In this document: in pieces, positions 1-64,000 of the stretch
How positions within the stretch are numbered: the first letter of the stretch is position 1
Layout of the letters: each line of letters opens with the position of its first letter
Virus record (IMG/VR): IMGVR_UViG_3300042934_000426
Span: 40,951-104,950 of that record
Direction: 5' to 3' (one strand)
Length of the DNA stretch: 64,000 nucleotides
Source of the DNA: a virus
The notes under the pieces: generated by a model
Told to the model about the DNA's origin: nothing
The model's database searches: none
What the model saw: the letters and a program-made list of their open reading frames with translations, nothing else
Position numbers and translations under genes: made by a program

Positions 1-669
1 TGACCGTTCTCTGCCGTCGCTGACTTCGTTAACAATCGTCATGCCTTTATCCGTGCGAACCATCATTTCACTAGAACCGCCACCGTCCGCATTAATCGCA
101 TTGACACAGCCTAACGCCTTCATAATTTCCGCTGATTCTTTCCCCGTCACACCTGTACTATCCCCGCTTCGACCCTCTACGACAACCAGGACGATATTGC
201 TGTTTGCTTTCTGACCAATAAGCGTTCTCGGATTACGCGTCTTAAAGTGTGCATAGCGATTCGCCCCTAAAAAGACCGCTTCCCCGTCTACTAATACCGA
301 ATAGGACAATGACCCACCCCAAAGAACTTTCTCTTTTAATTCAGGAACCTGTTTAGCATTTAGCTGGGTAACGACGAAGCGCCCTTTCTTATCCAGGTAA
401 CATTCCGCGTTATCTCCGTTCGGATTCCCTTTGGCTTCCCCGTCGAACATAACTAGCCCGTTATGCTCCGCGTTGCCTCCAAAATAGCCCAGGTTAATTT
501 TTGCAACTTCTCTGAAGCCCTTTTTCTCCATAGCGGTATGACGAAGAACGGATAGGCGTTCCAGCTTTCCTGCCGTTCCGAAGCTTATAGCTGACGGATT
601 TTTAATCGGGTTAAATTCATAGACATACACATCACTATTAAACAATCGTTTCTTATAAAATTTCGGCAT
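1..669 (-). CDS. Phosphodiester glycosidase (NAGPA/EpsL-like) family protein, 3' end outside window
   Basis: Manually translated, not in the ORF track: MPKFYKKRLFNSDVYVYEF...RNPRTLIGQK...IVLVVVEGRSGDSTGVT...ALGCVNAINADGGGSSEM. The PRT..G, VV.GR and A.N.DGGGS motifs are typical of the family. SD GGGGAG upstream. Confidence 0.8.
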   Translation of the reverse strand, partial: MPKFYKKRLFNSDVYVYEFNPIKNPSAISFGTAGKLERLSVLRHTAMEKKGFREVAKINLGYFGGNAEHNGLVMFDGEAKGNPNGDNAECYLDKKGRFVVTQLNAKQVPELKEKVLWGGSLSYSVLVDGEAVFLGANRYAHFKTRNPRTLIGQKANSNIVLVVVEGRSGDSTGVTGKESAEIMKALGCVNAINADGGGSSEMMVRTDKGMTIVNEVSDGRERS

Positions 670-709
670 TTTTTACTCCCCTTTCGTTGTGCTAATAGCG
701 GATTACGCA

Positions 710-799
710 CTACTTCTTTTTTGAGTATCTTCCGATAGTGAACGCTACCACTACAGAAACACCATAAAACCAACCTTCATAACTAATCCCTAAAAACAT
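710..799 (-). CDS. Small hydrophobic peptide (29 aa)
   Basis: Manual translation MFLGISYEGWFYGVSVVVAFTIGRYSKKK; follows directly on the upstream ORF, with GGGTGA SD. Confidence 0.4.
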   Translation of the reverse strand: MFLGISYEGWFYGVSVVVAFTIGRYSKKK

Positions 800-800
800 G

Positions 801-899
801 TTACTCACCCTTTCTTACTATTTCTGTTTTACATGTTGGACACTTGTACTCATACTGATTATTAAACTCCTGTCCGCAAAAATCACATTTGTTATCCAA
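801..899 (-). CDS. Small Zn-ribbon protein (32 aa, TTG start)
   Basis: Manual translation MDNKCDFCGQEFNNQYEYKCPTCKTEIVRKGE with two CxxC motifs; SD AGGTGAGG upstream. Confidence 0.5.
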   Translation of the reverse strand: MDNKCDFCGQEFNNQYEYKCPTCKTEIVRKGE

Positions 900-933
900 T
901 TCCCTCACCTAACTGTTGCGTCATTTGGTTCCA

Positions 934-1218
934 TTATTCAAAATGTAAGAACTTCTCTTCCCAATCTTCGACGATTAATACGATTCCGAAGTCCAGCTTA
1001 AAATAGCGGAAAATCGGTGAATGAGCGGACACTTCCGTCCCTAGTTCGGGTCGTTGATAGAAACCTTCAATTCGGCTCATATGGGCAATAATATCAGGGT
1101 TGATGTGAAGTTCTTTCGGGTAGTTAAGAACGTAATGGTCATACATACGACCTAGCGTGTTTAGGTGCTGGAAAAATTCAGTTAACTGTTGTTTGTATTC
1201 AGCGTCTTTAATTGCCAT
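934..1218 (-). CDS. Hypothetical protein
   Basis: 94-aa ORF in the tightly packed minus-strand run. Confidence 0.65.
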   Translation of the reverse strand: MAIKDAEYKQQLTEFFQHLNTLGRMYDHYVLNYPKELHINPDIIAHMSRIEGFYQRPELGTEVSAHSPIFRYFKLDFGIVLIVEDWEEKFLHFE

Positions 1219-1369
1219 TTTTTATCACGTTCCCTCTTGCGTGTTCTTCGTTTAAGTAGTTTATTGCTTGCGAAGCGGTTAGTTCATGCTTTAACATAAA
1301 TTCCTTACCTTCGACCCATGAATATCCCCATTGTCGAAACCATTGATTTAATGTTTTCTTGTCTTCCAT
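1208..1369 (-). CDS. Hypothetical protein (53 aa)
   Basis: Manual translation MEDKKTLNQWFRQWGYSW...; SD GAGGGG; fills the gap between neighbours. Confidence 0.5.
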   Translation of the reverse strand: MEDKKTLNQWFRQWGYSWVEGKEFMLKHELTASQAINYLNEEHARGNVIKNGN

Positions 1370-1370
1370 A

Positions 1371-1577
1371 CTATTTTCCCCCTCTCCACTTATCTAATAG
1401 CATGTGGAAGGTAGCGTTAAACTTCCACATCATAACCCAATTTACTGCCGTCATAAAAACTAATTGGGGTGTTAGCTCTCCTATAAAAATACCTAATGGT
1501 ATAACATAGAAGGTACATACTACCACACCGCATATAACGGCTAGCTCTAGGTATAGCTTCCATTTCGTTAGATTCAC
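1371..1577 (-). CDS. Small membrane protein
   Basis: 68 aa with hydrophobic segments. Confidence 0.55.
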   Translation of the reverse strand: MNLTKWKLYLELAVICGVVVCTFYVIPLGIFIGELTPQLVFMTAVNWVMMWKFNATFHMLLDKWRGGK

Positions 1578-1578
1578 A

Positions 1579-1860
1579 CTAGTCTATCCCCCTATATTTT
1601 GGGTCATGAACCCAGCCATTTGTACTTCTATATAATTCTACCCCATTCTTCGGGTCTACGAAAACGTCCTTTTCCGAAATGCCGTGTAATTCCGCTAGCT
1701 CGCGCTTTCGAAGCTGGTGGGGAAGTAAGTCGGTCTTCGGAAGTTGTTTATCTAGCTCTTCGAACGTCCGCTTTTGGTATTCGTCGGATATATCCCGAAC
1801 GTAGACGGGGAATCCCGCTACGCTCGGTACACGCTTCTTTCGTTGGTGTATGGGTATCAT
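1579..1860 (-). CDS. Hypothetical protein
   Basis: 93-aa ORF whose start overlaps the upstream stop (ATGA). Confidence 0.6.
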   Translation of the reverse strand: MIPIHQRKKRVPSVAGFPVYVRDISDEYQKRTFEELDKQLPKTDLLPHQLRKRELAELHGISEKDVFVDPKNGVELYRSTNGWVHDPKYRGID

Positions 1861-2033
1861 TCAATACTCACCTTCACTTCCTCCTTCGGAAGGGCTCCGC
1901 GAACCTCTCGACTGTGCTTGAAACAGTGGATTCCCTGTACCCATTTTTTCGGGTCTTTCGGGTCAGGGTAACCTAGGTTCCATCCTGAATGGGTCAGCTC
2001 ATTACAGATAATACAACGTGTTCGTCTAGCCAT
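1857..2033 (-). CDS. Small Cys/His (putative Zn-binding) protein (58 aa)
   Basis: Manual translation MARRTRCIICNELTHSGWNLG...IHCFKH; AGGAGCTGG SD. Confidence 0.55.
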   Translation of the reverse strand: MARRTRCIICNELTHSGWNLGYPDPKDPKKWVQGIHCFKHSREVRGALPKEEVKVSIE

Positions 2034-2046
2034 TTTTACCAGCTCC

Positions 2047-2565
2047 TTAATTTTCTGTGTGGGTCATTAATTTCTTCCTAGTTTCCTTCGCTATTCTTCC
2101 AGCTTCTTCAGGGTCTTCGAAGTAACCTAGGTAGTGGCTAACGCCTTTAACTGTTACATTTGCTTTCCACTTTCGAAGCCTTTCGTTCCAGCTAACCCCA
2201 CGAATACCGCTCTTCGTACCTGTAACAGCACCTTTACGGTTCTGTGCATTTTGACCCCTAGTAACCACTCGAAGGTTGCTCCGTTCATTATTGAATGGAT
2301 TATGGTCTACATGGTCAACTACTACGTCTTTCCTTCCGTAAGTACCCATTATCCATTGGTGAAGACCGTAAACAACCCGTGATTTTCCTGAATAAATCGC
2401 ACCCCGTATATAGGGCTTACCGTCCGAATACACTATACGCCAGCTATTAGGCAATTCTTGAACCTTTGGAAGGTCTTCGGTGCTAATGAAGACCTTCTCT
2501 TGTTTATCTTTGTACGTTACGTAAATTACTGTGGTATCGCCTAAGACTTCGAATTCGTTTTTCAT
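2047..2565 (-). CDS. HNH endonuclease with C-terminal AP2 domain (free-standing homing endonuclease type)
   Basis: VVDHVDHNPFNNERSNLR HNH motif, then SGIRGVSW...KWKA...YLGYF AP2 motif; adjacent to the DNA polymerase gene. Confidence 0.9.
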   Translation of the reverse strand: MKNEFEVLGDTTVIYVTYKDKQEKVFISTEDLPKVQELPNSWRIVYSDGKPYIRGAIYSGKSRVVYGLHQWIMGTYGRKDVVVDHVDHNPFNNERSNLRVVTRGQNAQNRKGAVTGTKSGIRGVSWNERLRKWKANVTVKGVSHYLGYFEDPEEAGRIAKETRKKLMTHTEN

Positions 2566-2569
2566 AGGG

Positions 2570-5170
2570 CTACCTCACTTCTATATTGGCTTTCTTAAAG
2601 AGCGGAATCATATAAGCTATGTCGTCATATGTGACGTCGGTTGCTTCTTTCTTCTCTTTCTTCGGCTTCACCCATGCTGTACCGTCAGCGTCCCAGCTTA
2701 CATCTAAGGCATGTTGCCATATCTTACCGACGGCTGGTTCGGCTATGATAGGTAGAATTTCCGTAAAGCCTTCGAGCGGTGCTTCCATAACCTCTTTTAT
2801 CCAGCGTGCTCCTTCCGAAGCGTATTCGATTGGACATTCAGCCTGGATTTCATCGTGGATTTGCATAACCTGTTTGATATACGGTGCTTCCTTGATGGAA
2901 CGCTTCTTAATCTCCACCATGGCTCTTCGGATGATATCACTTGCTGACCCCTGAATAGGTGTGTTCATGGCTTTGTTTTCTGCGGACTTCCGAATAAACT
3001 CTTTCGGGTGATTAATGTCAGGAATCGGTCTTCGGTTTCCGAAGAGGGTTTCCACATATCCGTATTCTCTAGCGAAGCTGATTTGACTGTCCGCATACCC
3101 TCTAATACCTGGGTAGGTCGCCATGTAGTTGTTGATGAATACTTTCGCTTCGTCTTTGGTCATACCCATTTGTCGGTCTTTGGATAAGCCGAATTCGGTC
3201 ATCCCATAGACGATTCCGAAGTTAACTTTTTTGGCACGATATCGATACGGCTTAAACTTACTCTTTACTTCGTCGATGGTGCATTGTAGCTTGAATACTT
3301 CTCTTGCCACTAGGCTATGAAGGTCAATGTTATCGATAAAGGCTTGAATCATGTTCTTTTCCTGGGCGAACCAGGCGAGAACCTTTAGCTCAATTTGAGA
3401 ATAGTCACATCCGATAAAAATGGTTTCTCCGCTCAATTTATGCGTGATAATCATAATGTTCGGACGGGTAAAAATGTTCTGCTGGGTATAGTCAGCGGTT
3501 AGGTCATAGCTTGGTGCTTCGAAGACCCCTCGAATTCCCATCGGGTCGTTATCGGGTCGTGGGATATTCTGCAAATTCGGCTTCTTCGAAGATAGTCGCC
3601 ACGTACTAACAAGATTGAGCTGGGTGTGCAATTTATTGGTGTCTTTTCGGCAAAACGGAAGCATACCATTCACATAGGTACTAAGAATTTTGGTGTACTT
3701 CGAACGCTCCTTCAGTACTTTCATAAAGGCGCTGTCGCCTTCGTAGCTGTCGATTATGAGCTCCATATTGTCTTTCCCTGTTCCAGGTATTCCTGTCGTC
3801 TTCGAGCGCTCTACGCCCCTTGTATCGACTTGTAGGACGTGGAAGAATAGCCATGACTTATGCTGAGGACTTCCCCAGGAAAACGGCTTCGGTGTCTTGA
3901 TTTCTAAGGCTACAGGGTCACCACGCCATTGACCCATTCCGTAAACCCCAGCGGGTACAATGACGTTACCGTGGTCGTCGACGCCCGCATGGTCTTTCGT
4001 AACCTCTCGTAAGGCTTCGTAGAGTTTTTGTTCGATACAGTCGTCTTCCCAATCTCCCGCTTCGATTTGCTCTTCGGTCATGGTTTCTCTTCCGTATAGC
4101 GCACGAAACGCTACCCGCTCCATATCCCGAAGCTTATCGGGATTCACCCGCCAACCCGCTAACTCAATTTCTCCCAGGGTCATCATAAACGGGACATTCA
4201 GCTCGAAGTACACGTCGTCTAAGCCTTCAGCCACTAGAAGCGGGTAACACTTTAGATACACACCCAGCCCCCAATCACTGTCGGAACAGGCATAGTCAAC
4301 GCTATGCTTATCGACGGGCAATTCGTTAAACGTGCGGTAGCGGGATTGTTTCTTCGTCTTCGGAAGTCCCTTTTTTGCCCCCGACTTGTAGTATTCGCCA
4401 GGGATAGGTTCTTCCCATTCGTGCTTTCCAACCGTTTGCTTAAAGGTTTTAATATTATCTACATGAATCAATCCATGCACCCATCCATCTTTGTCTGCTA
4501 ATAGAGCTTTTGTGGCGGGCTTTAATCCGACTTCGGTTTCTCCTTCTGCTCCGACGGTTTCGGGTAAGGCTAGTTGCTTCACCATCACCAACGTACAAAT
4601 GATTTTTCGGGTCAACGTCTTCGGGAACATATCAATGCCGTGTAATAAGCTCCATTGGTGCTCGGCTTTGATGTTATGGGCAATGACTAGGATTTCAGGG
4701 TCTTCGAGAAGAGGTTTTAAGAACTCTTGCATGATGAAGTCTGTTTCCCAATTCGCTCCGTAGCTAGTATGGTTCATAGGGAAGTAAAACGCCTGACCGA
4801 TTTCCCAGGCTACCGATACCCCTACGATTTCGTGGTCTTGCGGGTCTTGGGTGTCGTCTTCAGGGTCACCGTTTGTTTCATAGTCGAAGCTAATGATTTT
4901 CTTCTTTCGAATTTCCTGAGCTATGGTTCGAAGCTTCGGAAGGTCATTTTTTCCGACCGCATGATAGCCTCTTCCTGGTAGCTCTACATTTAGTATTTGC
5001 TGGACTTCAGCGGTGCTTTCTGCCTGAGCGATTCGTGCCTTCGCTTGCGGACTTAACTTCGTTGGGGTCGTGGTTCTACTTGGTGCGATTACTCGCTTCG
5101 GCTCTTCCCTCTTCGGAAGTGCCTTTTTCTTTTGGCTTGCTACCTTCTCTTTGAGCTTCGCTAGGCTCAT
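2570..5170 (-). CDS. Family A DNA polymerase with 3'-5' exonuclease
   Basis: Exonuclease motifs SFDYET, AHNIKAE, YACSD; polymerase motifs RLSSKKPNLQNIP, DYSQIELKVLA, RAKKVNFGIVYG, QIHDEI. Confidence 0.95.
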   Translation of the reverse strand: MSLAKLKEKVASQKKKALPKREEPKRVIAPSRTTTPTKLSPQAKARIAQAESTAEVQQILNVELPGRGYHAVGKNDLPKLRTIAQEIRKKKIISFDYETNGDPEDDTQDPQDHEIVGVSVAWEIGQAFYFPMNHTSYGANWETDFIMQEFLKPLLEDPEILVIAHNIKAEHQWSLLHGIDMFPKTLTRKIICTLVMVKQLALPETVGAEGETEVGLKPATKALLADKDGWVHGLIHVDNIKTFKQTVGKHEWEEPIPGEYYKSGAKKGLPKTKKQSRYRTFNELPVDKHSVDYACSDSDWGLGVYLKCYPLLVAEGLDDVYFELNVPFMMTLGEIELAGWRVNPDKLRDMERVAFRALYGRETMTEEQIEAGDWEDDCIEQKLYEALREVTKDHAGVDDHGNVIVPAGVYGMGQWRGDPVALEIKTPKPFSWGSPQHKSWLFFHVLQVDTRGVERSKTTGIPGTGKDNMELIIDSYEGDSAFMKVLKERSKYTKILSTYVNGMLPFCRKDTNKLHTQLNLVSTWRLSSKKPNLQNIPRPDNDPMGIRGVFEAPSYDLTADYTQQNIFTRPNIMIITHKLSGETIFIGCDYSQIELKVLAWFAQEKNMIQAFIDNIDLHSLVAREVFKLQCTIDEVKSKFKPYRYRAKKVNFGIVYGMTEFGLSKDRQMGMTKDEAKVFINNYMATYPGIRGYADSQISFAREYGYVETLFGNRRPIPDINHPKEFIRKSAENKAMNTPIQGSASDIIRRAMVEIKKRSIKEAPYIKQVMQIHDEIQAECPIEYASEGARWIKEVMEAPLEGFTEILPIIAEPAVGKIWQHALDVSWDADGTAWVKPKKEKKEATDVTYDDIAYMIPLFKKANIEVR

Positions 5171-5182
5171 AGTTACCAGCTC

Positions 5183-5359
5183 CTATCTAAAATACCGTGG
5201 GTGAATGTCCTTTGACTGAAGAGTGTGCAAATTGCCTTCGTCGTCTTCCCCTATGAATTCTTGCGGTTTATCAGGACTATACCCACTTGGATTTTGTTGC
5301 TTAACGGTTACCCATAGACCACTTGCTAATTCCAATCTTACACCGATTTTTGGTAGCAT
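5183..5359 (-). CDS. Hypothetical protein (58 aa)
   Basis: Manual translation MLPKIGVRLELASGLWVTVKQ...; AGGAGCTGG SD. Confidence 0.55.
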   Translation of the reverse strand: MLPKIGVRLELASGLWVTVKQQNPSGYSPDKPQEFIGEDDEGNLHTLQSKDIHPRYFR

Positions 5360-5371
5360 ACTTACCAGCTC

Positions 5372-5749
5372 CTATTCACAAATTCTTTTTAGATACTTTT
5401 GGCGTATCTCTTGCATACGTGGCGTCGGAAGGTAGTATTTCTTGGATTCCCTTCGAATCAGTCCTAGTTGCTGAAATAACTTTAATCGCTTTAAGACGGG
5501 CTTATCACTGTAGCCTAGCTCGCCATAAACTTCCTGAGCGGTGACCACACCCCTATCGACGATGAAGGTAATGAGCGCCTTCGTCAGGTCTTTGCTTCCC
5601 TGTTTATTCGTCGGGTGAAGCACGGTGCGAATGAATAACAGGTCTTGAATGGAAAGGGGTTGAATGTCCTTATAGTGACCGCCCCGCTCTTTCCAGCGCT
5701 CGACGTCTTTTTGGTAATTCGATAGCACTTCTAACGCTTTTGCGTCCAA
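5372..5749 (-). CDS. Winged-helix DNA-binding protein
   Basis: VTAQEVYGELGYSDKPVLKRLKLFQQLGLIRRE wHTH pattern; AGGAGCTGG SD. Confidence 0.7.
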   Translation of the reverse strand: MDAKALEVLSNYQKDVERWKERGGHYKDIQPLSIQDLLFIRTVLHPTNKQGSKDLTKALITFIVDRGVVTAQEVYGELGYSDKPVLKRLKLFQQLGLIRRESKKYYLPTPRMQEIRQKYLKRICE

Positions 5750-5803
5750 TGTTGACCAGCTCCTTTGTCAGAATTCAGTACGACTTCGTACGTTATATGA
5801 TTA

Positions 5804-5831
5804 AGTATAACCAACTTTGAACAAATGTCAA
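5804..5831 (-). promoter_or_regulatory. sigmaA-type promoter TTGACA-N16-TATACT with TTGTTCAAAGTTG in the spacer
   Basis: Direct reading of the minus strand upstream of the wHTH/DNA polymerase run. Confidence 0.65.
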
Positions 5832-5866
5832 CAAGAAAAGAAGCCCATTTTCAGGGCTTCCCTTGT

Positions 5867-6085
5867 CTAATTTTGACAGTCCTCACAATTTTCCCATATA
5901 CCCACAATTTCTAAGGTTTCAGCGTCTACGTACAAGTAGACGTTGCTATCACGCCAGCGCCATAGCCCTAAAACCTCATGGTCAGGATGACCTACTTCGT
6001 GCCCGCTCCAATCGCTTTCCCAAAAAAGGTCTTGGTGGTCGACCCACGTTTGACCGCACCCTGGGTGTATTTGTTTTTCTCCCAT
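5867..6085 (-). CDS. Hypothetical Cys/Trp-rich protein
   Basis: 72 aa; AGGAGCTGG SD. Confidence 0.6.
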   Translation of the reverse strand: MGEKQIHPGCGQTWVDHQDLFWESDWSGHEVGHPDHEVLGLWRWRDSNVYLYVDAETLEIVGIWENCEDCQN

Positions 6086-6098
6086 ACTTACCAGCTCC

Positions 6099-9000
6099 TT
6101 ATGTGTTCAAGTATTCAATGAACTTCGGTAACTTCCGAAGCCCATCACGGGTACGTTTAATCATGCTATGCTTCGTGAGGATTGCCAGTCGGTCATTCAC
6201 CTGTTTTCGCTCGAATCCTAACATATCGATAATCTCGGCTGGCTTCAGAATATCGTTCTTTCGGAAGAGCTCTAGGATTTCTTCCGATACGGCTACGTTC
6301 TCCCCGAAGTCCATGTTTTCAAGGGTTTGGCGAATCTCTTCCGCTTCTTCTTCGGTCAGCTCGGATTCTTCTTTGCTCTTGGCACTATAAATGTCTAGGC
6401 GGGCGTTTTGGTTGTCGTAAATCACTTGGATAAAGTCAGCTACATACTCCACATGGTCAGGATTCACAATCACCTTCTCATGCGCTTCGTCGGTTGAATG
6501 AAGCAAGCTTGCTAGACTAATAGCCATACGTGCAATCTTCTTCCGAAGGTCAGACGGCTCTAAAAGCGGAATGTCCTGAGCGTAGCCGTACTTCTCGCCT
6601 AACTCGTCAGCCTTCGCTAGAATCTTACGCATAGCGGGCTTCGTAATCTCAATGTGTTCAGGTTTGCGTGACCACGCCCATAGAATCGAATCCCGAAGAG
6701 CTTCGGAAGTGATTAGTTGAACTTCGGGCTTGTCGTATTCCTGATTGAGTACCGCCTTCGTGACGTCACCTGACTGAAGGAATATCGCCATATCCAAACG
6801 TCTGATATCTGCTGGTGAAGCGAACAACGGTTTTAAGGCTTCTACCCCATGCGTGAAGCTCGATAGCGTTCTTGCCTTCGCTGGGTTCGTTAAAAGGATT
6901 AATCGGACACGGGCGTTGGTTTCGGTGTTGACCGTACGGTCTACTCGAAGTACCCCTGTGGTTCTCGCTTCGGTAATCTTACCAAAGTCTTCAGGGTGTA
7001 ATTCAGAAAATTCGTCGATTGCGATTAGCTTGCGGTCACTAAGCGGGTATTTCCCCCAGGTGATGAACCATCGTTCACCCATTTGCTCTAGGCGGTAGAC
7101 TAATCCTGTACGGGACGTTCCTTCCCCTGACGTCATATTTCCTAGCCCCGCGAATTCCATAATGTTGCTAACAAGCTGGGTCTTCGCTTGCCCTGAATCT
7201 CCGACGAATACCGTTTCCAGCCAGCCACGCTTTTCGAGCTGACCCTGGAAATAATAGTTTAAAGCGGAATGGTAGGTTAATAGTACCGCCAGGTGTGGCT
7301 CGAAGCGTTCTCGTACCAGGGTCACGTTGTCTACCAGGTCGCCTACTAACAGGCTCACTCTATCGTCAATCGTTTCCCCTTCTTGCACCTTGAATACATC
7401 TAATCGTTGTCTAGCCTCTTCGGTCATTTCAAACTTTGATATGCTATCCTCTAACGGCTCTTGCTTTTGGCTCAGAATGGTCGCCATAGCGTTTTTCGGG
7501 TGACTATAGACATAACCCTCTAGGTCATAGTGTGTATTCGCCTGTACGTCATTTCCGACGGCATACACCTTACGGGTCACGTACTCATTTCCTTCTCCGT
7601 CTACTTCCTTCGAAGACCCGTCTTCCCCTTTGACCGTCTTTACACGGTCAGCCATGGGCACCACTAGGAGCTCGGTGATATTTTCGTGTTCCAGCACTTC
7701 GGATTTAACCTTCTTACAGGAAGCTCCTGAATGGTGGAAGAGTATTCCTTTTAGCTGGGTATCATTTTGGTTGGTGGCTTCGATTAGGAATCGTTCATTT
7801 TCATGGAATTCCCGCTCGTATAGCCCACCGAAGTCGTGCATAATACAATCTTTGTCACAGAACGGTTCATGGCTACATACATAGCGAACCTTCTTTGGCA
7901 CAATGTAAGGCGTATCCATTTTCCCTGATACCAGGGCGCTAAACGCTACTTTCTTTCCTGTGAATTCGGCATTAGCTGTCTTCGCTAGGTGCATGTGCTC
8001 GGCTGGCTCTTGGTCAATGGCGAAGTCTTCGTGGGCTGGGCATGCACGCCCCGCACATGGAACGGTTTCATAGTCACGTCCCTTACGCTCTCCTGATAGG
8101 CTTCGAATGAAGGCACAACCGAAGTGGTACTTTTGGTCTTCGTACACCGTTTTAATACACCCAATCGTAGACGCTTGCACTTCCGAAGGAGAAGAGCTAG
8201 TGAACGACTTCGGAATCTTTTTGACCCAATCGCACAAAATCTTGACCGTTTCGCTCATAGGGTAACCAGCGTCTTTATAGTACGAAGCTAGCGCCATTGT
8301 CGCTTTGTTACGGTCGCCTGATTTGAGGATTCCACGCTCGATGATAAATTGAACACATACAGGTACACCTTCCATTTGCTTTAGTACGGTGTCCTTTAGG
8401 GTTACACGGTCTGTATAGAGCTTATCAACTTCTTCCCATGCTTCGACTTTACTCGCATACCATTCGTGAATGTCTTCGTTCAAATTGTACTCACATTGGT
8501 CAGGCGGGTAGAGGTCAGGACGTGGTGACTTTGCCAATCCATTAATGATGTTCCGAAGGTCGCTTTTCACTTCGTCATGGGTCAGTTCTACTTTGAATAG
8601 CCCGCTCTTATAGTGGATGGAATTCACCAGGCGAAGCATGCGACGGGTTCCGTAAATGGAAGAGGAATCTAAGCTTTTTAGTCCTAGCTGGGTTTCTAAG
8701 GTAACCGCGATAAACTTGATAATTCGGTTTAGCTTTTTATGTGGCTGGATTCCCATAATCGTCGGATTCGCAATCACATGGAAGCCCTTCGAACCGCTGA
8801 AGTACACCCTGATTTCGTCTTCAGTTACCTGAAATCGCTCCGTGAAGTAATGAAGAATCTTTACGACGTCACTTCGGCTCATTTCCAGGTTTTTAATCCA
8901 TACAAAATCAGTACACGCCTGGTCACTGTCCACATAGTCATTAATCGATTGATTCGTGTCTTTTGATAACGGAATACCCATTTCGTAATTGCGAAGGTGT

Positions 9001-9368
9001 AATAATAGGTTTTCAGGTAATAGTCCGATTAATTCGTCCGCCTTTACCGCTCCCATTTCGACCAGTCCTGGGGCTTCCTGAATAACACCTTCTTTTACTT
9101 CCGAAGTAAGACTTCGTGAGCTATCAATATCGAAGAATAACGGCATATAAAGGAGCTCGGCTTCCCCATCAGGTCTTACCTTGTTACGAAAAGTTTGAAT
9201 GGTGGAAAATACGTTGTAATTGCCGTATTGTTGCCTGAAGTCTTCCAGCTTATCCGCTTCGGTGCGGTTCCATTTCGTGTTCACGCCCGTTTGCGGGTTC
9301 TTGTGGTAGACGTCCACATAGAGGAAGTCCTCTAGTTTGATTTCGCTTTTCTTTTTCCCTTTTGCCAT
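6099..9368 (-). CDS. Fused AEP primase / MCM-like replicative helicase
   Basis: AEP motifs FFDIDS, YFSGSKGFHV and RMLRL; PriCT/PriL-like PVCVQ...GDRN region; Walker A GDSGQAKT, Walker B IAIDEF, MCM-like TSRTGL, ILLTNP and RRLD; C-terminal wHTH. Confidence 0.85.
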   Translation of the reverse strand: MAKGKKKSEIKLEDFLYVDVYHKNPQTGVNTKWNRTEADKLEDFRQQYGNYNVFSTIQTFRNKVRPDGEAELLYMPLFFDIDSSRSLTSEVKEGVIQEAPGLVEMGAVKADELIGLLPENLLLHLRNYEMGIPLSKDTNQSINDYVDSDQACTDFVWIKNLEMSRSDVVKILHYFTERFQVTEDEIRVYFSGSKGFHVIANPTIMGIQPHKKLNRIIKFIAVTLETQLGLKSLDSSSIYGTRRMLRLVNSIHYKSGLFKVELTHDEVKSDLRNIINGLAKSPRPDLYPPDQCEYNLNEDIHEWYASKVEAWEEVDKLYTDRVTLKDTVLKQMEGVPVCVQFIIERGILKSGDRNKATMALASYYKDAGYPMSETVKILCDWVKKIPKSFTSSSPSEVQASTIGCIKTVYEDQKYHFGCAFIRSLSGERKGRDYETVPCAGRACPAHEDFAIDQEPAEHMHLAKTANAEFTGKKVAFSALVSGKMDTPYIVPKKVRYVCSHEPFCDKDCIMHDFGGLYEREFHENERFLIEATNQNDTQLKGILFHHSGASCKKVKSEVLEHENITELLVVPMADRVKTVKGEDGSSKEVDGEGNEYVTRKVYAVGNDVQANTHYDLEGYVYSHPKNAMATILSQKQEPLEDSISKFEMTEEARQRLDVFKVQEGETIDDRVSLLVGDLVDNVTLVRERFEPHLAVLLTYHSALNYYFQGQLEKRGWLETVFVGDSGQAKTQLVSNIMEFAGLGNMTSGEGTSRTGLVYRLEQMGERWFITWGKYPLSDRKLIAIDEFSELHPEDFGKITEARTTGVLRVDRTVNTETNARVRLILLTNPAKARTLSSFTHGVEALKPLFASPADIRRLDMAIFLQSGDVTKAVLNQEYDKPEVQLITSEALRDSILWAWSRKPEHIEITKPAMRKILAKADELGEKYGYAQDIPLLEPSDLRKKIARMAISLASLLHSTDEAHEKVIVNPDHVEYVADFIQVIYDNQNARLDIYSAKSKEESELTEEEAEEIRQTLENMDFGENVAVSEEILELFRKNDILKPAEIIDMLGFERKQVNDRLAILTKHSMIKRTRDGLRKLPKFIEYLNT

Positions 9369-9483
9369 TTCCGTTTCCCCCTGTGAGCCTACTTCCGAAG
9401 TAAAGCCTGGGTCGGGTCGCTCCTTATGAGCTTACCTTGCCTTCTTTATCGCTTCGAAGGGCTCGATTAATAATGAAAAGAAT

Positions 9484-9516
9484 AGACCCCTGAAGAGCGA
9501 ATCATTCAGGGGTCTT
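9484..9516 (-). terminator. Intrinsic terminator
   Basis: AGACCCCTGAA...TTCAGGGGTCT inverted repeat followed by a T-rich run on the minus strand. Confidence 0.7.
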
Positions 9517-9534
9517 CATTTTGGTTTCGAAGAA

Positions 9535-10185
9535 CTATTCAGCTTCTACTACGCCTACGTTTTCAAATTCTACACGGCTATAACGAATTTTCTTGTCGTT
9601 ACGGTTTTCCTGACGGCTGATTGTCATTTTCGTATAGATTTGGTTGATGGCGAAGCCCGCTTTGGCTTGTGCTTTTACGTAGTCGATAAAGTTCATAGCG
9701 GAAGCGGTCGGAAGCGTCATGATGTACTCAGTCGGCTCACCTTCTTCGCCTTCTTCGAACCAGCGAATTTCGAATTTCAATTTATATCGGTCGTCTAATT
9801 TCGTGTCGCTATTGTTGTACTTATTGTTGTCTTCGTCAAACCATTGATAGAAGCGTTTTCCGAAGCTTACAACCATTATAATCTCCGTAGCTGTTTCATT
9901 GCTTGCTTTGTAAAGGAAGTTTGTTCCGTCGATGGATACGTAATTACCGCCACCTGTGATATCGTCGATATTATCCAGGATTCCAGCGTTCATAACCGCC
10001 ATTTGATTCGGGTTGTTGTTTACGGCTGGTGTTGCAGATTGGTTACGTGGTGCTGGTGTTTGGTTTGTCATGTGATTACCCCCGTTTTGAACTGTTTGCT
10101 GATTTGCATGTTGGTCTACGTTACCCGCTGGTACTGAGGTTGTTTGGGCTTTTGGTGCTCCCCCACGATTTGCTCTTAATGCCAT
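9535..10185 (-). CDS. Hypothetical replication protein, possibly ssDNA-binding
   Basis: Start reassigned to MALRANRGG (SD AAGGTGGA). Disordered N-terminus followed by a beta-rich domain; lies upstream of the primase-helicase. Function is inferred only. Confidence 0.55.
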   Translation of the reverse strand: MALRANRGGAPKAQTTSVPAGNVDQHANQQTVQNGGNHMTNQTPAPRNQSATPAVNNNPNQMAVMNAGILDNIDDITGGGNYVSIDGTNFLYKASNETATEIIMVVSFGKRFYQWFDEDNNKYNNSDTKLDDRYKLKFEIRWFEEGEEGEPTEYIMTLPTASAMNFIDYVKAQAKAGFAINQIYTKMTISRQENRNDKKIRYSRVEFENVGVVEAE

Positions 10186-10248
10186 AATGTTTTCCACCTT
10201 TCTGTCAGCTATCGGCTGAACACTGTAATATGATTTGCGGTAGCCTTC

Positions 10249-10450
10249 GATTTGGTCTACCAAAAGTGATTCGAAGACGCTCGGCACAGTTCCACGTTTA
10301 GCTCACTCATTTCGTCAATCCCGCTTAGTGTCTATGCAAGTATCTATTGCGGGAGAAAGTGAGCGTGTACTGTCTTGCCTTTACGAATTTCCTACCCCTA
10401 GGTCGTTCGTTTGCGTGGGGTACTTCGAATCAGCTTTTGCTAGACCGAAG
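10249..10450 (-). ncRNA. Candidate structured RNA, unit 2
   Basis: Ends pair over ~26 bp (CUUCGGUCUAGCAAAAGCUGAUUCGAAG with CUUCGAAUCACUUUUGGUAGACCAAA). Internal long hairpin (GCUCACU/AGUGAGC, UCCCGC/GCGGGA) and a UACCCC/GGGGUA hairpin. Confidence 0.6.
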
Positions 10451-10499
10451 GGAGCGTCGGTGTAAATCCACCGATACTTTGTTGGTTTGACCCCGCCTA

Positions 10500-10663
10500 T
10501 TTCGGTCTACCGAAAAGGGTTCATTACCTGGACTGATTACCAGCTTTGGTGGGATTTACGGTGTTTACCGTTCAGCCGTACTTTCGCCCGCTTAAAAGGG
10601 GTACTATTCAGCCATACTAAGAATTGACCTAACCCGTTATGAACGCCTTTCGCTAGACCGAAG
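10500..10663 (-). ncRNA. Candidate structured RNA, unit 1
   Basis: Ends pair (CUUCGGUCUAGCGAAAGGCGUUCAU with AUGAACCCUUUUCGGUAGACCGAA); the closing helix matches that of unit 2. Confidence 0.6.
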
Positions 10664-10667
10664 CGTG

Positions 10668-10946
10668 TTAAGCTTCAAGTCCCTGGCTCTTTAAGAAGTT
10701 AGCCAGCCCGCTTTGCGGGAAACGACGTACTTTATGTTTTCCTTCAGGATTAATCACCGTATAGGGAATGTTGAAGTCTTCTAGCACCCGATAAAAGGTG
10801 TTTCGGCTTTGGCAAGGGAAGCCCTTGCTACTAAGGTAATCCATGGCTTGTTGCATTGTCAACATTTTATCGTCTACTAGGATTGCTTTTGCTTGCTTTG
10901 CTTTCGCCACTTGCCTTCCGCTCCTTTCTTGTTTGAAGTTGTTCAC
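10668..10946 (-). CDS. Excisionase/MerR-like HTH DNA-binding protein (likely true start GTG at 10910)
   Basis: MLTMQQAMDYL...SRNTFYR...RRF...L..FL HTH_17-like pattern; AGGAG SD precedes the internal GTG. Confidence 0.7.
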   Translation of the reverse strand: MNNFKQERSGRQVAKAKQAKAILVDDKMLTMQQAMDYLSSKGFPCQSRNTFYRVLEDFNIPYTVINPEGKHKVRRFPQSGLANFLKSQGLEA

Positions 10947-10969
10947 CGTTGTTTAACTTTATATTTCTC

Positions 10970-10998
10970 ATTATAGAGGTGTCCTATACGTTTGTCAA
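10970..10998 (-). promoter_or_regulatory. Perfect-consensus sigmaA promoter
   Basis: TTGACA-aacgtataggacacctc (17 nt)-TATAAT; TTGTTCAAAGTTG lies immediately upstream of the -35. Confidence 0.9.
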
Positions 10999-11144
10999 CA
11001 ACTTTGAACAAAATTATTTTATCGGTTTAGAGAATGTTTTATGACACGAATAGCAAACGTAATCTATTTCTGTATCACCTGGAAAAATAACCAAAAAGTC
11101 TGTGTCTGTACTTCCACAGTTAGGGCAACCTACTTTATTAGCTG

Positions 11145-11441
11145 TCACCATTGACCCCTTCCTTCGACGTATGTTTTATGCTTCAGGTCTTCGACTTGTG
11201 TAGCTGTATGAATCGTCTTCGAGCGGGCGTAGAAGGGATAGAAGCCCTTCCCCTCTCGTATACGCTCATTTAACGAATCCTTCGCTTGCTCGGTCATATC
11301 GTTCCAATCGTCGGATTCCCACACTTCCACCATGACTTCGACTTGCATAATCACCACAGCTTTTTTACCCGTACGGGCTGGGGCGACGACTTCCGAAGTG
11401 GGAAGGTCGCCCATATCCTTACGTTCGTTCATACTACCCAC
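11145..11441 (-). CDS. Hypothetical protein
   Basis: 98-aa ORF; the start may be the internal MNERK. Confidence 0.6.
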   Translation of the reverse strand: MGSMNERKDMGDLPTSEVVAPARTGKKAVVIMQVEVMVEVWESDDWNDMTEQAKDSLNERIREGKGFYPFYARSKTIHTATQVEDLKHKTYVEGRGQW

Positions 11442-11469
11442 CCCTTCAGGTTTTTCTCGATTGACGGCA

Positions 11470-11670
11470 CTAACTCAATGCTAAAATTACATCATCATAT
11501 ATCAGTTTTAATTCCTCAATTGTTATTCCATCTTTTTCATACTCCTTGAATGATTGAACTAATTCAATAGCAATATCGTCTGTTATTTCTCCACTTTTAA
11601 TTCTCATATCAAGAATTCCCACTTTTGTTTCAAGGTCGTTTTTTAATTGTTCAATTTCTATTTTGTTCAA
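11470..11670 (-). CDS. Hypothetical protein in an AT-rich patch
   Basis: 66 aa, TTG start with AAGGAAG SD. Confidence 0.5.
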   Translation of the reverse strand: MNKIEIEQLKNDLETKVGILDMRIKSGEITDDIAIELVQSFKEYEKDGITIEELKLIYDDVILALS

Positions 11671-11726
11671 ATTAATCTTCCTTTCTGTTTTTTAGTGCGT
11701 AATTTGGTTTCATTACCTACTAGACC

Positions 11727-13520
11727 CTATATCAGGTCTAGTAAGTCTTGTGGTGAGCTGAAGAGCTTCTTCATCACTACCTCGTCTTCGTCTACGATGG
11801 CTTTGAAGAGCTCCCGCTTGTTCTCTAGGATTTCGAGCTTCTTCTCTTCGTAGCTTCCTTCGGTAATCATGTTAATAGCGGTGACGGCTGACTTCACCCC
11901 GTTACGGTGGGCACGGGCATAAATTTGTTCCATCTTTTGCGGGTTGAATAGCTGGTCATAGCATATCACATATGACCCCATAGAAAGGTCTAGCCCGTAG
12001 TTACCAGCGGTGGTCATCAGCACACATTGAATGTCCCCGTTTTGGAATTCATTCTGAATCCGTCCTGTTTCGGTCGCTTTCAGTCCACCTTTGATGTAGC
12101 CAATTTGCTCCTTCCGAAGTCCTAACTTTTCATTGCTGGTTAGCCATGTGTAAAGTATGTCTGTCATTTCCTTGTATTGGCTGAACAGGATAAACTTGTG
12201 GCGGTGTGGGTCAAGGTCAACAATAATATCGCCTAGGGCGTTCATTTTTCCGCTTTCTTCAGGTAAGTTCGAATTTTCCATCACCTTCCGAAGTAGGGCT
12301 GGTGAATCGCATACTTGCTGAAGGCGGGTAATTTGCGCTAGTGCTTCCAGGTAGGAAAACTCGCTTCCTTGCTCTTTCGCGATTTCTAGGATTCCGTCTT
12401 TTACTTGCTTATACAGTCGTTGTTGTTCCTTCGTCATTTTAACCGAATAGTTAACCACGGATAGTGGTGGTAGGTCAGGTAGTGCGTCCGCTTTCGACTT
12501 CCGAAGCATGATAGGTTCTAGGCGCTTCGTCAGCTCACTAATCATTTGGGGCTTTGGTGCAACAGGTTTTCCAAAGAAGTCCATTTCTACATAGCGGTCT
12601 AGGAACTTGTAGTAAGTACCTAAGATACCAGGTCGGCAAAAATCGGTTAGTGTCCATAGTTCTTGAATGTTATTTTCAAGCGGTGTTCCTGTTCCCAGGA
12701 TTTTACGACCCGCTGGTTTCAGCTTCTTAATCAAGTTCTTCGTCGTTTGTGCCTTCGGGTTCTTAATACGATGGGCTTCGTCTAGGATAACCAACCAGCG
12801 TCCATCTACAGGTGGGATAATGTCCATATCCCGAAGGAAGAGCTCATAGTTCATAATCGTCACATCAGCCCCATATTCGTATTGCTGATATTGCACTTCA
12901 CGAAGCTTTGCACCTGTCAGCTTCTCCTTCGTACCGTCTTCCCATTCGACCGTTTCCCGCTTGTCACCGTCAATCACGACATATTCCAGCGACGTCCATT
13001 TTTTGACTTCCTTTTCCCAGGTGGAATACTTCAAAGGTGACGGGCATACCACCAATAGATAATCGACTAATCCTTTGTTCTTCCAATCGACGAAGCTCGC
13101 TAGCCCCGTGAGTGATTTTCCTAATCCCATATCGAAGGCTAGGATAGCACCCTCTCCGTCTTCGAGCGTATCCAGGAACGCCTTCCCTACCGCCTGGTAC
13201 GGGTAAAGCTCTCCTTTTAATCCTTTGATTTTTCCGCTTACTTTCTTTTCGTCAATGCTTTTCACGGCTACCGCTTTTTGCTGACGGTCTTTTAAGTCCT
13301 TGAATACTTGCTTGACAGCTGGTGCAATTTCTAACGAAGGCATAATACGCAAAGCGTCTTCGGTTGATTCTAATGGGATTTCCCAGCGTTTCGCTGAACG
13401 CTCCCAGGCTGACCCAGGGATTGCACGAATCAAGTCTTTATAGCTGAATGTCTTTCCAGCGAAATAAAGTGTTTTGCTACTGCCTTCTGATAACTGTAAA
13501 CTGATTGTCATATGTGACAC
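11727..13520 (-). CDS. SNF2-family helicase/translocase
   Basis: LYPYQ, DMGLGKS, LDEAHRIKN, TGTPLENN, ILFSQY, GLDL and QIYARAHRNG motifs; HARP-like N-terminus. Confidence 0.92.
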   Translation of the reverse strand: MSHMTISLQLSEGSSKTLYFAGKTFSYKDLIRAIPGSAWERSAKRWEIPLESTEDALRIMPSLEIAPAVKQVFKDLKDRQQKAVAVKSIDEKKVSGKIKGLKGELYPYQAVGKAFLDTLEDGEGAILAFDMGLGKSLTGLASFVDWKNKGLVDYLLVVCPSPLKYSTWEKEVKKWTSLEYVVIDGDKRETVEWEDGTKEKLTGAKLREVQYQQYEYGADVTIMNYELFLRDMDIIPPVDGRWLVILDEAHRIKNPKAQTTKNLIKKLKPAGRKILGTGTPLENNIQELWTLTDFCRPGILGTYYKFLDRYVEMDFFGKPVAPKPQMISELTKRLEPIMLRKSKADALPDLPPLSVVNYSVKMTKEQQRLYKQVKDGILEIAKEQGSEFSYLEALAQITRLQQVCDSPALLRKVMENSNLPEESGKMNALGDIIVDLDPHRHKFILFSQYKEMTDILYTWLTSNEKLGLRKEQIGYIKGGLKATETGRIQNEFQNGDIQCVLMTTAGNYGLDLSMGSYVICYDQLFNPQKMEQIYARAHRNGVKSAVTAINMITEGSYEEKKLEILENKRELFKAIVDEDEVVMKKLFSSPQDLLDLI

Positions 13521-13534
13521 GCTCCTTTTGTTTT

Positions 13535-13588
13535 GGGGGTTCTATCCCCTCATGATTAACATACATACGCTTTTATTCTTTCTCTACG
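13535..13588 (-). promoter_or_regulatory. Phage-type promoter plus 5' hairpin (copy 1)
   Basis: CGTAGAGAAAGAATAAAAGCGTATGTATGTTAATCATGAGGGG...CCCC; conserved at four loci. Confidence 0.7.
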
Positions 13589-13809
13589 CTGGAATAATCC
13601 TTCTCTACGATACCCTTCAGGTATTGGTAATAGAAGTTTTTCCAGCCACCACGCTTCGGATAAGTAAGCACCGTTATATTGCCCTTCCGAACCACGACTT
13701 CCTTTAGTACGGGTTCGGTTCGTATATCGAAGCCAGCGGTTATTAATACCCGAACACATTCCATTTTGTAGTCGTACCACGTCCAACTAGGCTTCGGCTC
13801 CTTAATCAT
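13573..13809 (-). CDS. Hypothetical protein
   Basis: 78 aa, overlapping the upstream stop. Confidence 0.55.
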   Translation of the reverse strand: MIKEPKPSWTWYDYKMECVRVLITAGFDIRTEPVLKEVVVRKGNITVLTYPKRGGWKNFYYQYLKGIVEKDYSSVEKE

Positions 13810-14323
13810 ACTGATTCACCAGGCTTCGGAAGACTACTAGGTGCTTTTTATACCGTTCTAATCGCTCTTCTAGGTCTACTTTCTTTTTATTCAATCGATT
13901 GTAATATCCTGGTGGTACAGGTGATGGTCTAAAGGTAGTCAAGTTACGTTCTGTATATTGAATGGATTCTTTACACGCTTCAATTTTGCTTTCTAGGTTA
14001 CGAATTGCCCATTGTATTGCTTCCTTTTGTTCCCCGTCCAGTCCATAGTTTATCATGCTTCCCAGCTCCTTTTTGCCTTCTTCCGAAGGTTCTTCAATGG
14101 TAATGACTAAAGCATAATCGAAGTCAGGCTTCAATTCGATTTTCTTACCTGTGTCGATAACGTGTAAAAACTTCTTGCCGTCTTCTTTGACGATTTCACC
14201 GTCCCATACGCCATTATCCACACTAAACTTCGTTCCGACGGAAAGCATATACATATCAGTGGTTGTGCCAAAATAACGCCCGTTACTATCGGGTAATTTA
14301 TATATAAATTTGCTTCTGTCCAT
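13802..14323 (-). CDS. Hypothetical protein with coiled-coil C-terminus
   Basis: 173 aa; AGGAGCTGG SD. Confidence 0.7.
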   Translation of the reverse strand: MDRSKFIYKLPDSNGRYFGTTTDMYMLSVGTKFSVDNGVWDGEIVKEDGKKFLHVIDTGKKIELKPDFDYALVITIEEPSEEGKKELGSMINYGLDGEQKEAIQWAIRNLESKIEACKESIQYTERNLTTFRPSPVPPGYYNRLNKKKVDLEERLERYKKHLVVFRSLVNQYD

Positions 14324-14344
14324 TTCGCCAGCTCCTTTTCACTT

Positions 14345-14373
14345 AGTATACCACAACTTTGACTAAATATGAA
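14345..14373 (-). promoter_or_regulatory. sigmaA-like promoter TTCATA-N17-TATACT with extended TG
   Basis: Spacer contains TTAGTCAAAGTTG, a variant of the shared 13-mer. Confidence 0.55.
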
Positions 14374-14401
14374 CAACTTCGTTCAAGTAAAAAGCTGGGT
14401 A

Positions 14402-14674
14402 TTAACCCAGCCCGCCTTCGCCATTATAAGGGTTTTCGTCTGTACTTAATGGATTATAGGGCAAGACCTCACACCGCCATACATACGTACGGCTGATAAA
14501 GCTCATTCCTTGTGACGGTACGACTTCGAAGTCATCATTCTCTTCTAGTACGTGGGTCAGTACAAAGCTCGTTGCCGTTTCCTGGGTCAATACCCCTACA
14601 ATATGTGTCGGCATAAGCGACCCTTCGGTCTGTGGTACTAAGTGCAATCGCACCCATGTTTCAGGTTGGTTCAT
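14402..14674 (-). CDS. Hypothetical protein
   Basis: 90 aa; AGGAGCTG SD. Confidence 0.65.
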   Translation of the reverse strand: MNQPETWVRLHLVPQTEGSLMPTHIVGVLTQETATSFVLTHVLEENDDFEVVPSQGMSFISRTYVWRCEVLPYNPLSTDENPYNGEGGLG

Positions 14675-14915
14675 TATTTTCAGCTCCTTCGATTATTTTC
14701 GGTGACCGTCCTGTTAAGGTCAGCACCCATTCCAGGAAGTCAGGGTCACCAGGAACTAGGTCAAACCGTTCCTGTACCTTTTTCATTTCCTTTGTGTAGG
14801 TTTCACGGTCGATTTCACATAGCTCTAGTTGGCTCGGTATTTCTCCGAATAACTCCATCATAAAGACTTCGAAGGCAACTGTCACTCTACTTTTTTCCTC
14901 TGTCATAGTCTTCAT
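14661..14915 (-). CDS. Hypothetical protein
   Basis: 84 aa, coupled to both neighbours. Confidence 0.6.
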   Translation of the reverse strand: MKTMTEEKSRVTVAFEVFMMELFGEIPSQLELCEIDRETYTKEMKKVQERFDLVPGDPDFLEWVLTLTGRSPKIIEGAENNEPT

Positions 14916-15628
14916 TCCTTCCCGAATATACCGTTATCAACGGCAATGTAAAAATCCTTCGTACTCATAGAACATCCACAGCATTTACGATAACCCGTCC
15001 AGGCATGGTAGTGAAAAGGTTGCCAGTCTACGCAATACCCACAATAAAGGGCTTCTTTATTGCTTGGTTTTGCTTCCACTAGGTTCCGAAGTTTAGCTTC
15101 GTCTAGGCGCATTTGAAGCTTCTTCGGTAGAACGCTAGGCTTTAGTAAGGTGATGAATCGGTCTTCGGAAGCCCCTTTATTCAGGCGCTTGAAAAGGTCT
15201 TGCTTCGCCTTGTATGACAGCTCCCTCATTTGGAATACGCTTACTTGCTCTTCATGCTTCACAGGTTCGTCGGGCGACGTCGTTCTTGTATGAGCTGGTC
15301 TAGGTTCGGCTGGTGGATTTGGGCGTTCGCTGGTAACAATAGGCTTCGAAGCTTCTGTGCTCTTTCTTGCTTCAGGCTTTTGCTTTGGTTCTTGTTTGAT
15401 AGCTTGCTTGACTTCTTCCTTCTTGCCATTTGCTTTCTTCCCTTCAGTGGTCTTCGGAAGCTTAACTGGCGGTGCTGGGCGTGCTGGTGTCTTTTTAGTT
15501 GCCACGGTAGCGGGTGTTGCGGTCTTCTTTGATTGCACTTCGGAAGTCTTCGTAGTAGTCGGTTGAGCTGGTGTAGCCGTAGTCCCAGGTACTCTTTTCT
15601 TCTTTGCGTTTTTCGTTGCGATTGTCAT
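14912..15628 (-). CDS. Lys/Pro/Thr-rich protein with C-terminal Zn finger
   Basis: Start reassigned to MTIATK (GGGGG SD); low-complexity N-terminus; YCGYC...CCGC motif. Confidence 0.65.
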   Translation of the reverse strand: MTIATKNAKKKRVPGTTATPAQPTTTKTSEVQSKKTATPATVATKKTPARPAPPVKLPKTTEGKKANGKKEEVKQAIKQEPKQKPEARKSTEASKPIVTSERPNPPAEPRPAHTRTTSPDEPVKHEEQVSVFQMRELSYKAKQDLFKRLNKGASEDRFITLLKPSVLPKKLQMRLDEAKLRNLVEAKPSNKEALYCGYCVDWQPFHYHAWTGYRKCCGCSMSTKDFYIAVDNGIFGKE

Positions 15629-15794
15629 TGTCATTTCCCCCATTACATGTAATCTGATAACTGTTATATGAATCTCGTATGTGTATAGCTGTGTGCTGGT
15701 TATGTGAAGGGCTTCGCTCGACAAAAGGAGCGAAGACCCATGACACACATTTCAAAAATATCCATCCTACGACTATCCAGAATAGGACTATCAT
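15495..15794 (-). CDS. Possible membrane protein overlapping the downstream gene
   Basis: N-terminal hydrophobic helix; start overlaps the upstream stop; ~130 nt overlap with the next gene. Confidence 0.4.
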   Translation of the reverse strand: MIVLFWIVVGWIFLKCVSWVFAPFVERSPSHNQHTAIHIRDSYNSYQITCNGGNDNDNRNEKRKEEKSTWDYGYTSSTDYYEDFRSAIKEDRNTRYRGN

Positions 15795-16237
15795 AGTTTC
15801 AGCACGGCTTCCTTGAATTCCTTGATAGCCGTCTTAATTTCCCTTCGTTGGTTCTTCGTCGAAGCGGTATGGTCGTACTCGCTAACGATTTCTTGCTCTA
15901 CGTCTTCGTACATTTGCCACAGGTAAATAGCGGTACCTCGATAAAGAAAGACGAATACGTGGTCTTTGTAGACGATTCGGTGGTTACCTTTCGCATACTC
16001 TCCGTGTATCATAGCTTCGTGCATGTTTCTACTTTTCAGCTTCCGAAGACCGTCAATATAGACGCTCTTCGGAAATTGGTGGATAAAGCTGACCGCAAGT
16101 TTTCGAGCGGTATCAGGTTCTAACAGCTTCAAGAGGTCTTCCCTTTTTGCTCCATATATTTGAGATAAGTAAACCTGGTAACCACCAGGTTTACTTCGAT
16201 AACTATTCAACGGTAATAAGCTCCCCATCACGTACAT
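15791..16237 (-). CDS. Hypothetical protein
   Basis: 148-aa ORF. Confidence 0.65.
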   Translation of the reverse strand: MYVMGSLLPLNSYRSKPGGYQVYLSQIYGAKREDLLKLLEPDTARKLAVSFIHQFPKSVYIDGLRKLKSRNMHEAMIHGEYAKGNHRIVYKDHVFVFLYRGTAIYLWQMYEDVEQEIVSEYDHTASTKNQRREIKTAIKEFKEAVLKL

Positions 16238-17528
16238 ACACCCCTTTGTTAAAGTCGATTTGGTGACGCTTCGCCTGATAGGTAATCGTCGCTGGTGTCT
16301 TTCCGAAGTGCTCCGCTACCGCCTTCATGGAACCTAATTCCCGATAAAGCGTGATAATGTCTTCAGGGTTATCGTGGCTTCGAAGTCTTTGGTTCTTCAC
16401 TTCTACCGCTACGATTTTTGCCTTCGGCTTCTTTGGTGTTTTTGGTTCTTCCGTTTTCACTTTTTTCGTCCCCTTCGGCTTCTTTGGTGCTTTAGGCTTT
16501 TCTTCCGAAGCTTGCTTTTCTTGCTCTTGTTCGATTTCCTTTACTTCTTCATTGTTCACTTCGTCAGGCACGACTTCAGCGGTGTTATAGGCTATCCAAT
16601 GAGTATACCCCTCTTTGTAAGCGTTATGACCTTTTTGGTACGTCCCTTCTTGTGCTTCGGTGATAGGCTCAGTCGATGTCCCTTTATGCTCTTCGATAAA
16701 GAATTCCTTTTCGTCCTTGGACTTGAATTTTTCGAAGTAGCGATAAGAGGCGCGCATATTCTTTTCAATCGCGTCTTCTCCTGGCTTCTCGACGTGTGAC
16801 TGTGTTACCTGAATGACTTTCCCACCCTTCGGTACTTCAATATAAGGGGTATCACAAACCATACACACCGCATGAATCTGACGTGTGCACCATACCGTAA
16901 TACGGTGACCATTCGAAGCCACACAACGACAAATGAACTTACGGTTATAGCTTTGTGGTTCAGGCATTTTGGCTATATTCCCATAGCATTGAGCGCCTTT
17001 TGCGGGAATTCCTACAATTTGCGCGTAATCTTTGAAATCTTTGTTATGCCAATCTTTCGGGCGCTTCTTTTGGTTCTCTGTCGGTTCTTCACCAGGCTTC
17101 GCATATAACACTTCGTCTTGCCATTGGTGAATCATTTCGTGTCGAAGCGTTTCTAGGATTCGCTCTTCCGTATTTAATACGATGAAGTTTCGGTTAAAGC
17201 GAATATGACGCTCAATCCCCATATTATCGGTGCCTGGCGTGTAGTTGCCTAATGTCTTATTAGAAAGCTTATCAATGGTAATCAGAGGGTAAGATAATTG
17301 ACCCTTGAAGTATTCTCTATTGTAGTCTTCCCACTTCTTATAAAGAAGCCCTAAGAATTCATTTTCCTTCGTTAGAAGCCCCATTAGCGCCTTCTTTAGC
17401 GTTTCTTGGTCTACTTCGATAATCTCCTGTTCGTCAGGCTTTTGTAGGATGGTACCATCCCCTAAGTCCACTTCCACCATATCGACTACTTGTTCGACTT
17501 CTTTCTTTTTCCCTTTCGTTTTAGCCAT
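16203..17528 (-). CDS. SprT-like zinc metalloprotease with Zn ribbon and C-terminal HTH
   Basis: YNREYF.GQL, ETLRHEMIHQW, H..DF, CRC...CMVC motifs; C-terminal SMKAVAEHFGKTPATI HTH. Confidence 0.85.
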   Translation of the reverse strand: MAKTKGKKKEVEQVVDMVEVDLGDGTILQKPDEQEIIEVDQETLKKALMGLLTKENEFLGLLYKKWEDYNREYFKGQLSYPLITIDKLSNKTLGNYTPGTDNMGIERHIRFNRNFIVLNTEERILETLRHEMIHQWQDEVLYAKPGEEPTENQKKRPKDWHNKDFKDYAQIVGIPAKGAQCYGNIAKMPEPQSYNRKFICRCVASNGHRITVWCTRQIHAVCMVCDTPYIEVPKGGKVIQVTQSHVEKPGEDAIEKNMRASYRYFEKFKSKDEKEFFIEEHKGTSTEPITEAQEGTYQKGHNAYKEGYTHWIAYNTAEVVPDEVNNEEVKEIEQEQEKQASEEKPKAPKKPKGTKKVKTEEPKTPKKPKAKIVAVEVKNQRLRSHDNPEDIITLYRELGSMKAVAEHFGKTPATITYQAKRHQIDFNKGVYVRDGELITVE

Positions 17529-17605
17529 GTTCAGCCAGCTCCTTGTATTTTATTTTAGGGGGCTTTCGCCCCTTCTAAGTGTAGTATACGCTTCCGAAGT
17601 ATTTT

Positions 17606-17755
17606 TTATTCCTTCGTTGCATTTGCTTTAATGAAAGACATAGAACCTTGTACAACCAATAACGTAGGTAAATGTGACGTGCTACCCTTCGGTTCACGAA
17701 TAGCCGTTTCAAGTTCTTTTTCTAATTGTTTCCATGCCTTTTCGTAATCGACCAT
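17606..17755 (-). CDS. Hypothetical protein (49 aa)
   Basis: Manual translation MVDYEKAWKQLEKELE...; GGGGG SD; downstream of TTGTAA-N17-TATACT. Confidence 0.5.
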   Translation of the reverse strand: MVDYEKAWKQLEKELETAIREPKGSTSHLPTLLVVQGSMSFIKANATKE

Positions 17756-17854
17756 ATACCCCCACCCCCTCAACTCCGTTTTTGGTTCTAAAATTAGTAT
17801 ACAACAATGAACAACAATTTACAAGCGTAAACATTTACCACCTCCTTTTCAGGC

Positions 17855-18048
17855 AAAAAATTTTGGGAAATCGCCTATTACGTATCAACTCGTACGTAAT
17901 ACTCAATGACACACGCTATAGTGTCTATCTGAAAAATTTTTTATTTTTCTCTCCGCTGATAAAAAATAAAAAAATAAATTTTTGAAAATCAAAACCCTTG
18001 TGACACCACTACTACGTACCAACTCGTACGTAATAGAAGGTTTCCCAT
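17855..18048. repeat. ~190-bp intergenic element A: two 26-bp dyads flanking an A/T-tract core
   Basis: TATTACGTA-TCAACTCG-TACGTAATA at 17876-17901 and TACTACGTA-CCAACTCG-TACGTAATA at 18010-18035; inverted homologue at 48233-48426. Confidence 0.9.
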
Positions 18049-18164
18049 TTCATTTTTGACTTATTAGGTGTTTTTTCTCTTATTTTGTGAATGTTTTCAC
18101 TTAACAAATAAGGAAATTTTAGGCTATTATTTTCCTAAAATTCCCATCATATACCCCCTAGGGA

Positions 18165-18866
18165 TTACTGTTCGAATACTTCAGCTTGTGACTTCGGAAT
18201 CCATCTTTCGAATTTTTGATTATTCAGTTTCTTTACAAACTGTTGGCGCACCTTCTTTCGTTCTGCCTTCGACATACCTAAGACACCCGCTGGGTCATAG
18301 GGAATACCTAACCTATCCGCACACGTCGCACCGAAGCCTGTAACCATGCTAGCGGGCTCAGTGAGTTGCTTCGAACAACGAGCACAAAAGGTCATATCGG
18401 TTAGCATATCTGCATAGCCTTCGACTAACCAGGCTTTTGCGGATTCCGCTTTGACCTTCCCTGTAATGATACGGCTGTCAATTCCTAGGCTCTTCATAAG
18501 GAACGGCTTGATTTTAAGTGTGATGGTCGGGTAGTTACCAGCTTCGGAAGCCTTCTTCTTTTCTTCGTTTTGCTTCGTCCATTCTTTTTCACGTTCCATA
18601 CACTTGCGAACCGCATTAGCCATGTTATCTGTGAATACAGCGCCTTCGTCATGCTTTGCTTTCATATCCAATAGAAATTGAAACGGTTTTGTTTTCTTCG
18701 AAGCTTCTGTTAAGAATGTTCCGAATTCTTCGATTTGTTTTTGGTACGCTCCATTTAACTTCGCTTTTTCCATATCCTTCGTATAAGCGTCTGTAAGTGC
18801 CTTATCTGCCTTTGTAACCTTTTTCGCTACTTCTTCCTTATAAGTTCTTTTCGCCTTCAATACCAT
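18165..18866 (-). CDS. DUF6011-like Zn-finger protein
   Basis: CARCSKQLTEPASMVTGFGATCA motif; start reassigned to MVLKAK after the AGGAGCTGG SD. Confidence 0.7.
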   Translation of the reverse strand: MVLKAKRTYKEEVAKKVTKADKALTDAYTKDMEKAKLNGAYQKQIEEFGTFLTEASKKTKPFQFLLDMKAKHDEGAVFTDNMANAVRKCMEREKEWTKQNEEKKKASEAGNYPTITLKIKPFLMKSLGIDSRIITGKVKAESAKAWLVEGYADMLTDMTFCARCSKQLTEPASMVTGFGATCADRLGIPYDPAGVLGMSKAERKKVRQQFVKKLNNQKFERWIPKSQAEVFEQ

Positions 18867-18898
18867 GCTTCCCAGCTCCTTAAAATGGTTTTGTTTTA

Positions 18899-18957
18899 GG
18901 GGAGCTTTAAGGGCTCCCCTCATACTTAACATACATACGTCTTTTGTTTTGCTCTAC
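18899..18957 (-). promoter_or_regulatory. Phage-type promoter plus 5' hairpin (copy 2)
   Basis: GTAGAGCAAAACAAAAGACGTATGTATGTTAAGTATGAGGGGAGC...GCTCCCCT. Confidence 0.7.
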
Positions 18958-18960
18958 AGC

Positions 18961-19509
18961 TTAGAAGAAGAAGATTCCCAGGTCTTCTCTCCAATACGTG
19001 TCGTCCTGGTATGGTGTGAACATTCCTACGGCACGCTCTTTCGCTTCGATACCGCCATTCCACCATAGAATCGTTTGGAAGCCTTTGTACGTTCCCGAAG
19101 CGTGTAACATATCCTCTGCCGTGCGACTTAGTGTGCGGACATTCGCTTCAGCGTCTTCAGTCTTCGTGATTCCGAAGAATGGTTTGTAGTCCATATTGAC
19201 CAGGTATAAGAAGTAGTCCATAGCGATAGCGTTGTACTGTGCTTTGTGCATAAGAGCGATTCGTTGAATATCCATAGTCTTATTCTTTTTACGCTTGTTG
19301 TGACCCAGCTCGCTCATTTCACTTCTGATTTCTTGATACAGGTTGTGATTCTCTTCGATTTGACGCTTGATACGTGTTTCGAATGTTACGACGTTTCCAA
19401 AAGCTTCGGTTGTTTCTTGGCGAATCATATCCAGCACTTCGAATGAATGAATCCCGTGATTGTTGTTTTGTGTGTCCAGGTTTTTGTAACGTAATGATGT
19501 TCTTGTCAT
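18961..19509 (-). CDS. Hypothetical early protein
   Basis: 182 aa; has its own promoter and an AGGAGCTGG SD. Confidence 0.7.
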   Translation of the reverse strand: MTRTSLRYKNLDTQNNNHGIHSFEVLDMIRQETTEAFGNVVTFETRIKRQIEENHNLYQEIRSEMSELGHNKRKKNKTMDIQRIALMHKAQYNAIAMDYFLYLVNMDYKPFFGITKTEDAEANVRTLSRTAEDMLHASGTYKGFQTILWWNGGIEAKERAVGMFTPYQDDTYWREDLGIFFF

Positions 19510-19535
19510 TTTATCCAGCTCCTAGTTTTTATTTT

Positions 19536-19594
19536 GGGGAGCTTCGGAAGCTCCCTCATACTTACCATACATACGGCTTTTATTTTCCTCTACG
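19536..19594 (-). promoter_or_regulatory. Phage-type promoter plus 5' hairpin (copy 3)
   Basis: CGTAGAGGAAAATAAAAGCCGTATGTATGGTAAGTATGAGGGAGCTTCCGAAGCTCCCC. Confidence 0.7.
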
Positions 19595-19607
19595 GTGCTT
19601 CGGAAGC

Positions 19608-19940
19608 CTATAAAGTCTTCACGTAGTCTAATCCATAATTGTATACAGTTATAAGTCCATTTGTGCGTTTTTGTACCTTCACCATGATACGTTCATTGGT
19701 TACATGGATATTGAATAGGTAGCAATGGCTCTTTACGTAAGTTGTAGCATAAGCAACGGAAATAATAAGCGTATCGTCTTTCTTTTCCTTTGTAGCCGTA
19801 CCGTCAACTAAGAAATCGAGTACCGATTGAATCATTTGTTTTACTTCTTCCTTCGACTGAATCATTTTCCCTACAAATACCTTAATGAATAAGTCGTTTG
19901 CCATTTTCATAAAGTGTTTTTCTGTTATTGCTTTCATCAT
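19608..19940 (-). CDS. Hypothetical early protein
   Basis: Start reassigned to MMKAITE after the AGGAGCTGG SD. Confidence 0.65.
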   Translation of the reverse strand: MMKAITEKHFMKMANDLFIKVFVGKMIQSKEEVKQMIQSVLDFLVDGTATKEKKDDTLIISVAYATTYVKSHCYLFNIHVTNERIMVKVQKRTNGLITVYNYGLDYVKTL

Positions 19941-19961
19941 AACCAGCTCCTTTTTTGTTTT

Positions 19962-20014
19962 AGGGGCTTTCCCCCTCATTATTACCATACATACGTCTTT
20001 TATTTTATTCTACG
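19962..20014 (-). promoter_or_regulatory. Phage-type promoter plus 5' hairpin (copy 4)
   Basis: CGTAGAATAAAATAAAAGACGTATGTATGGTAATAATGAGGGGG-AAAG-CCCCT. Confidence 0.7.
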
Positions 20015-20049
20015 CCCTTCGGAAGTGTATTATCCACGTCAATAAATAG

Positions 20050-20085
20050 AAAAAGACCCATGCCTTCAGGGGTGGCATGGGTCTT
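20050..20085 (-). terminator. Intrinsic terminator after the HU gene
   Basis: AAGACCCATGCC...GGCATGGGTCTT plus T run. Confidence 0.8.
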
Positions 20086-20116
20086 ACAGGGGTATTCGGG
20101 TTAGGTTAAGTATAGC

Positions 20117-20470
20117 TTACTTTAACGCGTCTTTCAATGCCTTACCAGGTTTGAACGCTGGATATTTACCACCAGCAATTTCAAGTTCTTCGCCTGTTTG
20201 TGGATTGCGTCCCTTTCTTGCTTGACGCTCACGCACTTCGTACACGCCATGACCTATGTAGCGTACTTTATCACCATTTTGAAGAGCACCTAAGATAAGG
20301 GACTTCTCAGCGTCTAAGATTTTACCGATAACGCCCTGAGATACTTCGACAGGGTGGTCACCCGCTTTTAGTTCTTCCTGAATGGCTTTGACCATATCCT
20401 CTTTACCGAAAATCGTTCCTTTTGTTTCGACTACTTCTACAGGTGCTTCTACAGCTTTTTTCTTTGCCAT
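20117..20470 (-). CDS. HU/IHF (TF1-like) DNA-binding protein
   Basis: [17 protein letters not shown]...[11 protein letters not shown] signature. Confidence 0.92.
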
Positions 20471-20569
20471 GATTCTTTATCTCCTTTGGGTCTATGCCCA
20501 TATTGAATTCGGTAGCTCACCAGCTCCGTTAAGGCGACTATATCACTCTCGGATAAGCTTCGTCAATAG

Positions 20570-20613
20570 AAAAAGCTCCCGAAGCGTATTGGTGGGCTCT
20601 TCGGGAGCTTTTT
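20570..20613 (-). terminator. Intrinsic terminator after the lysis cassette
   Basis: AAAAAGCTCCCGAAG...CTTCGGGAGCTTTTT. Confidence 0.8.
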
Positions 20614-20793
20614 CTATTTCTTTTCCTTTTTCGGTTTCATGAAAATACCCGCAATCGCTATACCCGCTAATGTAAGGTCAGCTATAGCGTTGGTTAATTC
20701 CCCAGGTACTTCGTAGCCTGTAGCATGCTTTACTACGACGGCAAGTGCGGATATCACAGGAATGAGTAACGCTTTATTGAATGTATGCTTCAT
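20614..20793 (-). CDS. Putative holin (59 aa, two TM segments)
   Basis: Manual translation MKHTFNKALLIPVISALAVVVKHATGYEVPGELTNAIADLTLAGIAIAGIFMKPKKEKK; basic C-terminus; overlaps the endolysin stop. Confidence 0.7.
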   Translation of the reverse strand: MKHTFNKALLIPVISALAVVVKHATGYEVPGELTNAIADLTLAGIAIAGIFMKPKKEKK

Positions 20794-21548
20794 AGGTTTC
20801 GACGCTCCTTTATGACAATAGGTTTATAGCCTTTCGCCTTCAATTCGTCCTGAAGTCTTTTTGCGTTGTCTTCGTTTTCGTATGCCCCTACTTGAACAAG
20901 GAAAACGTACCCTTCCGAAGTGGGCTTTGTAGGTGAAGGTGTCGGCTTCGGAACGTAGGTCTTCCCAAAAATCTCACATATTGCCTTCGCCAGCTCCACC
21001 GCGCACTCACGACGGTACTCGTCCGATAGAAGCCTCTTCACGTCGTCTTGGTTGTCCATAAAGCCCAGCTCGACAAGAATCGAAACAGGCTTGACGTTCT
21101 TTATCATGTAAAGCCATGCCCCAGGTTTTAAACCTCTATCCTTCATTTTAGTTCCTTGCATAACGTGATGATGAACCACTTGCGCTACCTTTTTCGATAG
21201 AGCGGAAGTTTCATAGTAAAGCGTTTCGATACCGCCCGCCTTATCGTTTAAGATTCCGTCGAAGGCGTTGGCATGGATTTCTACGTGAAGGTGTGCCCCT
21301 GATTCATTCACACGCTTCGCACGGGTTTCTAGTGGTACATCTATCTTGTCGTGGTCAACATCTACATGCTTAATCCCACAACGCTTCAGTTCTTCAGCTA
21401 AGTAGTCTTGGACGGCTTCGTTGAACTCTTTTTCTTTCATACGCTGACCATTTCGCTGTGGTAGTGGTGGCGTTTCTTTTCCGTTGGTATCGTATCCATG
21501 CCCCGCTGAAGACGATACGATTGGTTCAGACACCTGAATAAGTGCCAT
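20790..21548 (-). CDS. Endolysin: N-acetylmuramoyl-L-alanine amidase (Amidase_3) with SPOR domain
   Basis: AGHG, EKEFN, EIHANA and ILVELGFMDN motifs; C-terminal VQVGAYENEDNA SPOR motif; start reassigned to MALIQV. Confidence 0.92.
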   Translation of the reverse strand: MALIQVSEPIVSSSAGHGYDTNGKETPPLPQRNGQRMKEKEFNEAVQDYLAEELKRCGIKHVDVDHDKIDVPLETRAKRVNESGAHLHVEIHANAFDGILNDKAGGIETLYYETSALSKKVAQVVHHHVMQGTKMKDRGLKPGAWLYMIKNVKPVSILVELGFMDNQDDVKRLLSDEYRRECAVELAKAICEIFGKTYVPKPTPSPTKPTSEGYVFLVQVGAYENEDNAKRLQDELKAKGYKPIVIKERRNL

Positions 21549-21561
21549 ATAGGTTGTCCCC

Positions 21562-21864
21562 CTATGCGATAATTTTCTTATGGATTTCACTTACTTTATC
21601 ATTCGTATCTTTTGCCGTGTCGACACCCTTCCGAAGCGTTTCCATAATTTCCTTTTGGAATTCGATTTCCCGCTCGGCTTGCTTGGCAAAAACGTCTGAC
21701 AAACTATTAAAAGCGTCCGTGTTCTTGTTCAGCGAATCGGTGCTGTTTGCCCATTGTGTCATCACTAGCCTAAAGGCTTGGTAGCCGAAGTAGATAACCG
21801 CAATCGCGATTCCTATGCCCCCCAGGTCTTTTGCTAGCTTGAACCACTCGAAATCAATCGTCAT
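21562..21864 (-). CDS. Putative holin-like protein (one TM segment plus coiled coil)
   Basis: GGIGIAIAVIYFGY TM segment; immediately upstream of the endolysin. Confidence 0.6.
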   Translation of the reverse strand: MTIDFEWFKLAKDLGGIGIAIAVIYFGYQAFRLVMTQWANSTDSLNKNTDAFNSLSDVFAKQAEREIEFQKEIMETLRKGVDTAKDTNDKVSEIHKKIIA

Positions 21865-21910
21865 ACCCCCTGACCCCTTCCTTCCAAAATTCCAGCCCTG
21901 ATTACTTATT

Positions 21911-22420
21911 CTATTTTACCACCTGGTAACCATTTGAAATAGAGCTAACCTTCCGAAGGTTATAAACTTGGATAAGTTCATGAGGGTACACGTCCCCTAC
22001 ACCTATTTGTAGCAACCGCTTCACGCCTACTACGTAAAAAATGTAGTCGACCACTTCGGAACAATACAATTTGTTTTTCTCTTCGATAAGCGTACGATTG
22101 GACTTCCACCAGCTTCGAAGTATTAAACCGACCATTTCTAGGTAGTCGTAAGCCTTTCCTTCCTGTGTGTAGGCTAGAAGCTCGATATGAAACTGTTGCT
22201 TACGGGTTAGCTCGGTGCGGTAGACTTCGAACACTTCCGAAGGCTGTATACGTCGTATCTTCGTTTTTGTAAACCGCTGGGCTTCGAGCACAAGCGGTGT
22301 TCCGTCAATGTCTTCCCCTATGACTAAGGCTACATGGGTGTAAGATGACTTCGTGATGTAAGCAATAACCTTAGAAATAAGGGAACGTCCCTTGAAAAAA
22401 AGTACGTCCCCTGTTTTCAT
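21911..22420 (-). CDS. Permuted papain-like NlpC/P60 (YiiX/YebB-like) hydrolase
   Basis: GDVLFF, SSYTHVAL, GKAYD and LYCSEVV motifs; start reassigned to MKTGD. Confidence 0.85.
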   Translation of the reverse strand: MKTGDVLFFKGRSLISKVIAYITKSSYTHVALVIGEDIDGTPLVLEAQRFTKTKIRRIQPSEVFEVYRTELTRKQQFHIELLAYTQEGKAYDYLEMVGLILRSWWKSNRTLIEEKNKLYCSEVVDYIFYVVGVKRLLQIGVGDVYPHELIQVYNLRKVSSISNGYQVVK

Positions 22421-22433
22421 GCTCCTAGCTCCC

Positions 22434-23075
22434 TTACCAATTAATAGCGTCGACTTTGGCAAAACCGACTGAGGAAGTATCTGATATCAGTGTAACCGCC
22501 TGTTTAAGTTGGTCGTATTTGAATAGTTGAGCTTTCTTATGCGCTAATCCTTCGGAATGAATTTTTAGCCATTCTTCCCGTGTGTGCACGACATAACCAG
22601 CGTCTTCGGTTTTCCATGGAACATCGATAATCGAAGGGTCGCTAGTTAGCTCGTCTTTCTGACCAATAAAGTTAATTTGGTCATCCCGATTGGTTCGGTA
22701 GTGGTGACCATTTATCTTCGAAGTGAAGCCTTCTTCGATAGCCAGCTCACACAAGCGTTTTAAGCTGGCGATTTTGATAGCTTTTAAGTTCGCTAGACCT
22801 TCCGCTTGCACAATACCTTTATCATAGGTGAACTCAAGCACCCTTTTTTCAGCATTGATACGATACCCTGTGCATTTCGAGAACTCTTCGTCATAGGCTC
22901 CGTAGTCTAGCTCTAGCACGTCAAACGTTCCTTCTGGTTGTTTCGCTAGAATCGAATAGGCTTCGATGTCTTGTTCAACGGTTGTTTCTATGACATCACC
23001 TTGCATTTTTCCTGTATCCAGGATGATACGCCCTGTGTCTTTCTCAAAATAAATTCTACGCTTAATGTACTTCAT
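22434..23075 (-). CDS. Tail fibre assembly/chaperone-like protein
   Basis: Directly downstream of the tail fibre; DUF4376-like C-terminal half (RDDQIN...WKT...INW). Confidence 0.6.
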   Translation of the reverse strand: MKYIKRRIYFEKDTGRIILDTGKMQGDVIETTVEQDIEAYSILAKQPEGTFDVLELDYGAYDEEFSKCTGYRINAEKRVLEFTYDKGIVQAEGLANLKAIKIASLKRLCELAIEEGFTSKINGHHYRTNRDDQINFIGQKDELTSDPSIIDVPWKTEDAGYVVHTREEWLKIHSEGLAHKKAQLFKYDQLKQAVTLISDTSSVGFAKVDAINW

Positions 23076-23113
23076 TATTTTTACCCTCCTTCAATAGCCC
23101 ATTAAAATAGTGT

Positions 23114-26100
23114 CTACAAGCTTCCTTCGTAGGCGTACCATTCCCACGTAACAACCTGTCCCGCTTGATAGGAGCTAAAGGTAAAACCTGTAGATGTAGT
23201 AGAAGCTGTACCATAAGATGTGTAAACGTTACCGCCATTATGGTACCAATCATAACAGTTCATAGCGTCTTCTCTTGCTATTTGACCTGCGTCACTATTC
23301 TTGTACCATGAGCCAACGATTGTTCTTCTAAATAATAAACTGGAACCTGTAGTGAATCCCATAAGAAGAACCACAGCGGGCTCAAAAGCTAAGTTGTTTA
23401 CGGTTTGTACAGTGTCGGGATTAATAAAATAAAAGGCTCCTGACGCTTTCCGTCCAACGGTTCCTGTGACCCCGAAAATATTGACACCTTTTAGGATATT
23501 AAAAGCCTTTAAGTCAGCGTCACCCGCAATCGTAATCGCACTAGAGTAATAGCCCGCTGGTTTCGTTTGATTACTAGCCGAAGGGGTAACGGTTCCACCC
23601 GCTCCATTATTTGCTATGGTTCCTGATACGACTGCCCCATTGACGAAGGCTTTTCGCCCTGTAAGGATTTGTGAAGCGCTTGCTGGTGCTGTCGCTTCGG
23701 TTGTATCGATGACGTTCGTCGCTCCCGCTACTCCGAAGATATTGACACCCGCTTTGATGTTGGCGCTCACTAGGTCAGTGTCACCAGCCACCGAACCACC
23801 ACTGTAGTAACCCGCTGGTATAGAAATAGCGCTTGCTCCTGGTGTAAAGCTAGGACTTCCTTGGTTCGGCATGGTTCCTGTTGTTTTTGTCCCATTTACC
23901 CAGGCAATTCGACCCGTCAAAATCTGTGAATTTGTTGCTGGGGATGTACCTTCTGTCGTGTCTACTACCTGGGACTTTCCAGCTACCCCAAAGATATCCA
24001 CGCCCGCTTTAATGTTCGCACTTATGAGGTCAGGGTCACCCGCTATGGAGCCACCGCTATAGTAGCCCGCTGAAAGAGGGATAGAGCCTATTCCTGGTGT
24101 AAAGCTAGGACTTCCTTGGTTCGGCATGGTTCCTGTGACCTTCGCCCCGTTCACGAAGCCTATTTTACCTGTCAGAATTTGCCCCGCACTCGCTGGCGAA
24201 GTCGCTTCGGAAGTATCGACGACGTTCGTCGCTCCCACTACTCCGAAAATATCCACGCCCGCTTTGATGTTGGCACTCACTAAGTCGGTATCTCCGCTGA
24301 TAGTAATGGCGCTTGAATAGTAGCCCGCTGGCTTCGTTTGGTTAGCCGTTCCTGGTGTGACCGTTCCACCCGCTCCATTGTTTGCCATGGTGCCTGTGAC
24401 CTTTGCCCCTTGGACGAAGCCCACTTTTCCTGATAGGACGTCACCAGCCGTGATTCGATTCGCAACCGTCGCTTCGGCTGTGTCGACCACTTCGGTTTTC
24501 CCCGCTACCCCAAAGATATCCACACCCGCTTTGATGTTGGCGCTTATAAGGTCAGCGTCCCCTACAATAACGCTTGGGTTTCCTAATCCGTAGTAACCGT
24601 AAGGAATCGTTATGTCTGTCGCTCCAGGTGTAAAGGTCTTTTTTGTTCCTACTAAAGCATAATCAGGCATAGTCCCTACTTTTTTAACCCCATTTACAAA
24701 CCCTACGTAACCTTCTCGTAAATCTTGAACATCTATAGGTTTAGTCGCGTCGGAAGTATCGACGACGTTCGTCGCTCCCACTACTCCGAAAATATCCACG
24801 CCCGCTTTGATATTCGCGCTTATGAGGTCAGCGTCACCACTAATAGTAATAGCGCTTGAATAATAGCCCGCTGGCTTCGTTTGGTTCGCTGTGCTTGGTG
24901 TGACCGTGCCACCCGCTCCATTGTTTGCCATGGTTCCCGTGACCTTTGCCCCTTGGACGAAGCCTACTTTCCCTGTAAGCATATCACCAGCCGTTACACG
25001 GTTACCAACGGTCGCTTCGGAAGTGTCTACCACTTCTGTTTTCCCCGCCACACCGAAGATATTCACGCCCGCTTTGATGTTGGCTGAAATCAGGTCAGCG
25101 TCACCTGAAATGACGCCCGCACCACTATGGTATCCGTCAGGGATTGTAATATTAGCGGTTCCTGGTGTAGCGCCCCATGCCCCTCTATCAGGCATAGTAC
25201 CTGTGATTTTCGCACCATTTACAAACCCAACTCTTCCCGCTAATACACGCCCTACCGTAATAGGAGAAGGTACTTCGGTGGTATCCACCACTTCGGTTTT
25301 CCCCGCTACCCCAAAAATATCAGCACCCGCTTTGATGTTGGCGCTCACTAAATCAGCGTCACCCGCTATGGTGATATCCGTAGAGTAATACCCATAGCCT
25401 TTTGTTTGGTTCGCTGTACCAGGTGTGACCGTTCCACCAGCTCCACGATTCGGCATATCTCCGATTAGCTTCACACCATTTACGAAGGCTACTTTATTAT
25501 TTACGATATGACCTGTTATAGCTGGTGAGGTCGCTTCGGAAGTGTCGACCACTTCGGTTTTCCCCGCTACGCCAAAGATATCTACGCCCGCTCGAATATT
25601 ACCTGTTAGAAGGTCAGCGTCGCCCGCTACGGTACCTGTACCATCGTGGTAACCCGCTGGTATCGTTTGATTCGCTGTCCCAGGCGTTATGCTCGTTGTA
25701 GAAGTTGCCATGGTTCCTGTGACCTTAGCCCCGTTGACGAAGGCAACTTTAGGCGCTAAAATGTGGCTCGCTCCCGCTGGATTAAGCGCTTCGGAAGTGT
25801 CTGATACCGTCGACGTCCCCGCTACACCAAAGATGTTCACGCCCGCTTTGATATTGCCTGGTACTAAGTCGGGGTCACCTTCGATGGTAATCGCTCCATC
25901 ATAAACACCCGCCCCCTTTACGATATTGGCTGTACCTGGTGTGATGGTTTGAGCCGTTGTTGCTTGCACCGCTAGCGTCCCTGTTACGAGCGCACCATTG
26001 ACATAAGCTTTCTGCCCGCTTCGGATTTGACCCGCACTTGCTGGGTTTGTGCTTACGGACGTGTTTACGACGTTTGTGTCACCCGCTACTCCGAAGATAT

Positions 26101-27520
26101 TAACGCCCGCCTTAATGTTGGCTGTTACGAGGTCTGCGTCTGTTATCTGTATGTTAGGTTCACCACCAGGGTAGTAACCTTTTGGTACATGTACAGACAC
26201 CGATGTATCCGTATTCGTATTTATCCATGTAGTATCTTCATTTACAACGCCTGTTTTATTAGTCATAGACCCTGTTTGGTCACCTGTATCATTTGAGAAT
26301 GTTTTTCCGCTCAATACTTCTGCTGGTTGAGCGTTTCCTGACCCCCCTTCACCCTGTAAGATAAAATCCGTGCCGTTATAGACCAGCGTATAAACGCTTC
26401 CTGTTTTTAAGTTTCCAGCGGATAAAAGACCGCCATTCCCTTTTTTAATCGTCTTCGCGCCTAAACCGTTCACGTTAACCGTTGCGGAACCTGTATTATC
26501 CGCATGAATCTCTAATCGAAGCGATAGTCCTTTGACTAGGGTAGGGGCTGGCGTTAAAGTAGCGGTATAAGCCGTTCCTGTGCCCGCTGACACGACATAA
26601 GGCGTGTGAAGGGTAAAGGTATTCGCGTGGGCGTTTAAGGTCGTTTGAGTGACTAGTGATTCCCATGCTGTCCATGTACTGTTTGACTTCTTTCGACTAT
26701 ACGTACCTTCGGGGTTCGTACCAATCGCAATTTGTACCCCACCTGTTGCGGAAGTTTTTATATGAATAATACCGTAGTAATCAGCTAGTATACCTCTTGG
26801 ACTGTTTGTTAGGTTTGTTCCTTGATAAAAACCTGTTACGTCTAAAGTATTTAAGTCTGTGCTACCAATATCTTTCGCCACACTACCCAATCCGAAGCCC
26901 TTCGCAAAGTTAATCGCATTAGTTTCAGCGGTACTCGATAAGGCGGTCGCAATCGCTCTAGCGTCCGCTAGAATGGTTGTATCTGTAAATGTTAGTTTCT
27001 GTACCGTAGGTTGACCCCCTACCGCCACAATATCGCACAGCTTTTGGAAGGTACCTGTCCCTACGTTCGTCTTCGTCAACTGATAGGTCACTTGTAGTCT
27101 TCGGGTCGTTTCCTCTCCCATACGAGCGTCTAGCATGGTATTCGGTACGGTTGTCGAAGTCGCTAAGTCCCCATGCTTCTTAATTCCGTCTGTATGAGCT
27201 TTCACGCTCTCGATTTTATTTAAGTAAACAGCGTCCCCACTGGCTACGGCAAAATCGGTCGAAGTAAGGAGGATAATTTCCCCGTCAATCGATACGTATT
27301 CATTCGTGATATTCAGCTTCCCGTTGGCTACGGCATACGTTCCCATGTACAGAGGTCTGCTTCCGAAGACTAATTGTAGTAGTCGTGCGGTTCGGAAGTT
27401 TTGGATATCCTGAGCTTCGTTGAGCTCGGCTTCGGTTATCTTCGCGTCCGCACCGAAAATGACCTTCTTAAATTGTGCTTCTTTGTTGAAATAACTATCG
27501 ACTGTAAAAATAGCTGGCAT
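23114..27520 (-). CDS. Long tail fibre / receptor-binding protein with 11 internal repeats
   Basis: N-terminal baseplate anchor (ELNEAQ), a DLNT..TGFY fibre motif, and 11 copies of (G)DxDLxxxNI(K/R/L)xG(V/A)xIFGVxG. Confidence 0.9.
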   Translation of the reverse strand: MPAIFTVDSYFNKEAQFKKVIFGADAKITEAELNEAQDIQNFRTARLLQLVFGSRPLYMGTYAVANGKLNITNEYVSIDGEIILLTSTDFAVASGDAVYLNKIESVKAHTDGIKKHGDLATSTTVPNTMLDARMGEETTRRLQVTYQLTKTNVGTGTFQKLCDIVAVGGQPTVQKLTFTDTTILADARAIATALSSTAETNAINFAKGFGLGSVAKDIGSTDLNTLDVTGFYQGTNLTNSPRGILADYYGIIHIKTSATGGVQIAIGTNPEGTYSRKKSNSTWTAWESLVTQTTLNAHANTFTLHTPYVVSAGTGTAYTATLTPAPTLVKGLSLRLEIHADNTGSATVNVNGLGAKTIKKGNGGLLSAGNLKTGSVYTLVYNGTDFILQGEGGSGNAQPAEVLSGKTFSNDTGDQTGSMTNKTGVVNEDTTWINTNTDTSVSVHVPKGYYPGGEPNIQITDADLVTANIKAGVNIFGVAGDTNVVNTSVSTNPASAGQIRSGQKAYVNGALVTGTLAVQATTAQTITPGTANIVKGAGVYDGAITIEGDPDLVPGNIKAGVNIFGVAGTSTVSDTSEALNPAGASHILAPKVAFVNGAKVTGTMATSTTSITPGTANQTIPAGYHDGTGTVAGDADLLTGNIRAGVDIFGVAGKTEVVDTSEATSPAITGHIVNNKVAFVNGVKLIGDMPNRGAGGTVTPGTANQTKGYGYYSTDITIAGDADLVSANIKAGADIFGVAGKTEVVDTTEVPSPITVGRVLAGRVGFVNGAKITGTMPDRGAWGATPGTANITIPDGYHSGAGVISGDADLISANIKAGVNIFGVAGKTEVVDTSEATVGNRVTAGDMLTGKVGFVQGAKVTGTMANNGAGGTVTPSTANQTKPAGYYSSAITISGDADLISANIKAGVDIFGVVGATNVVDTSDATKPIDVQDLREGYVGFVNGVKKVGTMPDYALVGTKKTFTPGATDITIPYGYYGLGNPSVIVGDADLISANIKAGVDIFGVAGKTEVVDTAEATVANRITAGDVLSGKVGFVQGAKVTGTMANNGAGGTVTPGTANQTKPAGYYSSAITISGDTDLVSANIKAGVDIFGVVGATNVVDTSEATSPASAGQILTGKIGFVNGAKVTGTMPNQGSPSFTPGIGSIPLSAGYYSGGSIAGDPDLISANIKAGVDIFGVAGKSQVVDTTEGTSPATNSQILTGRIAWVNGTKTTGTMPNQGSPSFTPGASAISIPAGYYSGGSVAGDTDLVSANIKAGVNIFGVAGATNVIDTTEATAPASASQILTGRKAFVNGAVVSGTIANNGAGGTVTPSASNQTKPAGYYSSAITIAGDADLKAFNILKGVNIFGVTGTVGRKASGAFYFINPDTVQTVNNLAFEPAVVLLMGFTTGSSLLFRRTIVGSWYKNSDAGQIAREDAMNCYDWYHNGGNVYTSYGTASTTSTGFTFSSYQAGQVVTWEWYAYEGSL

Positions 27521-27538
27521 GTAGCTCGTCCCCCTTTA

Positions 27539-28123
27539 TTAAAACGTAATACGCCATGTGACGGATAATTGCATACCGTTGGCTTTATTCCACACAGGAA
27601 ACACCTTGTAGTTAAACATATAGCCTGAATTGAGCGTAACCGTGGCGTCGCCACCAAAAAGACCCATTTCGACTAGTGCACCGTTGGCTTCGGTGTCGGT
27701 AAAGCTAACCGTAAACTCAATCACGTTGGTTTCGGTACCTGTTGCATTTCCTGAACCGTCGATGTACGTCCAGGCGCTTATCGCTTTTCGGAATAAGGCG
27801 GTTCGAAGTTGGGTTTGGGTGAGCGATTCAGGTTGTGGCGCTTGTGTCGTGCCTGTTCCGACGCCTGTTCCGACTTCTAGGTGCGTGATACCCGCTCCCC
27901 AATTCGCCCCAGGACGCATACGCTTCGCAATAAATTGAGAAGCCTTCGAAACAATTAAGTTCTTTAGATGGAACTCTTTTTCTGCGTGAAGTTGGCTTCG
28001 GTCTAAGTACCCTTGCCCGTTTGCTTCGTCTATCCATATCATTTTAGGGTCTTCTTTGTGCAAGTAGGCACTAACGAAGCCCTTTGCCCCTAGTGACTGG
28101 TCTTCTTCGAAAAAATAATCCAC
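27539..28123 (-). CDS. Baseplate/tail fibre attachment protein
   Basis: NLIV...ITHLEVGTG...EANG.L.EMGLF pattern; position in the baseplate module. Confidence 0.7.
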   Translation of the reverse strand: MDYFFEEDQSLGAKGFVSAYLHKEDPKMIWIDEANGQGYLDRSQLHAEKEFHLKNLIVSKASQFIAKRMRPGANWGAGITHLEVGTGVGTGTTQAPQPESLTQTQLRTALFRKAISAWTYIDGSGNATGTETNVIEFTVSFTDTEANGALVEMGLFGGDATVTLNSGYMFNYKVFPVWNKANGMQLSVTWRITF

Positions 28124-28136
28124 TAAAACTACCCCC

Positions 28137-29153
28137 TTACATTTCTTTAATAATGGTACCGCCTTGTGTCATGACCATGCTAACTCTTTCAATAATACGT
28201 TTGTCTGATATAGATAGCTTATGTGTGCTGTTCAAACGGCTACTGTTTAATATGAATCCACTCAATGCTTGACCCGCTGGTATAACGGTGTAGTCCTCTT
28301 CGGCTTTTCCGAAGTTAACACTAACGGTTCGATACGATTGGTTAATGGATGGGAACGTATCCCCTTTAAAGCTTCGGAAGGACACAGGGTAGTCTTCTGA
28401 AAAGTCCACCGCATAGTTCAGAATGTAGTCTACGCCCGCCCCTTTTAAGGTCTTAATGAGGTCATGAATCTTTTGAGCGGAAGACATATATTCAGGTGTA
28501 ACACGGACTTCGAATTTCGCTGGTAGATAGTCTTGCACCTTTACCACCGCATTAATGTAAAAGCTTACGAGCTCTTCGATAGCGACGTCATTCGCTTTTA
28601 CACGGTTAATAGACAAAAACGCTCTTCGAAGGAGCATTTCATCGGTTTCATCACGTAATCTCTTAATCTTGAAAAATCCTACCCAATAATCCAGCCATTC
28701 GCCCCGTGCGGACGGTAAAAGGATTTGCTCGACCGCTACGTCGATGTCATTACCCGCTTCGGTTAGCTTTCGATGGAACGGGTACATCACCCGCCATAGA
28801 TTTGATGTAAAGCCATAGAGGGTTTCCCCGTCATTTAAAAGGCTTCGGTTCGCCACTTCGAGAAGAACTAAAGCGGATTCTTGGGCGATATTTGAGTTGA
28901 TAACAGTTAGGTCGTACCCCATTCCCCTAGCGGTCGTCACGACGTCGTTCACCGTCATATCATCCAGGTGGATTTCTTGTGATTGGGTCAAATACTTCGA
29001 ATAAGGTAAAGAGTGGAAGGATAAAATTCCACTCTCGATAGTCAATAAATGATGTTGACCTGTACCCTTCCGAAGTGTAAGTGTAGGGGAGATACGACTG
29101 TTTTCATACCATATTCGGTTCACTTTTTCGAGCAAATTGCGTAGCATTTGCAT
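28137..29153 (-). CDS. Baseplate wedge protein
   Basis: ARGEWLDYW...R..ETD...RR motif; follows baseplate J; start reassigned to MQMLRN. Confidence 0.75.
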   Translation of the reverse strand: MQMLRNLLEKVNRIWYENSRISPTLTLRKGTGQHHLLTIESGILSFHSLPYSKYLTQSQEIHLDDMTVNDVVTTARGMGYDLTVINSNIAQESALVLLEVANRSLLNDGETLYGFTSNLWRVMYPFHRKLTEAGNDIDVAVEQILLPSARGEWLDYWVGFFKIKRLRDETDEMLLRRAFLSINRVKANDVAIEELVSFYINAVVKVQDYLPAKFEVRVTPEYMSSAQKIHDLIKTLKGAGVDYILNYAVDFSEDYPVSFRSFKGDTFPSINQSYRTVSVNFGKAEEDYTVIPAGQALSGFILNSSRLNSTHKLSISDKRIIERVSMVMTQGGTIIKEM

Positions 29154-29169
29154 GTAGGTCACCCCTCTT

Positions 29170-30312
29170 TTACACTTCGTAAATAATCGAATTGTTAACG
29201 GCAATCGTGGTCGCTCCGACCGTTATGTTATCCATTACGTACGACGTGCCGTTGTTGACGGACAAATTCACTTTAATATCATAAACCCCGTTGACGAGCT
29301 TGATAAGAGCGGAAAGTTCGGAATGGACGATGGTTTGTCCTAAACGAAGACGATAGAAGAAGGACTGAATTTCTTTTTCGACCATTTTCTTTACGTCACT
29401 TTCGATTGCCCACTCTGCAACCGTCAATTTCAGTTTAATTTTAACATAGGTCACATTGGCTGGGTAGATGTTCACTTTCGTCCCCGCAATTTTATAGCCG
29501 TATACCCGTGACCCATTGACGTCGGTATATCCCCGAAGGATTTTCTGTATTTCGGTTTGAAGGTTAGCCGAAGGTGCTCCTACCCCATTCCATACATACA
29601 AGTCTACCTGACCTAGCTTCGTTACCAGGTCTTCGGTCGCACTTGCTTGTAAAACTTGTTCCGTTACAAGACCATTGCTGTCCACAAGCTTCGCTGTCTT
29701 CGCTCCGTATTCAATAGCGGGTAGTGTTCCCCTAGAGTTCGAATCCATGTAATCCTGAAAACGTACTTTTTGGTCTTCGGGTGTTTCTTCGTCCTTCCCG
29801 TTAATGAAGGCTCTTGGATTGGTCACCGTATCAAGACCGAAGGGCTTTTGAACGAAGGTGTTAATCGTTCCCGCTTCGACGTTGCTAACCGCTCCCGCTT
29901 CGTTGCATATCACTAACACTTCGACGGACGTATACCCGATGGGTAACACAGCGTCCACAGCGGTATGGAAAATGATAGGCGGTCGGTATTCATTCGGCTC
30001 TGCGATAACTTCGGTTCCCGCTGGGATAAAAATCTCTTCGGTCGAAGGCTCTTCACGTCCAAAGATAACGGTGTCGGAAGACGGAACCGCTTGTGCCTTA
30101 TCGAAGCCGATAACCGCATACAGGTTCGTTTCGATTAATTTCTTCGCGGAACGGAAGGCACGGTCATACAATCCTTCAATCGCTACAGCGAAGGCTTCGA
30201 AAAGGGTACGTATAACTGACCCTCTTCGGAAGTCTGTAAGTTTCGGGCTCACCGCCCGTGCCCATTTCATCATTTTGTCTAGCGTTTGTTCTTTACTCTG
30301 ACGTTCGAACAT
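29170..30312 (-). CDS. Baseplate J-like protein
   Basis: TDF..GSV.RTL.EA, IPAGT, G...NV..G.I and NG.DEET...K.RF motifs. Confidence 0.9.
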   Translation of the reverse strand: MFERQSKEQTLDKMMKWARAVSPKLTDFRRGSVIRTLFEAFAVAIEGLYDRAFRSAKKLIETNLYAVIGFDKAQAVPSSDTVIFGREEPSTEEIFIPAGTEVIAEPNEYRPPIIFHTAVDAVLPIGYTSVEVLVICNEAGAVSNVEAGTINTFVQKPFGLDTVTNPRAFINGKDEETPEDQKVRFQDYMDSNSRGTLPAIEYGAKTAKLVDSNGLVTEQVLQASATEDLVTKLGQVDLYVWNGVGAPSANLQTEIQKILRGYTDVNGSRVYGYKIAGTKVNIYPANVTYVKIKLKLTVAEWAIESDVKKMVEKEIQSFFYRLRLGQTIVHSELSALIKLVNGVYDIKVNLSVNNGTSYVMDNITVGATTIAVNNSIIYEV

Positions 30313-31259
30313 TATACCGTGCCCCCTATCTGTAGACCTATTAGCTCTATAACCTCTTCTAGGCTCACGACTTTCATTGCTACGTCTATTCTAACCGACC
30401 CTTCGGAAGGCTGTATATGAATGTTTTTTATCGTAGGTTCATGAATTCGGTCTTCGTAGGAAAGAGCCTCTAATATTTCGATTTCTAAGCGCTTCGGAAG
30501 TGCTTCTGCTGGGATACTTCCATTTCCGATAATCGTAGGAATATTGGTTCCCCAATTATAATCGCTTGGATTATCCCCTTTTTCCGCTTTTAATCGTTGG
30601 GCAACGGCTTGCTTCACATTGTCGACGAAGCTAACGGTAGCAAGGTCACCGTTTAAGGATATCACGAAGTCGTCTTGCTCTAACTTTATGTCCTCTCCAT
30701 AAAAATACTTTGCTCGGTTGTAGCCTCCATCCGTAGTCAAAAGGATATCGTTCTCTTCCGAAGGAATAAACAGGTAATCCCCCGTTGTTAAAACTTTGCC
30801 TTCGATACCGCCCCGAATCGGGCTAGGATTGGTGACGACGGAAAAGTGAACGAAGTGTCGAGCGAAGTCGTCCCCTAGCACTTGCACCGCATTATTCAGC
30901 GTATTTCCCTGTAAACCTGGAACCATGGAACGGACGTGCAAATAAGCTTCGGAAGTCCCCGCTGGTATTGTCACATCTTGTGTGGTTACGTAGGTTTTGA
31001 CGACGGCATTGAGAATACTCGGCTTCGTATGAAGCTTCCAGCCTTTTTTCACTGTTACGTCCGATTGGGCATTTTCTCGTTTCACATACATGTACCCTTG
31101 GGCATAGGTAAGGAAGCGGTCTTCGTCTTCGGTGCTGATATAGGGACTAACTAGACTATTATATTCAATAATATCCATTACCCTAGTTTCATTTCCGAAG
31201 TATCTTACGGATAACGATTCGAGCGTGTCCATATCCGTCAATTTATGTCGTACAGGCAT
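30312..31259 (-). CDS. Baseplate wedge protein (LysM-like N-terminus, gp25-like C-terminus)
   Basis: DTLESLSVRYFG N-terminus; GDLATV...NVKQAV..RL..EKG...EDRI C-terminus. Confidence 0.75.
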   Translation of the reverse strand: MPVRHKLTDMDTLESLSVRYFGNETRVMDIIEYNSLVSPYISTEDEDRFLTYAQGYMYVKRENAQSDVTVKKGWKLHTKPSILNAVVKTYVTTQDVTIPAGTSEAYLHVRSMVPGLQGNTLNNAVQVLGDDFARHFVHFSVVTNPSPIRGGIEGKVLTTGDYLFIPSEENDILLTTDGGYNRAKYFYGEDIKLEQDDFVISLNGDLATVSFVDNVKQAVAQRLKAEKGDNPSDYNWGTNIPTIIGNGSIPAEALPKRLEIEILEALSYEDRIHEPTIKNIHIQPSEGSVRIDVAMKVVSLEEVIELIGLQIGGTV

Positions 31260-31272
31260 TGGCTATCGCTCC

Positions 31273-31659
31273 TTATATGGCGTTTTTATCCACTTCGTTA
31301 GAAGGGTTGTAAGGCTCCGTGCTGACGTATTCGTTCCCGTTGGCTGTATGACTATACAAAAGGTCGTTAAACCCCTCCTGGATAGCTCTAATGTTGATTA
31401 GAATGTCATAGCATACGTTCGGGGCTCTACCTAGCACATCACATACATTATGGCTCGTTTCTAGTACGTTCCGAAGTTCGGCTATATTCAAGTACACTTT
31501 TTCTGCTCGTCTATCGTTATACGCGTTTATCGCTTCTTGAACTTTTTGTGCGTAGGTGTATATCAAGCCTATATCCGCACTAACCGTCGCTACTTCAGGG
31601 AAATTAGAATAGAGAAATTCTTCCTTTGGGCTTCGTTGGCTTTTCGGTAGTATACTCAT
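31273..31659 (-). CDS. Tail/baseplate-region hypothetical protein
   Basis: Position in the module. Confidence 0.6.
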   Translation of the reverse strand: MSILPKSQRSPKEEFLYSNFPEVATVSADIGLIYTYAQKVQEAINAYNDRRAEKVYLNIAELRNVLETSHNVCDVLGRAPNVCYDILINIRAIQEGFNDLLYSHTANGNEYVSTEPYNPSNEVDKNAI

Positions 31660-32273
31660 TCAATTATCCACCCCCCGCTTCGCTGGTACCCGCTTCGTTC
31701 GAACTGGCTACCTATCTCCCCCATGTAGCTTATCGCATTGGTTAGGTCGGTACTTACGTGGGCATTAGGGTCGTAGCCTGTTTTGCTTAGTAAATCTTGT
31801 TGCCCTAACTTTTTCGTACAAACAAAACGAAGCTCATAGCGGTAAAGCGTGGCTTCTGATTTGCTTCGCATTAAACGGAATGATAGTGGAACGACTTTGT
31901 AGAATTCGGAATCTTCCCAATTAAACCAATACATTTCGATTTGTGTCGACTTCGTTTCCACATAATAGCGGTAGACTTTATCTCGAAAAGCTTTCCATTC
32001 GGTATACCCATCGAATACGTCACCTGACGCTTTTCTCCTGGCGTGGAAGCCTGTTGTGCCTGAAATAGACACATTCGGTAACCCCTTACCGAAGTCGCTG
32101 ATATACGCACCGCCTAGCGTTTGTACGACGTTCGTTCGTGGCGGTTCATCCATGGACATATCAGAGGGATTCAGCAAAAGCGTATGGGTATACACAATTT
32201 TACCGTTGTTCCGAATCTCGAAGGTATATTTATAAAAGCTTCGAGCTAGTCGTGAGGATAGTAATTGTGGCAT
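31656..32273 (-). CDS. Tail tube initiator / baseplate protein
   Basis: LNPSDM...RTNVVQTLGG...DFG....ISGTTG motif. Confidence 0.7.
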   Translation of the reverse strand: MPQLLSSRLARSFYKYTFEIRNNGKIVYTHTLLLNPSDMSMDEPPRTNVVQTLGGAYISDFGKGLPNVSISGTTGFHARRKASGDVFDGYTEWKAFRDKVYRYYVETKSTQIEMYWFNWEDSEFYKVVPLSFRLMRSKSEATLYRYELRFVCTKKLGQQDLLSKTGYDPNAHVSTDLTNAISYMGEIGSQFERSGYQRSGGWIIE

Positions 32274-32286
32274 GTATAAACCCCCT

Positions 32287-32865
32287 TTACGTGTTATCGA
32301 TACTTAAATTTTCTCCATTAGCGGTGATACTAGAGCCCGTCATGGTGATGTTTCCTGATAAAGAAATCGCGGGTGCGACTACTTCGACTTTTGTTGTGCC
32401 TGTTAATTTAAGTGTAGGGGCAACTACTTCGACTACTCCCGAAGGTCGAAAAACGCGGGTCTTCGTGGATGTTAGTTCCACGTAAGGACGTTGCTCCTTC
32501 TTCGTATCGTCTAGTAGATTACCTTCTCTATCCTTATCCGAAGCGGGAAGCTGTACCCGTACGTAGTCTTTTCCAATCAAGATACGATTAGACGTGTAGG
32601 ACTGATTACGAACGAATCCCGCCATATACGGGGTGTCTTTTCTGCCTTCCATATAACCGACAATGACCATATCGCCTTCGATAGGCTCACGGTCGACGTC
32701 GCCTAAGACCCATACGTTTGTTGTGGCTCCATAGTCTAGGAATACGACGTCGATTTTCCCGTACTTCTTATAGTTGGCTACACTAACCACTTTGCCTATT
32801 TTTGTTTTTTCATAGGTGGGTGTTCGATGTACCTTCGGACTTCCTAGTGAGTTTTGTCTTTGCAT
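32287..32865 (-). CDS. Baseplate central spike (gpV-like)
   Basis: OB-fold-like P..GD.V.VG...G...P N-terminus and beta-repeat VEVVAP C-terminus. Confidence 0.75.
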   Translation of the reverse strand: MQRQNSLGSPKVHRTPTYEKTKIGKVVSVANYKKYGKIDVVFLDYGATTNVWVLGDVDREPIEGDMVIVGYMEGRKDTPYMAGFVRNQSYTSNRILIGKDYVRVQLPASDKDREGNLLDDTKKEQRPYVELTSTKTRVFRPSGVVEVVAPTLKLTGTTKVEVVAPAISLSGNITMTGSSITANGENLSIDNT

Positions 32866-32877
32866 GTTACCACCCCT

Positions 32878-34386
32878 TTAATTGACCAATTCGTTTAACT
32901 CCATTCCCCTTGTCACTTGGAGCGTTGTTGTCCAGCCTTCAAACACGTTAAACGAGTGTGAAACGCCTTCGACGTAGAATTCCTTCGTAAACGAAGGAGA
33001 ACGGTACACGACACGATGACCTACTCGGATATTGGCGTTCCCTCTGATTTCCAATGTTCCCGACCAATAGTTGTGATTATTCTCATACCAGGCTTTGAGT
33101 TTGGCGGTGTATGCCTTCGTCATGGTTTCGAGCGTCTTTCCGTGCTTATTCTTTTCGCTTTCTAAGATTTCAAGCCCTTCGATATCCACTTCGAGCGGGC
33201 TTAATCCGTAGCGCTTCACATGAGATTCGTTTATTAAAGGCGGGCACGCTTTTTTTAGGTCTATGCCTAATGGATTAACGGTTGTTCCCGCCCAAAATAA
33301 ATTGTAGTGCTCTCCGTCGCTTTTGGTTAGGTCTTCGTAGTGACATTCGTCTGCGTCGATTCGGTGGCTGACTAAACGGCTTCGAAGAGCAGAGCTGTAA
33401 GGCGTTTCACGAAGGCATAAAACCACCTTCGCCCCGTCTTCTCCGAATTGAAAAGACGTACCTGGGTAAAATCCTTTACCCTTCGGAAGGTTACCTTTTT
33501 CCACACTACTTGATTCTTCGACTTCATGCGGTACCGCTCTTCCTACTTCGGATGGATTCCATGCTTCATTTGGGCTTCGTACGTCTATCCATAGTTCAGT
33601 AAACGGTTTAATCGAAGCTCGTTCAAGCATATTCCATAATGAGCCTTCGTATTGGTCAGCACTAAAGAGGAAAGGAAGGAAGAAGTTAATCTTTCCTAAT
33701 TGATAACGGATAATTTGCCCCGCTTGTATCGTTTGCTTTCCTTTTCTGCCCCCGCCCATTTCATTGTAAACCGTCCACTCGGTATCATGGTATTTCATAA
33801 AGATATACCGCATGATATTGTCAATGAGTACGGCTGGTGTTCCTTTCATAATGCTGTCAGCGGTAAATACTTTCATCATTTCTATCCAGCCTACTTCGGT
33901 CAAGAAATGGCTCGCACTACTTGTTTTTCCTCCAATAGCGGGATAAAACTTCAGTAAGTCTTTTACAAATAGCTTTCCGAAGTCTCTTCCTGAAATCGTC
34001 GTTTGAACGGTAGGCTCCCCGTTTTCTCCTACGCTTCGACGGACGCTAATCGAATCGATTAAGCCCACCATGACCGTCGTGGTGACTTCGCCTATATAGC
34101 CCATTTCTATTACCACAATATCATTTGTGGTAAGGTAGGTTCGCCATTGGCTCCCCGCCAGGGAAATCGTGAAACTCCCAGCGGGGCTTTCTAGCGTTTT
34201 ATTGGTCATAATGGATAACACTTGGTTCATCGGGTTTAAGACTTCTCCGTACTGGTTCGTTTCTCCCCCGTAAGCATGGTAGCACTTTTCCTTCGTATGG
34301 AAACTCACTTTCAACTTCGGTTGATATACTCTAACGTCCAGTGGTGTTCGTAATACGTATTGCATTTCGGTGTTATTCGGATTCAT
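32878..34386 (-). CDS. Baseplate hub protein
   Basis: AGSFTI.L, VMVGLID, ISGRDFGK and C-terminal FYVEGVSH.F....WTT.L.VTRG. Confidence 0.8.
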   Translation of the reverse strand: MNPNNTEMQYVLRTPLDVRVYQPKLKVSFHTKEKCYHAYGGETNQYGEVLNPMNQVLSIMTNKTLESPAGSFTISLAGSQWRTYLTTNDIVVIEMGYIGEVTTTVMVGLIDSISVRRSVGENGEPTVQTTISGRDFGKLFVKDLLKFYPAIGGKTSSASHFLTEVGWIEMMKVFTADSIMKGTPAVLIDNIMRYIFMKYHDTEWTVYNEMGGGRKGKQTIQAGQIIRYQLGKINFFLPFLFSADQYEGSLWNMLERASIKPFTELWIDVRSPNEAWNPSEVGRAVPHEVEESSSVEKGNLPKGKGFYPGTSFQFGEDGAKVVLCLRETPYSSALRSRLVSHRIDADECHYEDLTKSDGEHYNLFWAGTTVNPLGIDLKKACPPLINESHVKRYGLSPLEVDIEGLEILESEKNKHGKTLETMTKAYTAKLKAWYENNHNYWSGTLEIRGNANIRVGHRVVYRSPSFTKEFYVEGVSHSFNVFEGWTTTLQVTRGMELNELVN

Positions 34387-34394
34387 GCTACCAC

Positions 34395-37300
34395 CTACCT
34401 TCGAGTTGGATTCACTAGTAATTTCTGTTGCTCGTAATCTTTAATCGCTTGGGAAATGAGCTTCCGAAGTGAACTTTCTGACCGCTCATTTAGGCTTGCT
34501 ACGTCACCGCCCAGCTTCACATTTACCTGAATCGTCTTCGTCGAAGCGGTGTTTTCCCATTTACCGACGTCAGAATCACCCGCGCCTTGTAAGGCTTTCA
34601 TGAGCTCCATTGGGTTTTTGTATGTCCCTTGTTTACTCAGATAACCTAAGTGTAAGTGAGAACCTGTAGTCGATTCCCCACTACCAGGCTTATTTCTATC
34701 CCCACCGATGTTTCCGATGTACTGACCTTGTGCAACTGTCGCGTTTTTGTTCTTCTTATCGAAGAACTCTTCTAAAATCTTAGGGGCTATCTTCGATAGG
34801 TGGCTGTAGAAGTAGGTTTCGCCATTTTCCATTTCGATACCAATTTCCGTACCGCCTCCGTTCGTGTTCTTCTTCTTGTCTTTGTCATACTTTCCACCGT
34901 CGTCCATCGTAATGAACTTAATCCTACCGCCCGCTAAAGCTTGGATAGAATCTCCCTGATTTCCGTCGATGTCTAAGCCCCCATGCGCTTTTCCTGTACG
35001 AAAGTTTTCCATAGCTCCGAAGCCCGATGTAATACGGTTCTGCCAGCCTTTGAAGAATCCGTCAGCGGTGACGCCTGTTGTAGGGATTCCGAAGTTGCTC
35101 ATATACTTCGTTACGCCATTTACCCAATGCTGGTTTAAGCCTGTCGGGTCGTTCTTCGCTCCTACAGGAGCATACTTCTTTTGAATCTCTTCAATCGTCG
35201 TAAGTCCTTTGTCCGTATAGAGGCGCTTCAAGTTACTTGCCATGGCTTCGATACCCTTTTCGATACTTTCGAAGCTCATTAGACCGTTTTTACCCATCAT
35301 ACCGCCTACGTTGTTTTTATTCTTTACCGCATTAGACGTCCCGTTTCCTGTTTCGTGCATAGCGACCGAAGCAAGAAAAGCGGGGTCAATACCATACTTA
35401 TTACCCGCGCGCATAAAGGCTAGCCCTTGACCTGATAGCTCCCCTTTTAGCTGGCTGTCTAGCTGTTTACCTGTGACGCCTGACATCCTAGTGACATCAT
35501 ACCCACTTCCGAAGTTCCCGTTATCAAAAGCACTTCCACCAGGTATAAGCTCCTTCACAATCTCGATGAAATCGCCCCACATGGTCTTAAAGCCGTCTGC
35601 CCATTTCATATGGGTGTCGGTTACTTTGTCGAGCTCGGTTTTCCCATTTTCCTTGAATTTAATGAGTTGGTCGTTACCATCCCTCTTAAACTCTTCGAAG
35701 GTCTTAGCGGTGTGAACTTTTTGGGATTCGGCTTTATCTTCGACTTTCTTTCCTGAATGGAAAAAGCCTTCGACGCCTTCTTTTAGTCCTAGCCAGTTTT
35801 TCGGGTTCAAGTACTTATAGACGTCCTCTTCGTCAACGAAGGGAATAACACTGGCTAGCTCTGTAAAGAATCGGTCTGTGCCTATGCCCGCTGTTTTCGG
35901 GTCTAGCCCCGCGTTTTTCGCCCACTCTTTATGTTGCTCTTCGGAACCTGGTTTCATTGCTTCACTAATCGCATAGCCCGTACCTAACGTTAGCGCGGTT
36001 GGTAACCCTAAGAATGGGATAATATTCGATAACGTATCTGCGTCCGTGTCTATGCTCTTCTTTTTCTTTTTCTTAGATTTCGACTTCTTTTTATCTTTGT
36101 CACCGATGACCGTTGAATCGTCATCATCGTCCTTGCCTCCACCGCCTAGTAGCGGTAGTCTTTCTGTTAGGATTGACCCTAGTCCCGCTATTGCGCCAAC
36201 GGTCGCTAGCTCTTTCCAATGTTCTTTCATAAAATCAAGAATTTCTTTTGCGGGGTCACCCGAACTTGTAATGGCTTCGAGAACTTCGGTCACGGTTTCT
36301 TTTAGCTCCGTTACGACCGTTAAAATCGGCTGACCGATGTTTTCAAGTTGTTTATCGAAGCGGGAATTCACGTCAAGAATTTTCTGACCTAGCTGACCCA
36401 TACGCTCCTGATACTTCGCTGTTCCGTCCCCGTTTTCCAGGTCTTTCATGACGTCTGCCATTTTATCCTTATCGAAGGCGTTTAAGCCGTCTGTAGCGCT
36501 GTATAGGTCGTCTACCTGGCGCTTCGTCGCATTATAGCCACCGTCTTGTAACCATCGTTGAAGCATACGCTTCATAAGGTCTTCGTTGCCACCTGATTTT
36601 TCCTTTAAGAAGTCAGCCATGGCGGGTAGGTTATCTTCGTTCATTAGTCCGTCTTCGAAGCTCATTTCTAGGTCGTATAGCCCCATATTTCCGTATTTCT
36701 TTGGGTTATGGCGCTGTAGGGCTTGCATGCCCATGTACTTCCAATTATTGCCTTCGCCAGGGGTATAAATGCCCCCTAGACCACCAATGATGTTCGCTCC
36801 TTGCTGACCCGTTAGTTTCATCATGCCTTGCTCCATACCTATTGTATCGAGCGTCGTTTGATAAGCGAGAATTTGTTTCGCTCCCGTGTCTTTTAACGTC
36901 GTATTCATTTGACCTAACAATCCAGCGGACGTTTGCATGACTTCGAGAATACGCGGGGTCATTCCTGACTTCGCTACCGAAGCCCCTATCATATCAGAGA
37001 ATTCGCTTGGACTTGTGGTACCGCCCAGCTCTTTTACGGCTGATAAGCTCGAAGCGGTTTCTTGTACGTCTAGCCCATAAGCTCTTCCGAATTTTAAGGC
37101 ATGTTCGGTTTCGTTCTCACTAAGGGCTCCCGCTTGTCGACTGAAGGAATCTTGAAATTGCCAGGATTCTGCGGACGTGTAGCCCATTTTGTCACGTCGA
37201 CCGATATCCCCCATCGTGTCCCACATACCTTTAGCGGAACCACTGTACTCGTCCCCTCTTATGCGCTGGGATAAGTCCATCGGGGTTACCTGGGAATCAA

Positions 37301-37880
37301 ACGCTTTTTGGTAGGCTTCCATTGCCATCGACGTAATGCCTGATATTCCAGCTAGTCCGAAGGCAAATTTACCTAGCCCCATCATTTTGCCTATACCTGT
37401 ACCGACTAGACCACGCTCGATATTACTTCCTTCGTGACCACCCGAAGAGCGACCAGCTCCCGAACCTGACGTCGGTTGCACTTCGTATCTTTCGGATTCT
37501 TGATTTCGGTTCTTATACAGGTCTTCGACCGCCATTAGTTTCTTTCGAATTAAATCAAGCTCTTTCTCCCGTGCTTTGATTTGCTTATTCAGGTCTTCTT
37601 GTTCTGACCTAGACGATTTTTCCTTCTTACGATTTAGGTCTTCGACGACGGCATTTTGACGGTCGAATTCGCGGTTTAAGTCACGCATAGTGGACTTAAA
37701 TCGCTCCCTATATAAATCAAGAGCACGAAGTTGGGTATCGTCAAACACTCCCCCTCTTCGTGCTCCTTTGTCTATCTCACCTAGGACACTATTAAGGTCT
37801 TTCTGAAGGTGTTTCAAACCCCGTTCGAGCTGACCGAATTCTCCCCTAGCACTCACTCGTATTGAATGTTCACTAGCCAT
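34395..37880 (-). CDS. Tape measure protein with lysozyme/glucosaminidase-like and M23 peptidase domains
   Basis: Helical N-terminus; YGIDPAFLASVAMHETG..NN.GG muralytic domain; HGGLDI...YSHL...HLH M23 motif. Confidence 0.88.
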   Translation of the reverse strand: MASEHSIRVSARGEFGQLERGLKHLQKDLNSVLGEIDKGARRGGVFDDTQLRALDLYRERFKSTMRDLNREFDRQNAVVEDLNRKKEKSSRSEQEDLNKQIKAREKELDLIRKKLMAVEDLYKNRNQESERYEVQPTSGSGAGRSSGGHEGSNIERGLVGTGIGKMMGLGKFAFGLAGISGITSMAMEAYQKAFDSQVTPMDLSQRIRGDEYSGSAKGMWDTMGDIGRRDKMGYTSAESWQFQDSFSRQAGALSENETEHALKFGRAYGLDVQETASSLSAVKELGGTTSPSEFSDMIGASVAKSGMTPRILEVMQTSAGLLGQMNTTLKDTGAKQILAYQTTLDTIGMEQGMMKLTGQQGANIIGGLGGIYTPGEGNNWKYMGMQALQRHNPKKYGNMGLYDLEMSFEDGLMNEDNLPAMADFLKEKSGGNEDLMKRMLQRWLQDGGYNATKRQVDDLYSATDGLNAFDKDKMADVMKDLENGDGTAKYQERMGQLGQKILDVNSRFDKQLENIGQPILTVVTELKETVTEVLEAITSSGDPAKEILDFMKEHWKELATVGAIAGLGSILTERLPLLGGGGKDDDDDSTVIGDKDKKKSKSKKKKKKSIDTDADTLSNIIPFLGLPTALTLGTGYAISEAMKPGSEEQHKEWAKNAGLDPKTAGIGTDRFFTELASVIPFVDEEDVYKYLNPKNWLGLKEGVEGFFHSGKKVEDKAESQKVHTAKTFEEFKRDGNDQLIKFKENGKTELDKVTDTHMKWADGFKTMWGDFIEIVKELIPGGSAFDNGNFGSGYDVTRMSGVTGKQLDSQLKGELSGQGLAFMRAGNKYGIDPAFLASVAMHETGNGTSNAVKNKNNVGGMMGKNGLMSFESIEKGIEAMASNLKRLYTDKGLTTIEEIQKKYAPVGAKNDPTGLNQHWVNGVTKYMSNFGIPTTGVTADGFFKGWQNRITSGFGAMENFRTGKAHGGLDIDGNQGDSIQALAGGRIKFITMDDGGKYDKDKKKNTNGGGTEIGIEMENGETYFYSHLSKIAPKILEEFFDKKNKNATVAQGQYIGNIGGDRNKPGSGESTTGSHLHLGYLSKQGTYKNPMELMKALQGAGDSDVGKWENTASTKTIQVNVKLGGDVASLNERSESSLRKLISQAIKDYEQQKLLVNPTRR

Positions 37881-37918
37881 AGATTACCCCCCTTTATGAA
37901 AACAAAGATAAAGGGAAG

Positions 37919-38293
37919 CTAGTCTATATCTTCCCAATCGTCTTCGTCTATGATTTCCTTCTTCGGAAGTTGGTTATTAGCCGTCTTGTAGATAGCTGGT
38001 GTGTCCGATAAACGACGGTCTATCTCTTCGGATTCCTTATCGTAGTCATCGTAGTCACTGTCTACATAGACTTCCTTATTCTCGTTGCTATTCGCTTTAT
38101 CTAATAAGATATGCTCGAATTCTAAGTCAATTTGTTCAGGTGTCATGGCTAGTATTCGTGGGTCAGTAGGTGGTAAGCACCCTCCGTTCCCCGCATAGAA
38201 CTTCCGAAGGTACCACATTTTACGCTCACTTGGTAGCTGGACTATCTCCTTCAGGTTCAAACTTTTTACGAAAGGAGTTTTCCCATACCTCAT
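37919..38293 (-). CDS. Tail assembly chaperone, frameshift extension (GT-like)
   Basis: In the +1 frame relative to the upstream chaperone; precedes the tape measure gene. Confidence 0.7.
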   Translation of the reverse strand: MRYGKTPFVKSLNLKEIVQLPSERKMWYLRKFYAGNGGCLPPTDPRILAMTPEQIDLEFEHILLDKANSNENKEVYVDSDYDDYDKESEEIDRRLSDTPAIYKTANNQLPKKEIIDEDDWEDID

Positions 38294-38681
38294 ATTGAGC
38301 GTAGACGTGATAAAGAACTTCAGGCTCTTTTACCTCTTCAATGTCTAACAACCATTCAGGGCACTTCGTTACGACTGTTGCTAAAACAGCCATACAATGT
38401 GCTAATGTTTTGACACTATTGTCCACTAGGTTTACGTCCTTTACACCCGCTTTTCGAAGGTACTCGGATTTCTTTCCACCCATTTGCATGTATTCGAAGG
38501 TAGTCGGTCGTTTGAATTCTACCCAGCCTTGGAACTTTGTTCCGAAGTCCGATTCGAAGTCAATATACGTACCGTTTTTTAGGTTACCGCCTAGATGGAT
38601 TTGCTCTGCTTGTTCTGCAAGTGCTTGCTGTTTCATTAGCTCTTGGATTTTCTCTAAATTGTCCTCATTACCCATGGTCAT
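38226..38681 (-). CDS. Tail assembly chaperone (G-like)
   Basis: Between tube and tape measure; TCC TTT CGT slippery site near the 3' end. Confidence 0.8.
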   Translation of the reverse strand: MTMGNEDNLEKIQELMKQQALAEQAEQIHLGGNLKNGTYIDFESDFGTKFQGWVEFKRPTTFEYMQMGGKKSEYLRKAGVKDVNLVDNSVKTLAHCMAVLATVVTKCPEWLLDIEEVKEPEVLYHVYAQYEVWENSFRKKFEPEGDSPATK

Positions 38682-38730
38682 TCTACCCAGCTCCGTTCTA
38701 CATTTTGGTAATCAATTTCTCTTTCATTAT

Positions 38731-38764
38731 AAAACAACCCCTACCAAAAGGGTAGGGGTGTTTT
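38731..38764 (-). terminator. Intrinsic terminator after the tail tube gene
   Basis: ACCCCTACC...GGTAGGGGT flanked by A/T runs. Confidence 0.7.
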
Positions 38765-38784
38765 CAGCTTCGGAACCTCTTACA

Positions 38785-39222
38785 TTAAATCGCTGTTTCC
38801 ACTGTACCTTGGTCAGCGGATAAATAGTTCCATGTTGCGTTCTCGCCTGAAATAGCGTTTACTCGGAAGTTCTCGCTATAGTCAGCTAGTGAACAACCAC
38901 GGTATACCACAACGATATCACCTGTAAAGCGGTCTGTGATTTCAATGTCGATGACATTCATTTTCAGAATCCCTTCGCCTAGAACCGCTAGACCTAAGTC
39001 TTTTAGGGACTTCTTACGGATTTTAAACTTGTCGAAGGTTACGGAACCTTCGTAACGCAACGGTACGTGTTCCTGGGGCATAATGCTCCCAATTTCGTAC
39101 TGTGCTTCTTGCCCAAAGGAACGTCTACCATCTACCGATTGAGCTCGTCCTACTTCTTGACCGCCAATTTTCAAACGAATCGTGTGACCCGCATGGGCTT
39201 GTTGGTTTGTTATGTTTGCCAT
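38785..39222 (-). CDS. Tail tube protein
   Basis: VGRAQS...YEIGSIMPQEHV.LRYEGSVT, resembling SPO1/Twort-type tubes; follows the sheath. Confidence 0.88.
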   Translation of the reverse strand: MANITNQQAHAGHTIRLKIGGQEVGRAQSVDGRRSFGQEAQYEIGSIMPQEHVPLRYEGSVTFDKFKIRKKSLKDLGLAVLGEGILKMNVIDIEITDRFTGDIVVVYRGCSLADYSENFRVNAISGENATWNYLSADQGTVETAI

Positions 39223-39251
39223 GAGTTTATCCCCCTTTTGATTCCGCTAAA

Positions 39252-40361
39252 TTATAGCGTGAAGTGTGAAGTGATTAAGAAATTATTGATAGGTAGAGTT
39301 GGTTTCCCTTCCCAATCAATAAGGAACGCTGTACCTGACTTAACAACTTTTACAGAATCTTGTACATAATCTGTAATCCAGCCGTTCTTCTTGTACTCTT
39401 CGATACGAGAAACAGCGTCGTTATAGATAGTGATTTCGATTCCTGGTACACCCGCTTTACCTACGTGTTTGTTTTCCATCGTTTCACGCATATCTTGGCT
39501 CATGACGTCTTTTAACGTAGACACGGATAATTCACGCTCTGTTAAGTCCGTAGAAGACGATGTTGTAACACCTTGAACAACTCGAATTCCTCTACCTTTT
39601 ACGATTTCAGCAACCGCGATACCAGCCACTAGTAAATCACCTAGGTCTGTCGGTTCATACTGCTTTTCTAAGCCAGCGAAGCTCACATAATCGTATGTGA
39701 TAGGGTCTTGAGGGTTTTTGCCAGCCCATAAGCCCGCATAAGCTGAAGCAAGTTCAACCGAAGTCTTTAGTACCTTCGACCCGTCTGCTCCTGTTTCATA
39801 CACGGCTGGTGAAGCTATCACAATACGTGAATCCGCAATAGCCGTCTTCAGTGTGATGATTTCTTCTTTCGTCTTCCCGCTTGCATGACCTACGAAGGCT
39901 CTGCGTTCTTTGCGGTTAGATGTACTTGAAGACGTCACCACATGTGTTTTCACCTTTGTTAAGATAGCTGTTTCGGTTGTAACCGCTACGATACCATCCA
40001 CGAATTCCATGTTAAAGGCGTCAATCGCTTTTTGCCATTCTGCGTCGGTTGCGGGTGTTTGGGCTGTAGCCGTCTTCGATACAACGGAAACCGCGATTAA
40101 GTCCGCTCCATGGCTCCATGCGATTCTCATATTGTTGAGTAAATCGCCTTCGCCTAATTCTTCTGTTGCAAGCTTCGTTGTTTGTGAATTATACCAGCGC
40201 ACTTCTGCTATACCTACATCGGTAATTGCTGTCGTCGTTACCCCTACGAAGCCTAACGCACGAAATGAACCTAATTGAGAAGGTGTCATATTGCTTGTGT
40301 CGACTGTAGAGTAAGAACCAGGACGTCTAATTTGTGCTCCACCAAACGCTATTGTTGTCAT
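39252..40361 (-). CDS. Tail sheath protein (compact, 369 aa)
   Basis: RRPGSYS.VD N-terminus; VVQGVTT, ELSV and P.LPINNFLIT C-terminus. Confidence 0.88.
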   Translation of the reverse strand: MTTIAFGGAQIRRPGSYSTVDTSNMTPSQLGSFRALGFVGVTTTAITDVGIAEVRWYNSQTTKLATEELGEGDLLNNMRIAWSHGADLIAVSVVSKTATAQTPATDAEWQKAIDAFNMEFVDGIVAVTTETAILTKVKTHVVTSSSTSNRKERRAFVGHASGKTKEEIITLKTAIADSRIVIASPAVYETGADGSKVLKTSVELASAYAGLWAGKNPQDPITYDYVSFAGLEKQYEPTDLGDLLVAGIAVAEIVKGRGIRVVQGVTTSSSTDLTERELSVSTLKDVMSQDMRETMENKHVGKAGVPGIEITIYNDAVSRIEEYKKNGWITDYVQDSVKVVKSGTAFLIDWEGKPTLPINNFLITSHFTL

Positions 40362-40379
40362 AATCGGTTTACCCCCTTA

Positions 40380-40616
40380 TTAATATGCTCGATTTGCTTG
40401 CGCTTCGAAGTCTCGTTTCCACTCGTCTTCGGAACGCTCCTGAAGACCTTTTTCAGCCTTCAACGCTTCGTATTTGAAGCTTGCTACCAGCCCAGGATTG
40501 ACCTTAGCTTTCGCAATATATTTTTCGAAGCTGACCATTTCCGCTTCCGTAGCCTTCGCTTCCGAAGCTTGTAAGTCGACTTCTGTAGCTTTTAAATTAC
40601 GCTTTTTTGTACTCAT
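40380..40616 (-). CDS. Small neck/tail-region protein
   Basis: Position upstream of the sheath. Confidence 0.6.
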   Translation of the reverse strand: MSTKKRNLKATEVDLQASEAKATEAEMVSFEKYIAKAKVNPGLVASFKYEALKAEKGLQERSEDEWKRDFEAQANRAY

Positions 40617-40628
40617 AGCGGTTTCCCC

Positions 40629-41171
40629 CTACCCTTTCATTCTAGTAGTCACTGTCACAGCACTAATCGGTTCTACGGTAGATACGAAGGTCACATCCAT
40701 CGGATTTAAGTAGCTCATTGTAATACTCGTCCAGTACAGCGCGGTATTCGCCTGTTGCATGGTGCTGTCTTGCTCGTCACGCCCGCTTCGAAGGGTGATA
40801 TTGAGAAGCCCCTTTTCTACTAAACTAGGACGAATAGCAAAGAGTATCGCCTTCGTATGAAGACCTAATCTATCCCGCTCGTCTGCGTTGGTATGCCATA
40901 CGCGGACTTCTAAGGATTCTTGAAAGAAGGTACCATAAAACGTTCGATATTCCTTCATTTCTGCGTCGTAGAAATGCCCTTGTGCGTCCGCTAAACTCTG
41001 CTCGGATTCGTTGTCGTCTACTCGATTAATCCCAATACACGGCATTTCTGCTTGAGTAAGTGGGTCGGCTTTGATGACCTTTACGTTTCCAAAGTTAAAC
41101 TTCGGAAGCTCTCTTTTTAACTGATTCACGATTTCGCTCTTTACGTCTACGTGCTGGAAGGTAAAGCTCAT
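40629..41171 (-). CDS. Tail completion/terminator-like protein
   Basis: Position; P.I.I.R motif. Confidence 0.6.
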   Translation of the reverse strand: MSFTFQHVDVKSEIVNQLKRELPKFNFGNVKVIKADPLTQAEMPCIGINRVDDNESEQSLADAQGHFYDAEMKEYRTFYGTFFQESLEVRVWHTNADERDRLGLHTKAILFAIRPSLVEKGLLNITLRSGRDEQDSTMQQANTALYWTSITMSYLNPMDVTFVSTVEPISAVTVTTRMKG

Positions 41172-42008
41172 TTAATCACCGCCTAATCCCATAAAGTATA
41201 AGTCCATTTCGAAGCCTTGCCTAATTAAGTGGAGCACTTCTTCCCTGGTGTTCTCGACGACGGCTTCCCTTATTGGGCGTGGTTTCACCCCTGGGTGTTG
41301 CCAGCTCGACGGGTCACTATTCGTCGATACTCTTCGGAAGGTTAGATATTGTGTGTGCCCAGCTTTTCCTACTCTTACCATACCCGAAAATTGTCCACTT
41401 TTCCACGTATATTTTTGTCCTGGATGTGGAGCGATATGACTTCGTTGTCCTTGCGAAGTTTCTTTCAATCGACCATTCCATACATATTTTCGTCCCGTGA
41501 AAAAGGCTTTTAATGCCCCGTTTCTTCGGCTGAAGCCTAGCTTATTAGCTTGCTGATAGACATTGACGGGCATAGCGGATAGCCCACTTGTTCCAGGTGT
41601 GCCGTGTCGGAAGGGCACCGTAATAAACTTACCTCCGTCTTTCATGGGCTTCGCCTTTGGGCTAGCGAGTAACCCAGGCTTCATATCGAAGGGTTTGATA
41701 CCGTCTTCGATGGTGTTCCCATGCGGGGAAGTTGAAATAATTTCGCCTGTTAAGTCTTCGGGAAATCGAAGACCGTTTTCAATGCTTCGGATGTACTCAC
41801 CTGTTACCACATTTATACGAAATGTGCCCCCTGAATAGGTGACGGTTGCCCCCGAAGCGTATTGAATCCAGGTTCTTTGCACGACGTCCACGGTAGCGGA
41901 ACGAACCGCCTCCTTCGTATAGGGAAGCTCCCCTTTGCCCGCTCGTTCTACCGCTTTTAAGACGTTATCAAGGCTCGGAAGGTCGGCACTAATAGTGATT
42001 AGGCTCAT
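41172..42008 (-). CDS. Neck protein
   Basis: IEDG..PFDMK..LL, VPFRHGTPG and YLTFRRVS..SDP.SW.HPG motifs. Confidence 0.7.
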   Translation of the reverse strand: MSLITISADLPSLDNVLKAVERAGKGELPYTKEAVRSATVDVVQRTWIQYASGATVTYSGGTFRINVVTGEYIRSIENGLRFPEDLTGEIISTSPHGNTIEDGIKPFDMKPGLLASPKAKPMKDGGKFITVPFRHGTPGTSGLSAMPVNVYQQANKLGFSRRNGALKAFFTGRKYVWNGRLKETSQGQRSHIAPHPGQKYTWKSGQFSGMVRVGKAGHTQYLTFRRVSTNSDPSSWQHPGVKPRPIREAVVENTREEVLHLIRQGFEMDLYFMGLGGD

Positions 42009-42783
42009 TTACGAATAACCCCCCGCCTGGTGAGTTGGGCTTATTGTTTAAGCCCCATGCTCTTTGGCGTAGGACTACTTTCTTCGGAAGGTCTTGACCA
42101 TCTTGGTATCGTTGTTCAGGTAGTTGGGTCAGCACCGTAAACGAAGGTCTATGGGTGTAGAGCACACTATATTTTTCGCCTTCGGAAGGCTGATTCCCGT
42201 CTTCCTTCCATACAATCCGATTGCGTTCGACTTCGAAGTCCACGCCTTTATCATACTCGTATACTTTGCCTTCTTCCAGGCTCGTTCTTCGAACCTTCCG
42301 CACTTCGGTAACATCTTCATTAATCAGCGTGTCTGCTAGTCTTCCGTACATAGGAATACCCTTTTGAATGATTTCTGACGTTTTATACTCGTCGTCTAAG
42401 ACGGTAATAATATCAAATTGACCCACTTCGAAGACAGGATTATCACGGGTATACCTCAGCGTTTCCACTCCACTCGTATTCGTTGGGTTTGGGATGACCT
42501 CAAAAACCCGCTTCGGAACAACGAGAACAGCGTCCCCGATTTCGAATAATCCCGCCATTTCCTCATACCCCTTCGAATGGGCAATACTCATAAGAAGGAC
42601 TTTTTCTTCTTGTGGGTCTTCATAGGTGTAGCCTAGACCGTAGCAAGCGGGGCATGAGTAGGCGGGTTGACCACTATCCAGATTCCAGCATGAACACACA
42701 ATGGCTTCCCGCCACCGCACGACACGTCCACGCCTGGCTATCATTTGTTCGTATTTATCCGCATGAAGCTTTACACTTGGCAT
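41989..42783 (-). CDS. Head completion/neck protein
   Basis: V.W.EA..CSC......CPAC.G.G motif typical of SPO1/Twort-like neck proteins. Confidence 0.75.
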   Translation of the reverse strand: MPSVKLHADKYEQMIARRGRVVRWREAIVCSCWNLDSGQPAYSCPACYGLGYTYEDPQEEKVLLMSIAHSKGYEEMAGLFEIGDAVLVVPKRVFEVIPNPTNTSGVETLRYTRDNPVFEVGQFDIITVLDDEYKTSEIIQKGIPMYGRLADTLINEDVTEVRKVRRTSLEEGKVYEYDKGVDFEVERNRIVWKEDGNQPSEGEKYSVLYTHRPSFTVLTQLPEQRYQDGQDLPKKVVLRQRAWGLNNKPNSPGGGLFVNEPNHY

Positions 42784-42806
42784 TGGTTAGTCGCTCCCTT
42801 CTCTCT

Positions 42807-43688
42807 TTATAACCCCGTCATCGTGAAGCCACGGTAGACACTTCGGGCTGACCCTTTTTTGAAGAAATTATCTACTTCGTCTTGAAGCTGTTTTTGATGT
42901 GCTCCGTACGTTGCTGACGTTGCCGAAGCTGTTGTGCTGAAGGATTCGCTTAGACCGTCTATCGAAGTCGATAGAGAAGCAACCCCCGCTAGTACTGCGT
43001 CACCCGCGATACCTAGGGTATCAATAGCGGACATTTTAGCGATTACATTTCGCACGTCATTAGGCACTTCATGGAGCGGAAAGCCCGCTTCGTAGTCCAC
43101 ATACCACATTTGCGGTAGCTGTGAGTTAATCCGTCCTGTGACGAAGGGATAACCCGACTGTGACCCGCCCAACATAGCAAAGAGCGTAGGGTCGCCCGCA
43201 TAAGGGACTAGGTGAAGCTGACCTTGTTCAGGATAGAGCTTAATCCACTGTTTAACCGTGTCCGAAGCGGTAAAATCCATAATGACCTGACCATTCGGAA
43301 GAACCAATTTTAAGCCGTTTAGCTTCTGTACAGGACGCTCCCGAAGCTGAAGGAATCCGTATTGCATGTAGTCACGGGCTGAATAGTCATAAGCTGGTTC
43401 AGCCTTATCGTAGTCTACTCCCTTCGTAAGTCCACGCTCTTCGGGATTCGTGACGATTTTCAACGGCTTTAGGAAAACCCCCAGGTGCTTTTCCATTTCG
43501 TCGATTGCCCCTAAAAGGAATTGAAGAATATCTTCGTCACTCATAGGAATTCCCCGCTCATTGGTTAAGGGTAATCCATAACACCATCGATTTCGTACTT
43601 CCGAAGGCGTTGGAAGGTTCGTTGTGGATACAATCGTCTTCGAACCGTCCGCTTCGGTGACTTCTCGGTAGTAAGGTGTCACTAGCAT
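42807..43688 (-). CDS. Head-tail adaptor protein
   Basis: VDY.AGF, G.AS.S.SIDG.SES..TT.SA...YGA motifs. Confidence 0.75.
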   Translation of the reverse strand: MLVTPYYREVTEADGSKTIVSTTNLPTPSEVRNRWCYGLPLTNERGIPMSDEDILQFLLGAIDEMEKHLGVFLKPLKIVTNPEERGLTKGVDYDKAEPAYDYSARDYMQYGFLQLRERPVQKLNGLKLVLPNGQVIMDFTASDTVKQWIKLYPEQGQLHLVPYAGDPTLFAMLGGSQSGYPFVTGRINSQLPQMWYVDYEAGFPLHEVPNDVRNVIAKMSAIDTLGIAGDAVLAGVASLSTSIDGLSESFSTTASATSATYGAHQKQLQDEVDNFFKKGSARSVYRGFTMTGL

Positions 43689-43700
43689 AGAAGCACCCCC

Positions 43701-43973
43701 CTAGTATCCGTAGGCTACTACGGTGACTACGCCTGTCGCTTTGAATTTGTAAACCGTTAAAGGTATGGGTCTAGTGGTATTTGCTTTAATCGGAATAGCT
43801 GTTCCTTGGTGTCCTTGTTCGGGATAGTCATTGACTAAGAAATCGACTGCCGAAGCGGTGTCATTCGTCACTTCGATGTAACCGAAGTTCCCATGCTCGT
43901 CGATAATTTTCTCCGTATTCGCTGGAACATTAATAAATGCTTTAACTTTACGTAAGCCTATCGGTGTCGCCAT
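43701..43973 (-). CDS. Small virion-associated protein
   Basis: 90 aa, beta-rich, downstream of the capsid gene. Confidence 0.6.
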   Translation of the reverse strand: MATPIGLRKVKAFINVPANTEKIIDEHGNFGYIEVTNDTASAVDFLVNDYPEQGHQGTAIPIKANTTRPIPLTVYKFKATGVVTVVAYGY

Positions 43974-43985
43974 TTACGTCACCCC

Positions 43986-44249
43986 TTAGTTAGCCTTCGG
44001 TTTTGCTGGTGCTTTCTTCGGAAGAGCTTTTTTAGGCGCTTCAGGTACTTCAGGCGCTTCCTCTTCCTTATCATCGTCTTCGGAAGGGTCTGTGTACACC
44101 ACTTCTTCATATCCTGGGATTTGAAGAAGGACTTCGATAACCTCTTCGTCTTCGATTTCCGCAATTCCTTCAGCATTAAATTCTACTTCTTTGGTTAATA
44201 CGACTGTTGTGATAGGGTATTCCCCATACACTTTCTTAATTTGTTTCAT
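43986..44249 (-). CDS. Small protein with acidic/basic tail
   Basis: 87 aa directly after the capsid terminator. Confidence 0.6.
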   Translation of the reverse strand: MKQIKKVYGEYPITTVVLTKEVEFNAEGIAEIEDEEVIEVLLQIPGYEEVVYTDPSEDDDKEEEAPEVPEAPKKALPKKAPAKPKAN

Positions 44250-44281
44250 CAGCTCTTTTCTCCCTTCGAATAATAAAATTT

Positions 44282-44317
44282 AAAAAGGGAGGCTAGAATC
44301 TAGCCCTAGCCCCCCTT
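44282..44317 (-). terminator. Intrinsic terminator after the capsid gene
   Basis: GGGGCTAG...CTAGCCTCCCTTTTT on the minus strand. Confidence 0.65.
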
Positions 44318-44329
44318 CATGTTCAATTA

Positions 44330-45811
44330 TTAACGGTCTACTGCTTTCACTGTTCCGAAGCTAGTTGCCCCATAAGAAGGGTTGAATAGCTCACGGTTTG
44401 AGTTGATTCCTAGTTTACCGATGTTCTTGATAACTACGCAACGACGTGGGTTGTACACTTGAACCATACCGTAAAGTAGAATCATGAAACGCTCTGAAGC
44501 GGAAATTCTAGCAAGTGGAAGCTTCATTAATGGAGCTAATTGCTTGAATGTTAATACGTTTTCAGAATCGTTATCGATTAATACGGCTGTGTCCGTTCCA
44601 GGAATATCGAAGTTACGGTCAGCGATTGTTTGCGTTGCACCCGCCTTAGCGTCAGCCACTTCGAAGGCGAATAATGCTTTCGTAGGGTCTGAAGTTACGC
44701 CACGGTACACTTTGTAAGACTTCGCTACAGGGTCGCTTGTTACGCGATTGATAAGGATGTCTACACGTTGTCCAGCCGTTACCGCTACTGAGCCTAATGC
44801 CACAGGAGCAGATTCCCCAGCACTATTCTTCGCTGATACGAAGTAGAAGTATGTGCTAGCTGTATGCTTCGCTGTAGTGTCCGCTACCGCTACTAATTGA
44901 GAAGCTGGGAATGTTGGAATTCCTGGTGCTCCTTTTTGAGATTGAGCTTTCGGTGCGCCTTGTGGCTTCAAGAAAATGTTATTCACGAAGTTAATATTCG
45001 CTGTATTAGCTGAATATCCACGAACAGGTGCCCCTAATGTCATGCCGTCTGTCGAAGGCATAGCAATACGTTGACGAGCATATAATAACTTCGAGAAGTC
45101 CTTATGTGCTTGGTTTGTAATGTGAAGGTCTAAGTTCGCATTACCATAGTTGTCCGCTACGATGGTCGCTACGTCTTCCAACGTGTTTTCATCTAACGTT
45201 TCGCCACGCATATCAATAATATGTTGGGTTTCGTAAGGCTTGCCCTTAACGAAGTCTGTGATTTGTTTGATTACACCGTCAAACGCTAATGGGTCTACGC
45301 TTGAATCAGCGAAGTAAAGCATGCGCTCTAATTGCTGAAGCAACCATAATGTACCATTTTGAGATTCACGGGCAACAATGTCACCCACTGTGTTACGCAC
45401 TAGCGTAGCTGGGTGTGTTACTACTCTCGTAGTCCCTAGGAATTTCACCATTTGGGATTGACGAATGTAGTTGCTGTCCTCTTCGTTCGGTAAACCGCCT
45501 TCCATGAAGAAAGGAGAAGAATCGCCACCGAAGCTGTCTAATACGTTGAATTCTTCAACAGTATTGAACGCTTGTTTTTTGCCGATTGTCTTCCAAAACT
45601 TAATGTGTTGCTCGCCAGCCGTTACAATCTTTAAAGTCCCCTCTAAAGATTGTGGACGAAGAGCGGACATATCATTGTATGCACCGTTGCCATAAGCTTC
45701 TCCGTCTTGCCCTGTACCTAGGGCTTTGTTTAATTCTTCAAGGTTCTGCCAGTTATCGACACCAAAGCCTTGAACGTCTTCTTGACCACCATTTGGTAAA
45801 AAGTTACTCAT
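44330..45811 (-). CDS. Major capsid protein (SPO1/Twort-like)
   Basis: ELNKALGTG propeptide junction, ALRPQSLE, FDG, IID.RG..L, L.PLMKLPLA, and an internal Ig-like insertion. Confidence 0.92.
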   Translation of the reverse strand: MSNFLPNGGQEDVQGFGVDNWQNLEELNKALGTGQDGEAYGNGAYNDMSALRPQSLEGTLKIVTAGEQHIKFWKTIGKKQAFNTVEEFNVLDSFGGDSSPFFMEGGLPNEEDSNYIRQSQMVKFLGTTRVVTHPATLVRNTVGDIVARESQNGTLWLLQQLERMLYFADSSVDPLAFDGVIKQITDFVKGKPYETQHIIDMRGETLDENTLEDVATIVADNYGNANLDLHITNQAHKDFSKLLYARQRIAMPSTDGMTLGAPVRGYSANTANINFVNNIFLKPQGAPKAQSQKGAPGIPTFPASQLVAVADTTAKHTASTYFYFVSAKNSAGESAPVALGSVAVTAGQRVDILINRVTSDPVAKSYKVYRGVTSDPTKALFAFEVADAKAGATQTIADRNFDIPGTDTAVLIDNDSENVLTFKQLAPLMKLPLARISASERFMILLYGMVQVYNPRRCVVIKNIGKLGINSNRELFNPSYGATSFGTVKAVDR

Positions 45812-45840
45812 GCGTGTATACCCCCTTCTTGGATTGTCGG

Positions 45841-47454
45841 CTATAAGCCTAATTGTTGTCTAAGCGATTCAGGTAATCCTAGGCTCTGAAGCGGTGTGCC
45901 AGCTTCGAATCTAGCAATAGCAGAACCAGGGATTTCCCCTTTATCGAAGCTCTTCATCAGAATATTCCCGATTTGATTTCGATTTAAAGGTTGACCACCT
46001 GTTTCGATAGACTTCTGAAGTGTTTGCACTTCACGCCCGCTTACGACGCTTTTGCGTCCTACGGGACGGTTTAACACTTCGTTAAGTGACTTTTCAAGCG
46101 AATCAATGCGTTCCGCTTGCGCTTCGATAACCGCTAAGGACTTTTGCATAGCTTCACCGAAGGTTGCAAGTGACTTAACAATCGTGTTTTGTTGCTTCGT
46201 TACACTTCCCATCGACTTTTCGAATCCTTCTAAATAGAATCCGATTTCGTCTGTTAAAGAAGTGAGGAAGTCAGACACTTCGAACGCTTGACCGTGTTCT
46301 TCCGCTAATGACTTCGAAAGATTCGTGCGAAGGGATTTCTCGACTTCTTCGTCGTCCTCTCCGTCGCCTTCGTCCCCTTGGTCGTCATCGTCCTGGTCAC
46401 CTTCGTCACCTTGGTCGTCGTCGTCCTGGTTACCTTCGTCATCGTCCTCATTCATGGACTTTTCAAGGTCTTCGTCTTCTTCGTTTTCGAAGTCGTTTTC
46501 GTCCTCTTCATTGTCCATTTCAAGAGATTTTTGAAGCTCTTCTAAGTCTGTGTCTAACAAACTAGAAAGAGTATTCTTCACGTTTTCAGGCATACTAGCA
46601 CCTCCTATAAATTTTTGAATGGATTTCAATATTGGTAGCTTTTCAGCTATATACGAAGCGAAGTCTTCCGCTTCATCATAATCCAGCCCTTTTGATAACG
46701 CACAATGTAAGGCTTCGATTTCTATGTCGTCAGCATAGCTGGTTACGAATGATTTCTTTAGTAGCTCCTGTTTAACGAAGCTTCGAAATAGGTTTAACCA
46801 ATCGTCTTGCGGGTCAGGTGTTTTCACACCGCCTTCGAGCGACTGTGGCGTGACGGCATGAATGGCTCCTATGTCCATAGACTTGTCCATTTCAGGCATA
46901 TCAATCGTCAACTCATGGTGTTTAGCGAAGGACTTCGCTAGTTCAGCCCATGTAGTTGTATTGACAGGATTCATCGTTAAAACAACGTTCCGAAGGACAG
47001 ATTTCACAATCTTTCCTGTTTTACGGTCACGCTCTTTGACGTTTCCTTCGATTGACCAGCCCATTGTACGCTTCGTATTCGACTTTTGAAGGTCTTCGAT
47101 AGTCTTTACCGCTTGGCGGGTTAGTTCACGCTGGGCAAACAATCTCCCTTTTACGTGGATTCCGTTCACCGACTTTTTAATGGTCGGATGTTCGAAGCGT
47201 CCTACCTTCACTTCTAAAGGTTCACCGATAAACTGATTCGGGCTATTCCCATGCTCGTATTTTATCCAGCCTTTTTCTAAGAAGTAGGAGCAATCCATCC
47301 CTTCGGGGCTTATGCTATCATCCTCTTCGTCTGTATCATCCGAAGACATCACACCTTGTACGATGTAATCACCGTTTTCATCTACCTCGATAGACTTTTC
47401 GATGGGTACATAGAGATTATAGGTATCCGATAAGACGTTAAATGGTTCGCTCAT
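45841..47454 (-). CDS. Prohead protease fused to scaffold
   Basis: G.MS...D...D, IKYEH, GWSIEG and LT.NPVN..T protease motifs; acidic coiled-coil C-terminal half with many xxKS motifs. Confidence 0.88.
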   Translation of the reverse strand: MSEPFNVLSDTYNLYVPIEKSIEVDENGDYIVQGVMSSDDTDEEDDSISPEGMDCSYFLEKGWIKYEHGNSPNQFIGEPLEVKVGRFEHPTIKKSVNGIHVKGRLFAQRELTRQAVKTIEDLQKSNTKRTMGWSIEGNVKERDRKTGKIVKSVLRNVVLTMNPVNTTTWAELAKSFAKHHELTIDMPEMDKSMDIGAIHAVTPQSLEGGVKTPDPQDDWLNLFRSFVKQELLKKSFVTSYADDIEIEALHCALSKGLDYDEAEDFASYIAEKLPILKSIQKFIGGASMPENVKNTLSSLLDTDLEELQKSLEMDNEEDENDFENEEDEDLEKSMNEDDDEGNQDDDDQGDEGDQDDDDQGDEGDGEDDEEVEKSLRTNLSKSLAEEHGQAFEVSDFLTSLTDEIGFYLEGFEKSMGSVTKQQNTIVKSLATFGEAMQKSLAVIEAQAERIDSLEKSLNEVLNRPVGRKSVVSGREVQTLQKSIETGGQPLNRNQIGNILMKSFDKGEIPGSAIARFEAGTPLQSLGLPESLRQQLGL

Positions 47455-47477
47455 AATTTCACCTCACTTTATGGCTT

Positions 47478-47577
47478 CATATGAAACAAGGACAATCCAC
47501 AATACACCCCTGGCTAGGTTAGAGCTGGTAGAAACCTTGGCTAGAGTGGTTATTGCGGACTGTCCTTGTTTGATATG
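47478..47577 (-). promoter_or_regulatory. ~100-nt RNA hairpin in the 5' leader of the protease-capsid operon
   Basis: CAUAUCAAACAAGGACAGUCCGCAAUA pairs with UAUUGUGGAUUGUCCUUGUUUCAUAUG; mismatches resolve as G-U pairs on the minus strand. Confidence 0.7.
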
Positions 47578-47657
47578 GACTTTGTTGCCCTTTTTTATTC
47601 ACTTTTGATTACTTTTGTTCAACTACTTTCGAGTTTACCATTAACTTCCGAAGAGCG

Positions 47658-47873
47658 TCAACGGTCATTTTTCATATTTAAAACGTGCTTCGTCTTCGGG
47701 GGAGCTTCAGGCATAGACCCCAACTGTAACGGGACGGCTACCTTCGTTTTGCACGTTGGGCATAGGGCGTGTGCTTCTCCATTATGGAATAATACCATTC
47801 GGCTTCGTAGCTTGACGCCCCCATCAGTGGTAGAATCCATTAGTATCCTATTACAACTTGGGCAATGTATCAT
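47658..47873 (-). CDS. Zn-ribbon protein (Mu Com-like)
   Basis: IHCPSCNRIL...CPTCKT; upstream of the head operon. Confidence 0.65.
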   Translation of the reverse strand: MIHCPSCNRILMDSTTDGGVKLRSRMVLFHNGEAHALCPTCKTKVAVPLQLGSMPEAPPKTKHVLNMKNDR

Positions 47874-47921
47874 AAAGCTCCCCCTTTCCTGATTATAACA
47901 GTAATTTTCTGACTTCGGAAG

Positions 47922-48197
47922 TTAGTTTTTACCGATAGACTTCGCGACCCTTTCCAGGTGTTCGTTCGTGTAGTTTACCCTTTGACACGATTTTATCAAG
48001 TTTTTCCATACTTGTCGAAGCTTTTCTTTTCGCTCGTCCCCGTGTAGACCAGCGTCGGAAAGCTGGTTTTGGTAGCTTTGTAAGTTGTTGACGAAGTAGG
48101 TGTAACAACTTTGAGCTTCGGAAGTGCTTTTTATCTCTTCCTGAAAGGAATGTTCGTCGAAAAGAAAGCTCGTATTATTCACTGAATTTTCTGACAT
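47922..48197 (-). CDS. Hypothetical protein
   Basis: 91 aa; GGGGG SD; contains LIKS and VAKS motifs. Confidence 0.6.
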   Translation of the reverse strand: MSENSVNNTSFLFDEHSFQEEIKSTSEAQSCYTYFVNNLQSYQNQLSDAGLHGDERKEKLRQVWKNLIKSCQRVNYTNEHLERVAKSIGKN

Positions 48198-48232
48198 AAT
48201 AAGAATAACCCCCTATATAAGAGATATTTTTC

Positions 48233-48426
48233 ATGGGAAACCTTCTATTACGTACGAGTTGGTACGTAGTAATGGTGTCACAGAGGTTTTGATTTTCAAA
48301 AATTATTTTTTTATTTTTCTTCACCTGAAGGATAAAAATAAAAAATTTTTCTCTTAGACTTCGAACGTCTGCATGCCACTATTACGTATCAACTCGTACG
48401 TAATAGAGGGTTTCCCAAAATTTTTT
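48233..48426. repeat. ~190-bp intergenic element B, inverted homologue of element A
   Basis: 26-bp dyads at 48246-48271 and 48380-48405, with the same 134-bp spacing as in A. Confidence 0.9.
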
Positions 48427-48477
48427 AAGAAAAAGAGGGCTAAAAACCCTCTTTTTCAGAATTGTTTCTTTATCTTA

Positions 48478-51400
48478 CTAAAGCATTATAACCAGTTTTA
48501 GGGACTTCGCTACCGCTTTCCCTTGGGTTGTTCCACTTCCGACTTTTAAATCACTTGTCTTCGGTGTTTTCACCTTCGGAAGTGTTTGGTTTTGCGCCCC
48601 TTTCGGCTTGGCACCCGCTTTACGCTTGGCGCTTCGTGAAAACCCTCTTCCTGTCATAGCACGGGCTGAAGCGGTATCACTCAACTTGTCTTGCTTCTCT
48701 AGTTGCTTCGTTGAATTCACCACATTCGAAATATTCTTCATTTTCGTATCCTGTGCGTCAAACATGAAGTCTTCGATGGTTCCAGGCATATGAAGCGATT
48801 CGACACGGGTTGTGTTGGCTCTGCCTACTGCCTTATGGGACTTCCAGCTATCCGAACGTCTGACACGGGCGGTAAACTGTGCCATTTTCTGTGGGTTCCA
48901 GTCTTGGTCGAAGTGTATCATCATGTGAGCGTTTCCGAAGTCAACGCCTTCTTTACCCGCTGGTGATACCGTCGTTGCCCATAGGTGACCTTGGTTGTTC
49001 ACGTAGTCCGCTCCGCTATCAGCCTTCGAACCACGGAAGCCTACCTTCGTATCTTCACGGTCTGTCGCTTCCCCTGTGAACTGTCCATGACCGAACTTGT
49101 CGCCTACCTTCGAAGCCCACTTATGCAATTCAGGATGTCCCGTTTCAGGGTGTGCCAGGTCTTTTAGTACTCCGTCCACAATGTCCGTTCCGAAAGTAGT
49201 GTAAGAAGACTTCACCACTAGCTTCGGCATGATTTCAGGCTTACCAGCCTTACGTCTTTCGTTGTTCTCATGAGCTACTTCATCCAGGTACTTCGATACA
49301 CGTTCCTTCAGGTAATCAGCCTTCGGGTTGTTGTGGTGAAGTGGAGCTAGAAGCTTTGGTGACCCGTCTTCGTTTTTCAGGTAACCGCCTTTGCCATCGC
49401 TTTCATAATAACGCTTGTGACCGTCCCCGTCTACTTCGAAAGGAATCGGCTCGCTCTTATCCTTTTTGTCCCCGCTTGTAGTCTGCTGTACTCCTGTGGC
49501 TTCGCTATCGAAGGCATTGGAACCAGGGACATACATTTTGCTCGCTAGTGGGGCGTTTAGGTACTTCTGAAGCTTCTGCATAGCGGTTAAATAGTTTTGG
49601 CTCTTCTTCCCGCTGGCATTATCGAAGCCCGTTGTAGAAGCTTGCTGAAGTTCCTGAAGCTTCGACTTCGGAAGGTACTTTTCCTGAAGCTGGCTGTACT
49701 CGTCGTACATTTTTTGCATGCTCGGCTTCATATTCGTCGGCTTGAACGTACGAACTTCGTACTCTTCCCCGCTCTTCGCTTTGGCTGTGACTGTGCCTTC
49801 GTCGAAGTCGGTGATACTATGCTTCGTTCCATAGTAGTCGTTGGTCGCATGGTCACGGCTTCGGTCTACTAAGTTACCTACGAAGTCATTTTGTGGGTTC
49901 GGATTGTCAGGCGTTCCACTCGCTCCTGATAAGTGTGGGAAGTGGATTTTCGAACCGTCGTTAAACTTTACATCTTCCCCGCCACGGAATTGAACGAAGT
50001 TGGCTAGAATGTCCCCTAGCTTACCCGCCTTCGCTGGGTTGACCCCGACGATTTTCCCGTTTCGGTCTTTAATCATATACTCATTGGTGAATTCCTGACG
50101 TGAGCCTAGCTCATGTTTCCCGCCTGAAATGGTGTCAATTAAGCTGTGAATCTCACGGGCGTCATTTTCCATTGGCGTTCCTGATAAGCCCCATACGTTT
50201 TTGAACTTGTCGGTCGCTTCGGCTAGAGACTTCCCGCGCTTCCCGCCCTGGTTCTTAAAGGCGTGTACTTCGTCAATCGTAATGTTATCGTACAATCCCG
50301 AAGCTGTTAACGCGTCTTTGTTTCTCATAAAGGTGTCATAGCTCATGATATGGAAGTCATGGTCAGAATCGTGGTGAGCGTCTAGGTTGTTTAGCAAGTC
50401 CTTCGTATGAACGACTTCGTGCTCTTTACCCGCTTGACCCCACAGTTTCTTACCGTCTTCACCCTTCGTATGACCGCTGAAAGACGAAGACCCCCCGATA
50501 AACGCACCCTTCATTGAAGTGTGGTCGGTGATTTCCTTACCCCAATCGGACATAATCCCCTTCGGAGCCACAATGAGCGTTTTCTTCGGCTTTTGTCCCT
50601 TAGATAATTGCTTCGCCTTATAATGGGCGTGAGCGACAACCCCTAGAATGGTCTTACCTGTTCCCATTCCGTGACCCGCAATACCACGCTTACGCTCGAC
50701 TAGGTGAGCTACCCCTTGTAGCTGTGTGCCGTACAATCCTTGCTTTTCATCCATAAGGAAGCTCTTCGGATTGAATTGAGCCTTGTAGTGGTCATCGAAG
50801 CTTCCGCGCTTCGTATTGACTTGTGACGGCTGGTAGTTTTCCTGGTAATATTTACGTCCTTCGGGACTGTCAATATCACGGAATACTCGGTCTTTACTTC
50901 GGAAGTAGTCGGCTAGGTGCTCCTGTGCGTCATGTGCCATCGAGATACCGCTACCTTCACGGGAAAGTATGTCCCGAAGTTCTTCGAACTTATTGGTGGA
51001 CACTTTCGCTATACCGTCCTTACTTACTGCAACCCCTTCGCTCGCTACTACGTCCCGAAGGTGTTCAGGAACGTGCAAGTCTAGGTCTTTGGTGTAACTC
51101 GACTTGAATTGCTTCAATAACCCTTTGCCCGCCTTCGAGCGTCCTAAGACCTTCTCTAAGCGTTTCATTTGGCTATCGTTTAATTCCAGGTCTTTCTTCA
51201 GGTTGCCTTCTTTATCGAAGGCGGTGGTGTTGATTTTGGCTTTCTTTAGCGCTTCGGCAAATAAGGTTTTCGCCTTTTCTGCTCTAGCTGTATCACGTTT
51301 GCCTTCCGAAGCTGGTTTGAATAGGTCATTCGTGTTCATACGGTGTGTACCCGTTTGACCCACTTTCAATACGGCATTACCGCTATTGGATAAGGTACGC

Positions 51401-54400
51401 CCTTTTTCCTTCGCTGGTTTCAGCTCATTCTTATTGAATAGCCCGACAAGCTGACCGTCGCTGTTGATAACCTGGAAAGCTCCGTTTTCCGTTTCCTGAG
51501 TAATCTTACCCTTTTTCCATGTGTTTCCGTCTTGGTACATGACCGCATTGCCTTGTTTCATTTTGACGTCATTCACATTGGTATGTTTTCGGTCGACTAA
51601 TTTCCCATTTTTGAATAAAGCTTTGATAGGTTCGCCTGTCGAAGGGTCTACTGCTCCCTTCGGAATATCGCGACTATCAATGTATCGATATCCCTTATAG
51701 GTTCCTGAAGCCACTACAGGAGCGCCTTTCCCATCGTATAGTAGCTCAATATGGTGCCCCAATGCGTCCCCAATGTGGACGTCACTTCCCGCATGAGCCG
51801 TTACCCAGGCACGATTACCGACGGCATTTTTCATGACTTCGTGAAGGTCTTCAGCCGTATTCACGTCTTTATGTTGCTTCAGAAGTCTAGCCATGATAGG
51901 GTCAGTGATTTTCCCGCTTCCATCCACTTCGATAACGTTTTGGGTGCCGTCTTCGTTTTCTTGGGCAAAGGTCTTACGTCCCGTCTTCGCGTCGTGGTCA
52001 ACTAGCTTGAAGTTCTTGTGCGTCATTTCGTCTTGCATACCTAGTCTTGTTTGGCTTCGGAAGCTCTTGGCTTCGTCTTCGGATAGCTCCTTGAACATCG
52101 GGCTTGTGCCGTCTTTGTTAGCGTCCGCTAGTAACTTTTCCGAAGAGTTGATATTCGTCCCCAGGTACTTGTTTAGCTTTGACCAGCTATGCGCGATATC
52201 GTCAGTTGCAAAGTGCTCTCCTGTTTCAGGGTCGAAGGCTTCGGAAATGTATGATGTATAGTTATTTTTCTTGTCGTCCATACGGTGAGCGACTTGAACA
52301 ACCATACTTTTCCCTGTCGTTGGGTTACCAATTTGGTAGTGCCCTTCAGGTATCATACGCTTCGTCATTTCTTCTCCCGCACGGGTCATTTCCTTTTGTC
52401 CGATTAGGCTAGCCAGCTCGTCCGTTGATAGGTCTTTCTTTGCCATTTCCTGTATGGTTGAACTCATACCATCTTGGCTTCGAAGTGCCATAGAGTTAGC
52501 GGTTTTCGAGATAGCTTCGAAGTCGGCTTTGTGCTCCTTAAAGAAGTTTTCAGCGTCCTTTTTGGCTGGCTTCGTAATGCCGTTTTCTTCTAGGTATTGC
52601 TTGTATGCTTCCACTTTGTCCTGAAGGAAATTGGCGACGTCTTCCGTTAGGATTTTATGCCCTACGAAGCGTTTTCGCTCTTCGTCACCCATTGAATCGT
52701 AGGCTTCTTTTTCTTCGTCGGATAAAGTGTGATACATGCCGATACCTTTATGGCTATGTTCCTTCGCTTTTTGCTTAATTCCGCTTACGTGGTCTTTCAG
52801 GTTCTCTAAGTCCTCTTCGAAGGCTTGAATTCCCATATCTAAGCGGTCTTTGTCTTCGTCCCCGTGGTTGAATTCCAGCTCGCCTGTTTCGTGGTTGATT
52901 TTCGCCCCGAATTTGTTCATGTGCATATCCTTCGCACGGGCGGTCTTCTTCGAATCGTCTTTAATCTTTGCCCACTCTTCATGAGCTTTGGCTTCCTTGT
53001 TCTTACGGTGCTCGGCTAGTTCTTCCTCTTCATGGTGGAATTCTAGTCCTTCTTCCTGGTCAGTGATACCATGGTTTTTCGCTTGTTCCTCTCGGTGGCT
53101 AGAGTTTTTAGAATCGTACTTGATTTCCCCATCACCTGTGATAAGGATTTTTTTACCGCCCCAGCTAATCCACGCTGACCCAGGATTCTTGACGAGAAGT
53201 TCTTCAGACCAGGTAAGTGCCCCTTGTTTCTGCTTTACCCGTTCCTGTTGCGTCTTCGCCATTCCCTGAATCTTAGCCTTGTTCTTTTTTGCGTATTCGC
53301 TTGCCTTTGCATTGGTGGAGCTATTCGAAGCCCCTTTATGGGCAAACATCGACTTTTGAAGCTCTTCGAATTCACCGAACGCCTTACGAAGCTCTTCGGA
53401 AGCTGGTAATGTGTGCTCGACGATTCGTGCACTTACCTGTCCTTCGTCATTAACGATATAGGCTCCGACGTACTCAGTAGGTGATAGAGATTTCTTAATA
53501 TCGAATAACGTTTCACCTGTTGCTACTCTTGTAAACTTCTGACGAAGGATACTCGCGTCAAGACCCCAGCTATTAAGGGACTTAATCAGGTTCAATTCGT
53601 ACCATGACTTCAAAATCATATTGAAGACGAAGCTCTTTAGCATAGCGAGCTGTTGAATGGCTGGATGATTGTTCGCATGAGCCTGAGCGATTTTCCCCAT
53701 AGCGCTTCGAACCCACTTGTCTACCCATTTTTCTCCATAGCTTGTTCCATGCACAGCATTATAGCGGTCAGCGATTTCCTGATTCGTTAAGTTCGCTTGG
53801 TTACGCTTTTCGGAAGGCTGGGAGAACTTATACGTCATCAGTTTAATTTCATCGTCACTTAATCCCATATCAGCCATAGCTTTCGGAAGTGTGCCTTCTA
53901 GTTCCTTCTGACGCTCTTTACGCTCATACACTTCTTCAGGGGAACGCCCTTCGTCCTGGATATTGCTTGTAATCGTTACGCTACCTTCTTCCGAAGCACG
54001 GTTCTTGTCGGCTGATACCGTCTTCTGCTGGCTTGCATAGGCACGAAGCTGACGAACACGTTCGGCTGGGTCGGTTTCTTGTTTGTTAGTCGCCACCCAC
54101 TCGCTTTTCTTATCATCCCAATAAGGAGCCTTGACGATTGGCGCTTCCTTGAATTCCTTCGAATTCTTCATAAGATGTGCGCCTAGTTCTTCGTCCGAAG
54201 GCGTACGTCCTAGCTCATGAGATAGCTGAGTGTGGGCGTTGTTCATATCCACATTTGCCATACGAACGGCATGCGGTAATGGGATATCGTTTAAGAAGTC
54301 ATACACGTCGTTTTTCAGCTTATCTTTGATACGTTGAGCTACATGTGCCCCCATATCGGCTGAAGGGTGCTGAGTGCCCGCCATGACGTTGTGGAGGGTT

Positions 54401-55386
54401 TCGAACATCGTCGCACGCGCTGACTGAAGCATATCACCATAGAAGCCTGTTTCCTGGTTGATGACGTTCTCGCTTCGGGTCGCTTTGTTCCCGATTCGGT
54501 TGATTTGCGAAGCTAGGTTCATACCTAGGGCACGACCACGCTTTAATACTAGGTGACGAGCAAACTTGTCATTCGCGTCTGTAATTTCTCCCGCTAACTT
54601 CTTAATGTCTTCGGCATTACGCTTTTCAGGTGGTAAGCTCATAAGCTTTTGTACCTTTGATGATTCCCACATTTCCGTAATGGAAGCATTATCCTTCGTA
54701 GCCGTTGCTTCGTTGAAATCCTGGACTTCTTGGTTCGCTTTATGGTTATCTTCGGTTTTGGTTAGGCGTTTAACAGGGTCAAGCTCTACGCGCTTAATCG
54801 CTGGTGCTTCTAAGTCACGCTTCTTTTTCGCTTGTCGAATCGCTTTGTTTTCAGCCGTCGCCTTCTTTTTCATATCCTTGACCTTTGCGGTTTGCGCTTT
54901 CTTCCGCTCTTTGGTTGTCTTGTTGACTTCCTTCATCACCTGTTTAACGGTAGGCTTTTTTGCTTCCGAAGCTGTTTTCGCCTTCTTTGCTGGTGCTTTC
55001 GTTGTCGGGTCAGCGATTACCTTTGCTTTACCTGTACCGTTTGCCTTCGTAGCGGTTTTGGTGGCTTTAGTTTTTTCTACCTTTGCCTTCGTTGCCTTCT
55101 TTTTCTTTTTGTCCGCTTTTTGGGCGTCCATGACCTTCTTATGGTCATTCGCATGAAGAACACTGTCCTTCGCTACTTTTGTGAGTTTTCCTTCGTCCGT
55201 CCGTACTTTGTAATGTCCGTCCCCGACTTCCTGGACTACCCCCGTTTTCCCTGTCTTCGTGACTACTCGGCTACCGCCTTTGACGGTGCTGAATTTACCG
55301 AACTTGTCCCGTGGGTGCATTTCTTCCCGCCAGCTTTTTTCAAGCTGAGAAGACAAGTCGATAAAAAGGAATGGTCTTGTTGCCAT
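48478..55386 (-). CDS. Giant polyvalent protein: sigma70-like domain plus SNF2 helicase
   Basis: N-terminal HPRD..GKF motif, KOW/SH3-like segment, Lys-rich linker, sigma regions 2-4-like segment; SNF2 motifs GMGTGKT, IDEVH, LSGTPMEN, EGVD, DWNP and QFTARVRR. Confidence 0.85.
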   Translation of the reverse strand: MATRPFLFIDLSSQLEKSWREEMHPRDKFGKFSTVKGGSRVVTKTGKTGVVQEVGDGHYKVRTDEGKLTKVAKDSVLHANDHKKVMDAQKADKKKKKATKAKVEKTKATKTATKANGTGKAKVIADPTTKAPAKKAKTASEAKKPTVKQVMKEVNKTTKERKKAQTAKVKDMKKKATAENKAIRQAKKKRDLEAPAIKRVELDPVKRLTKTEDNHKANQEVQDFNEATATKDNASITEMWESSKVQKLMSLPPEKRNAEDIKKLAGEITDANDKFARHLVLKRGRALGMNLASQINRIGNKATRSENVINQETGFYGDMLQSARATMFETLHNVMAGTQHPSADMGAHVAQRIKDKLKNDVYDFLNDIPLPHAVRMANVDMNNAHTQLSHELGRTPSDEELGAHLMKNSKEFKEAPIVKAPYWDDKKSEWVATNKQETDPAERVRQLRAYASQQKTVSADKNRASEEGSVTITSNIQDEGRSPEEVYERKERQKELEGTLPKAMADMGLSDDEIKLMTYKFSQPSEKRNQANLTNQEIADRYNAVHGTSYGEKWVDKWVRSAMGKIAQAHANNHPAIQQLAMLKSFVFNMILKSWYELNLIKSLNSWGLDASILRQKFTRVATGETLFDIKKSLSPTEYVGAYIVNDEGQVSARIVEHTLPASEELRKAFGEFEELQKSMFAHKGASNSSTNAKASEYAKKNKAKIQGMAKTQQERVKQKQGALTWSEELLVKNPGSAWISWGGKKILITGDGEIKYDSKNSSHREEQAKNHGITDQEEGLEFHHEEEELAEHRKNKEAKAHEEWAKIKDDSKKTARAKDMHMNKFGAKINHETGELEFNHGDEDKDRLDMGIQAFEEDLENLKDHVSGIKQKAKEHSHKGIGMYHTLSDEEKEAYDSMGDEERKRFVGHKILTEDVANFLQDKVEAYKQYLEENGITKPAKKDAENFFKEHKADFEAISKTANSMALRSQDGMSSTIQEMAKKDLSTDELASLIGQKEMTRAGEEMTKRMIPEGHYQIGNPTTGKSMVVQVAHRMDDKKNNYTSYISEAFDPETGEHFATDDIAHSWSKLNKYLGTNINSSEKLLADANKDGTSPMFKELSEDEAKSFRSQTRLGMQDEMTHKNFKLVDHDAKTGRKTFAQENEDGTQNVIEVDGSGKITDPIMARLLKQHKDVNTAEDLHEVMKNAVGNRAWVTAHAGSDVHIGDALGHHIELLYDGKGAPVVASGTYKGYRYIDSRDIPKGAVDPSTGEPIKALFKNGKLVDRKHTNVNDVKMKQGNAVMYQDGNTWKKGKITQETENGAFQVINSDGQLVGLFNKNELKPAKEKGRTLSNSGNAVLKVGQTGTHRMNTNDLFKPASEGKRDTARAEKAKTLFAEALKKAKINTTAFDKEGNLKKDLELNDSQMKRLEKVLGRSKAGKGLLKQFKSSYTKDLDLHVPEHLRDVVASEGVAVSKDGIAKVSTNKFEELRDILSREGSGISMAHDAQEHLADYFRSKDRVFRDIDSPEGRKYYQENYQPSQVNTKRGSFDDHYKAQFNPKSFLMDEKQGLYGTQLQGVAHLVERKRGIAGHGMGTGKTILGVVAHAHYKAKQLSKGQKPKKTLIVAPKGIMSDWGKEITDHTSMKGAFIGGSSSFSGHTKGEDGKKLWGQAGKEHEVVHTKDLLNNLDAHHDSDHDFHIMSYDTFMRNKDALTASGLYDNITIDEVHAFKNQGGKRGKSLAEATDKFKNVWGLSGTPMENDAREIHSLIDTISGGKHELGSRQEFTNEYMIKDRNGKIVGVNPAKAGKLGDILANFVQFRGGEDVKFNDGSKIHFPHLSGASGTPDNPNPQNDFVGNLVDRSRDHATNDYYGTKHSITDFDEGTVTAKAKSGEEYEVRTFKPTNMKPSMQKMYDEYSQLQEKYLPKSKLQELQQASTTGFDNASGKKSQNYLTAMQKLQKYLNAPLASKMYVPGSNAFDSEATGVQQTTSGDKKDKSEPIPFEVDGDGHKRYYESDGKGGYLKNEDGSPKLLAPLHHNNPKADYLKERVSKYLDEVAHENNERRKAGKPEIMPKLVVKSSYTTFGTDIVDGVLKDLAHPETGHPELHKWASKVGDKFGHGQFTGEATDREDTKVGFRGSKADSGADYVNNQGHLWATTVSPAGKEGVDFGNAHMMIHFDQDWNPQKMAQFTARVRRSDSWKSHKAVGRANTTRVESLHMPGTIEDFMFDAQDTKMKNISNVVNSTKQLEKQDKLSDTASARAMTGRGFSRSAKRKAGAKPKGAQNQTLPKVKTPKTSDLKVGSGTTQGKAVAKSLKLVIML

Positions 55387-55467
55387 TTGGTCTACCCCCT
55401 TCGTTAAATAGAAAAGGCTTCTTCCGAAGCCCCTTCGTTGTCCTTCTTATTTTAGCAAACATTGGCA

Positions 55468-58400
55468 CTACTTGGCTATCGGAATTACGAGCATACCTTC
55501 AGAAGAAGTTTTTCCCTTCACGACGATTTCACCGTCCACGGCTCTTATGTGGTCAGGCTTCGGAAGAGCGATAACATACGCCTGGCTTTCATTGTACAGG
55601 TCATAGTTACTCCTAGCGTAACCTTGTGCCTGGCTGTATAGGGTCGAGAAGCACGTATAAGAATTGTTCTTGTCTGCGTCGTTTCCTTTACCCTTCGATT
55701 CAACGAAGCCGTTCTTTCGGATAAAGTCTAGCTCCTTTTGACCAATGCCACGGTAGATATAGTTTTCGTCGTCAGCGAATACCTCTTTGCCCAGGGCTTC
55801 CCTTCCGATTCGTCGAAGTTCGTCTTCGCTGAGTAACCTTCCGTGCTTCTTTTCATGGTGCTGGTGATGGTGCGTATGGGCTGGGTAGTGAAATCCCTTC
55901 CATACCTCCTGATACGCTTCGATTGCCCGCTGGCGTTCGATTTCATTCGGTGTATTCATGACCACACACGGAACATGGGTAAAGTCACACAGGTGACTAG
56001 CTTCGTAGCGGTGTTGACCGTCGTGTATATCATAATTGAAGCCTATCACAATCGGTTCTAGATTTTCACCCGCTACCATACGTTCGACGTTCTCCTGTAC
56101 CTTATCCCAATTCGTTGCCTTTTCCGTTTGGTAAACCGTTTTTAATCGGTTGAGTGGGATATAAATGACTTCCGAAGGATTCGGTACGTTATAAGCGCTT
56201 CGGCTACCCCTGAATTGGGCGTTTAGGTTGGTACTGTGTATACTACCTAATAACTCTTCTAGGCTCACCCGACGCATGTTTCCAGGTACGTCGAAGCTCT
56301 TCAGCAATTCCATTTCCAGGGCTTTCTTCAGGGCTTTGTTCTTCGAAATGTAGCTCACTAGGGCTTCCATGTGCTTGTGCATGTGGGCGCGTTCTTTTCC
56401 TAGTGGGAAAGGTGCTCCTAGGGCTTTGACCGCCCCTTCTTCTGTTCCATGCACCAGGTAGTTGTTATAGCGTTTGTCCTTCTTCAATTTATCCTGTACG
56501 TAGCTTTCGAAGACCCTGGCGAAGACTTCGGCTGGTTGTGACCAATAGTGTGCCCCGTTCTGTTGCTTGCCTGGCTGGGTCATTTCCATACGGCTCATGT
56601 ACTCACTTTTGCCTGTTTGGATTTCAATATGACCTCTGTACGGCTCACCGCTGTACTTCCCGCCATTTTGCTTTAGTTGAAGCTCTTTTGCCAGGTAGTG
56701 CGGTAGCTCGTTTAGTTCCCGTTTCCGCTTTTGTTCATACTTCTTAATCTCTTTTTCCCTAGCTGTGTCATTGCTATAGTAGGAGCTCGTCTTCACCCGA
56801 CTAATAGCGGTGTCATACTGGTTGTTAATCTTACTCGACCAATGCTGGTACACTTCTTCAGGCTTCATGCCACTACCGACTTGTCTACGCATTTCAGGGT
56901 AGTAGCGTCCGATACTCTTCGCTTCGGAATCGAGTAGGAGTTGGACTGTCCCGCCTGGCTCTCCTGGTGTCGGCTTCTCAATCGCTTCCATGACGTTGTT
57001 AAAAAGCTCTTTTAGCTTCGGGTCATGGTTGCCCATGCTTCCTTCCGAAGCGTGACCCAGGGATTCTTGTCCCCCATTGCTGTACTGATACATAATGTTA
57101 TCTAAGGCATGACCCCATTCGTGAGCTAGTGAACCCGCTCCCCCGTACTTCGTCATATTAATAACCTTACGGTCAGGTTCATAGTGAGCTAGTGAACCAC
57201 CCTTCCCTCTCGCTCCGAAGGCAATGGCTAGTCGTCCGTTAAGAGAAATATCCTTCGGGTCGATTCCCAGCACGTCGGATAGGTCGTTAAAGGCTTCGGC
57301 ACAGCGCTGAAGGTGGTACTTCCCGCTAGAATCATTGACCCAATTTCCGAACTCGACGCCACGCACCCCGAAGTCTTTCATCAGGTCTTCAGGCTTCATG
57401 ACCTTCGTTGGTTTCCCGCCTGTACGAAGGTGCTCGGCTTCGGCTTTGCGCTCCCATACCTTATTTTCTTCGCCTTTTTTCTTCGGTGCCTTTTTAGCTT
57501 GCGGGGTCAGGTACTTGTCCCATCCTTCTTTTGTGTTCTTGTTCACGGTCTGAATCGTTCGGTCACGGCTGTCCCAATCGGTAAAGAAGTTATTGAATTT
57601 CTCCCCCAGGGCTTCGAAGTTGAACGCTTGCTTATCCTTCATACCCTGAATAAAGCGGTCTTCGTATTCCTTTTTGAGCTTTTTGGCTTGCTCGATTTCT
57701 TCGGGCTTCAGTGGGAAACGCTCATACTGTGAAATACCGTTTGCGCGCTTCGTTTGATATTCAATCGTTCGTGCCCAGCTTGAAAGGTTCTTTGTGCTGG
57801 TATTGCGTCCGTATTCGGACAGTTCCCGAATGGCGTTACGCATATTTTCCCAGGTCTTAATCCCCGCTATTTGTCGATGAAACTTCGTCATAGCCACTAA
57901 GTAGGCTTTACGGGTTTCAGGTGTGGACGGGTCAGGCTTCGGAGCCATTCTATCGAAGAGCAATTTCTTCATGATAGCTGTTGGAAGCTCCGTCCCGTTG
58001 GCATGCTCGTCTTCGAAGCTGAATCCTGGTAGTAGGTTCGCCTTCGTGACCATCTTTTCCGCAATCGCCCCGCTCATTTTTTCTAACTCGTCTAGGCTCG
58101 TTGCGGTTGGCTTCGCCTTGAATCCAGCGATAAATTCGTCCTTACGTGCTCCCCCTACCTTGTCGCCTACGTCATACGCTAGTTCTCGATTCTTTTGGGC
58201 TTCGTGACGTGTATCTTTGGCGTTCTTTTTACCAGCGGTTTTGGGTTTGGTAGCTCCACCTTCGGAAGTGGCTTTGGGTTTTCCTGAAACAGGCTTTCCA
58301 GCTCCGCTTGACTTAGTTTCGGTGGTTGCTCCTTTGCTAGTACTTTTTGGTTTAGTTGTTTTAGTAGCACGTTTACCCGCTCCTTCTGTTTTCGTAGGTT

Positions 58401-58797
58401 TCGAAGTGGTTTTCTTAGGTGCTTTTGTGGTCTTCGGTTCTTTTACTTCCGAAGCTTGCTTGCTAGTCTTTTTTGGCTCTTTTCCTTTGCTTGCTCCTGA
58501 AGCTTTTTTAGGTTCGGCTTTGCCTTTACTTTTACCAGCATTTTTCTTCTCTCCCTTTTTGGGCTTCGAAGTTTTATCGTGATTTTCTTGGTGCTCTTTT
58601 AACTGTGCCTTCGTTGCCTTTTTTGCTCCCGAAGCTCCTGGGATAGCCCCCGCTAGCACTTTCCCATCTTTAATGTAAATATGGTGACCTTTAACGGTTT
58701 TCCACTCACCGCCAGGCGGTAGCTCTTTATGAACCGCCTTGGCTTGTGTCCGTGTAATCGCTTTGATTAGGTCAAATTCTCCTGGTTTGAGTATCAT
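55468..58797 (-). CDS. Polyvalent protein: LPD5/LPD1-like zincin, ParB-like and ART-like domains
   Basis: DVGDKVGGARKD; GVEFGNW...AHEWGHALD...EVFARVFESYV; PIVI...IHDGQHRYEA; YRGIG...CFST..YA. Confidence 0.8.
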   Translation of the reverse strand: MILKPGEFDLIKAITRTQAKAVHKELPPGGEWKTVKGHHIYIKDGKVLAGAIPGASGAKKATKAQLKEHQENHDKTSKPKKGEKKNAGKSKGKAEPKKASGASKGKEPKKTSKQASEVKEPKTTKAPKKTTSKPTKTEGAGKRATKTTKPKSTSKGATTETKSSGAGKPVSGKPKATSEGGATKPKTAGKKNAKDTRHEAQKNRELAYDVGDKVGGARKDEFIAGFKAKPTATSLDELEKMSGAIAEKMVTKANLLPGFSFEDEHANGTELPTAIMKKLLFDRMAPKPDPSTPETRKAYLVAMTKFHRQIAGIKTWENMRNAIRELSEYGRNTSTKNLSSWARTIEYQTKRANGISQYERFPLKPEEIEQAKKLKKEYEDRFIQGMKDKQAFNFEALGEKFNNFFTDWDSRDRTIQTVNKNTKEGWDKYLTPQAKKAPKKKGEENKVWERKAEAEHLRTGGKPTKVMKPEDLMKDFGVRGVEFGNWVNDSSGKYHLQRCAEAFNDLSDVLGIDPKDISLNGRLAIAFGARGKGGSLAHYEPDRKVINMTKYGGAGSLAHEWGHALDNIMYQYSNGGQESLGHASEGSMGNHDPKLKELFNNVMEAIEKPTPGEPGGTVQLLLDSEAKSIGRYYPEMRRQVGSGMKPEEVYQHWSSKINNQYDTAISRVKTSSYYSNDTAREKEIKKYEQKRKRELNELPHYLAKELQLKQNGGKYSGEPYRGHIEIQTGKSEYMSRMEMTQPGKQQNGAHYWSQPAEVFARVFESYVQDKLKKDKRYNNYLVHGTEEGAVKALGAPFPLGKERAHMHKHMEALVSYISKNKALKKALEMELLKSFDVPGNMRRVSLEELLGSIHSTNLNAQFRGSRSAYNVPNPSEVIYIPLNRLKTVYQTEKATNWDKVQENVERMVAGENLEPIVIGFNYDIHDGQHRYEASHLCDFTHVPCVVMNTPNEIERQRAIEAYQEVWKGFHYPAHTHHHQHHEKKHGRLLSEDELRRIGREALGKEVFADDENYIYRGIGQKELDFIRKNGFVESKGKGNDADKNNSYTCFSTLYSQAQGYARSNYDLYNESQAYVIALPKPDHIRAVDGEIVVKGKTSSEGMLVIPIAK

Positions 58798-60215
58798 CGT
58801 GTAAACCCCCTCATGAACGCCTGAACGTCCCCTAGTGACTTTTCTAGAGCGTCCCTGTCGTCAATCGCTCCTACGTATAAGTGTAAGCCTTCGTCGTCGA
58901 TATGGTGATGGAGTAGGGTGTGACCTACATTTGACTTCCGAAGTGCTTTAATCGCTTTTAAAAGTAACGCCTTTAACAGGTCTAGCTTGCCTTGTTCGTT
59001 GTAATCAATACCCTTACCGTGGTCTTTCACCTGTATAATGCTAGGGTCATAGACACCTATTTGCCAGCCTTCTTCCTTGAATTCGTCGAGCTTATCGACG
59101 ACGGCTTTGTACCCATTCTTCTTGGCGAATATTTCGTAAGGAGATACCTTCATAGGCTTCACGTCACGTCCCCATAGCTTCTTTAGTTCTTCTGCTTGTT
59201 CGTTGAAGGTGCTATAGTTTTGCTCAGGTGACCAACTACTTGTGTCGATACCTTTCAAATGCTTTAGAACGAAGCCCATCATCTTTTCCATTGTGCCTTC
59301 GTTGTAGTGGTCATTAAAGTCCTCAAGGATATCTTGTAGTTCCTTTGGTCGCCCGTTTGTGCAATCCAAAAGGTGCTTCTTCGGTACAAGTGCCTTTACG
59401 ACCGCTGGGGCTTTCTTTTCGGTGAAGAAATCCACAATTTCCTTCGTGTCATTTCCTTTGCTCCGTCCGTCCGTGTACTTACTTGGTACAGGTAGTCCCT
59501 TTGCTTGTCGGTCAGCTATCCACTTTTGACGGTCGTCGTGGTCTTTGTGGTCGAAGGCTGGACTTTTGAAATAGGCACAGTTTCCGAAGTCATCCCATGA
59601 CCCCTGTAGTTTATGGATATAGTCGAAACCGTTCGCTAAGATATTGTCCAGTCGGGCTAGCTTCGTGCCGTGGAACATTTCGACGGTTTCTTCGGAAGTT
59701 TGCTCTTCCTTTGGCTTTGCTGGTTTGGCTTGCCTTTTTAGTTTTGTATCAATAACTAGCTTCGGTTCTTTCTTCGAAGGTGCTTTTGCTCCTGTCTCCG
59801 TTGCTTTCGGTTTGGCGGTGGTGCTAGGTTTACTTCCACTAGCGGGTTTAGGTTTTGGGCTACTTGATACCCCTGAAACAGTCTTTTTAGGCTTTTTAGA
59901 AATCTCACTCTTTTCAGCTCCTTTGGTTTTCGAAGCTGGTGTTTTCGCTTTGGTGTTTTTCTTCGCTTCTTTATCGATGTGTGCCTGGTGTGCTTTTAGG
60001 TGTTCCTTCGTCGCCTTCTTAGGCTTCGTCACCCCAGGAATACTACCCGCTAACACTTTGCCGTCCTTTATGTAGACGTGGTGACCTTTAATCGTACGCC
60101 ACTCGCCCCCGTCGGGTAGGTCTTTATGGACGCTTTTGGCTTGGCTTCGGGTAATAGATTTGAATAAATCCAGGTCGTCATTGACTACCTGGATTCCGTG
60201 TAGGTTTACTAGCAT
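58794..60215 (-). CDS. Polyvalent protein with an ADP-ribosyltransferase-like (PARP/HYx-type) domain
   Basis: MFHGT...NILANGF...FGNCAYF; N-terminal module shared with the downstream gene. Confidence 0.7.
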   Translation of the reverse strand: MLVNLHGIQVVNDDLDLFKSITRSQAKSVHKDLPDGGEWRTIKGHHVYIKDGKVLAGSIPGVTKPKKATKEHLKAHQAHIDKEAKKNTKAKTPASKTKGAEKSEISKKPKKTVSGVSSSPKPKPASGSKPSTTAKPKATETGAKAPSKKEPKLVIDTKLKRQAKPAKPKEEQTSEETVEMFHGTKLARLDNILANGFDYIHKLQGSWDDFGNCAYFKSPAFDHKDHDDRQKWIADRQAKGLPVPSKYTDGRSKGNDTKEIVDFFTEKKAPAVVKALVPKKHLLDCTNGRPKELQDILEDFNDHYNEGTMEKMMGFVLKHLKGIDTSSWSPEQNYSTFNEQAEELKKLWGRDVKPMKVSPYEIFAKKNGYKAVVDKLDEFKEEGWQIGVYDPSIIQVKDHGKGIDYNEQGKLDLLKALLLKAIKALRKSNVGHTLLHHHIDDEGLHLYVGAIDDRDALEKSLGDVQAFMRGFTR

Positions 60216-60244
60216 GGTTGAACCCCCTTATGCTTCGGAAGGCT

Positions 60245-60505
60245 CTAGCCCTTCCATCGTTCTACCTGTCTGTTAACTAATTTTCTAGGTGGCTCGGATT
60301 CGGTAAAGTAGGCGTTGTAAATGGTTCTGCCTACTCGGACTTTCATTTCCATGATGTGCCCCTTCTTTACCAGCACCTTCAGTTGTTTACGGGTCGCAAT
60401 TCCCGCTTCGGTTAGGCTTTTCGCTAATACAGGATAGCCCGTATCTCTCACTAGCACGTTGACTGAATTTCGGACATAGTTAACATAGTTTTCTTGTAAT
60501 TTCAT
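60245..60505 (-). CDS. Hypothetical protein, possibly wHTH
   Basis: 86 aa; AGGAGCTGG SD. Confidence 0.6.
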   Translation of the reverse strand: MKLQENYVNYVRNSVNVLVRDTGYPVLAKSLTEAGIATRKQLKVLVKKGHIMEMKVRVGRTIYNAYFTESEPPRKLVNRQVERWKG

Positions 60506-60750
60506 GGTCTTACCAGCTCCTTTTTATGCTTAACTACCAGGCGAAGTCGTTGCAAATGGTCAAATGCGTTCAGTTCGTTGTACATGGTCGGTATGTAGTC
60601 GAACCAATTCCCGCCCTGGGCTTTTAGTTGCTCGTTAGCTTCGTCCCTCATAGCCGTTACTTCGTTTTCCCATTGATAGTCTTTCATACCGATAATTTGC
60701 TCTTCGGTGTACTCTCGTACAATTTCAATCCTGATTTTTTTGTCTTCCAC
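60502..60750 (-). CDS. Hypothetical protein
   Basis: 82 aa, GTG start; AGGAGCTGG SD. Confidence 0.6.
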   Translation of the reverse strand: MEDKKIRIEIVREYTEEQIIGMKDYQWENEVTAMRDEANEQLKAQGGNWFDYIPTMYNELNAFDHLQRLRLVVKHKKELVRP

Positions 60751-60772
60751 GTTCCCCAGCTCCTTCGTGAAT

Positions 60773-62083
60773 CTATTGGTCTATCATTTTACGAATCTTT
60801 TCTAGTTGGGCTTCGATATTCGGGTCAGGGGCTAGCCCACGCTTTGCCCGCTCTTCCGCTATCAGCTCTGCGGTTGTTTTCCTCTTAAATGTACCATCTT
60901 TATCCACATTGTAGAAGCGGGAAATTCGATGGGGTCTGCAACTACAGTTTGGATGGATAGGAAAACAGGCTCGCCAGGCTGTCGAAGGTCTGCCCATATT
61001 GGTTTTTCCCGCCCATACGTATTTCATATCGTTGTCGTAGCTCTCTTCGGAAGGCGGTACTTTTAGGACGATGAACTCTCTCCCTATTACTAGACTTCGG
61101 CAATGCTTACACGCATTGACTGACCCGATACCTGTAACCCGTTCGCCTTCTTCTAATCCCGATAGGTAGGCGTCATTGGTCGCCATAGCTAGTTCAGTCA
61201 TGGCAACCCTTCGCCAATCTCGGTTATGGTCACCGAAGCGGTCGAAGAGCTCTTGTGCTAGTTTTTGGGCTGTCCATCGTTCTTTCTTCGCTTGTATCAC
61301 TAGCTGGCGAACCCCCGCTATATGCTTTTCACTAATTTCGGTTAGTTTATCCCCAGCGTGGAGGCTGGCGTGTCTGACGGCTTCGGTTTCTTGTGCTGTA
61401 AGCGGGAGCACTTCGACTTTACGACCTTTGCGCTCTTCTTTTTGCTTTTCCCGAAGCGTTAAGACCACGCCTTCTTTCCTTGCTGGTTCGATAGACTGAG
61501 GCACACGGTCTAGGTAGCCTGATAGCACTTCGAAGTTTTCCCGCTCTGCCTGGTTGTGTATCTTTCCGATAAATCCAGCCCGAACCATGAATTCTTCGGC
61601 TTTCTTGGCATAGTCGGGAATATCCTTCCGAAGGAATTCATCAAGCTTTTTCACTTGTGCTTGGGTCATGGCTTTTCCGTCATTGACCCATTTCATAAAG
61701 CTCTCCCGCTTCTTACGCCCCGCTTGAATGAGGGCACTCATGTTATTACGTCCCGAATCGGTTGCCTTTAGAAGGTCGAAGCCTTCGAAGCTCTTTTCGC
61801 TCGTAAATGGGCTGTCTGTTTCGGCTAGTGGTAAGCCTAGTAATGCCATTACATGAGTGAATCGATTGAGCTCTTCTTCGGCTAGGTCGGTGAAGAGCTG
61901 GTCTTCTGCCCAGGATAGAAGCGGGTCGGGATTCTTTTCCCATAGCTTGCTTTCGCTTGACTTCACAGGGAGCCTTTTGGTCTTCGGAAGCTTCTCAGCT
62001 TCGAAGAGGACATTCAGGATTTCATTTCGGTCTTTATCGTCTAGGTCTAGTAGACCTGAAGGTAGGTTTAATACTCGTCCCAT
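60773..62083 (-). CDS. MuF / SPP1 gp7-like minor head protein
   Basis: RRVAMTELAMA.N...ACKHC..L.G..F...PIHPNCSC; directly after the portal. Confidence 0.8.
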   Translation of the reverse strand: MGRVLNLPSGLLDLDDKDRNEILNVLFEAEKLPKTKRLPVKSSESKLWEKNPDPLLSWAEDQLFTDLAEEELNRFTHVMALLGLPLAETDSPFTSEKSFEGFDLLKATDSGRNNMSALIQAGRKKRESFMKWVNDGKAMTQAQVKKLDEFLRKDIPDYAKKAEEFMVRAGFIGKIHNQAERENFEVLSGYLDRVPQSIEPARKEGVVLTLREKQKEERKGRKVEVLPLTAQETEAVRHASLHAGDKLTEISEKHIAGVRQLVIQAKKERWTAQKLAQELFDRFGDHNRDWRRVAMTELAMATNDAYLSGLEEGERVTGIGSVNACKHCRSLVIGREFIVLKVPPSEESYDNDMKYVWAGKTNMGRPSTAWRACFPIHPNCSCRPHRISRFYNVDKDGTFKRKTTAELIAEERAKRGLAPDPNIEAQLEKIRKMIDQ

Positions 62084-63885
62084 GTGACCTCAATCCCCTT
62101 GCTTCGGAAGTCGTCTTCAATGGACTTCTTAATCTTGTCCTTCTTTTCCTTTTGGGCTTTCTGCTCGGCTGTCATTTTGGCTAGTTTTTCCTGGTGTCCA
62201 TGGTCGAGCTTCTTCACTTCCAGGTTTTGCTTATGGGTGTTTACAAGTTTGTTGCGGTCGTGTAGCTGGTCGACGCCTTTTTGTTGCATAGCGTGTTCAT
62301 GCTGTTTATCCATGATTTCAAGCTGGCGTTTGTGCGCGTCTTCTTCGCCTTCTTTGCCTCTTTCGTGTTCCACGTCGCCCTGGGCTTGTGCTTGCTGTTG
62401 CTGGTTTTCTTGCTGTTCTGCATTTATATCAGCCATGAATACTTGAATGAGCTGGGCGTTGGCTGGTGCATTAGCCCACTTCGGAAGTTCCCCGCCATTC
62501 TCCTTCTTGATTTCTTCGATATCCACGTCGTTTTCTTTCCACAGCATAGCCACCGTTTTCACACCCGCTTCGAGCTGGGTTTTCTGACGTTCTAGCTTTT
62601 TGTCTTCGTCCTCTTCGTCTACCCCTATCCATTCGAAGACGTATTCGTCGTCAATCAGGTCGACGACTTCGCTGTTAAATGTATCTGATAGGAAGTTCAT
62701 GAGCGGGATAAAGCCTTTATCCTTTGACCCTTCCATTTTGGCTTCGGTGTTATCTGAAGCGCTCATAGAATTACTTGACGTCCAACTCTTGAATCCGACT
62801 TCGTTCGGGTCAATTTGGTAGACCGCACAGGCTATGTTGAAGAGGAATTCTAGGAATTCGTTGAATTCCATATCTCGGTTGCTGTTTTTGAATGGGGTAA
62901 ACTTAAACCCTTGCCCCTCTTCAAGTGCCATAACGGGTACTGCCCATTTGCCAGGTGCTCCCGTGGTTAGGCTCTTCCAATGACGCTTGAACCCTTCTAG
63001 GTGCTTATCCTGGTATTTCCCTACGACTTCTAACACCCCTTGTGGTAAGTGGCTATGGCTGAAGTAGCTCGTATTATAGCGTACCCCATTCATAATGCCT
63101 GTGACGATTTCAATCAGGGTTTCCAGCTCGCTCATTCCGAAGTCCACCATATCTAGGTCGGTGCGTGGGTTTCGAATCGCATAGGCTAATTCGTCTTCGG
63201 TGAATTCCGCTACCGTACGACCGTTGACTTTTTGGACGTAGGCGATATTGTCGCCTCCCGCTTTGACCCCGCCTTTGGTTTCAGGGATATACACAGGCAC
63301 TTCGTAGTCTAGTTCTCCTGTCGGGTTGTTTAGTACTAGCTCAATCGTTGAGCCGTCTACTGCCCACAATTCAGCGACTTCGTTTTTGACGCTGGCTACC
63401 TTCTCGAAGGCTAGTACGTCTAGTGTGAGGGAATCATAAACAGTCTTCCGAAGGAAGGTGTTAAAATTGTCCTTCCGAACTTTGTTCTTGACCGCTCCTG
63501 TTTTGAGGAAAAATTCTTCGATTTCCATAGCCCGCTTCTTTTGGGCGTCGGTCATTTTGGCTTCGCGGTCTTTTAATCGAATACGGAAGCCCATATCCCC
63601 GTCGAAGCGCGGTCTTCGAGCGTAACGTGCCACCTGGTTGAGGCGGGTGTTAATGATAGCGCTCACGGCTGGTACTGTTGCCATTCTTCGAAGGGTTGTG
63701 TAAGGAATAGCCGTCGGCTTCGAACGAACGCCCAGGAAGCCTCCCATGTTATTAAATGGGTCAATAATGGCACTCTTCGGCTCTTGTGCTTTTTGCATAT
63801 CGTCTTTCATGGCTTTATAAAGCGCTTCGGATTCCCCAGGAAGCGGGGCTCTGTTGGCGTTCCATATGTGTAAGATTTCGCTCAT
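62068..63885 (-). CDS. Portal protein
   Basis: AIINTR.NQV, DG.TI, RNPR.D, G.SE.E, F.H...P.G.L, DMEF..FL and IDP.E.G motifs of SPO1/Twort-like portals. Confidence 0.92.
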   Translation of the reverse strand: MSEILHIWNANRAPLPGESEALYKAMKDDMQKAQEPKSAIIDPFNNMGGFLGVRSKPTAIPYTTLRRMATVPAVSAIINTRLNQVARYARRPRFDGDMGFRIRLKDREAKMTDAQKKRAMEIEEFFLKTGAVKNKVRKDNFNTFLRKTVYDSLTLDVLAFEKVASVKNEVAELWAVDGSTIELVLNNPTGELDYEVPVYIPETKGGVKAGGDNIAYVQKVNGRTVAEFTEDELAYAIRNPRTDLDMVDFGMSELETLIEIVTGIMNGVRYNTSYFSHSHLPQGVLEVVGKYQDKHLEGFKRHWKSLTTGAPGKWAVPVMALEEGQGFKFTPFKNSNRDMEFNEFLEFLFNIACAVYQIDPNEVGFKSWTSSNSMSASDNTEAKMEGSKDKGFIPLMNFLSDTFNSEVVDLIDDEYVFEWIGVDEEDEDKKLERQKTQLEAGVKTVAMLWKENDVDIEEIKKENGGELPKWANAPANAQLIQVFMADINAEQQENQQQQAQAQGDVEHERGKEGEEDAHKRQLEIMDKQHEHAMQQKGVDQLHDRNKLVNTHKQNLEVKKLDHGHQEKLAKMTAEQKAQKEKKDKIKKSIEDDFRSKGIEVTWDEY

Positions 63886-63889
63886 GTTC

Positions 63890-64000
63890 TCACCCCTTTA
63901 TGAATGACATAATTTCACCGAAGCCTGTTAGCTTTGTAGCTTGCTTAATCGGTTGTAATTCTTCTGTGATTACAATAGTTGGCACGCTCATAACGTCGTA
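63890..64000 (-). CDS. Thioredoxin-like protein, 3' fragment
   Basis: Manual translation YDVMSVPTIVI...LTGF; cis-Pro SVPT motif; 5' end outside the window. Confidence 0.55.
   Translation of the reverse strand, partial: YDVMSVPTIVITEELQPIKQATKLTGFGEIMSFIKG

Follow-up and report, generated by a model that had tools for sequence, protein, structure and literature searches.

Can a sigma factor be packed into a phage head and delivered with the genome? Phages that take over transcription at entry inject either an RNA polymerase (RNAP), as N4, phiKZ-like and crAss-like phages do, or an enzyme that modifies the host polymerase, such as T4 Alt. For phage sigma factors, the only known mode is synthesis after infection. 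The question is raised by a giant gene in the head-assembly block of an uncultured soil phage, in which a sigma70-like factor had been predicted from sequence and proposed to be delivered from the virion. The genome is complete at 104,950 bp, and the window analysed here is a 64,000-nucleotide stretch of it (IMG/VR record IMGVR_UViG_3300042934_000426, positions 40,951 to 104,950). We also considered a 127-bp terminal repeat as the physical genome ends; an assembly overlap is more likely.

The product of the giant gene (P0001) consists, in order, of an N-terminal tag, a Lys-rich linker, a sigma module, a motif cluster, a middle region and an SNF2 ATPase, an architecture that recurs in 31 homologues. 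The gene, its non-sigma parts and two of its neighbours are as follows.

48478 to 55386, minus strand: giant head-module protein P0001, 2302 aa (open reading frame list and translation).
55132 to 55386, minus strand: N-terminal ~85 residues of P0001, with LEKS/W at 15-19, an HPRDxxGKF motif and a small SH3/KOW-like barrel.
51187 to 53346, minus strand: middle region of P0001, residues ~681-1400, helical domains and small Tudor/SH3-like barrels (AF2 pLDDT 67).
48856 to 50724, minus strand: SNF2-family ATPase, residues ~1555-2177 of P0001 (Pfam; PHROG 62; PDB matches ISW1, Rad54, CHD1L).
55468 to 58797, minus strand: 1109-aa polyvalent protein with LPD1 and ParB-like domains, adjoining the giant gene (Pfam LPD1, E 6.9e-18; PHROG ParB-like nuclease).
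45841 to 47454, minus strand: prohead protease-scaffold protein (PHROG 1028, head maturation protease) with 18 h-x-K-S motifs.

Pfam recognizes SNF2-rel_dom in P0001 at E 1.9e-21, together with Helicase_C and, weakly, Sigma70_r3. At E up to 1e-3, the PDB sequence matches of the SNF2 part are ISW1, Rad54, CHD1L, DDM1 and INO80, and RapA is not among them. The middle region (~720 aa) has no match to PDB sequences, and Foldseek on its model returned only weak Tudor/Agenet matches, with E at least 0.013. By sequence, the N-terminal 250 residues are tag and Lys-rich linker; a Pfam match of the N-terminal barrel to YajC is weak (E 0.2).

Between the linker and the motif cluster, residues ~255-571 form what is, judged from sequence and fold comparison, a very diverged but complete sigma-70-family module extending from region 1.2/2.1 to region 4.2.

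54292 to 54624, minus strand: sigma domain 2 (regions 1.2/2.1-2.4), residues ~255-365 (hhalign, VIA-align, invariant columns).
54052 to 54291, minus strand: sigma domain 3 (regions 3.0-3.1), residues ~366-445 (Pfam Sigma70_r3 in 14/14 family members; PDB profile; hhalign; AF2 secondary structure).
53929 to 54051, minus strand: region 3.2-like linker at the 'sigma finger' position, residues ~446-486 (hhalign to the sigma70 3.2 segment).
53674 to 53928, minus strand: sigma domain 4 (regions 4.1-4.2, helix-turn-helix (HTH)), residues ~487-571 (hhalign; Sigma70_r4 in homologue P0035; six-phage alignment).

Alignment of the module family with six real sigmas by hhalign gave Prob 97.1 and E 6.7e-11; its 243 columns begin in region 1.2/2.1 and end in region 4.2. 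When the family profile was searched against PDB sequences, 42 of the 44 matches were sigma factors, led by B. subtilis SigA (7ckq_F, E 3e-5), and the matches to SigA and FliA cover regions 2.4-3.1. The best 50 Foldseek PDB matches of the AF2 model (pLDDT 69.6) were all sigma factors, aligned over 320-380 columns, and VIA-align superposed sigma-2 of the module on that of WhiG (7lq4_A) with Z 8.3 and rmsd 3.0 A over 99 residues. The original prediction that sigma regions 2-4 stand in order within an SNF2 head protein is therefore upheld, far beyond chance, by hhalign, PDB profile and Foldseek alike: the sigma fold was found by profile and structure searches, every string quoted for it occurs in the translation in the order given (positions 53640-54600 are residues 263-582), and each region was placed where a separate profile-profile alignment with real sigmas also puts it.

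In that alignment, GDMLQSA falls on sigma70 region 2.2 (LDLIQEG), IPLPH on region 3.0 (IRIPVH) with H372 at sigma70 H455, the LGRTPSDEEL stretch on region 3.1, TVSADK...SPEE on the region 3.2 linker, and LSDDEIKLM...LTNQEIA...VRSAMGKI on regions 4.1/4.2. D318 and Q321 stand opposite D403 and Q406 of sigma70, residues of the core-binding helix, and do not vary among 31 family sequences; nowhere else in the module are invariant residues packed as densely as in region 2.2. The 3.2-like linker is acidic (S-x-D...SEGE...SPEE), with AF2 pLDDT < 50 at fragment residues 225-259. In the 4.2 recognition helix, W554-V555 is invariant and neighbouring positions vary.

The likeness is nevertheless remote by curated standards. 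P0001 falls under the Pfam gathering score for every sigma region (r3 reaches 19.4-22.3 bits against a cut-off of 25.3), and Sigma70_r2 and Sigma70_r4 have no Pfam match in P0001 itself. Across the family, Sigma70_r3 is matched by 14 of 14 aligned members (best E 4.9e-7), and Sigma70_r4 exceeds its gathering score in the distant homologue P0035 (27.4 bits) and is weak in P0037 and P0039. All seven weak NCBIfam matches were to sigma families, at colinear positions, the best of them, FliA_WhiG at E 1.3e-4, lying far under its cut-off; a single-sequence search of the PDB gave FliA 1rp3 as its only match, at a weak E of 0.4. By these profiles the module is a remote homologue of the sigma-70 family and not a member by curated thresholds.

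In character the module comes nearest to the sigmas of group 3 (FliA/WhiG-like) and of group 1. It shares with bacterial sigma-70 groups 1-3 (SigA/RpoD, FliA/WhiG/SigD, SigB/F/G) the order of sigma-2, sigma-3, 3.2 linker and sigma-4, as well as the region 2.2 Asp/Gln, the region 3.0 His and the 4.2 HTH. Unlike bacterial sigmas, it is embedded rather than free-standing, lies in a head-assembly block and has an identity to them of ~15%. It also differs from them in a His at the Y430 position, in family-specific insertions between regions 2.1 and 2.2 (12-25 aa) and in or after region 3.1 (~32 aa, a small beta-hairpin by AF2 secondary structure), and in an HTH turn that is 6-10 aa longer than in sigma70. 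The aromatics with which sigma70 melts the -10 element are replaced (Y430 by His, W433 by Gln or Ser, W434 by Arg; H348, Q351 and R352 in P0001), and Gln-Arg at the W433/W434 positions is also found in E. coli FliA. Group 1 traits are absent, both in the replaced region 2.3 aromatics and in the lack of a region 1.1/1.2-type N-terminus; we do not file the module as group 1 because the Y425, Y430, W433 and W434 positions hold a gap, His, Gln/Ser and Arg and because the N-terminus is tag and Lys-rich linker. Likeness to FliA/WhiG is itself mixed: WhiG is the best rigid match of sigma-2, but the best profile match is SigA.

Binding to Bacillus core RNAP, which the original prediction entailed, received weak support from complex prediction. 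Sigma-2 with residues 200-350 of B. subtilis beta-prime gave a median of 0.59 (runs 0.00, 0.59 and 0.60), with the best of three controls at 0.00, contact agreement of at least 37% and partner pLDDT of at least 47. Of 80 solved complexes, 58 pass the mark used in this prediction, as do 2 of 110 mismatched pairs; among those that pass at 0.60 or less are just 7 of the solved complexes, together with both mismatched pairs. The score may reflect memory of solved sigma/beta-prime complexes.

A sigma module of this kind would have to act with the polymerase of the host. Multisubunit RNAP (PF00623) had no match in five related genomes, in a search whose positive controls matched; single-subunit RNAP (PF00940) likewise had none in the five, but had none in the control genomes either, which makes that result uninformative. 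The phage thus appears to depend on host RNA polymerase, no polymerase of its own being detectable. Its host, presumed earlier to be Bacillus-like, is probably an endospore-forming Firmicute because the phage carries a SASP gene and a SigK/SigE-like sigma; nothing narrower is indicated. That stand-alone SigK/E-like sigma (465 aa here) also occurs in two relatives, G002 and G003, and no other sigma was found in G004-G006, of which G004 and G005 are complete genomes. We rejected the idea that the embedded module is a copy of the stand-alone sigma, the hhalign probability being 1.9%. Consensus sigmaA-type promoters (TTGACA-17-TATAAT and similar) are present in the genome, so that host holoenzyme could start infection unaided and a packaged sigma is not strictly needed.

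The genome also carries a second class of promoter-like sequence, which a generic sigma-70 promoter scan did not pick up. In this phage (G000), the cassette consists of GCGTAGAG, an 18-nt spacer ending in TATG, and TATGGT, followed by a 5' hairpin leader. Its 10-mer CGTATGTATG occurs 13 times, always on the coding strand, and 11 of these occurrences are full cassettes. Each of the 11 precedes a non-structural gene, in most cases a small ORFan, and none is in the structural region. Four copies are given here.

13556 to 13587, minus strand: promoter-like cassette copy, GTAGAG-N18-TATGTT, followed by a hairpin, an A-rich leader and a Shine-Dalgarno (SD) sequence.
18926 to 18957, minus strand: promoter-like cassette copy.
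19562 to 19593, minus strand: promoter-like cassette copy.
19982 to 20013, minus strand: promoter-like cassette copy.

The exact pattern is absent from relatives. Searching their whole records, we found analogous cassettes, so that all six genomes examined have TRTG-TATRGT (TTTG in G006) at fixed N18 spacing from an upstream -35-like hexamer that is phage-specific. This phage has GTAGAG and a 4.2 helix reading W-V-D-K-W; G002 and G005 have yTAGAA and W-V-x-N-R; G003, to which the G005 module is overall closer than to that of G002, has TAAGAG and W-V-E-N-T; and G004 and G006 have GT..AC and W-V-N-K-Y-Y. The hexamer thus seems to change in step with the 4.2 helix of the module, an anecdotal pattern among six related genomes that is not statistically testable. 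We infer that the cassettes are candidate cognate promoters of the sigma module. A stand-alone SigK/E-like sigma as their general reader was rejected, since G004 and G005 have cassettes without such a sigma. TRTG-TATRGT is also similar to the extended -10 of Gram-positive promoters, though its register is shifted by one base, so the cassette might instead be read by host sigmaA with a phage-specific activator at the -35-like site.

These observations bear on an alternative in which the module is an RNAP tether or decoy: region 2.2 would dock on core without promoter specificity, either sequestering core from host sigmas (host shut-off) or bringing SNF2 and the middle region to RNAP, and the cassettes would be read by sigmaA with another phage factor. 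Such a role would suit a module that is best conserved in region 2.2, has its canonical melting aromatics replaced and its HTH turn elongated, and resides in a genome with sigmaA-type promoters. It would also suit the fusion to an SNF2 ATPase, which is found in most of the 31 homologues, as the bacterial SNF2 protein RapA is RNAP-associated (PMC5512222). A tether, however, needs neither the region 3.0 His nor an acidic 3.2-type linker nor a complete sigma-4 HTH, and the variable 4.2 positions seem to track the -35-like hexamer of the cassettes. Moreover, the SNF2 part matches ISWI/Rad54-type remodellers, RapA being absent from its PDB sequence matches, and the conserved motif cluster and disordered zone that follow sigma-4 point to a release of the module from the remainder of the protein. 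We regard a tether or decoy as unlikely.

If the module is instead a promoter-reading sigma factor, the question becomes whether it is delivered. The giant gene lies between the portal and prohead protease genes in 14 of 14 related IMG/VR contigs, and the order portal-p436-p473-p1109-giant-p91-protease-capsid is kept in these 14 relatives, with portal, protease-scaffold and capsid named by PHROGs. The neighbours p473 and p1109 have a 60-aa N-terminal tag in common (BLASTP E 7e-32), and this tag is also found at the start of sigma-module proteins in P0034 and P0037, two distant relatives. P0001 has the features of a polyvalent protein, combining a sigma module, SNF2 and a ~720-aa middle region in a head-morphogenesis neighbourhood next to an LPD1 protein.

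Short h-x-K-S motifs run through this block. The protease-scaffold protein contains 18 of them against 1.2 expected (z=16), and the motif occurs within the first 35 residues of 7 of 11 head-module proteins compared to 15 of 96 others (Fisher p 0.0012). In P0001 it is found at the N-terminus, where it is kept in 24 of 30 homologues, and in a cluster directly after sigma-4, where cleavage motifs had been predicted.

53347 to 53643, minus strand: six [LIVMF]-x-K-[SA] motifs at residues 582, 591, 600, 630, 666 and 676, a candidate zone for prohead-protease cuts or for scaffold-like binding to the capsid.

Six sites in 95 aa compare with ~0.37 expected (Poisson P ~2.5e-6), and they are kept in 21-30 of 30 homologues. 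N-terminal and post-sigma motifs alike are common to capsid, scaffold and portal. Residues 621-685 of P0001, in the cut zone, are predicted to be disordered, and the h-x-K-S motifs lie partly in helices predicted by AF2. The clustering of the motifs is confirmed, and their reading as protease cut sites would hold by analogy only. The N-terminus of P0001 is a candidate capsid-targeting and processing leader.

As the giant gene belongs to the late structural block, a role for its protein in the cell that makes it is conceivable as well. On this account P0001 would be a late intracellular protein or polyprotein that is never delivered, its sigma would act where it is made, for example on the cassettes or on late genes, and its position in the head block would reflect co-expression only. 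The location in a late structural operon is in keeping with this, and the phage sigmas that have been characterised, including in a jumbo-phage survey (PMC7824862), act after synthesis in the infected cell. Mere co-expression would explain neither a portal-protease position kept in 14 of 14 relatives, beside polyvalent, LPD-type neighbours, nor N-terminal tags that are common and interchangeable and a motif common to capsid, scaffold and portal; nor are any of the 11 cassettes in the structural region. We consider it improbable that the protein stays in the cell that makes it. That the module is an exapted head protein, whose sigma-derived HTHs bind phage DNA in the capsid or at entry (for condensation, end protection or anchoring of the SNF2 translocase) with no role at RNAP, is very improbable: sigma-3 and sigma-4 are HTH DNA-binding domains preceded by a long Lys-rich linker, and internal head proteins are often basic DNA binders, but the invariant core-binding residues of region 2.2 and the 3.2-type linker matter only in holoenzyme, and free sigmas are generally poor DNA binders.

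We favour the reading that a diverged sigma module in a head-block polyvalent protein is loaded, cut and injected and reads the cassettes with host core RNAP, to which we give a probability of about 0.45. A pre-made, virion-delivered sigma is consistent with the motifs, the lack of an RNAP of the phage's own, the absence of another sigma in G004-G006 and the covarying cassette. The reading comprises four steps, in order of decreasing confidence. First, the N-terminal leader would load the giant protein into the prohead, as those of its two neighbours would. Second, the prohead protease would cut at LEKS/W and in the h-x-K-S cluster just after sigma-4, releasing a ~565-aa fragment made up of leader remnant, Lys-rich linker and sigma. 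Third, this fragment would be ejected with the DNA, and its region 2.2 would bind host core RNAP at the beta-prime clamp helices. Fourth, the resulting holoenzyme would read the phage-specific cassette promoters, giving a class of phage transcripts that could be made before any phage protein is synthesised; the middle region and the SNF2 motor would be separate cargo with other roles. A stronger form, in which the capsid-packed, processed sigma reprogrammes host RNAP at once to private hairpin-leader promoters and the code can be read from natural covariation, across the clade, of the -35-like hexamer with the 4.2 helix positions that follow the invariant W-V, is possible though rather doubtful.

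Delivery with the DNA has been predicted for polyvalent proteins (Iyer, Burroughs, Anand, de Souza, Aravind 2017, PMC5512222), giant multidomain proteins such as P1 DarB that share with P0001 an SNF2 domain and a head or early-entry context, and P0001 has a neighbour with LPD1 and ParB-like domains. In P0001, by contrast with the systems in that survey, SNF2 has no adenine methylase partner, and the target of the cargo would be the initiation of transcription, not restriction. The word 'sigma' is absent from the survey (PMC5512222), and a literature search for sigma factors carried in or ejected from virions, and for fusions of sigma with SNF2, gave nothing relevant. The logic proposed for P0001 is that of the N4 virion RNA polymerase, the phiKZ/AR9 virion RNAPs and the T4 Alt ADP-ribosyltransferase, which are synthesised late and enter the cell from the head, so that the earliest phage transcripts do not depend on new protein; T4 Alt, too, acts on the polymerase of the host (PMC5512222; PMC7824862). 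In contrast to these systems, no polymerase catalytic domain is detectable in the phages studied here, and what is delivered would be neither a polymerase nor a modifying enzyme but a subunit that gives the host enzyme its specificity. SPO1 gp28 and gp33/34, T4 gp55 and this phage's own 465-aa SigK/SigE-like protein are likewise phage sigma-family proteins that redirect host core RNAP to phage promoters, but they are encoded by separate genes expressed after infection, whereas the P0001 module is embedded and is found also in relatives without a stand-alone sigma.

If the stronger form is true, this would be the first virion-delivered sigma factor, and immediate-early transcription would have a third route in addition to the injection of polymerases or of RNAP modifiers. 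A sigma module carried in the capsid would bring together takeover at entry and phage sigma factors. It would account for a private promoter class that is available from the first minute to a phage lacking a polymerase, and transcription-initiation factors would join the domains known from polyvalent proteins. The matched pairs of sigma-4 helix and -35-like hexamer that differ between phages amount to a small natural experiment on sigma specificity, and might supply Gram-positive hosts with orthogonal sigma/promoter pairs. Although the phage is uncultured, purified proteins would allow a direct test of the claim.

Nucleotide and protein searches found no relatives in 50,697 deposited phage records, and the sigma module had no relative in 185,579 species genomes, so no cultured relative, prophage form or host was obtained by that route. 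Among sequencing runs, a single soil-metagenome DNA run, probably the one from which this DNA comes, contained the sequence, and no RNA run was listed for it. An IMG/VR scan with a single sequence gave no match; the scan with an alignment gave 14 loci. Among the homologues, P0032, P0034 and P0037 are shorter forms than P0001.

The original prediction placed a sigma70-like factor inside a giant SNF2 protein of the head-gene block, and every peptide string it quoted is present in the translated protein, in the order stated. Window positions of the protein and of its middle region are:

48478-55386, minus strand: giant-protein open reading frame, 2302 residues
51187-53346, minus strand: middle region, residues 681-1400 (about 720 residues), conserved, with many invariant Gly, His, Asp and Trp

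The predicted sigma segment (53640-54600) corresponds to residues 263-582. A Pfam search of the whole protein confirmed the SNF2 ATPase (residues 1555-1775, E 1.9e-21), which resembles ISWI/Rad54-type remodellers, and also returned a Helicase_C remnant and, at residues 381-412, a match to Sigma70_r3 that stays below threshold. The middle region matched no solved structure, and only small Tudor/SH3-like barrels were recognisable in it.

A 5.8-billion-protein collection contained 31 proteins with this architecture, 40-81% identical over the sigma part and in some cases already labelled Pfam r3. The family is rare, as only 11 representatives occur among 1.84 billion clusters. Lengths of about 1550-1616 residues are found in six of the 31 homologues. 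In the related genome G002 the giant gene is interrupted near the start of the SNF2 domain:

L001:14137-14778 (G002), plus strand: LAGLIDADG homing-endonuclease-like gene

The resulting N-terminal/sigma/middle protein has 1590 aa and the separate SNF2 protein 726 aa; the Pfam match of the latter begins at model position 47.

We aligned the sigma domain alone from the window and 13 IMG/VR loci. All 14 members matched Sigma70_r3 (best E 4.9e-7); distant homologues matched Sigma70_r4, one of them (P0035) exceeding the gathering score at 27.4 bits. Searched against all PDB sequences, the alignment profile returned sigma factors in 42 of 44 matches, the best being B. subtilis SigA (E 3e-5, aligned over regions 2.4-3.1). 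Seven weak NCBIfam matches were all to sigma families, at colinear positions. Profile-profile comparison with six genuine sigmas (E. coli RpoD and FliA, and four from one Eubacteriales genome) gave a probability of 97.1% (E 6.7e-11) over 243 columns that run from region 1.2/2.1 through the whole of region 4.2. With an AlphaFold2 model of the module (pLDDT 69.6), the best 50 Foldseek matches were all sigma factors, with 320-380 columns aligned; TM-scores were low because the domains are arranged differently. The best rigid superposition was on sigma-2 of WhiG (Z 8.3, rmsd 3.0 A, 99 residues). Profile, structure and profile-profile comparisons thus bear out the sigma homology, the proposed fold search having recovered a sigma fold, and we consider it very likely that the module is a true sigma homologue. 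The giant protein of the window lies below every Pfam gathering score. By curated thresholds the module is not a member of the sigma-70 family, nor does it belong to group 1; judged from its sequence, it is distantly homologous to sigma factors of groups 1-3 and would work like them. Comparison of the two proteins rejected the idea that the module duplicates the stand-alone sigma of the phage.

Residues (giant-protein numbering) were matched to sigma70 by profile-profile comparison and invariant columns. Invariant residues cluster most densely in region 2.2, where D318 and Q321, invariant across 31 sequences, align with D403 and Q406 of sigma70; in sigma factors it is this helix that docks on the beta-prime clamp helices. 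Sigma70 Y430 is replaced by invariant H348, W433 by Gln or Ser and W434 by invariant R352. The W433/W434 positions read Gln-Arg in E. coli FliA too, so the replacements there are a group-3-like feature rather than decay. H372 pairs with sigma70 H455 in region 3.0, and the acidic pattern typical of region 3.2 is seen in the linker. A helix-turn-helix makes up region 4.2; its turn is 6-10 residues longer than that of sigma70, and in its recognition helix invariant W554-V555 has variable neighbours. Two insertions are family-specific, one of 12-25 aa between regions 2.1 and 2.2 and one of about 32 aa after 3.1, predicted to form a small beta-hairpin.

For the suggested complex prediction with Bacillus RNA polymerase (RNAP), sigma-2 with B. 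subtilis beta-prime 200-350 was classed as 'weak support', with a median score of 0.59 (runs 0.00, 0.59 and 0.60; best control 0.00). Contact agreement between runs was at least 37% and partner pLDDT at least 47. Of 80 solved complexes 58 reach the mark, as do 2 of 110 mismatched pairs; at 0.60 or below it is reached by only 7 of the 80 together with both passing mismatches. Memory of solved sigma/beta-prime complexes may be the source of the pass. We consider it somewhat more likely than not that the module binds core RNAP.

The head genes lie on the minus strand in the order portal, 436-aa protein, two small genes, 473-aa protein, 1109-aa protein, giant protein, 91-aa protein, protease-scaffold and major capsid protein, and the portal-to-capsid order is intact in 14 of 14 related contigs. 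Upstream of the giant gene are:

55387-55467: GC hairpin with T-run, between the 1109-aa and giant genes
55468-58797, minus strand: 1109-aa protein, LPD1 domain (E 6.9e-18) and ParB-like part
58794-60215, minus strand: 473-aa protein, faint PARP-like match (E 0.009)

The hairpin resembles a partial terminator and might reduce how much giant protein is made. By its domains, the 1109-aa neighbour is a polyvalent protein as Iyer et al. 2017 use the term. It shares with the 473-aa protein a 60-residue N-terminal tag (E 7e-32) with the core G-G-E-W-x-T-x-K-G-H-H-x-Y-I-K-D-G-K, followed by Lys/Pro/Thr-rich linkers. In P0034 and P0037, which are distantly related, the same tag precedes the sigma module, which makes tag and cargo interchangeable.

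In the protease-scaffold protein the motif [LIVMF]-x-K-[SA] is present 18 times (1.2 expected, z 16). Of 11 head-module proteins, 7 carry it in their first 35 residues, versus 15 of 96 others (Fisher p 0.0012). Over the whole giant protein it is not enriched (13 versus 8.9 expected). The predicted cleavage motifs right after the sigma part were found as a cluster of six copies at residues 582-676, directly after sigma-4 (Poisson P ~2.5e-6), each kept in 21-30 of 30 homologues; disorder is predicted at residues 621-685. Head proteins of T4 and phiKZ are the model for reading the cluster as a candidate prohead-protease cut zone; alternatively, it may be a scaffold-like capsid-binding segment. 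Either role would place the giant protein in the prohead. We regard the protein as probable capsid cargo.

The phage genome (G000; an IMG/VR record of 104,950 bp, of which the window covers bases 40951-104950) is complete by CheckV, and its 127-bp terminal repeat is probably an assembly overlap. The only sequencing run containing its DNA is a soil metagenome. Two genes bear on the host:

G000:C1:22929-23093, plus strand: alpha/beta-type SASP gene (Pfam SASP, E 7e-22)
G000:C1:28720-30117 (L015:415-1812), minus strand: stand-alone sigma, 465 aa, best models SigK and SigE (E ~1e-44)

Among control genomes SASP was found in B. subtilis only, and it was not found in four relatives tested. The stand-alone protein is sigma-like to about residue 210, which leaves a C-terminal extension of about 250 residues; G000, G002 and G003 encode it, and it was not found in the complete genomes G004 and G005. 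Given the SASP gene and the SigK/SigE-like sigma, the host is very probably an endospore-forming Firmicute. Five related genomes gave no match to a multisubunit RNAP, so on this evidence phages of the clade would depend on host RNAP. They also gave no match to a single-subunit polymerase, an uninformative result because that family was unmatched in every control genome as well.

In a repeated cassette, GCGTAGAG is followed by an A-rich spacer, CGTATGTATGkTAA, a GGGG...CCCC hairpin, an A-rich leader and a AGGAGCTGG ribosome-binding site. Its core 10-mer occurs 13 times in G000, always on the coding strand, and 11 copies belong to full cassettes. The genes that follow are non-structural, mostly small ORFans plus a second SNF2-type helicase; the structural region of G000 contains no cassettes.

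11727-13520, minus strand: stand-alone SNF2-type helicase, 597 aa, preceded by one cassette

This helicase belongs to PHROG 62 (E 3.5e-109), as does the ATPase of the giant protein. We read the cassette as a candidate promoter, GTAGAG-N18-TATGGT, with the start expected at the hairpin foot; a generic sigma-70 scan did not pick it up. All five related genomes examined have the same kind of cassette, with the TRTG-TATRGT element conserved at equal spacing (TTTG in G006). The upstream hexamer differs from phage to phage, and the 4.2 recognition helix varies in step with it across the six genomes.

Table. Cassette hexamer and module residues from the invariant W-V.
Genome; hexamer; residues
G000; GTAGAG; W-V-D-K-W
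G002; yTAGAA; W-V-A-N-R
G005; yTAGAA; W-V-D-N-R
G003; TAAGAG; W-V-E-N-T
G004; GTCCAC; W-V-N-K-Y-Y
G006; GTAyAC; W-V-N-K-Y-Y

G004 and G006 differ (Asp/Gln) at the position before W-V. Overall, the G005 module is nearer to that of G003 (57%) than to that of G002 (53%), yet hexamer and helix are common to G005 and G002. Drawn from six related genomes, this covariation is a lead, not a test. No sigma-family protein other than the embedded module is shared across the clade, and the module's role as putative reader of the cassettes is a tentative assignment. A real alternative is that host SigA reads them with a phage activator bound at the variable hexamer; TRTG-TATRGT is similar to a Gram-positive extended -10 but offset by one base. 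The stand-alone sigma cannot be the general reader, because G004 and G005 have cassettes and no such gene.

Consensus sigmaA-type promoters (for example TTGACA-17-TATAAT) are found in G000 too, frequently next to a GTTCAAAGTTGT motif:

5750-5866: sigmaA-type promoter and GTTCAAAGTTGT
10947-11013: sigmaA-type promoter and GTTCAAAGTTGT
14324-14401: sigmaA-type promoter and GTTCAAAGTTGT
G000:C1:17537-17617: sigmaA-type promoter and GTTCAAAGTTGT

The repeated motif may be an operator; it also occurs in intergenic regions of G002. With such promoters, host holoenzyme can start infection unaided. The proposal of a virion-delivered sigma is partly supported: its sigma homology and conserved head-block context are upheld, and delivery is not strictly needed for the start. 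In the explanation we favour, the module would be carried as prohead cargo, trimmed, ejected with the DNA, and would bind host core RNAP and read the cassettes; we give this, in its essentials, a probability of about 0.45. The giant protein qualifies as a phage polyvalent protein, and the survey defining these (Iyer et al. 2017, PMC5512222) never mentions sigma. Full-text literature searches found no virion-borne sigma or sigma-SNF2 fusion. In function, the closest known parallels are the RNA polymerases that N4 and phiKZ-like phages inject and T4 Alt, an injected RNAP-modifying enzyme.

Other repeats were also present. An 86-nt inverted repeat (17963-18048 and 48233-48318, 92% complementary) brackets a 30-kb tail/head segment, with one arm just downstream of the giant gene and a third, 42-nt copy (48376-48417) 100 nt away from that arm. 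The repeat may serve in regulation, in recombination or as a late promoter. The 9-mer CTTCSGAAG, palindromic around its central S, is strongly over-represented across the window and G000, with about 72 CTTCCGAAG on one strand and similar numbers of CTTCGGAAG, mostly inside genes; it could be a modification, binding or packaging-related site. It is likewise over-represented in G002, G003 and G005 (L026-L047; 55-57% GC), and G004 (43% GC) has CTTCWGAAG in its place.
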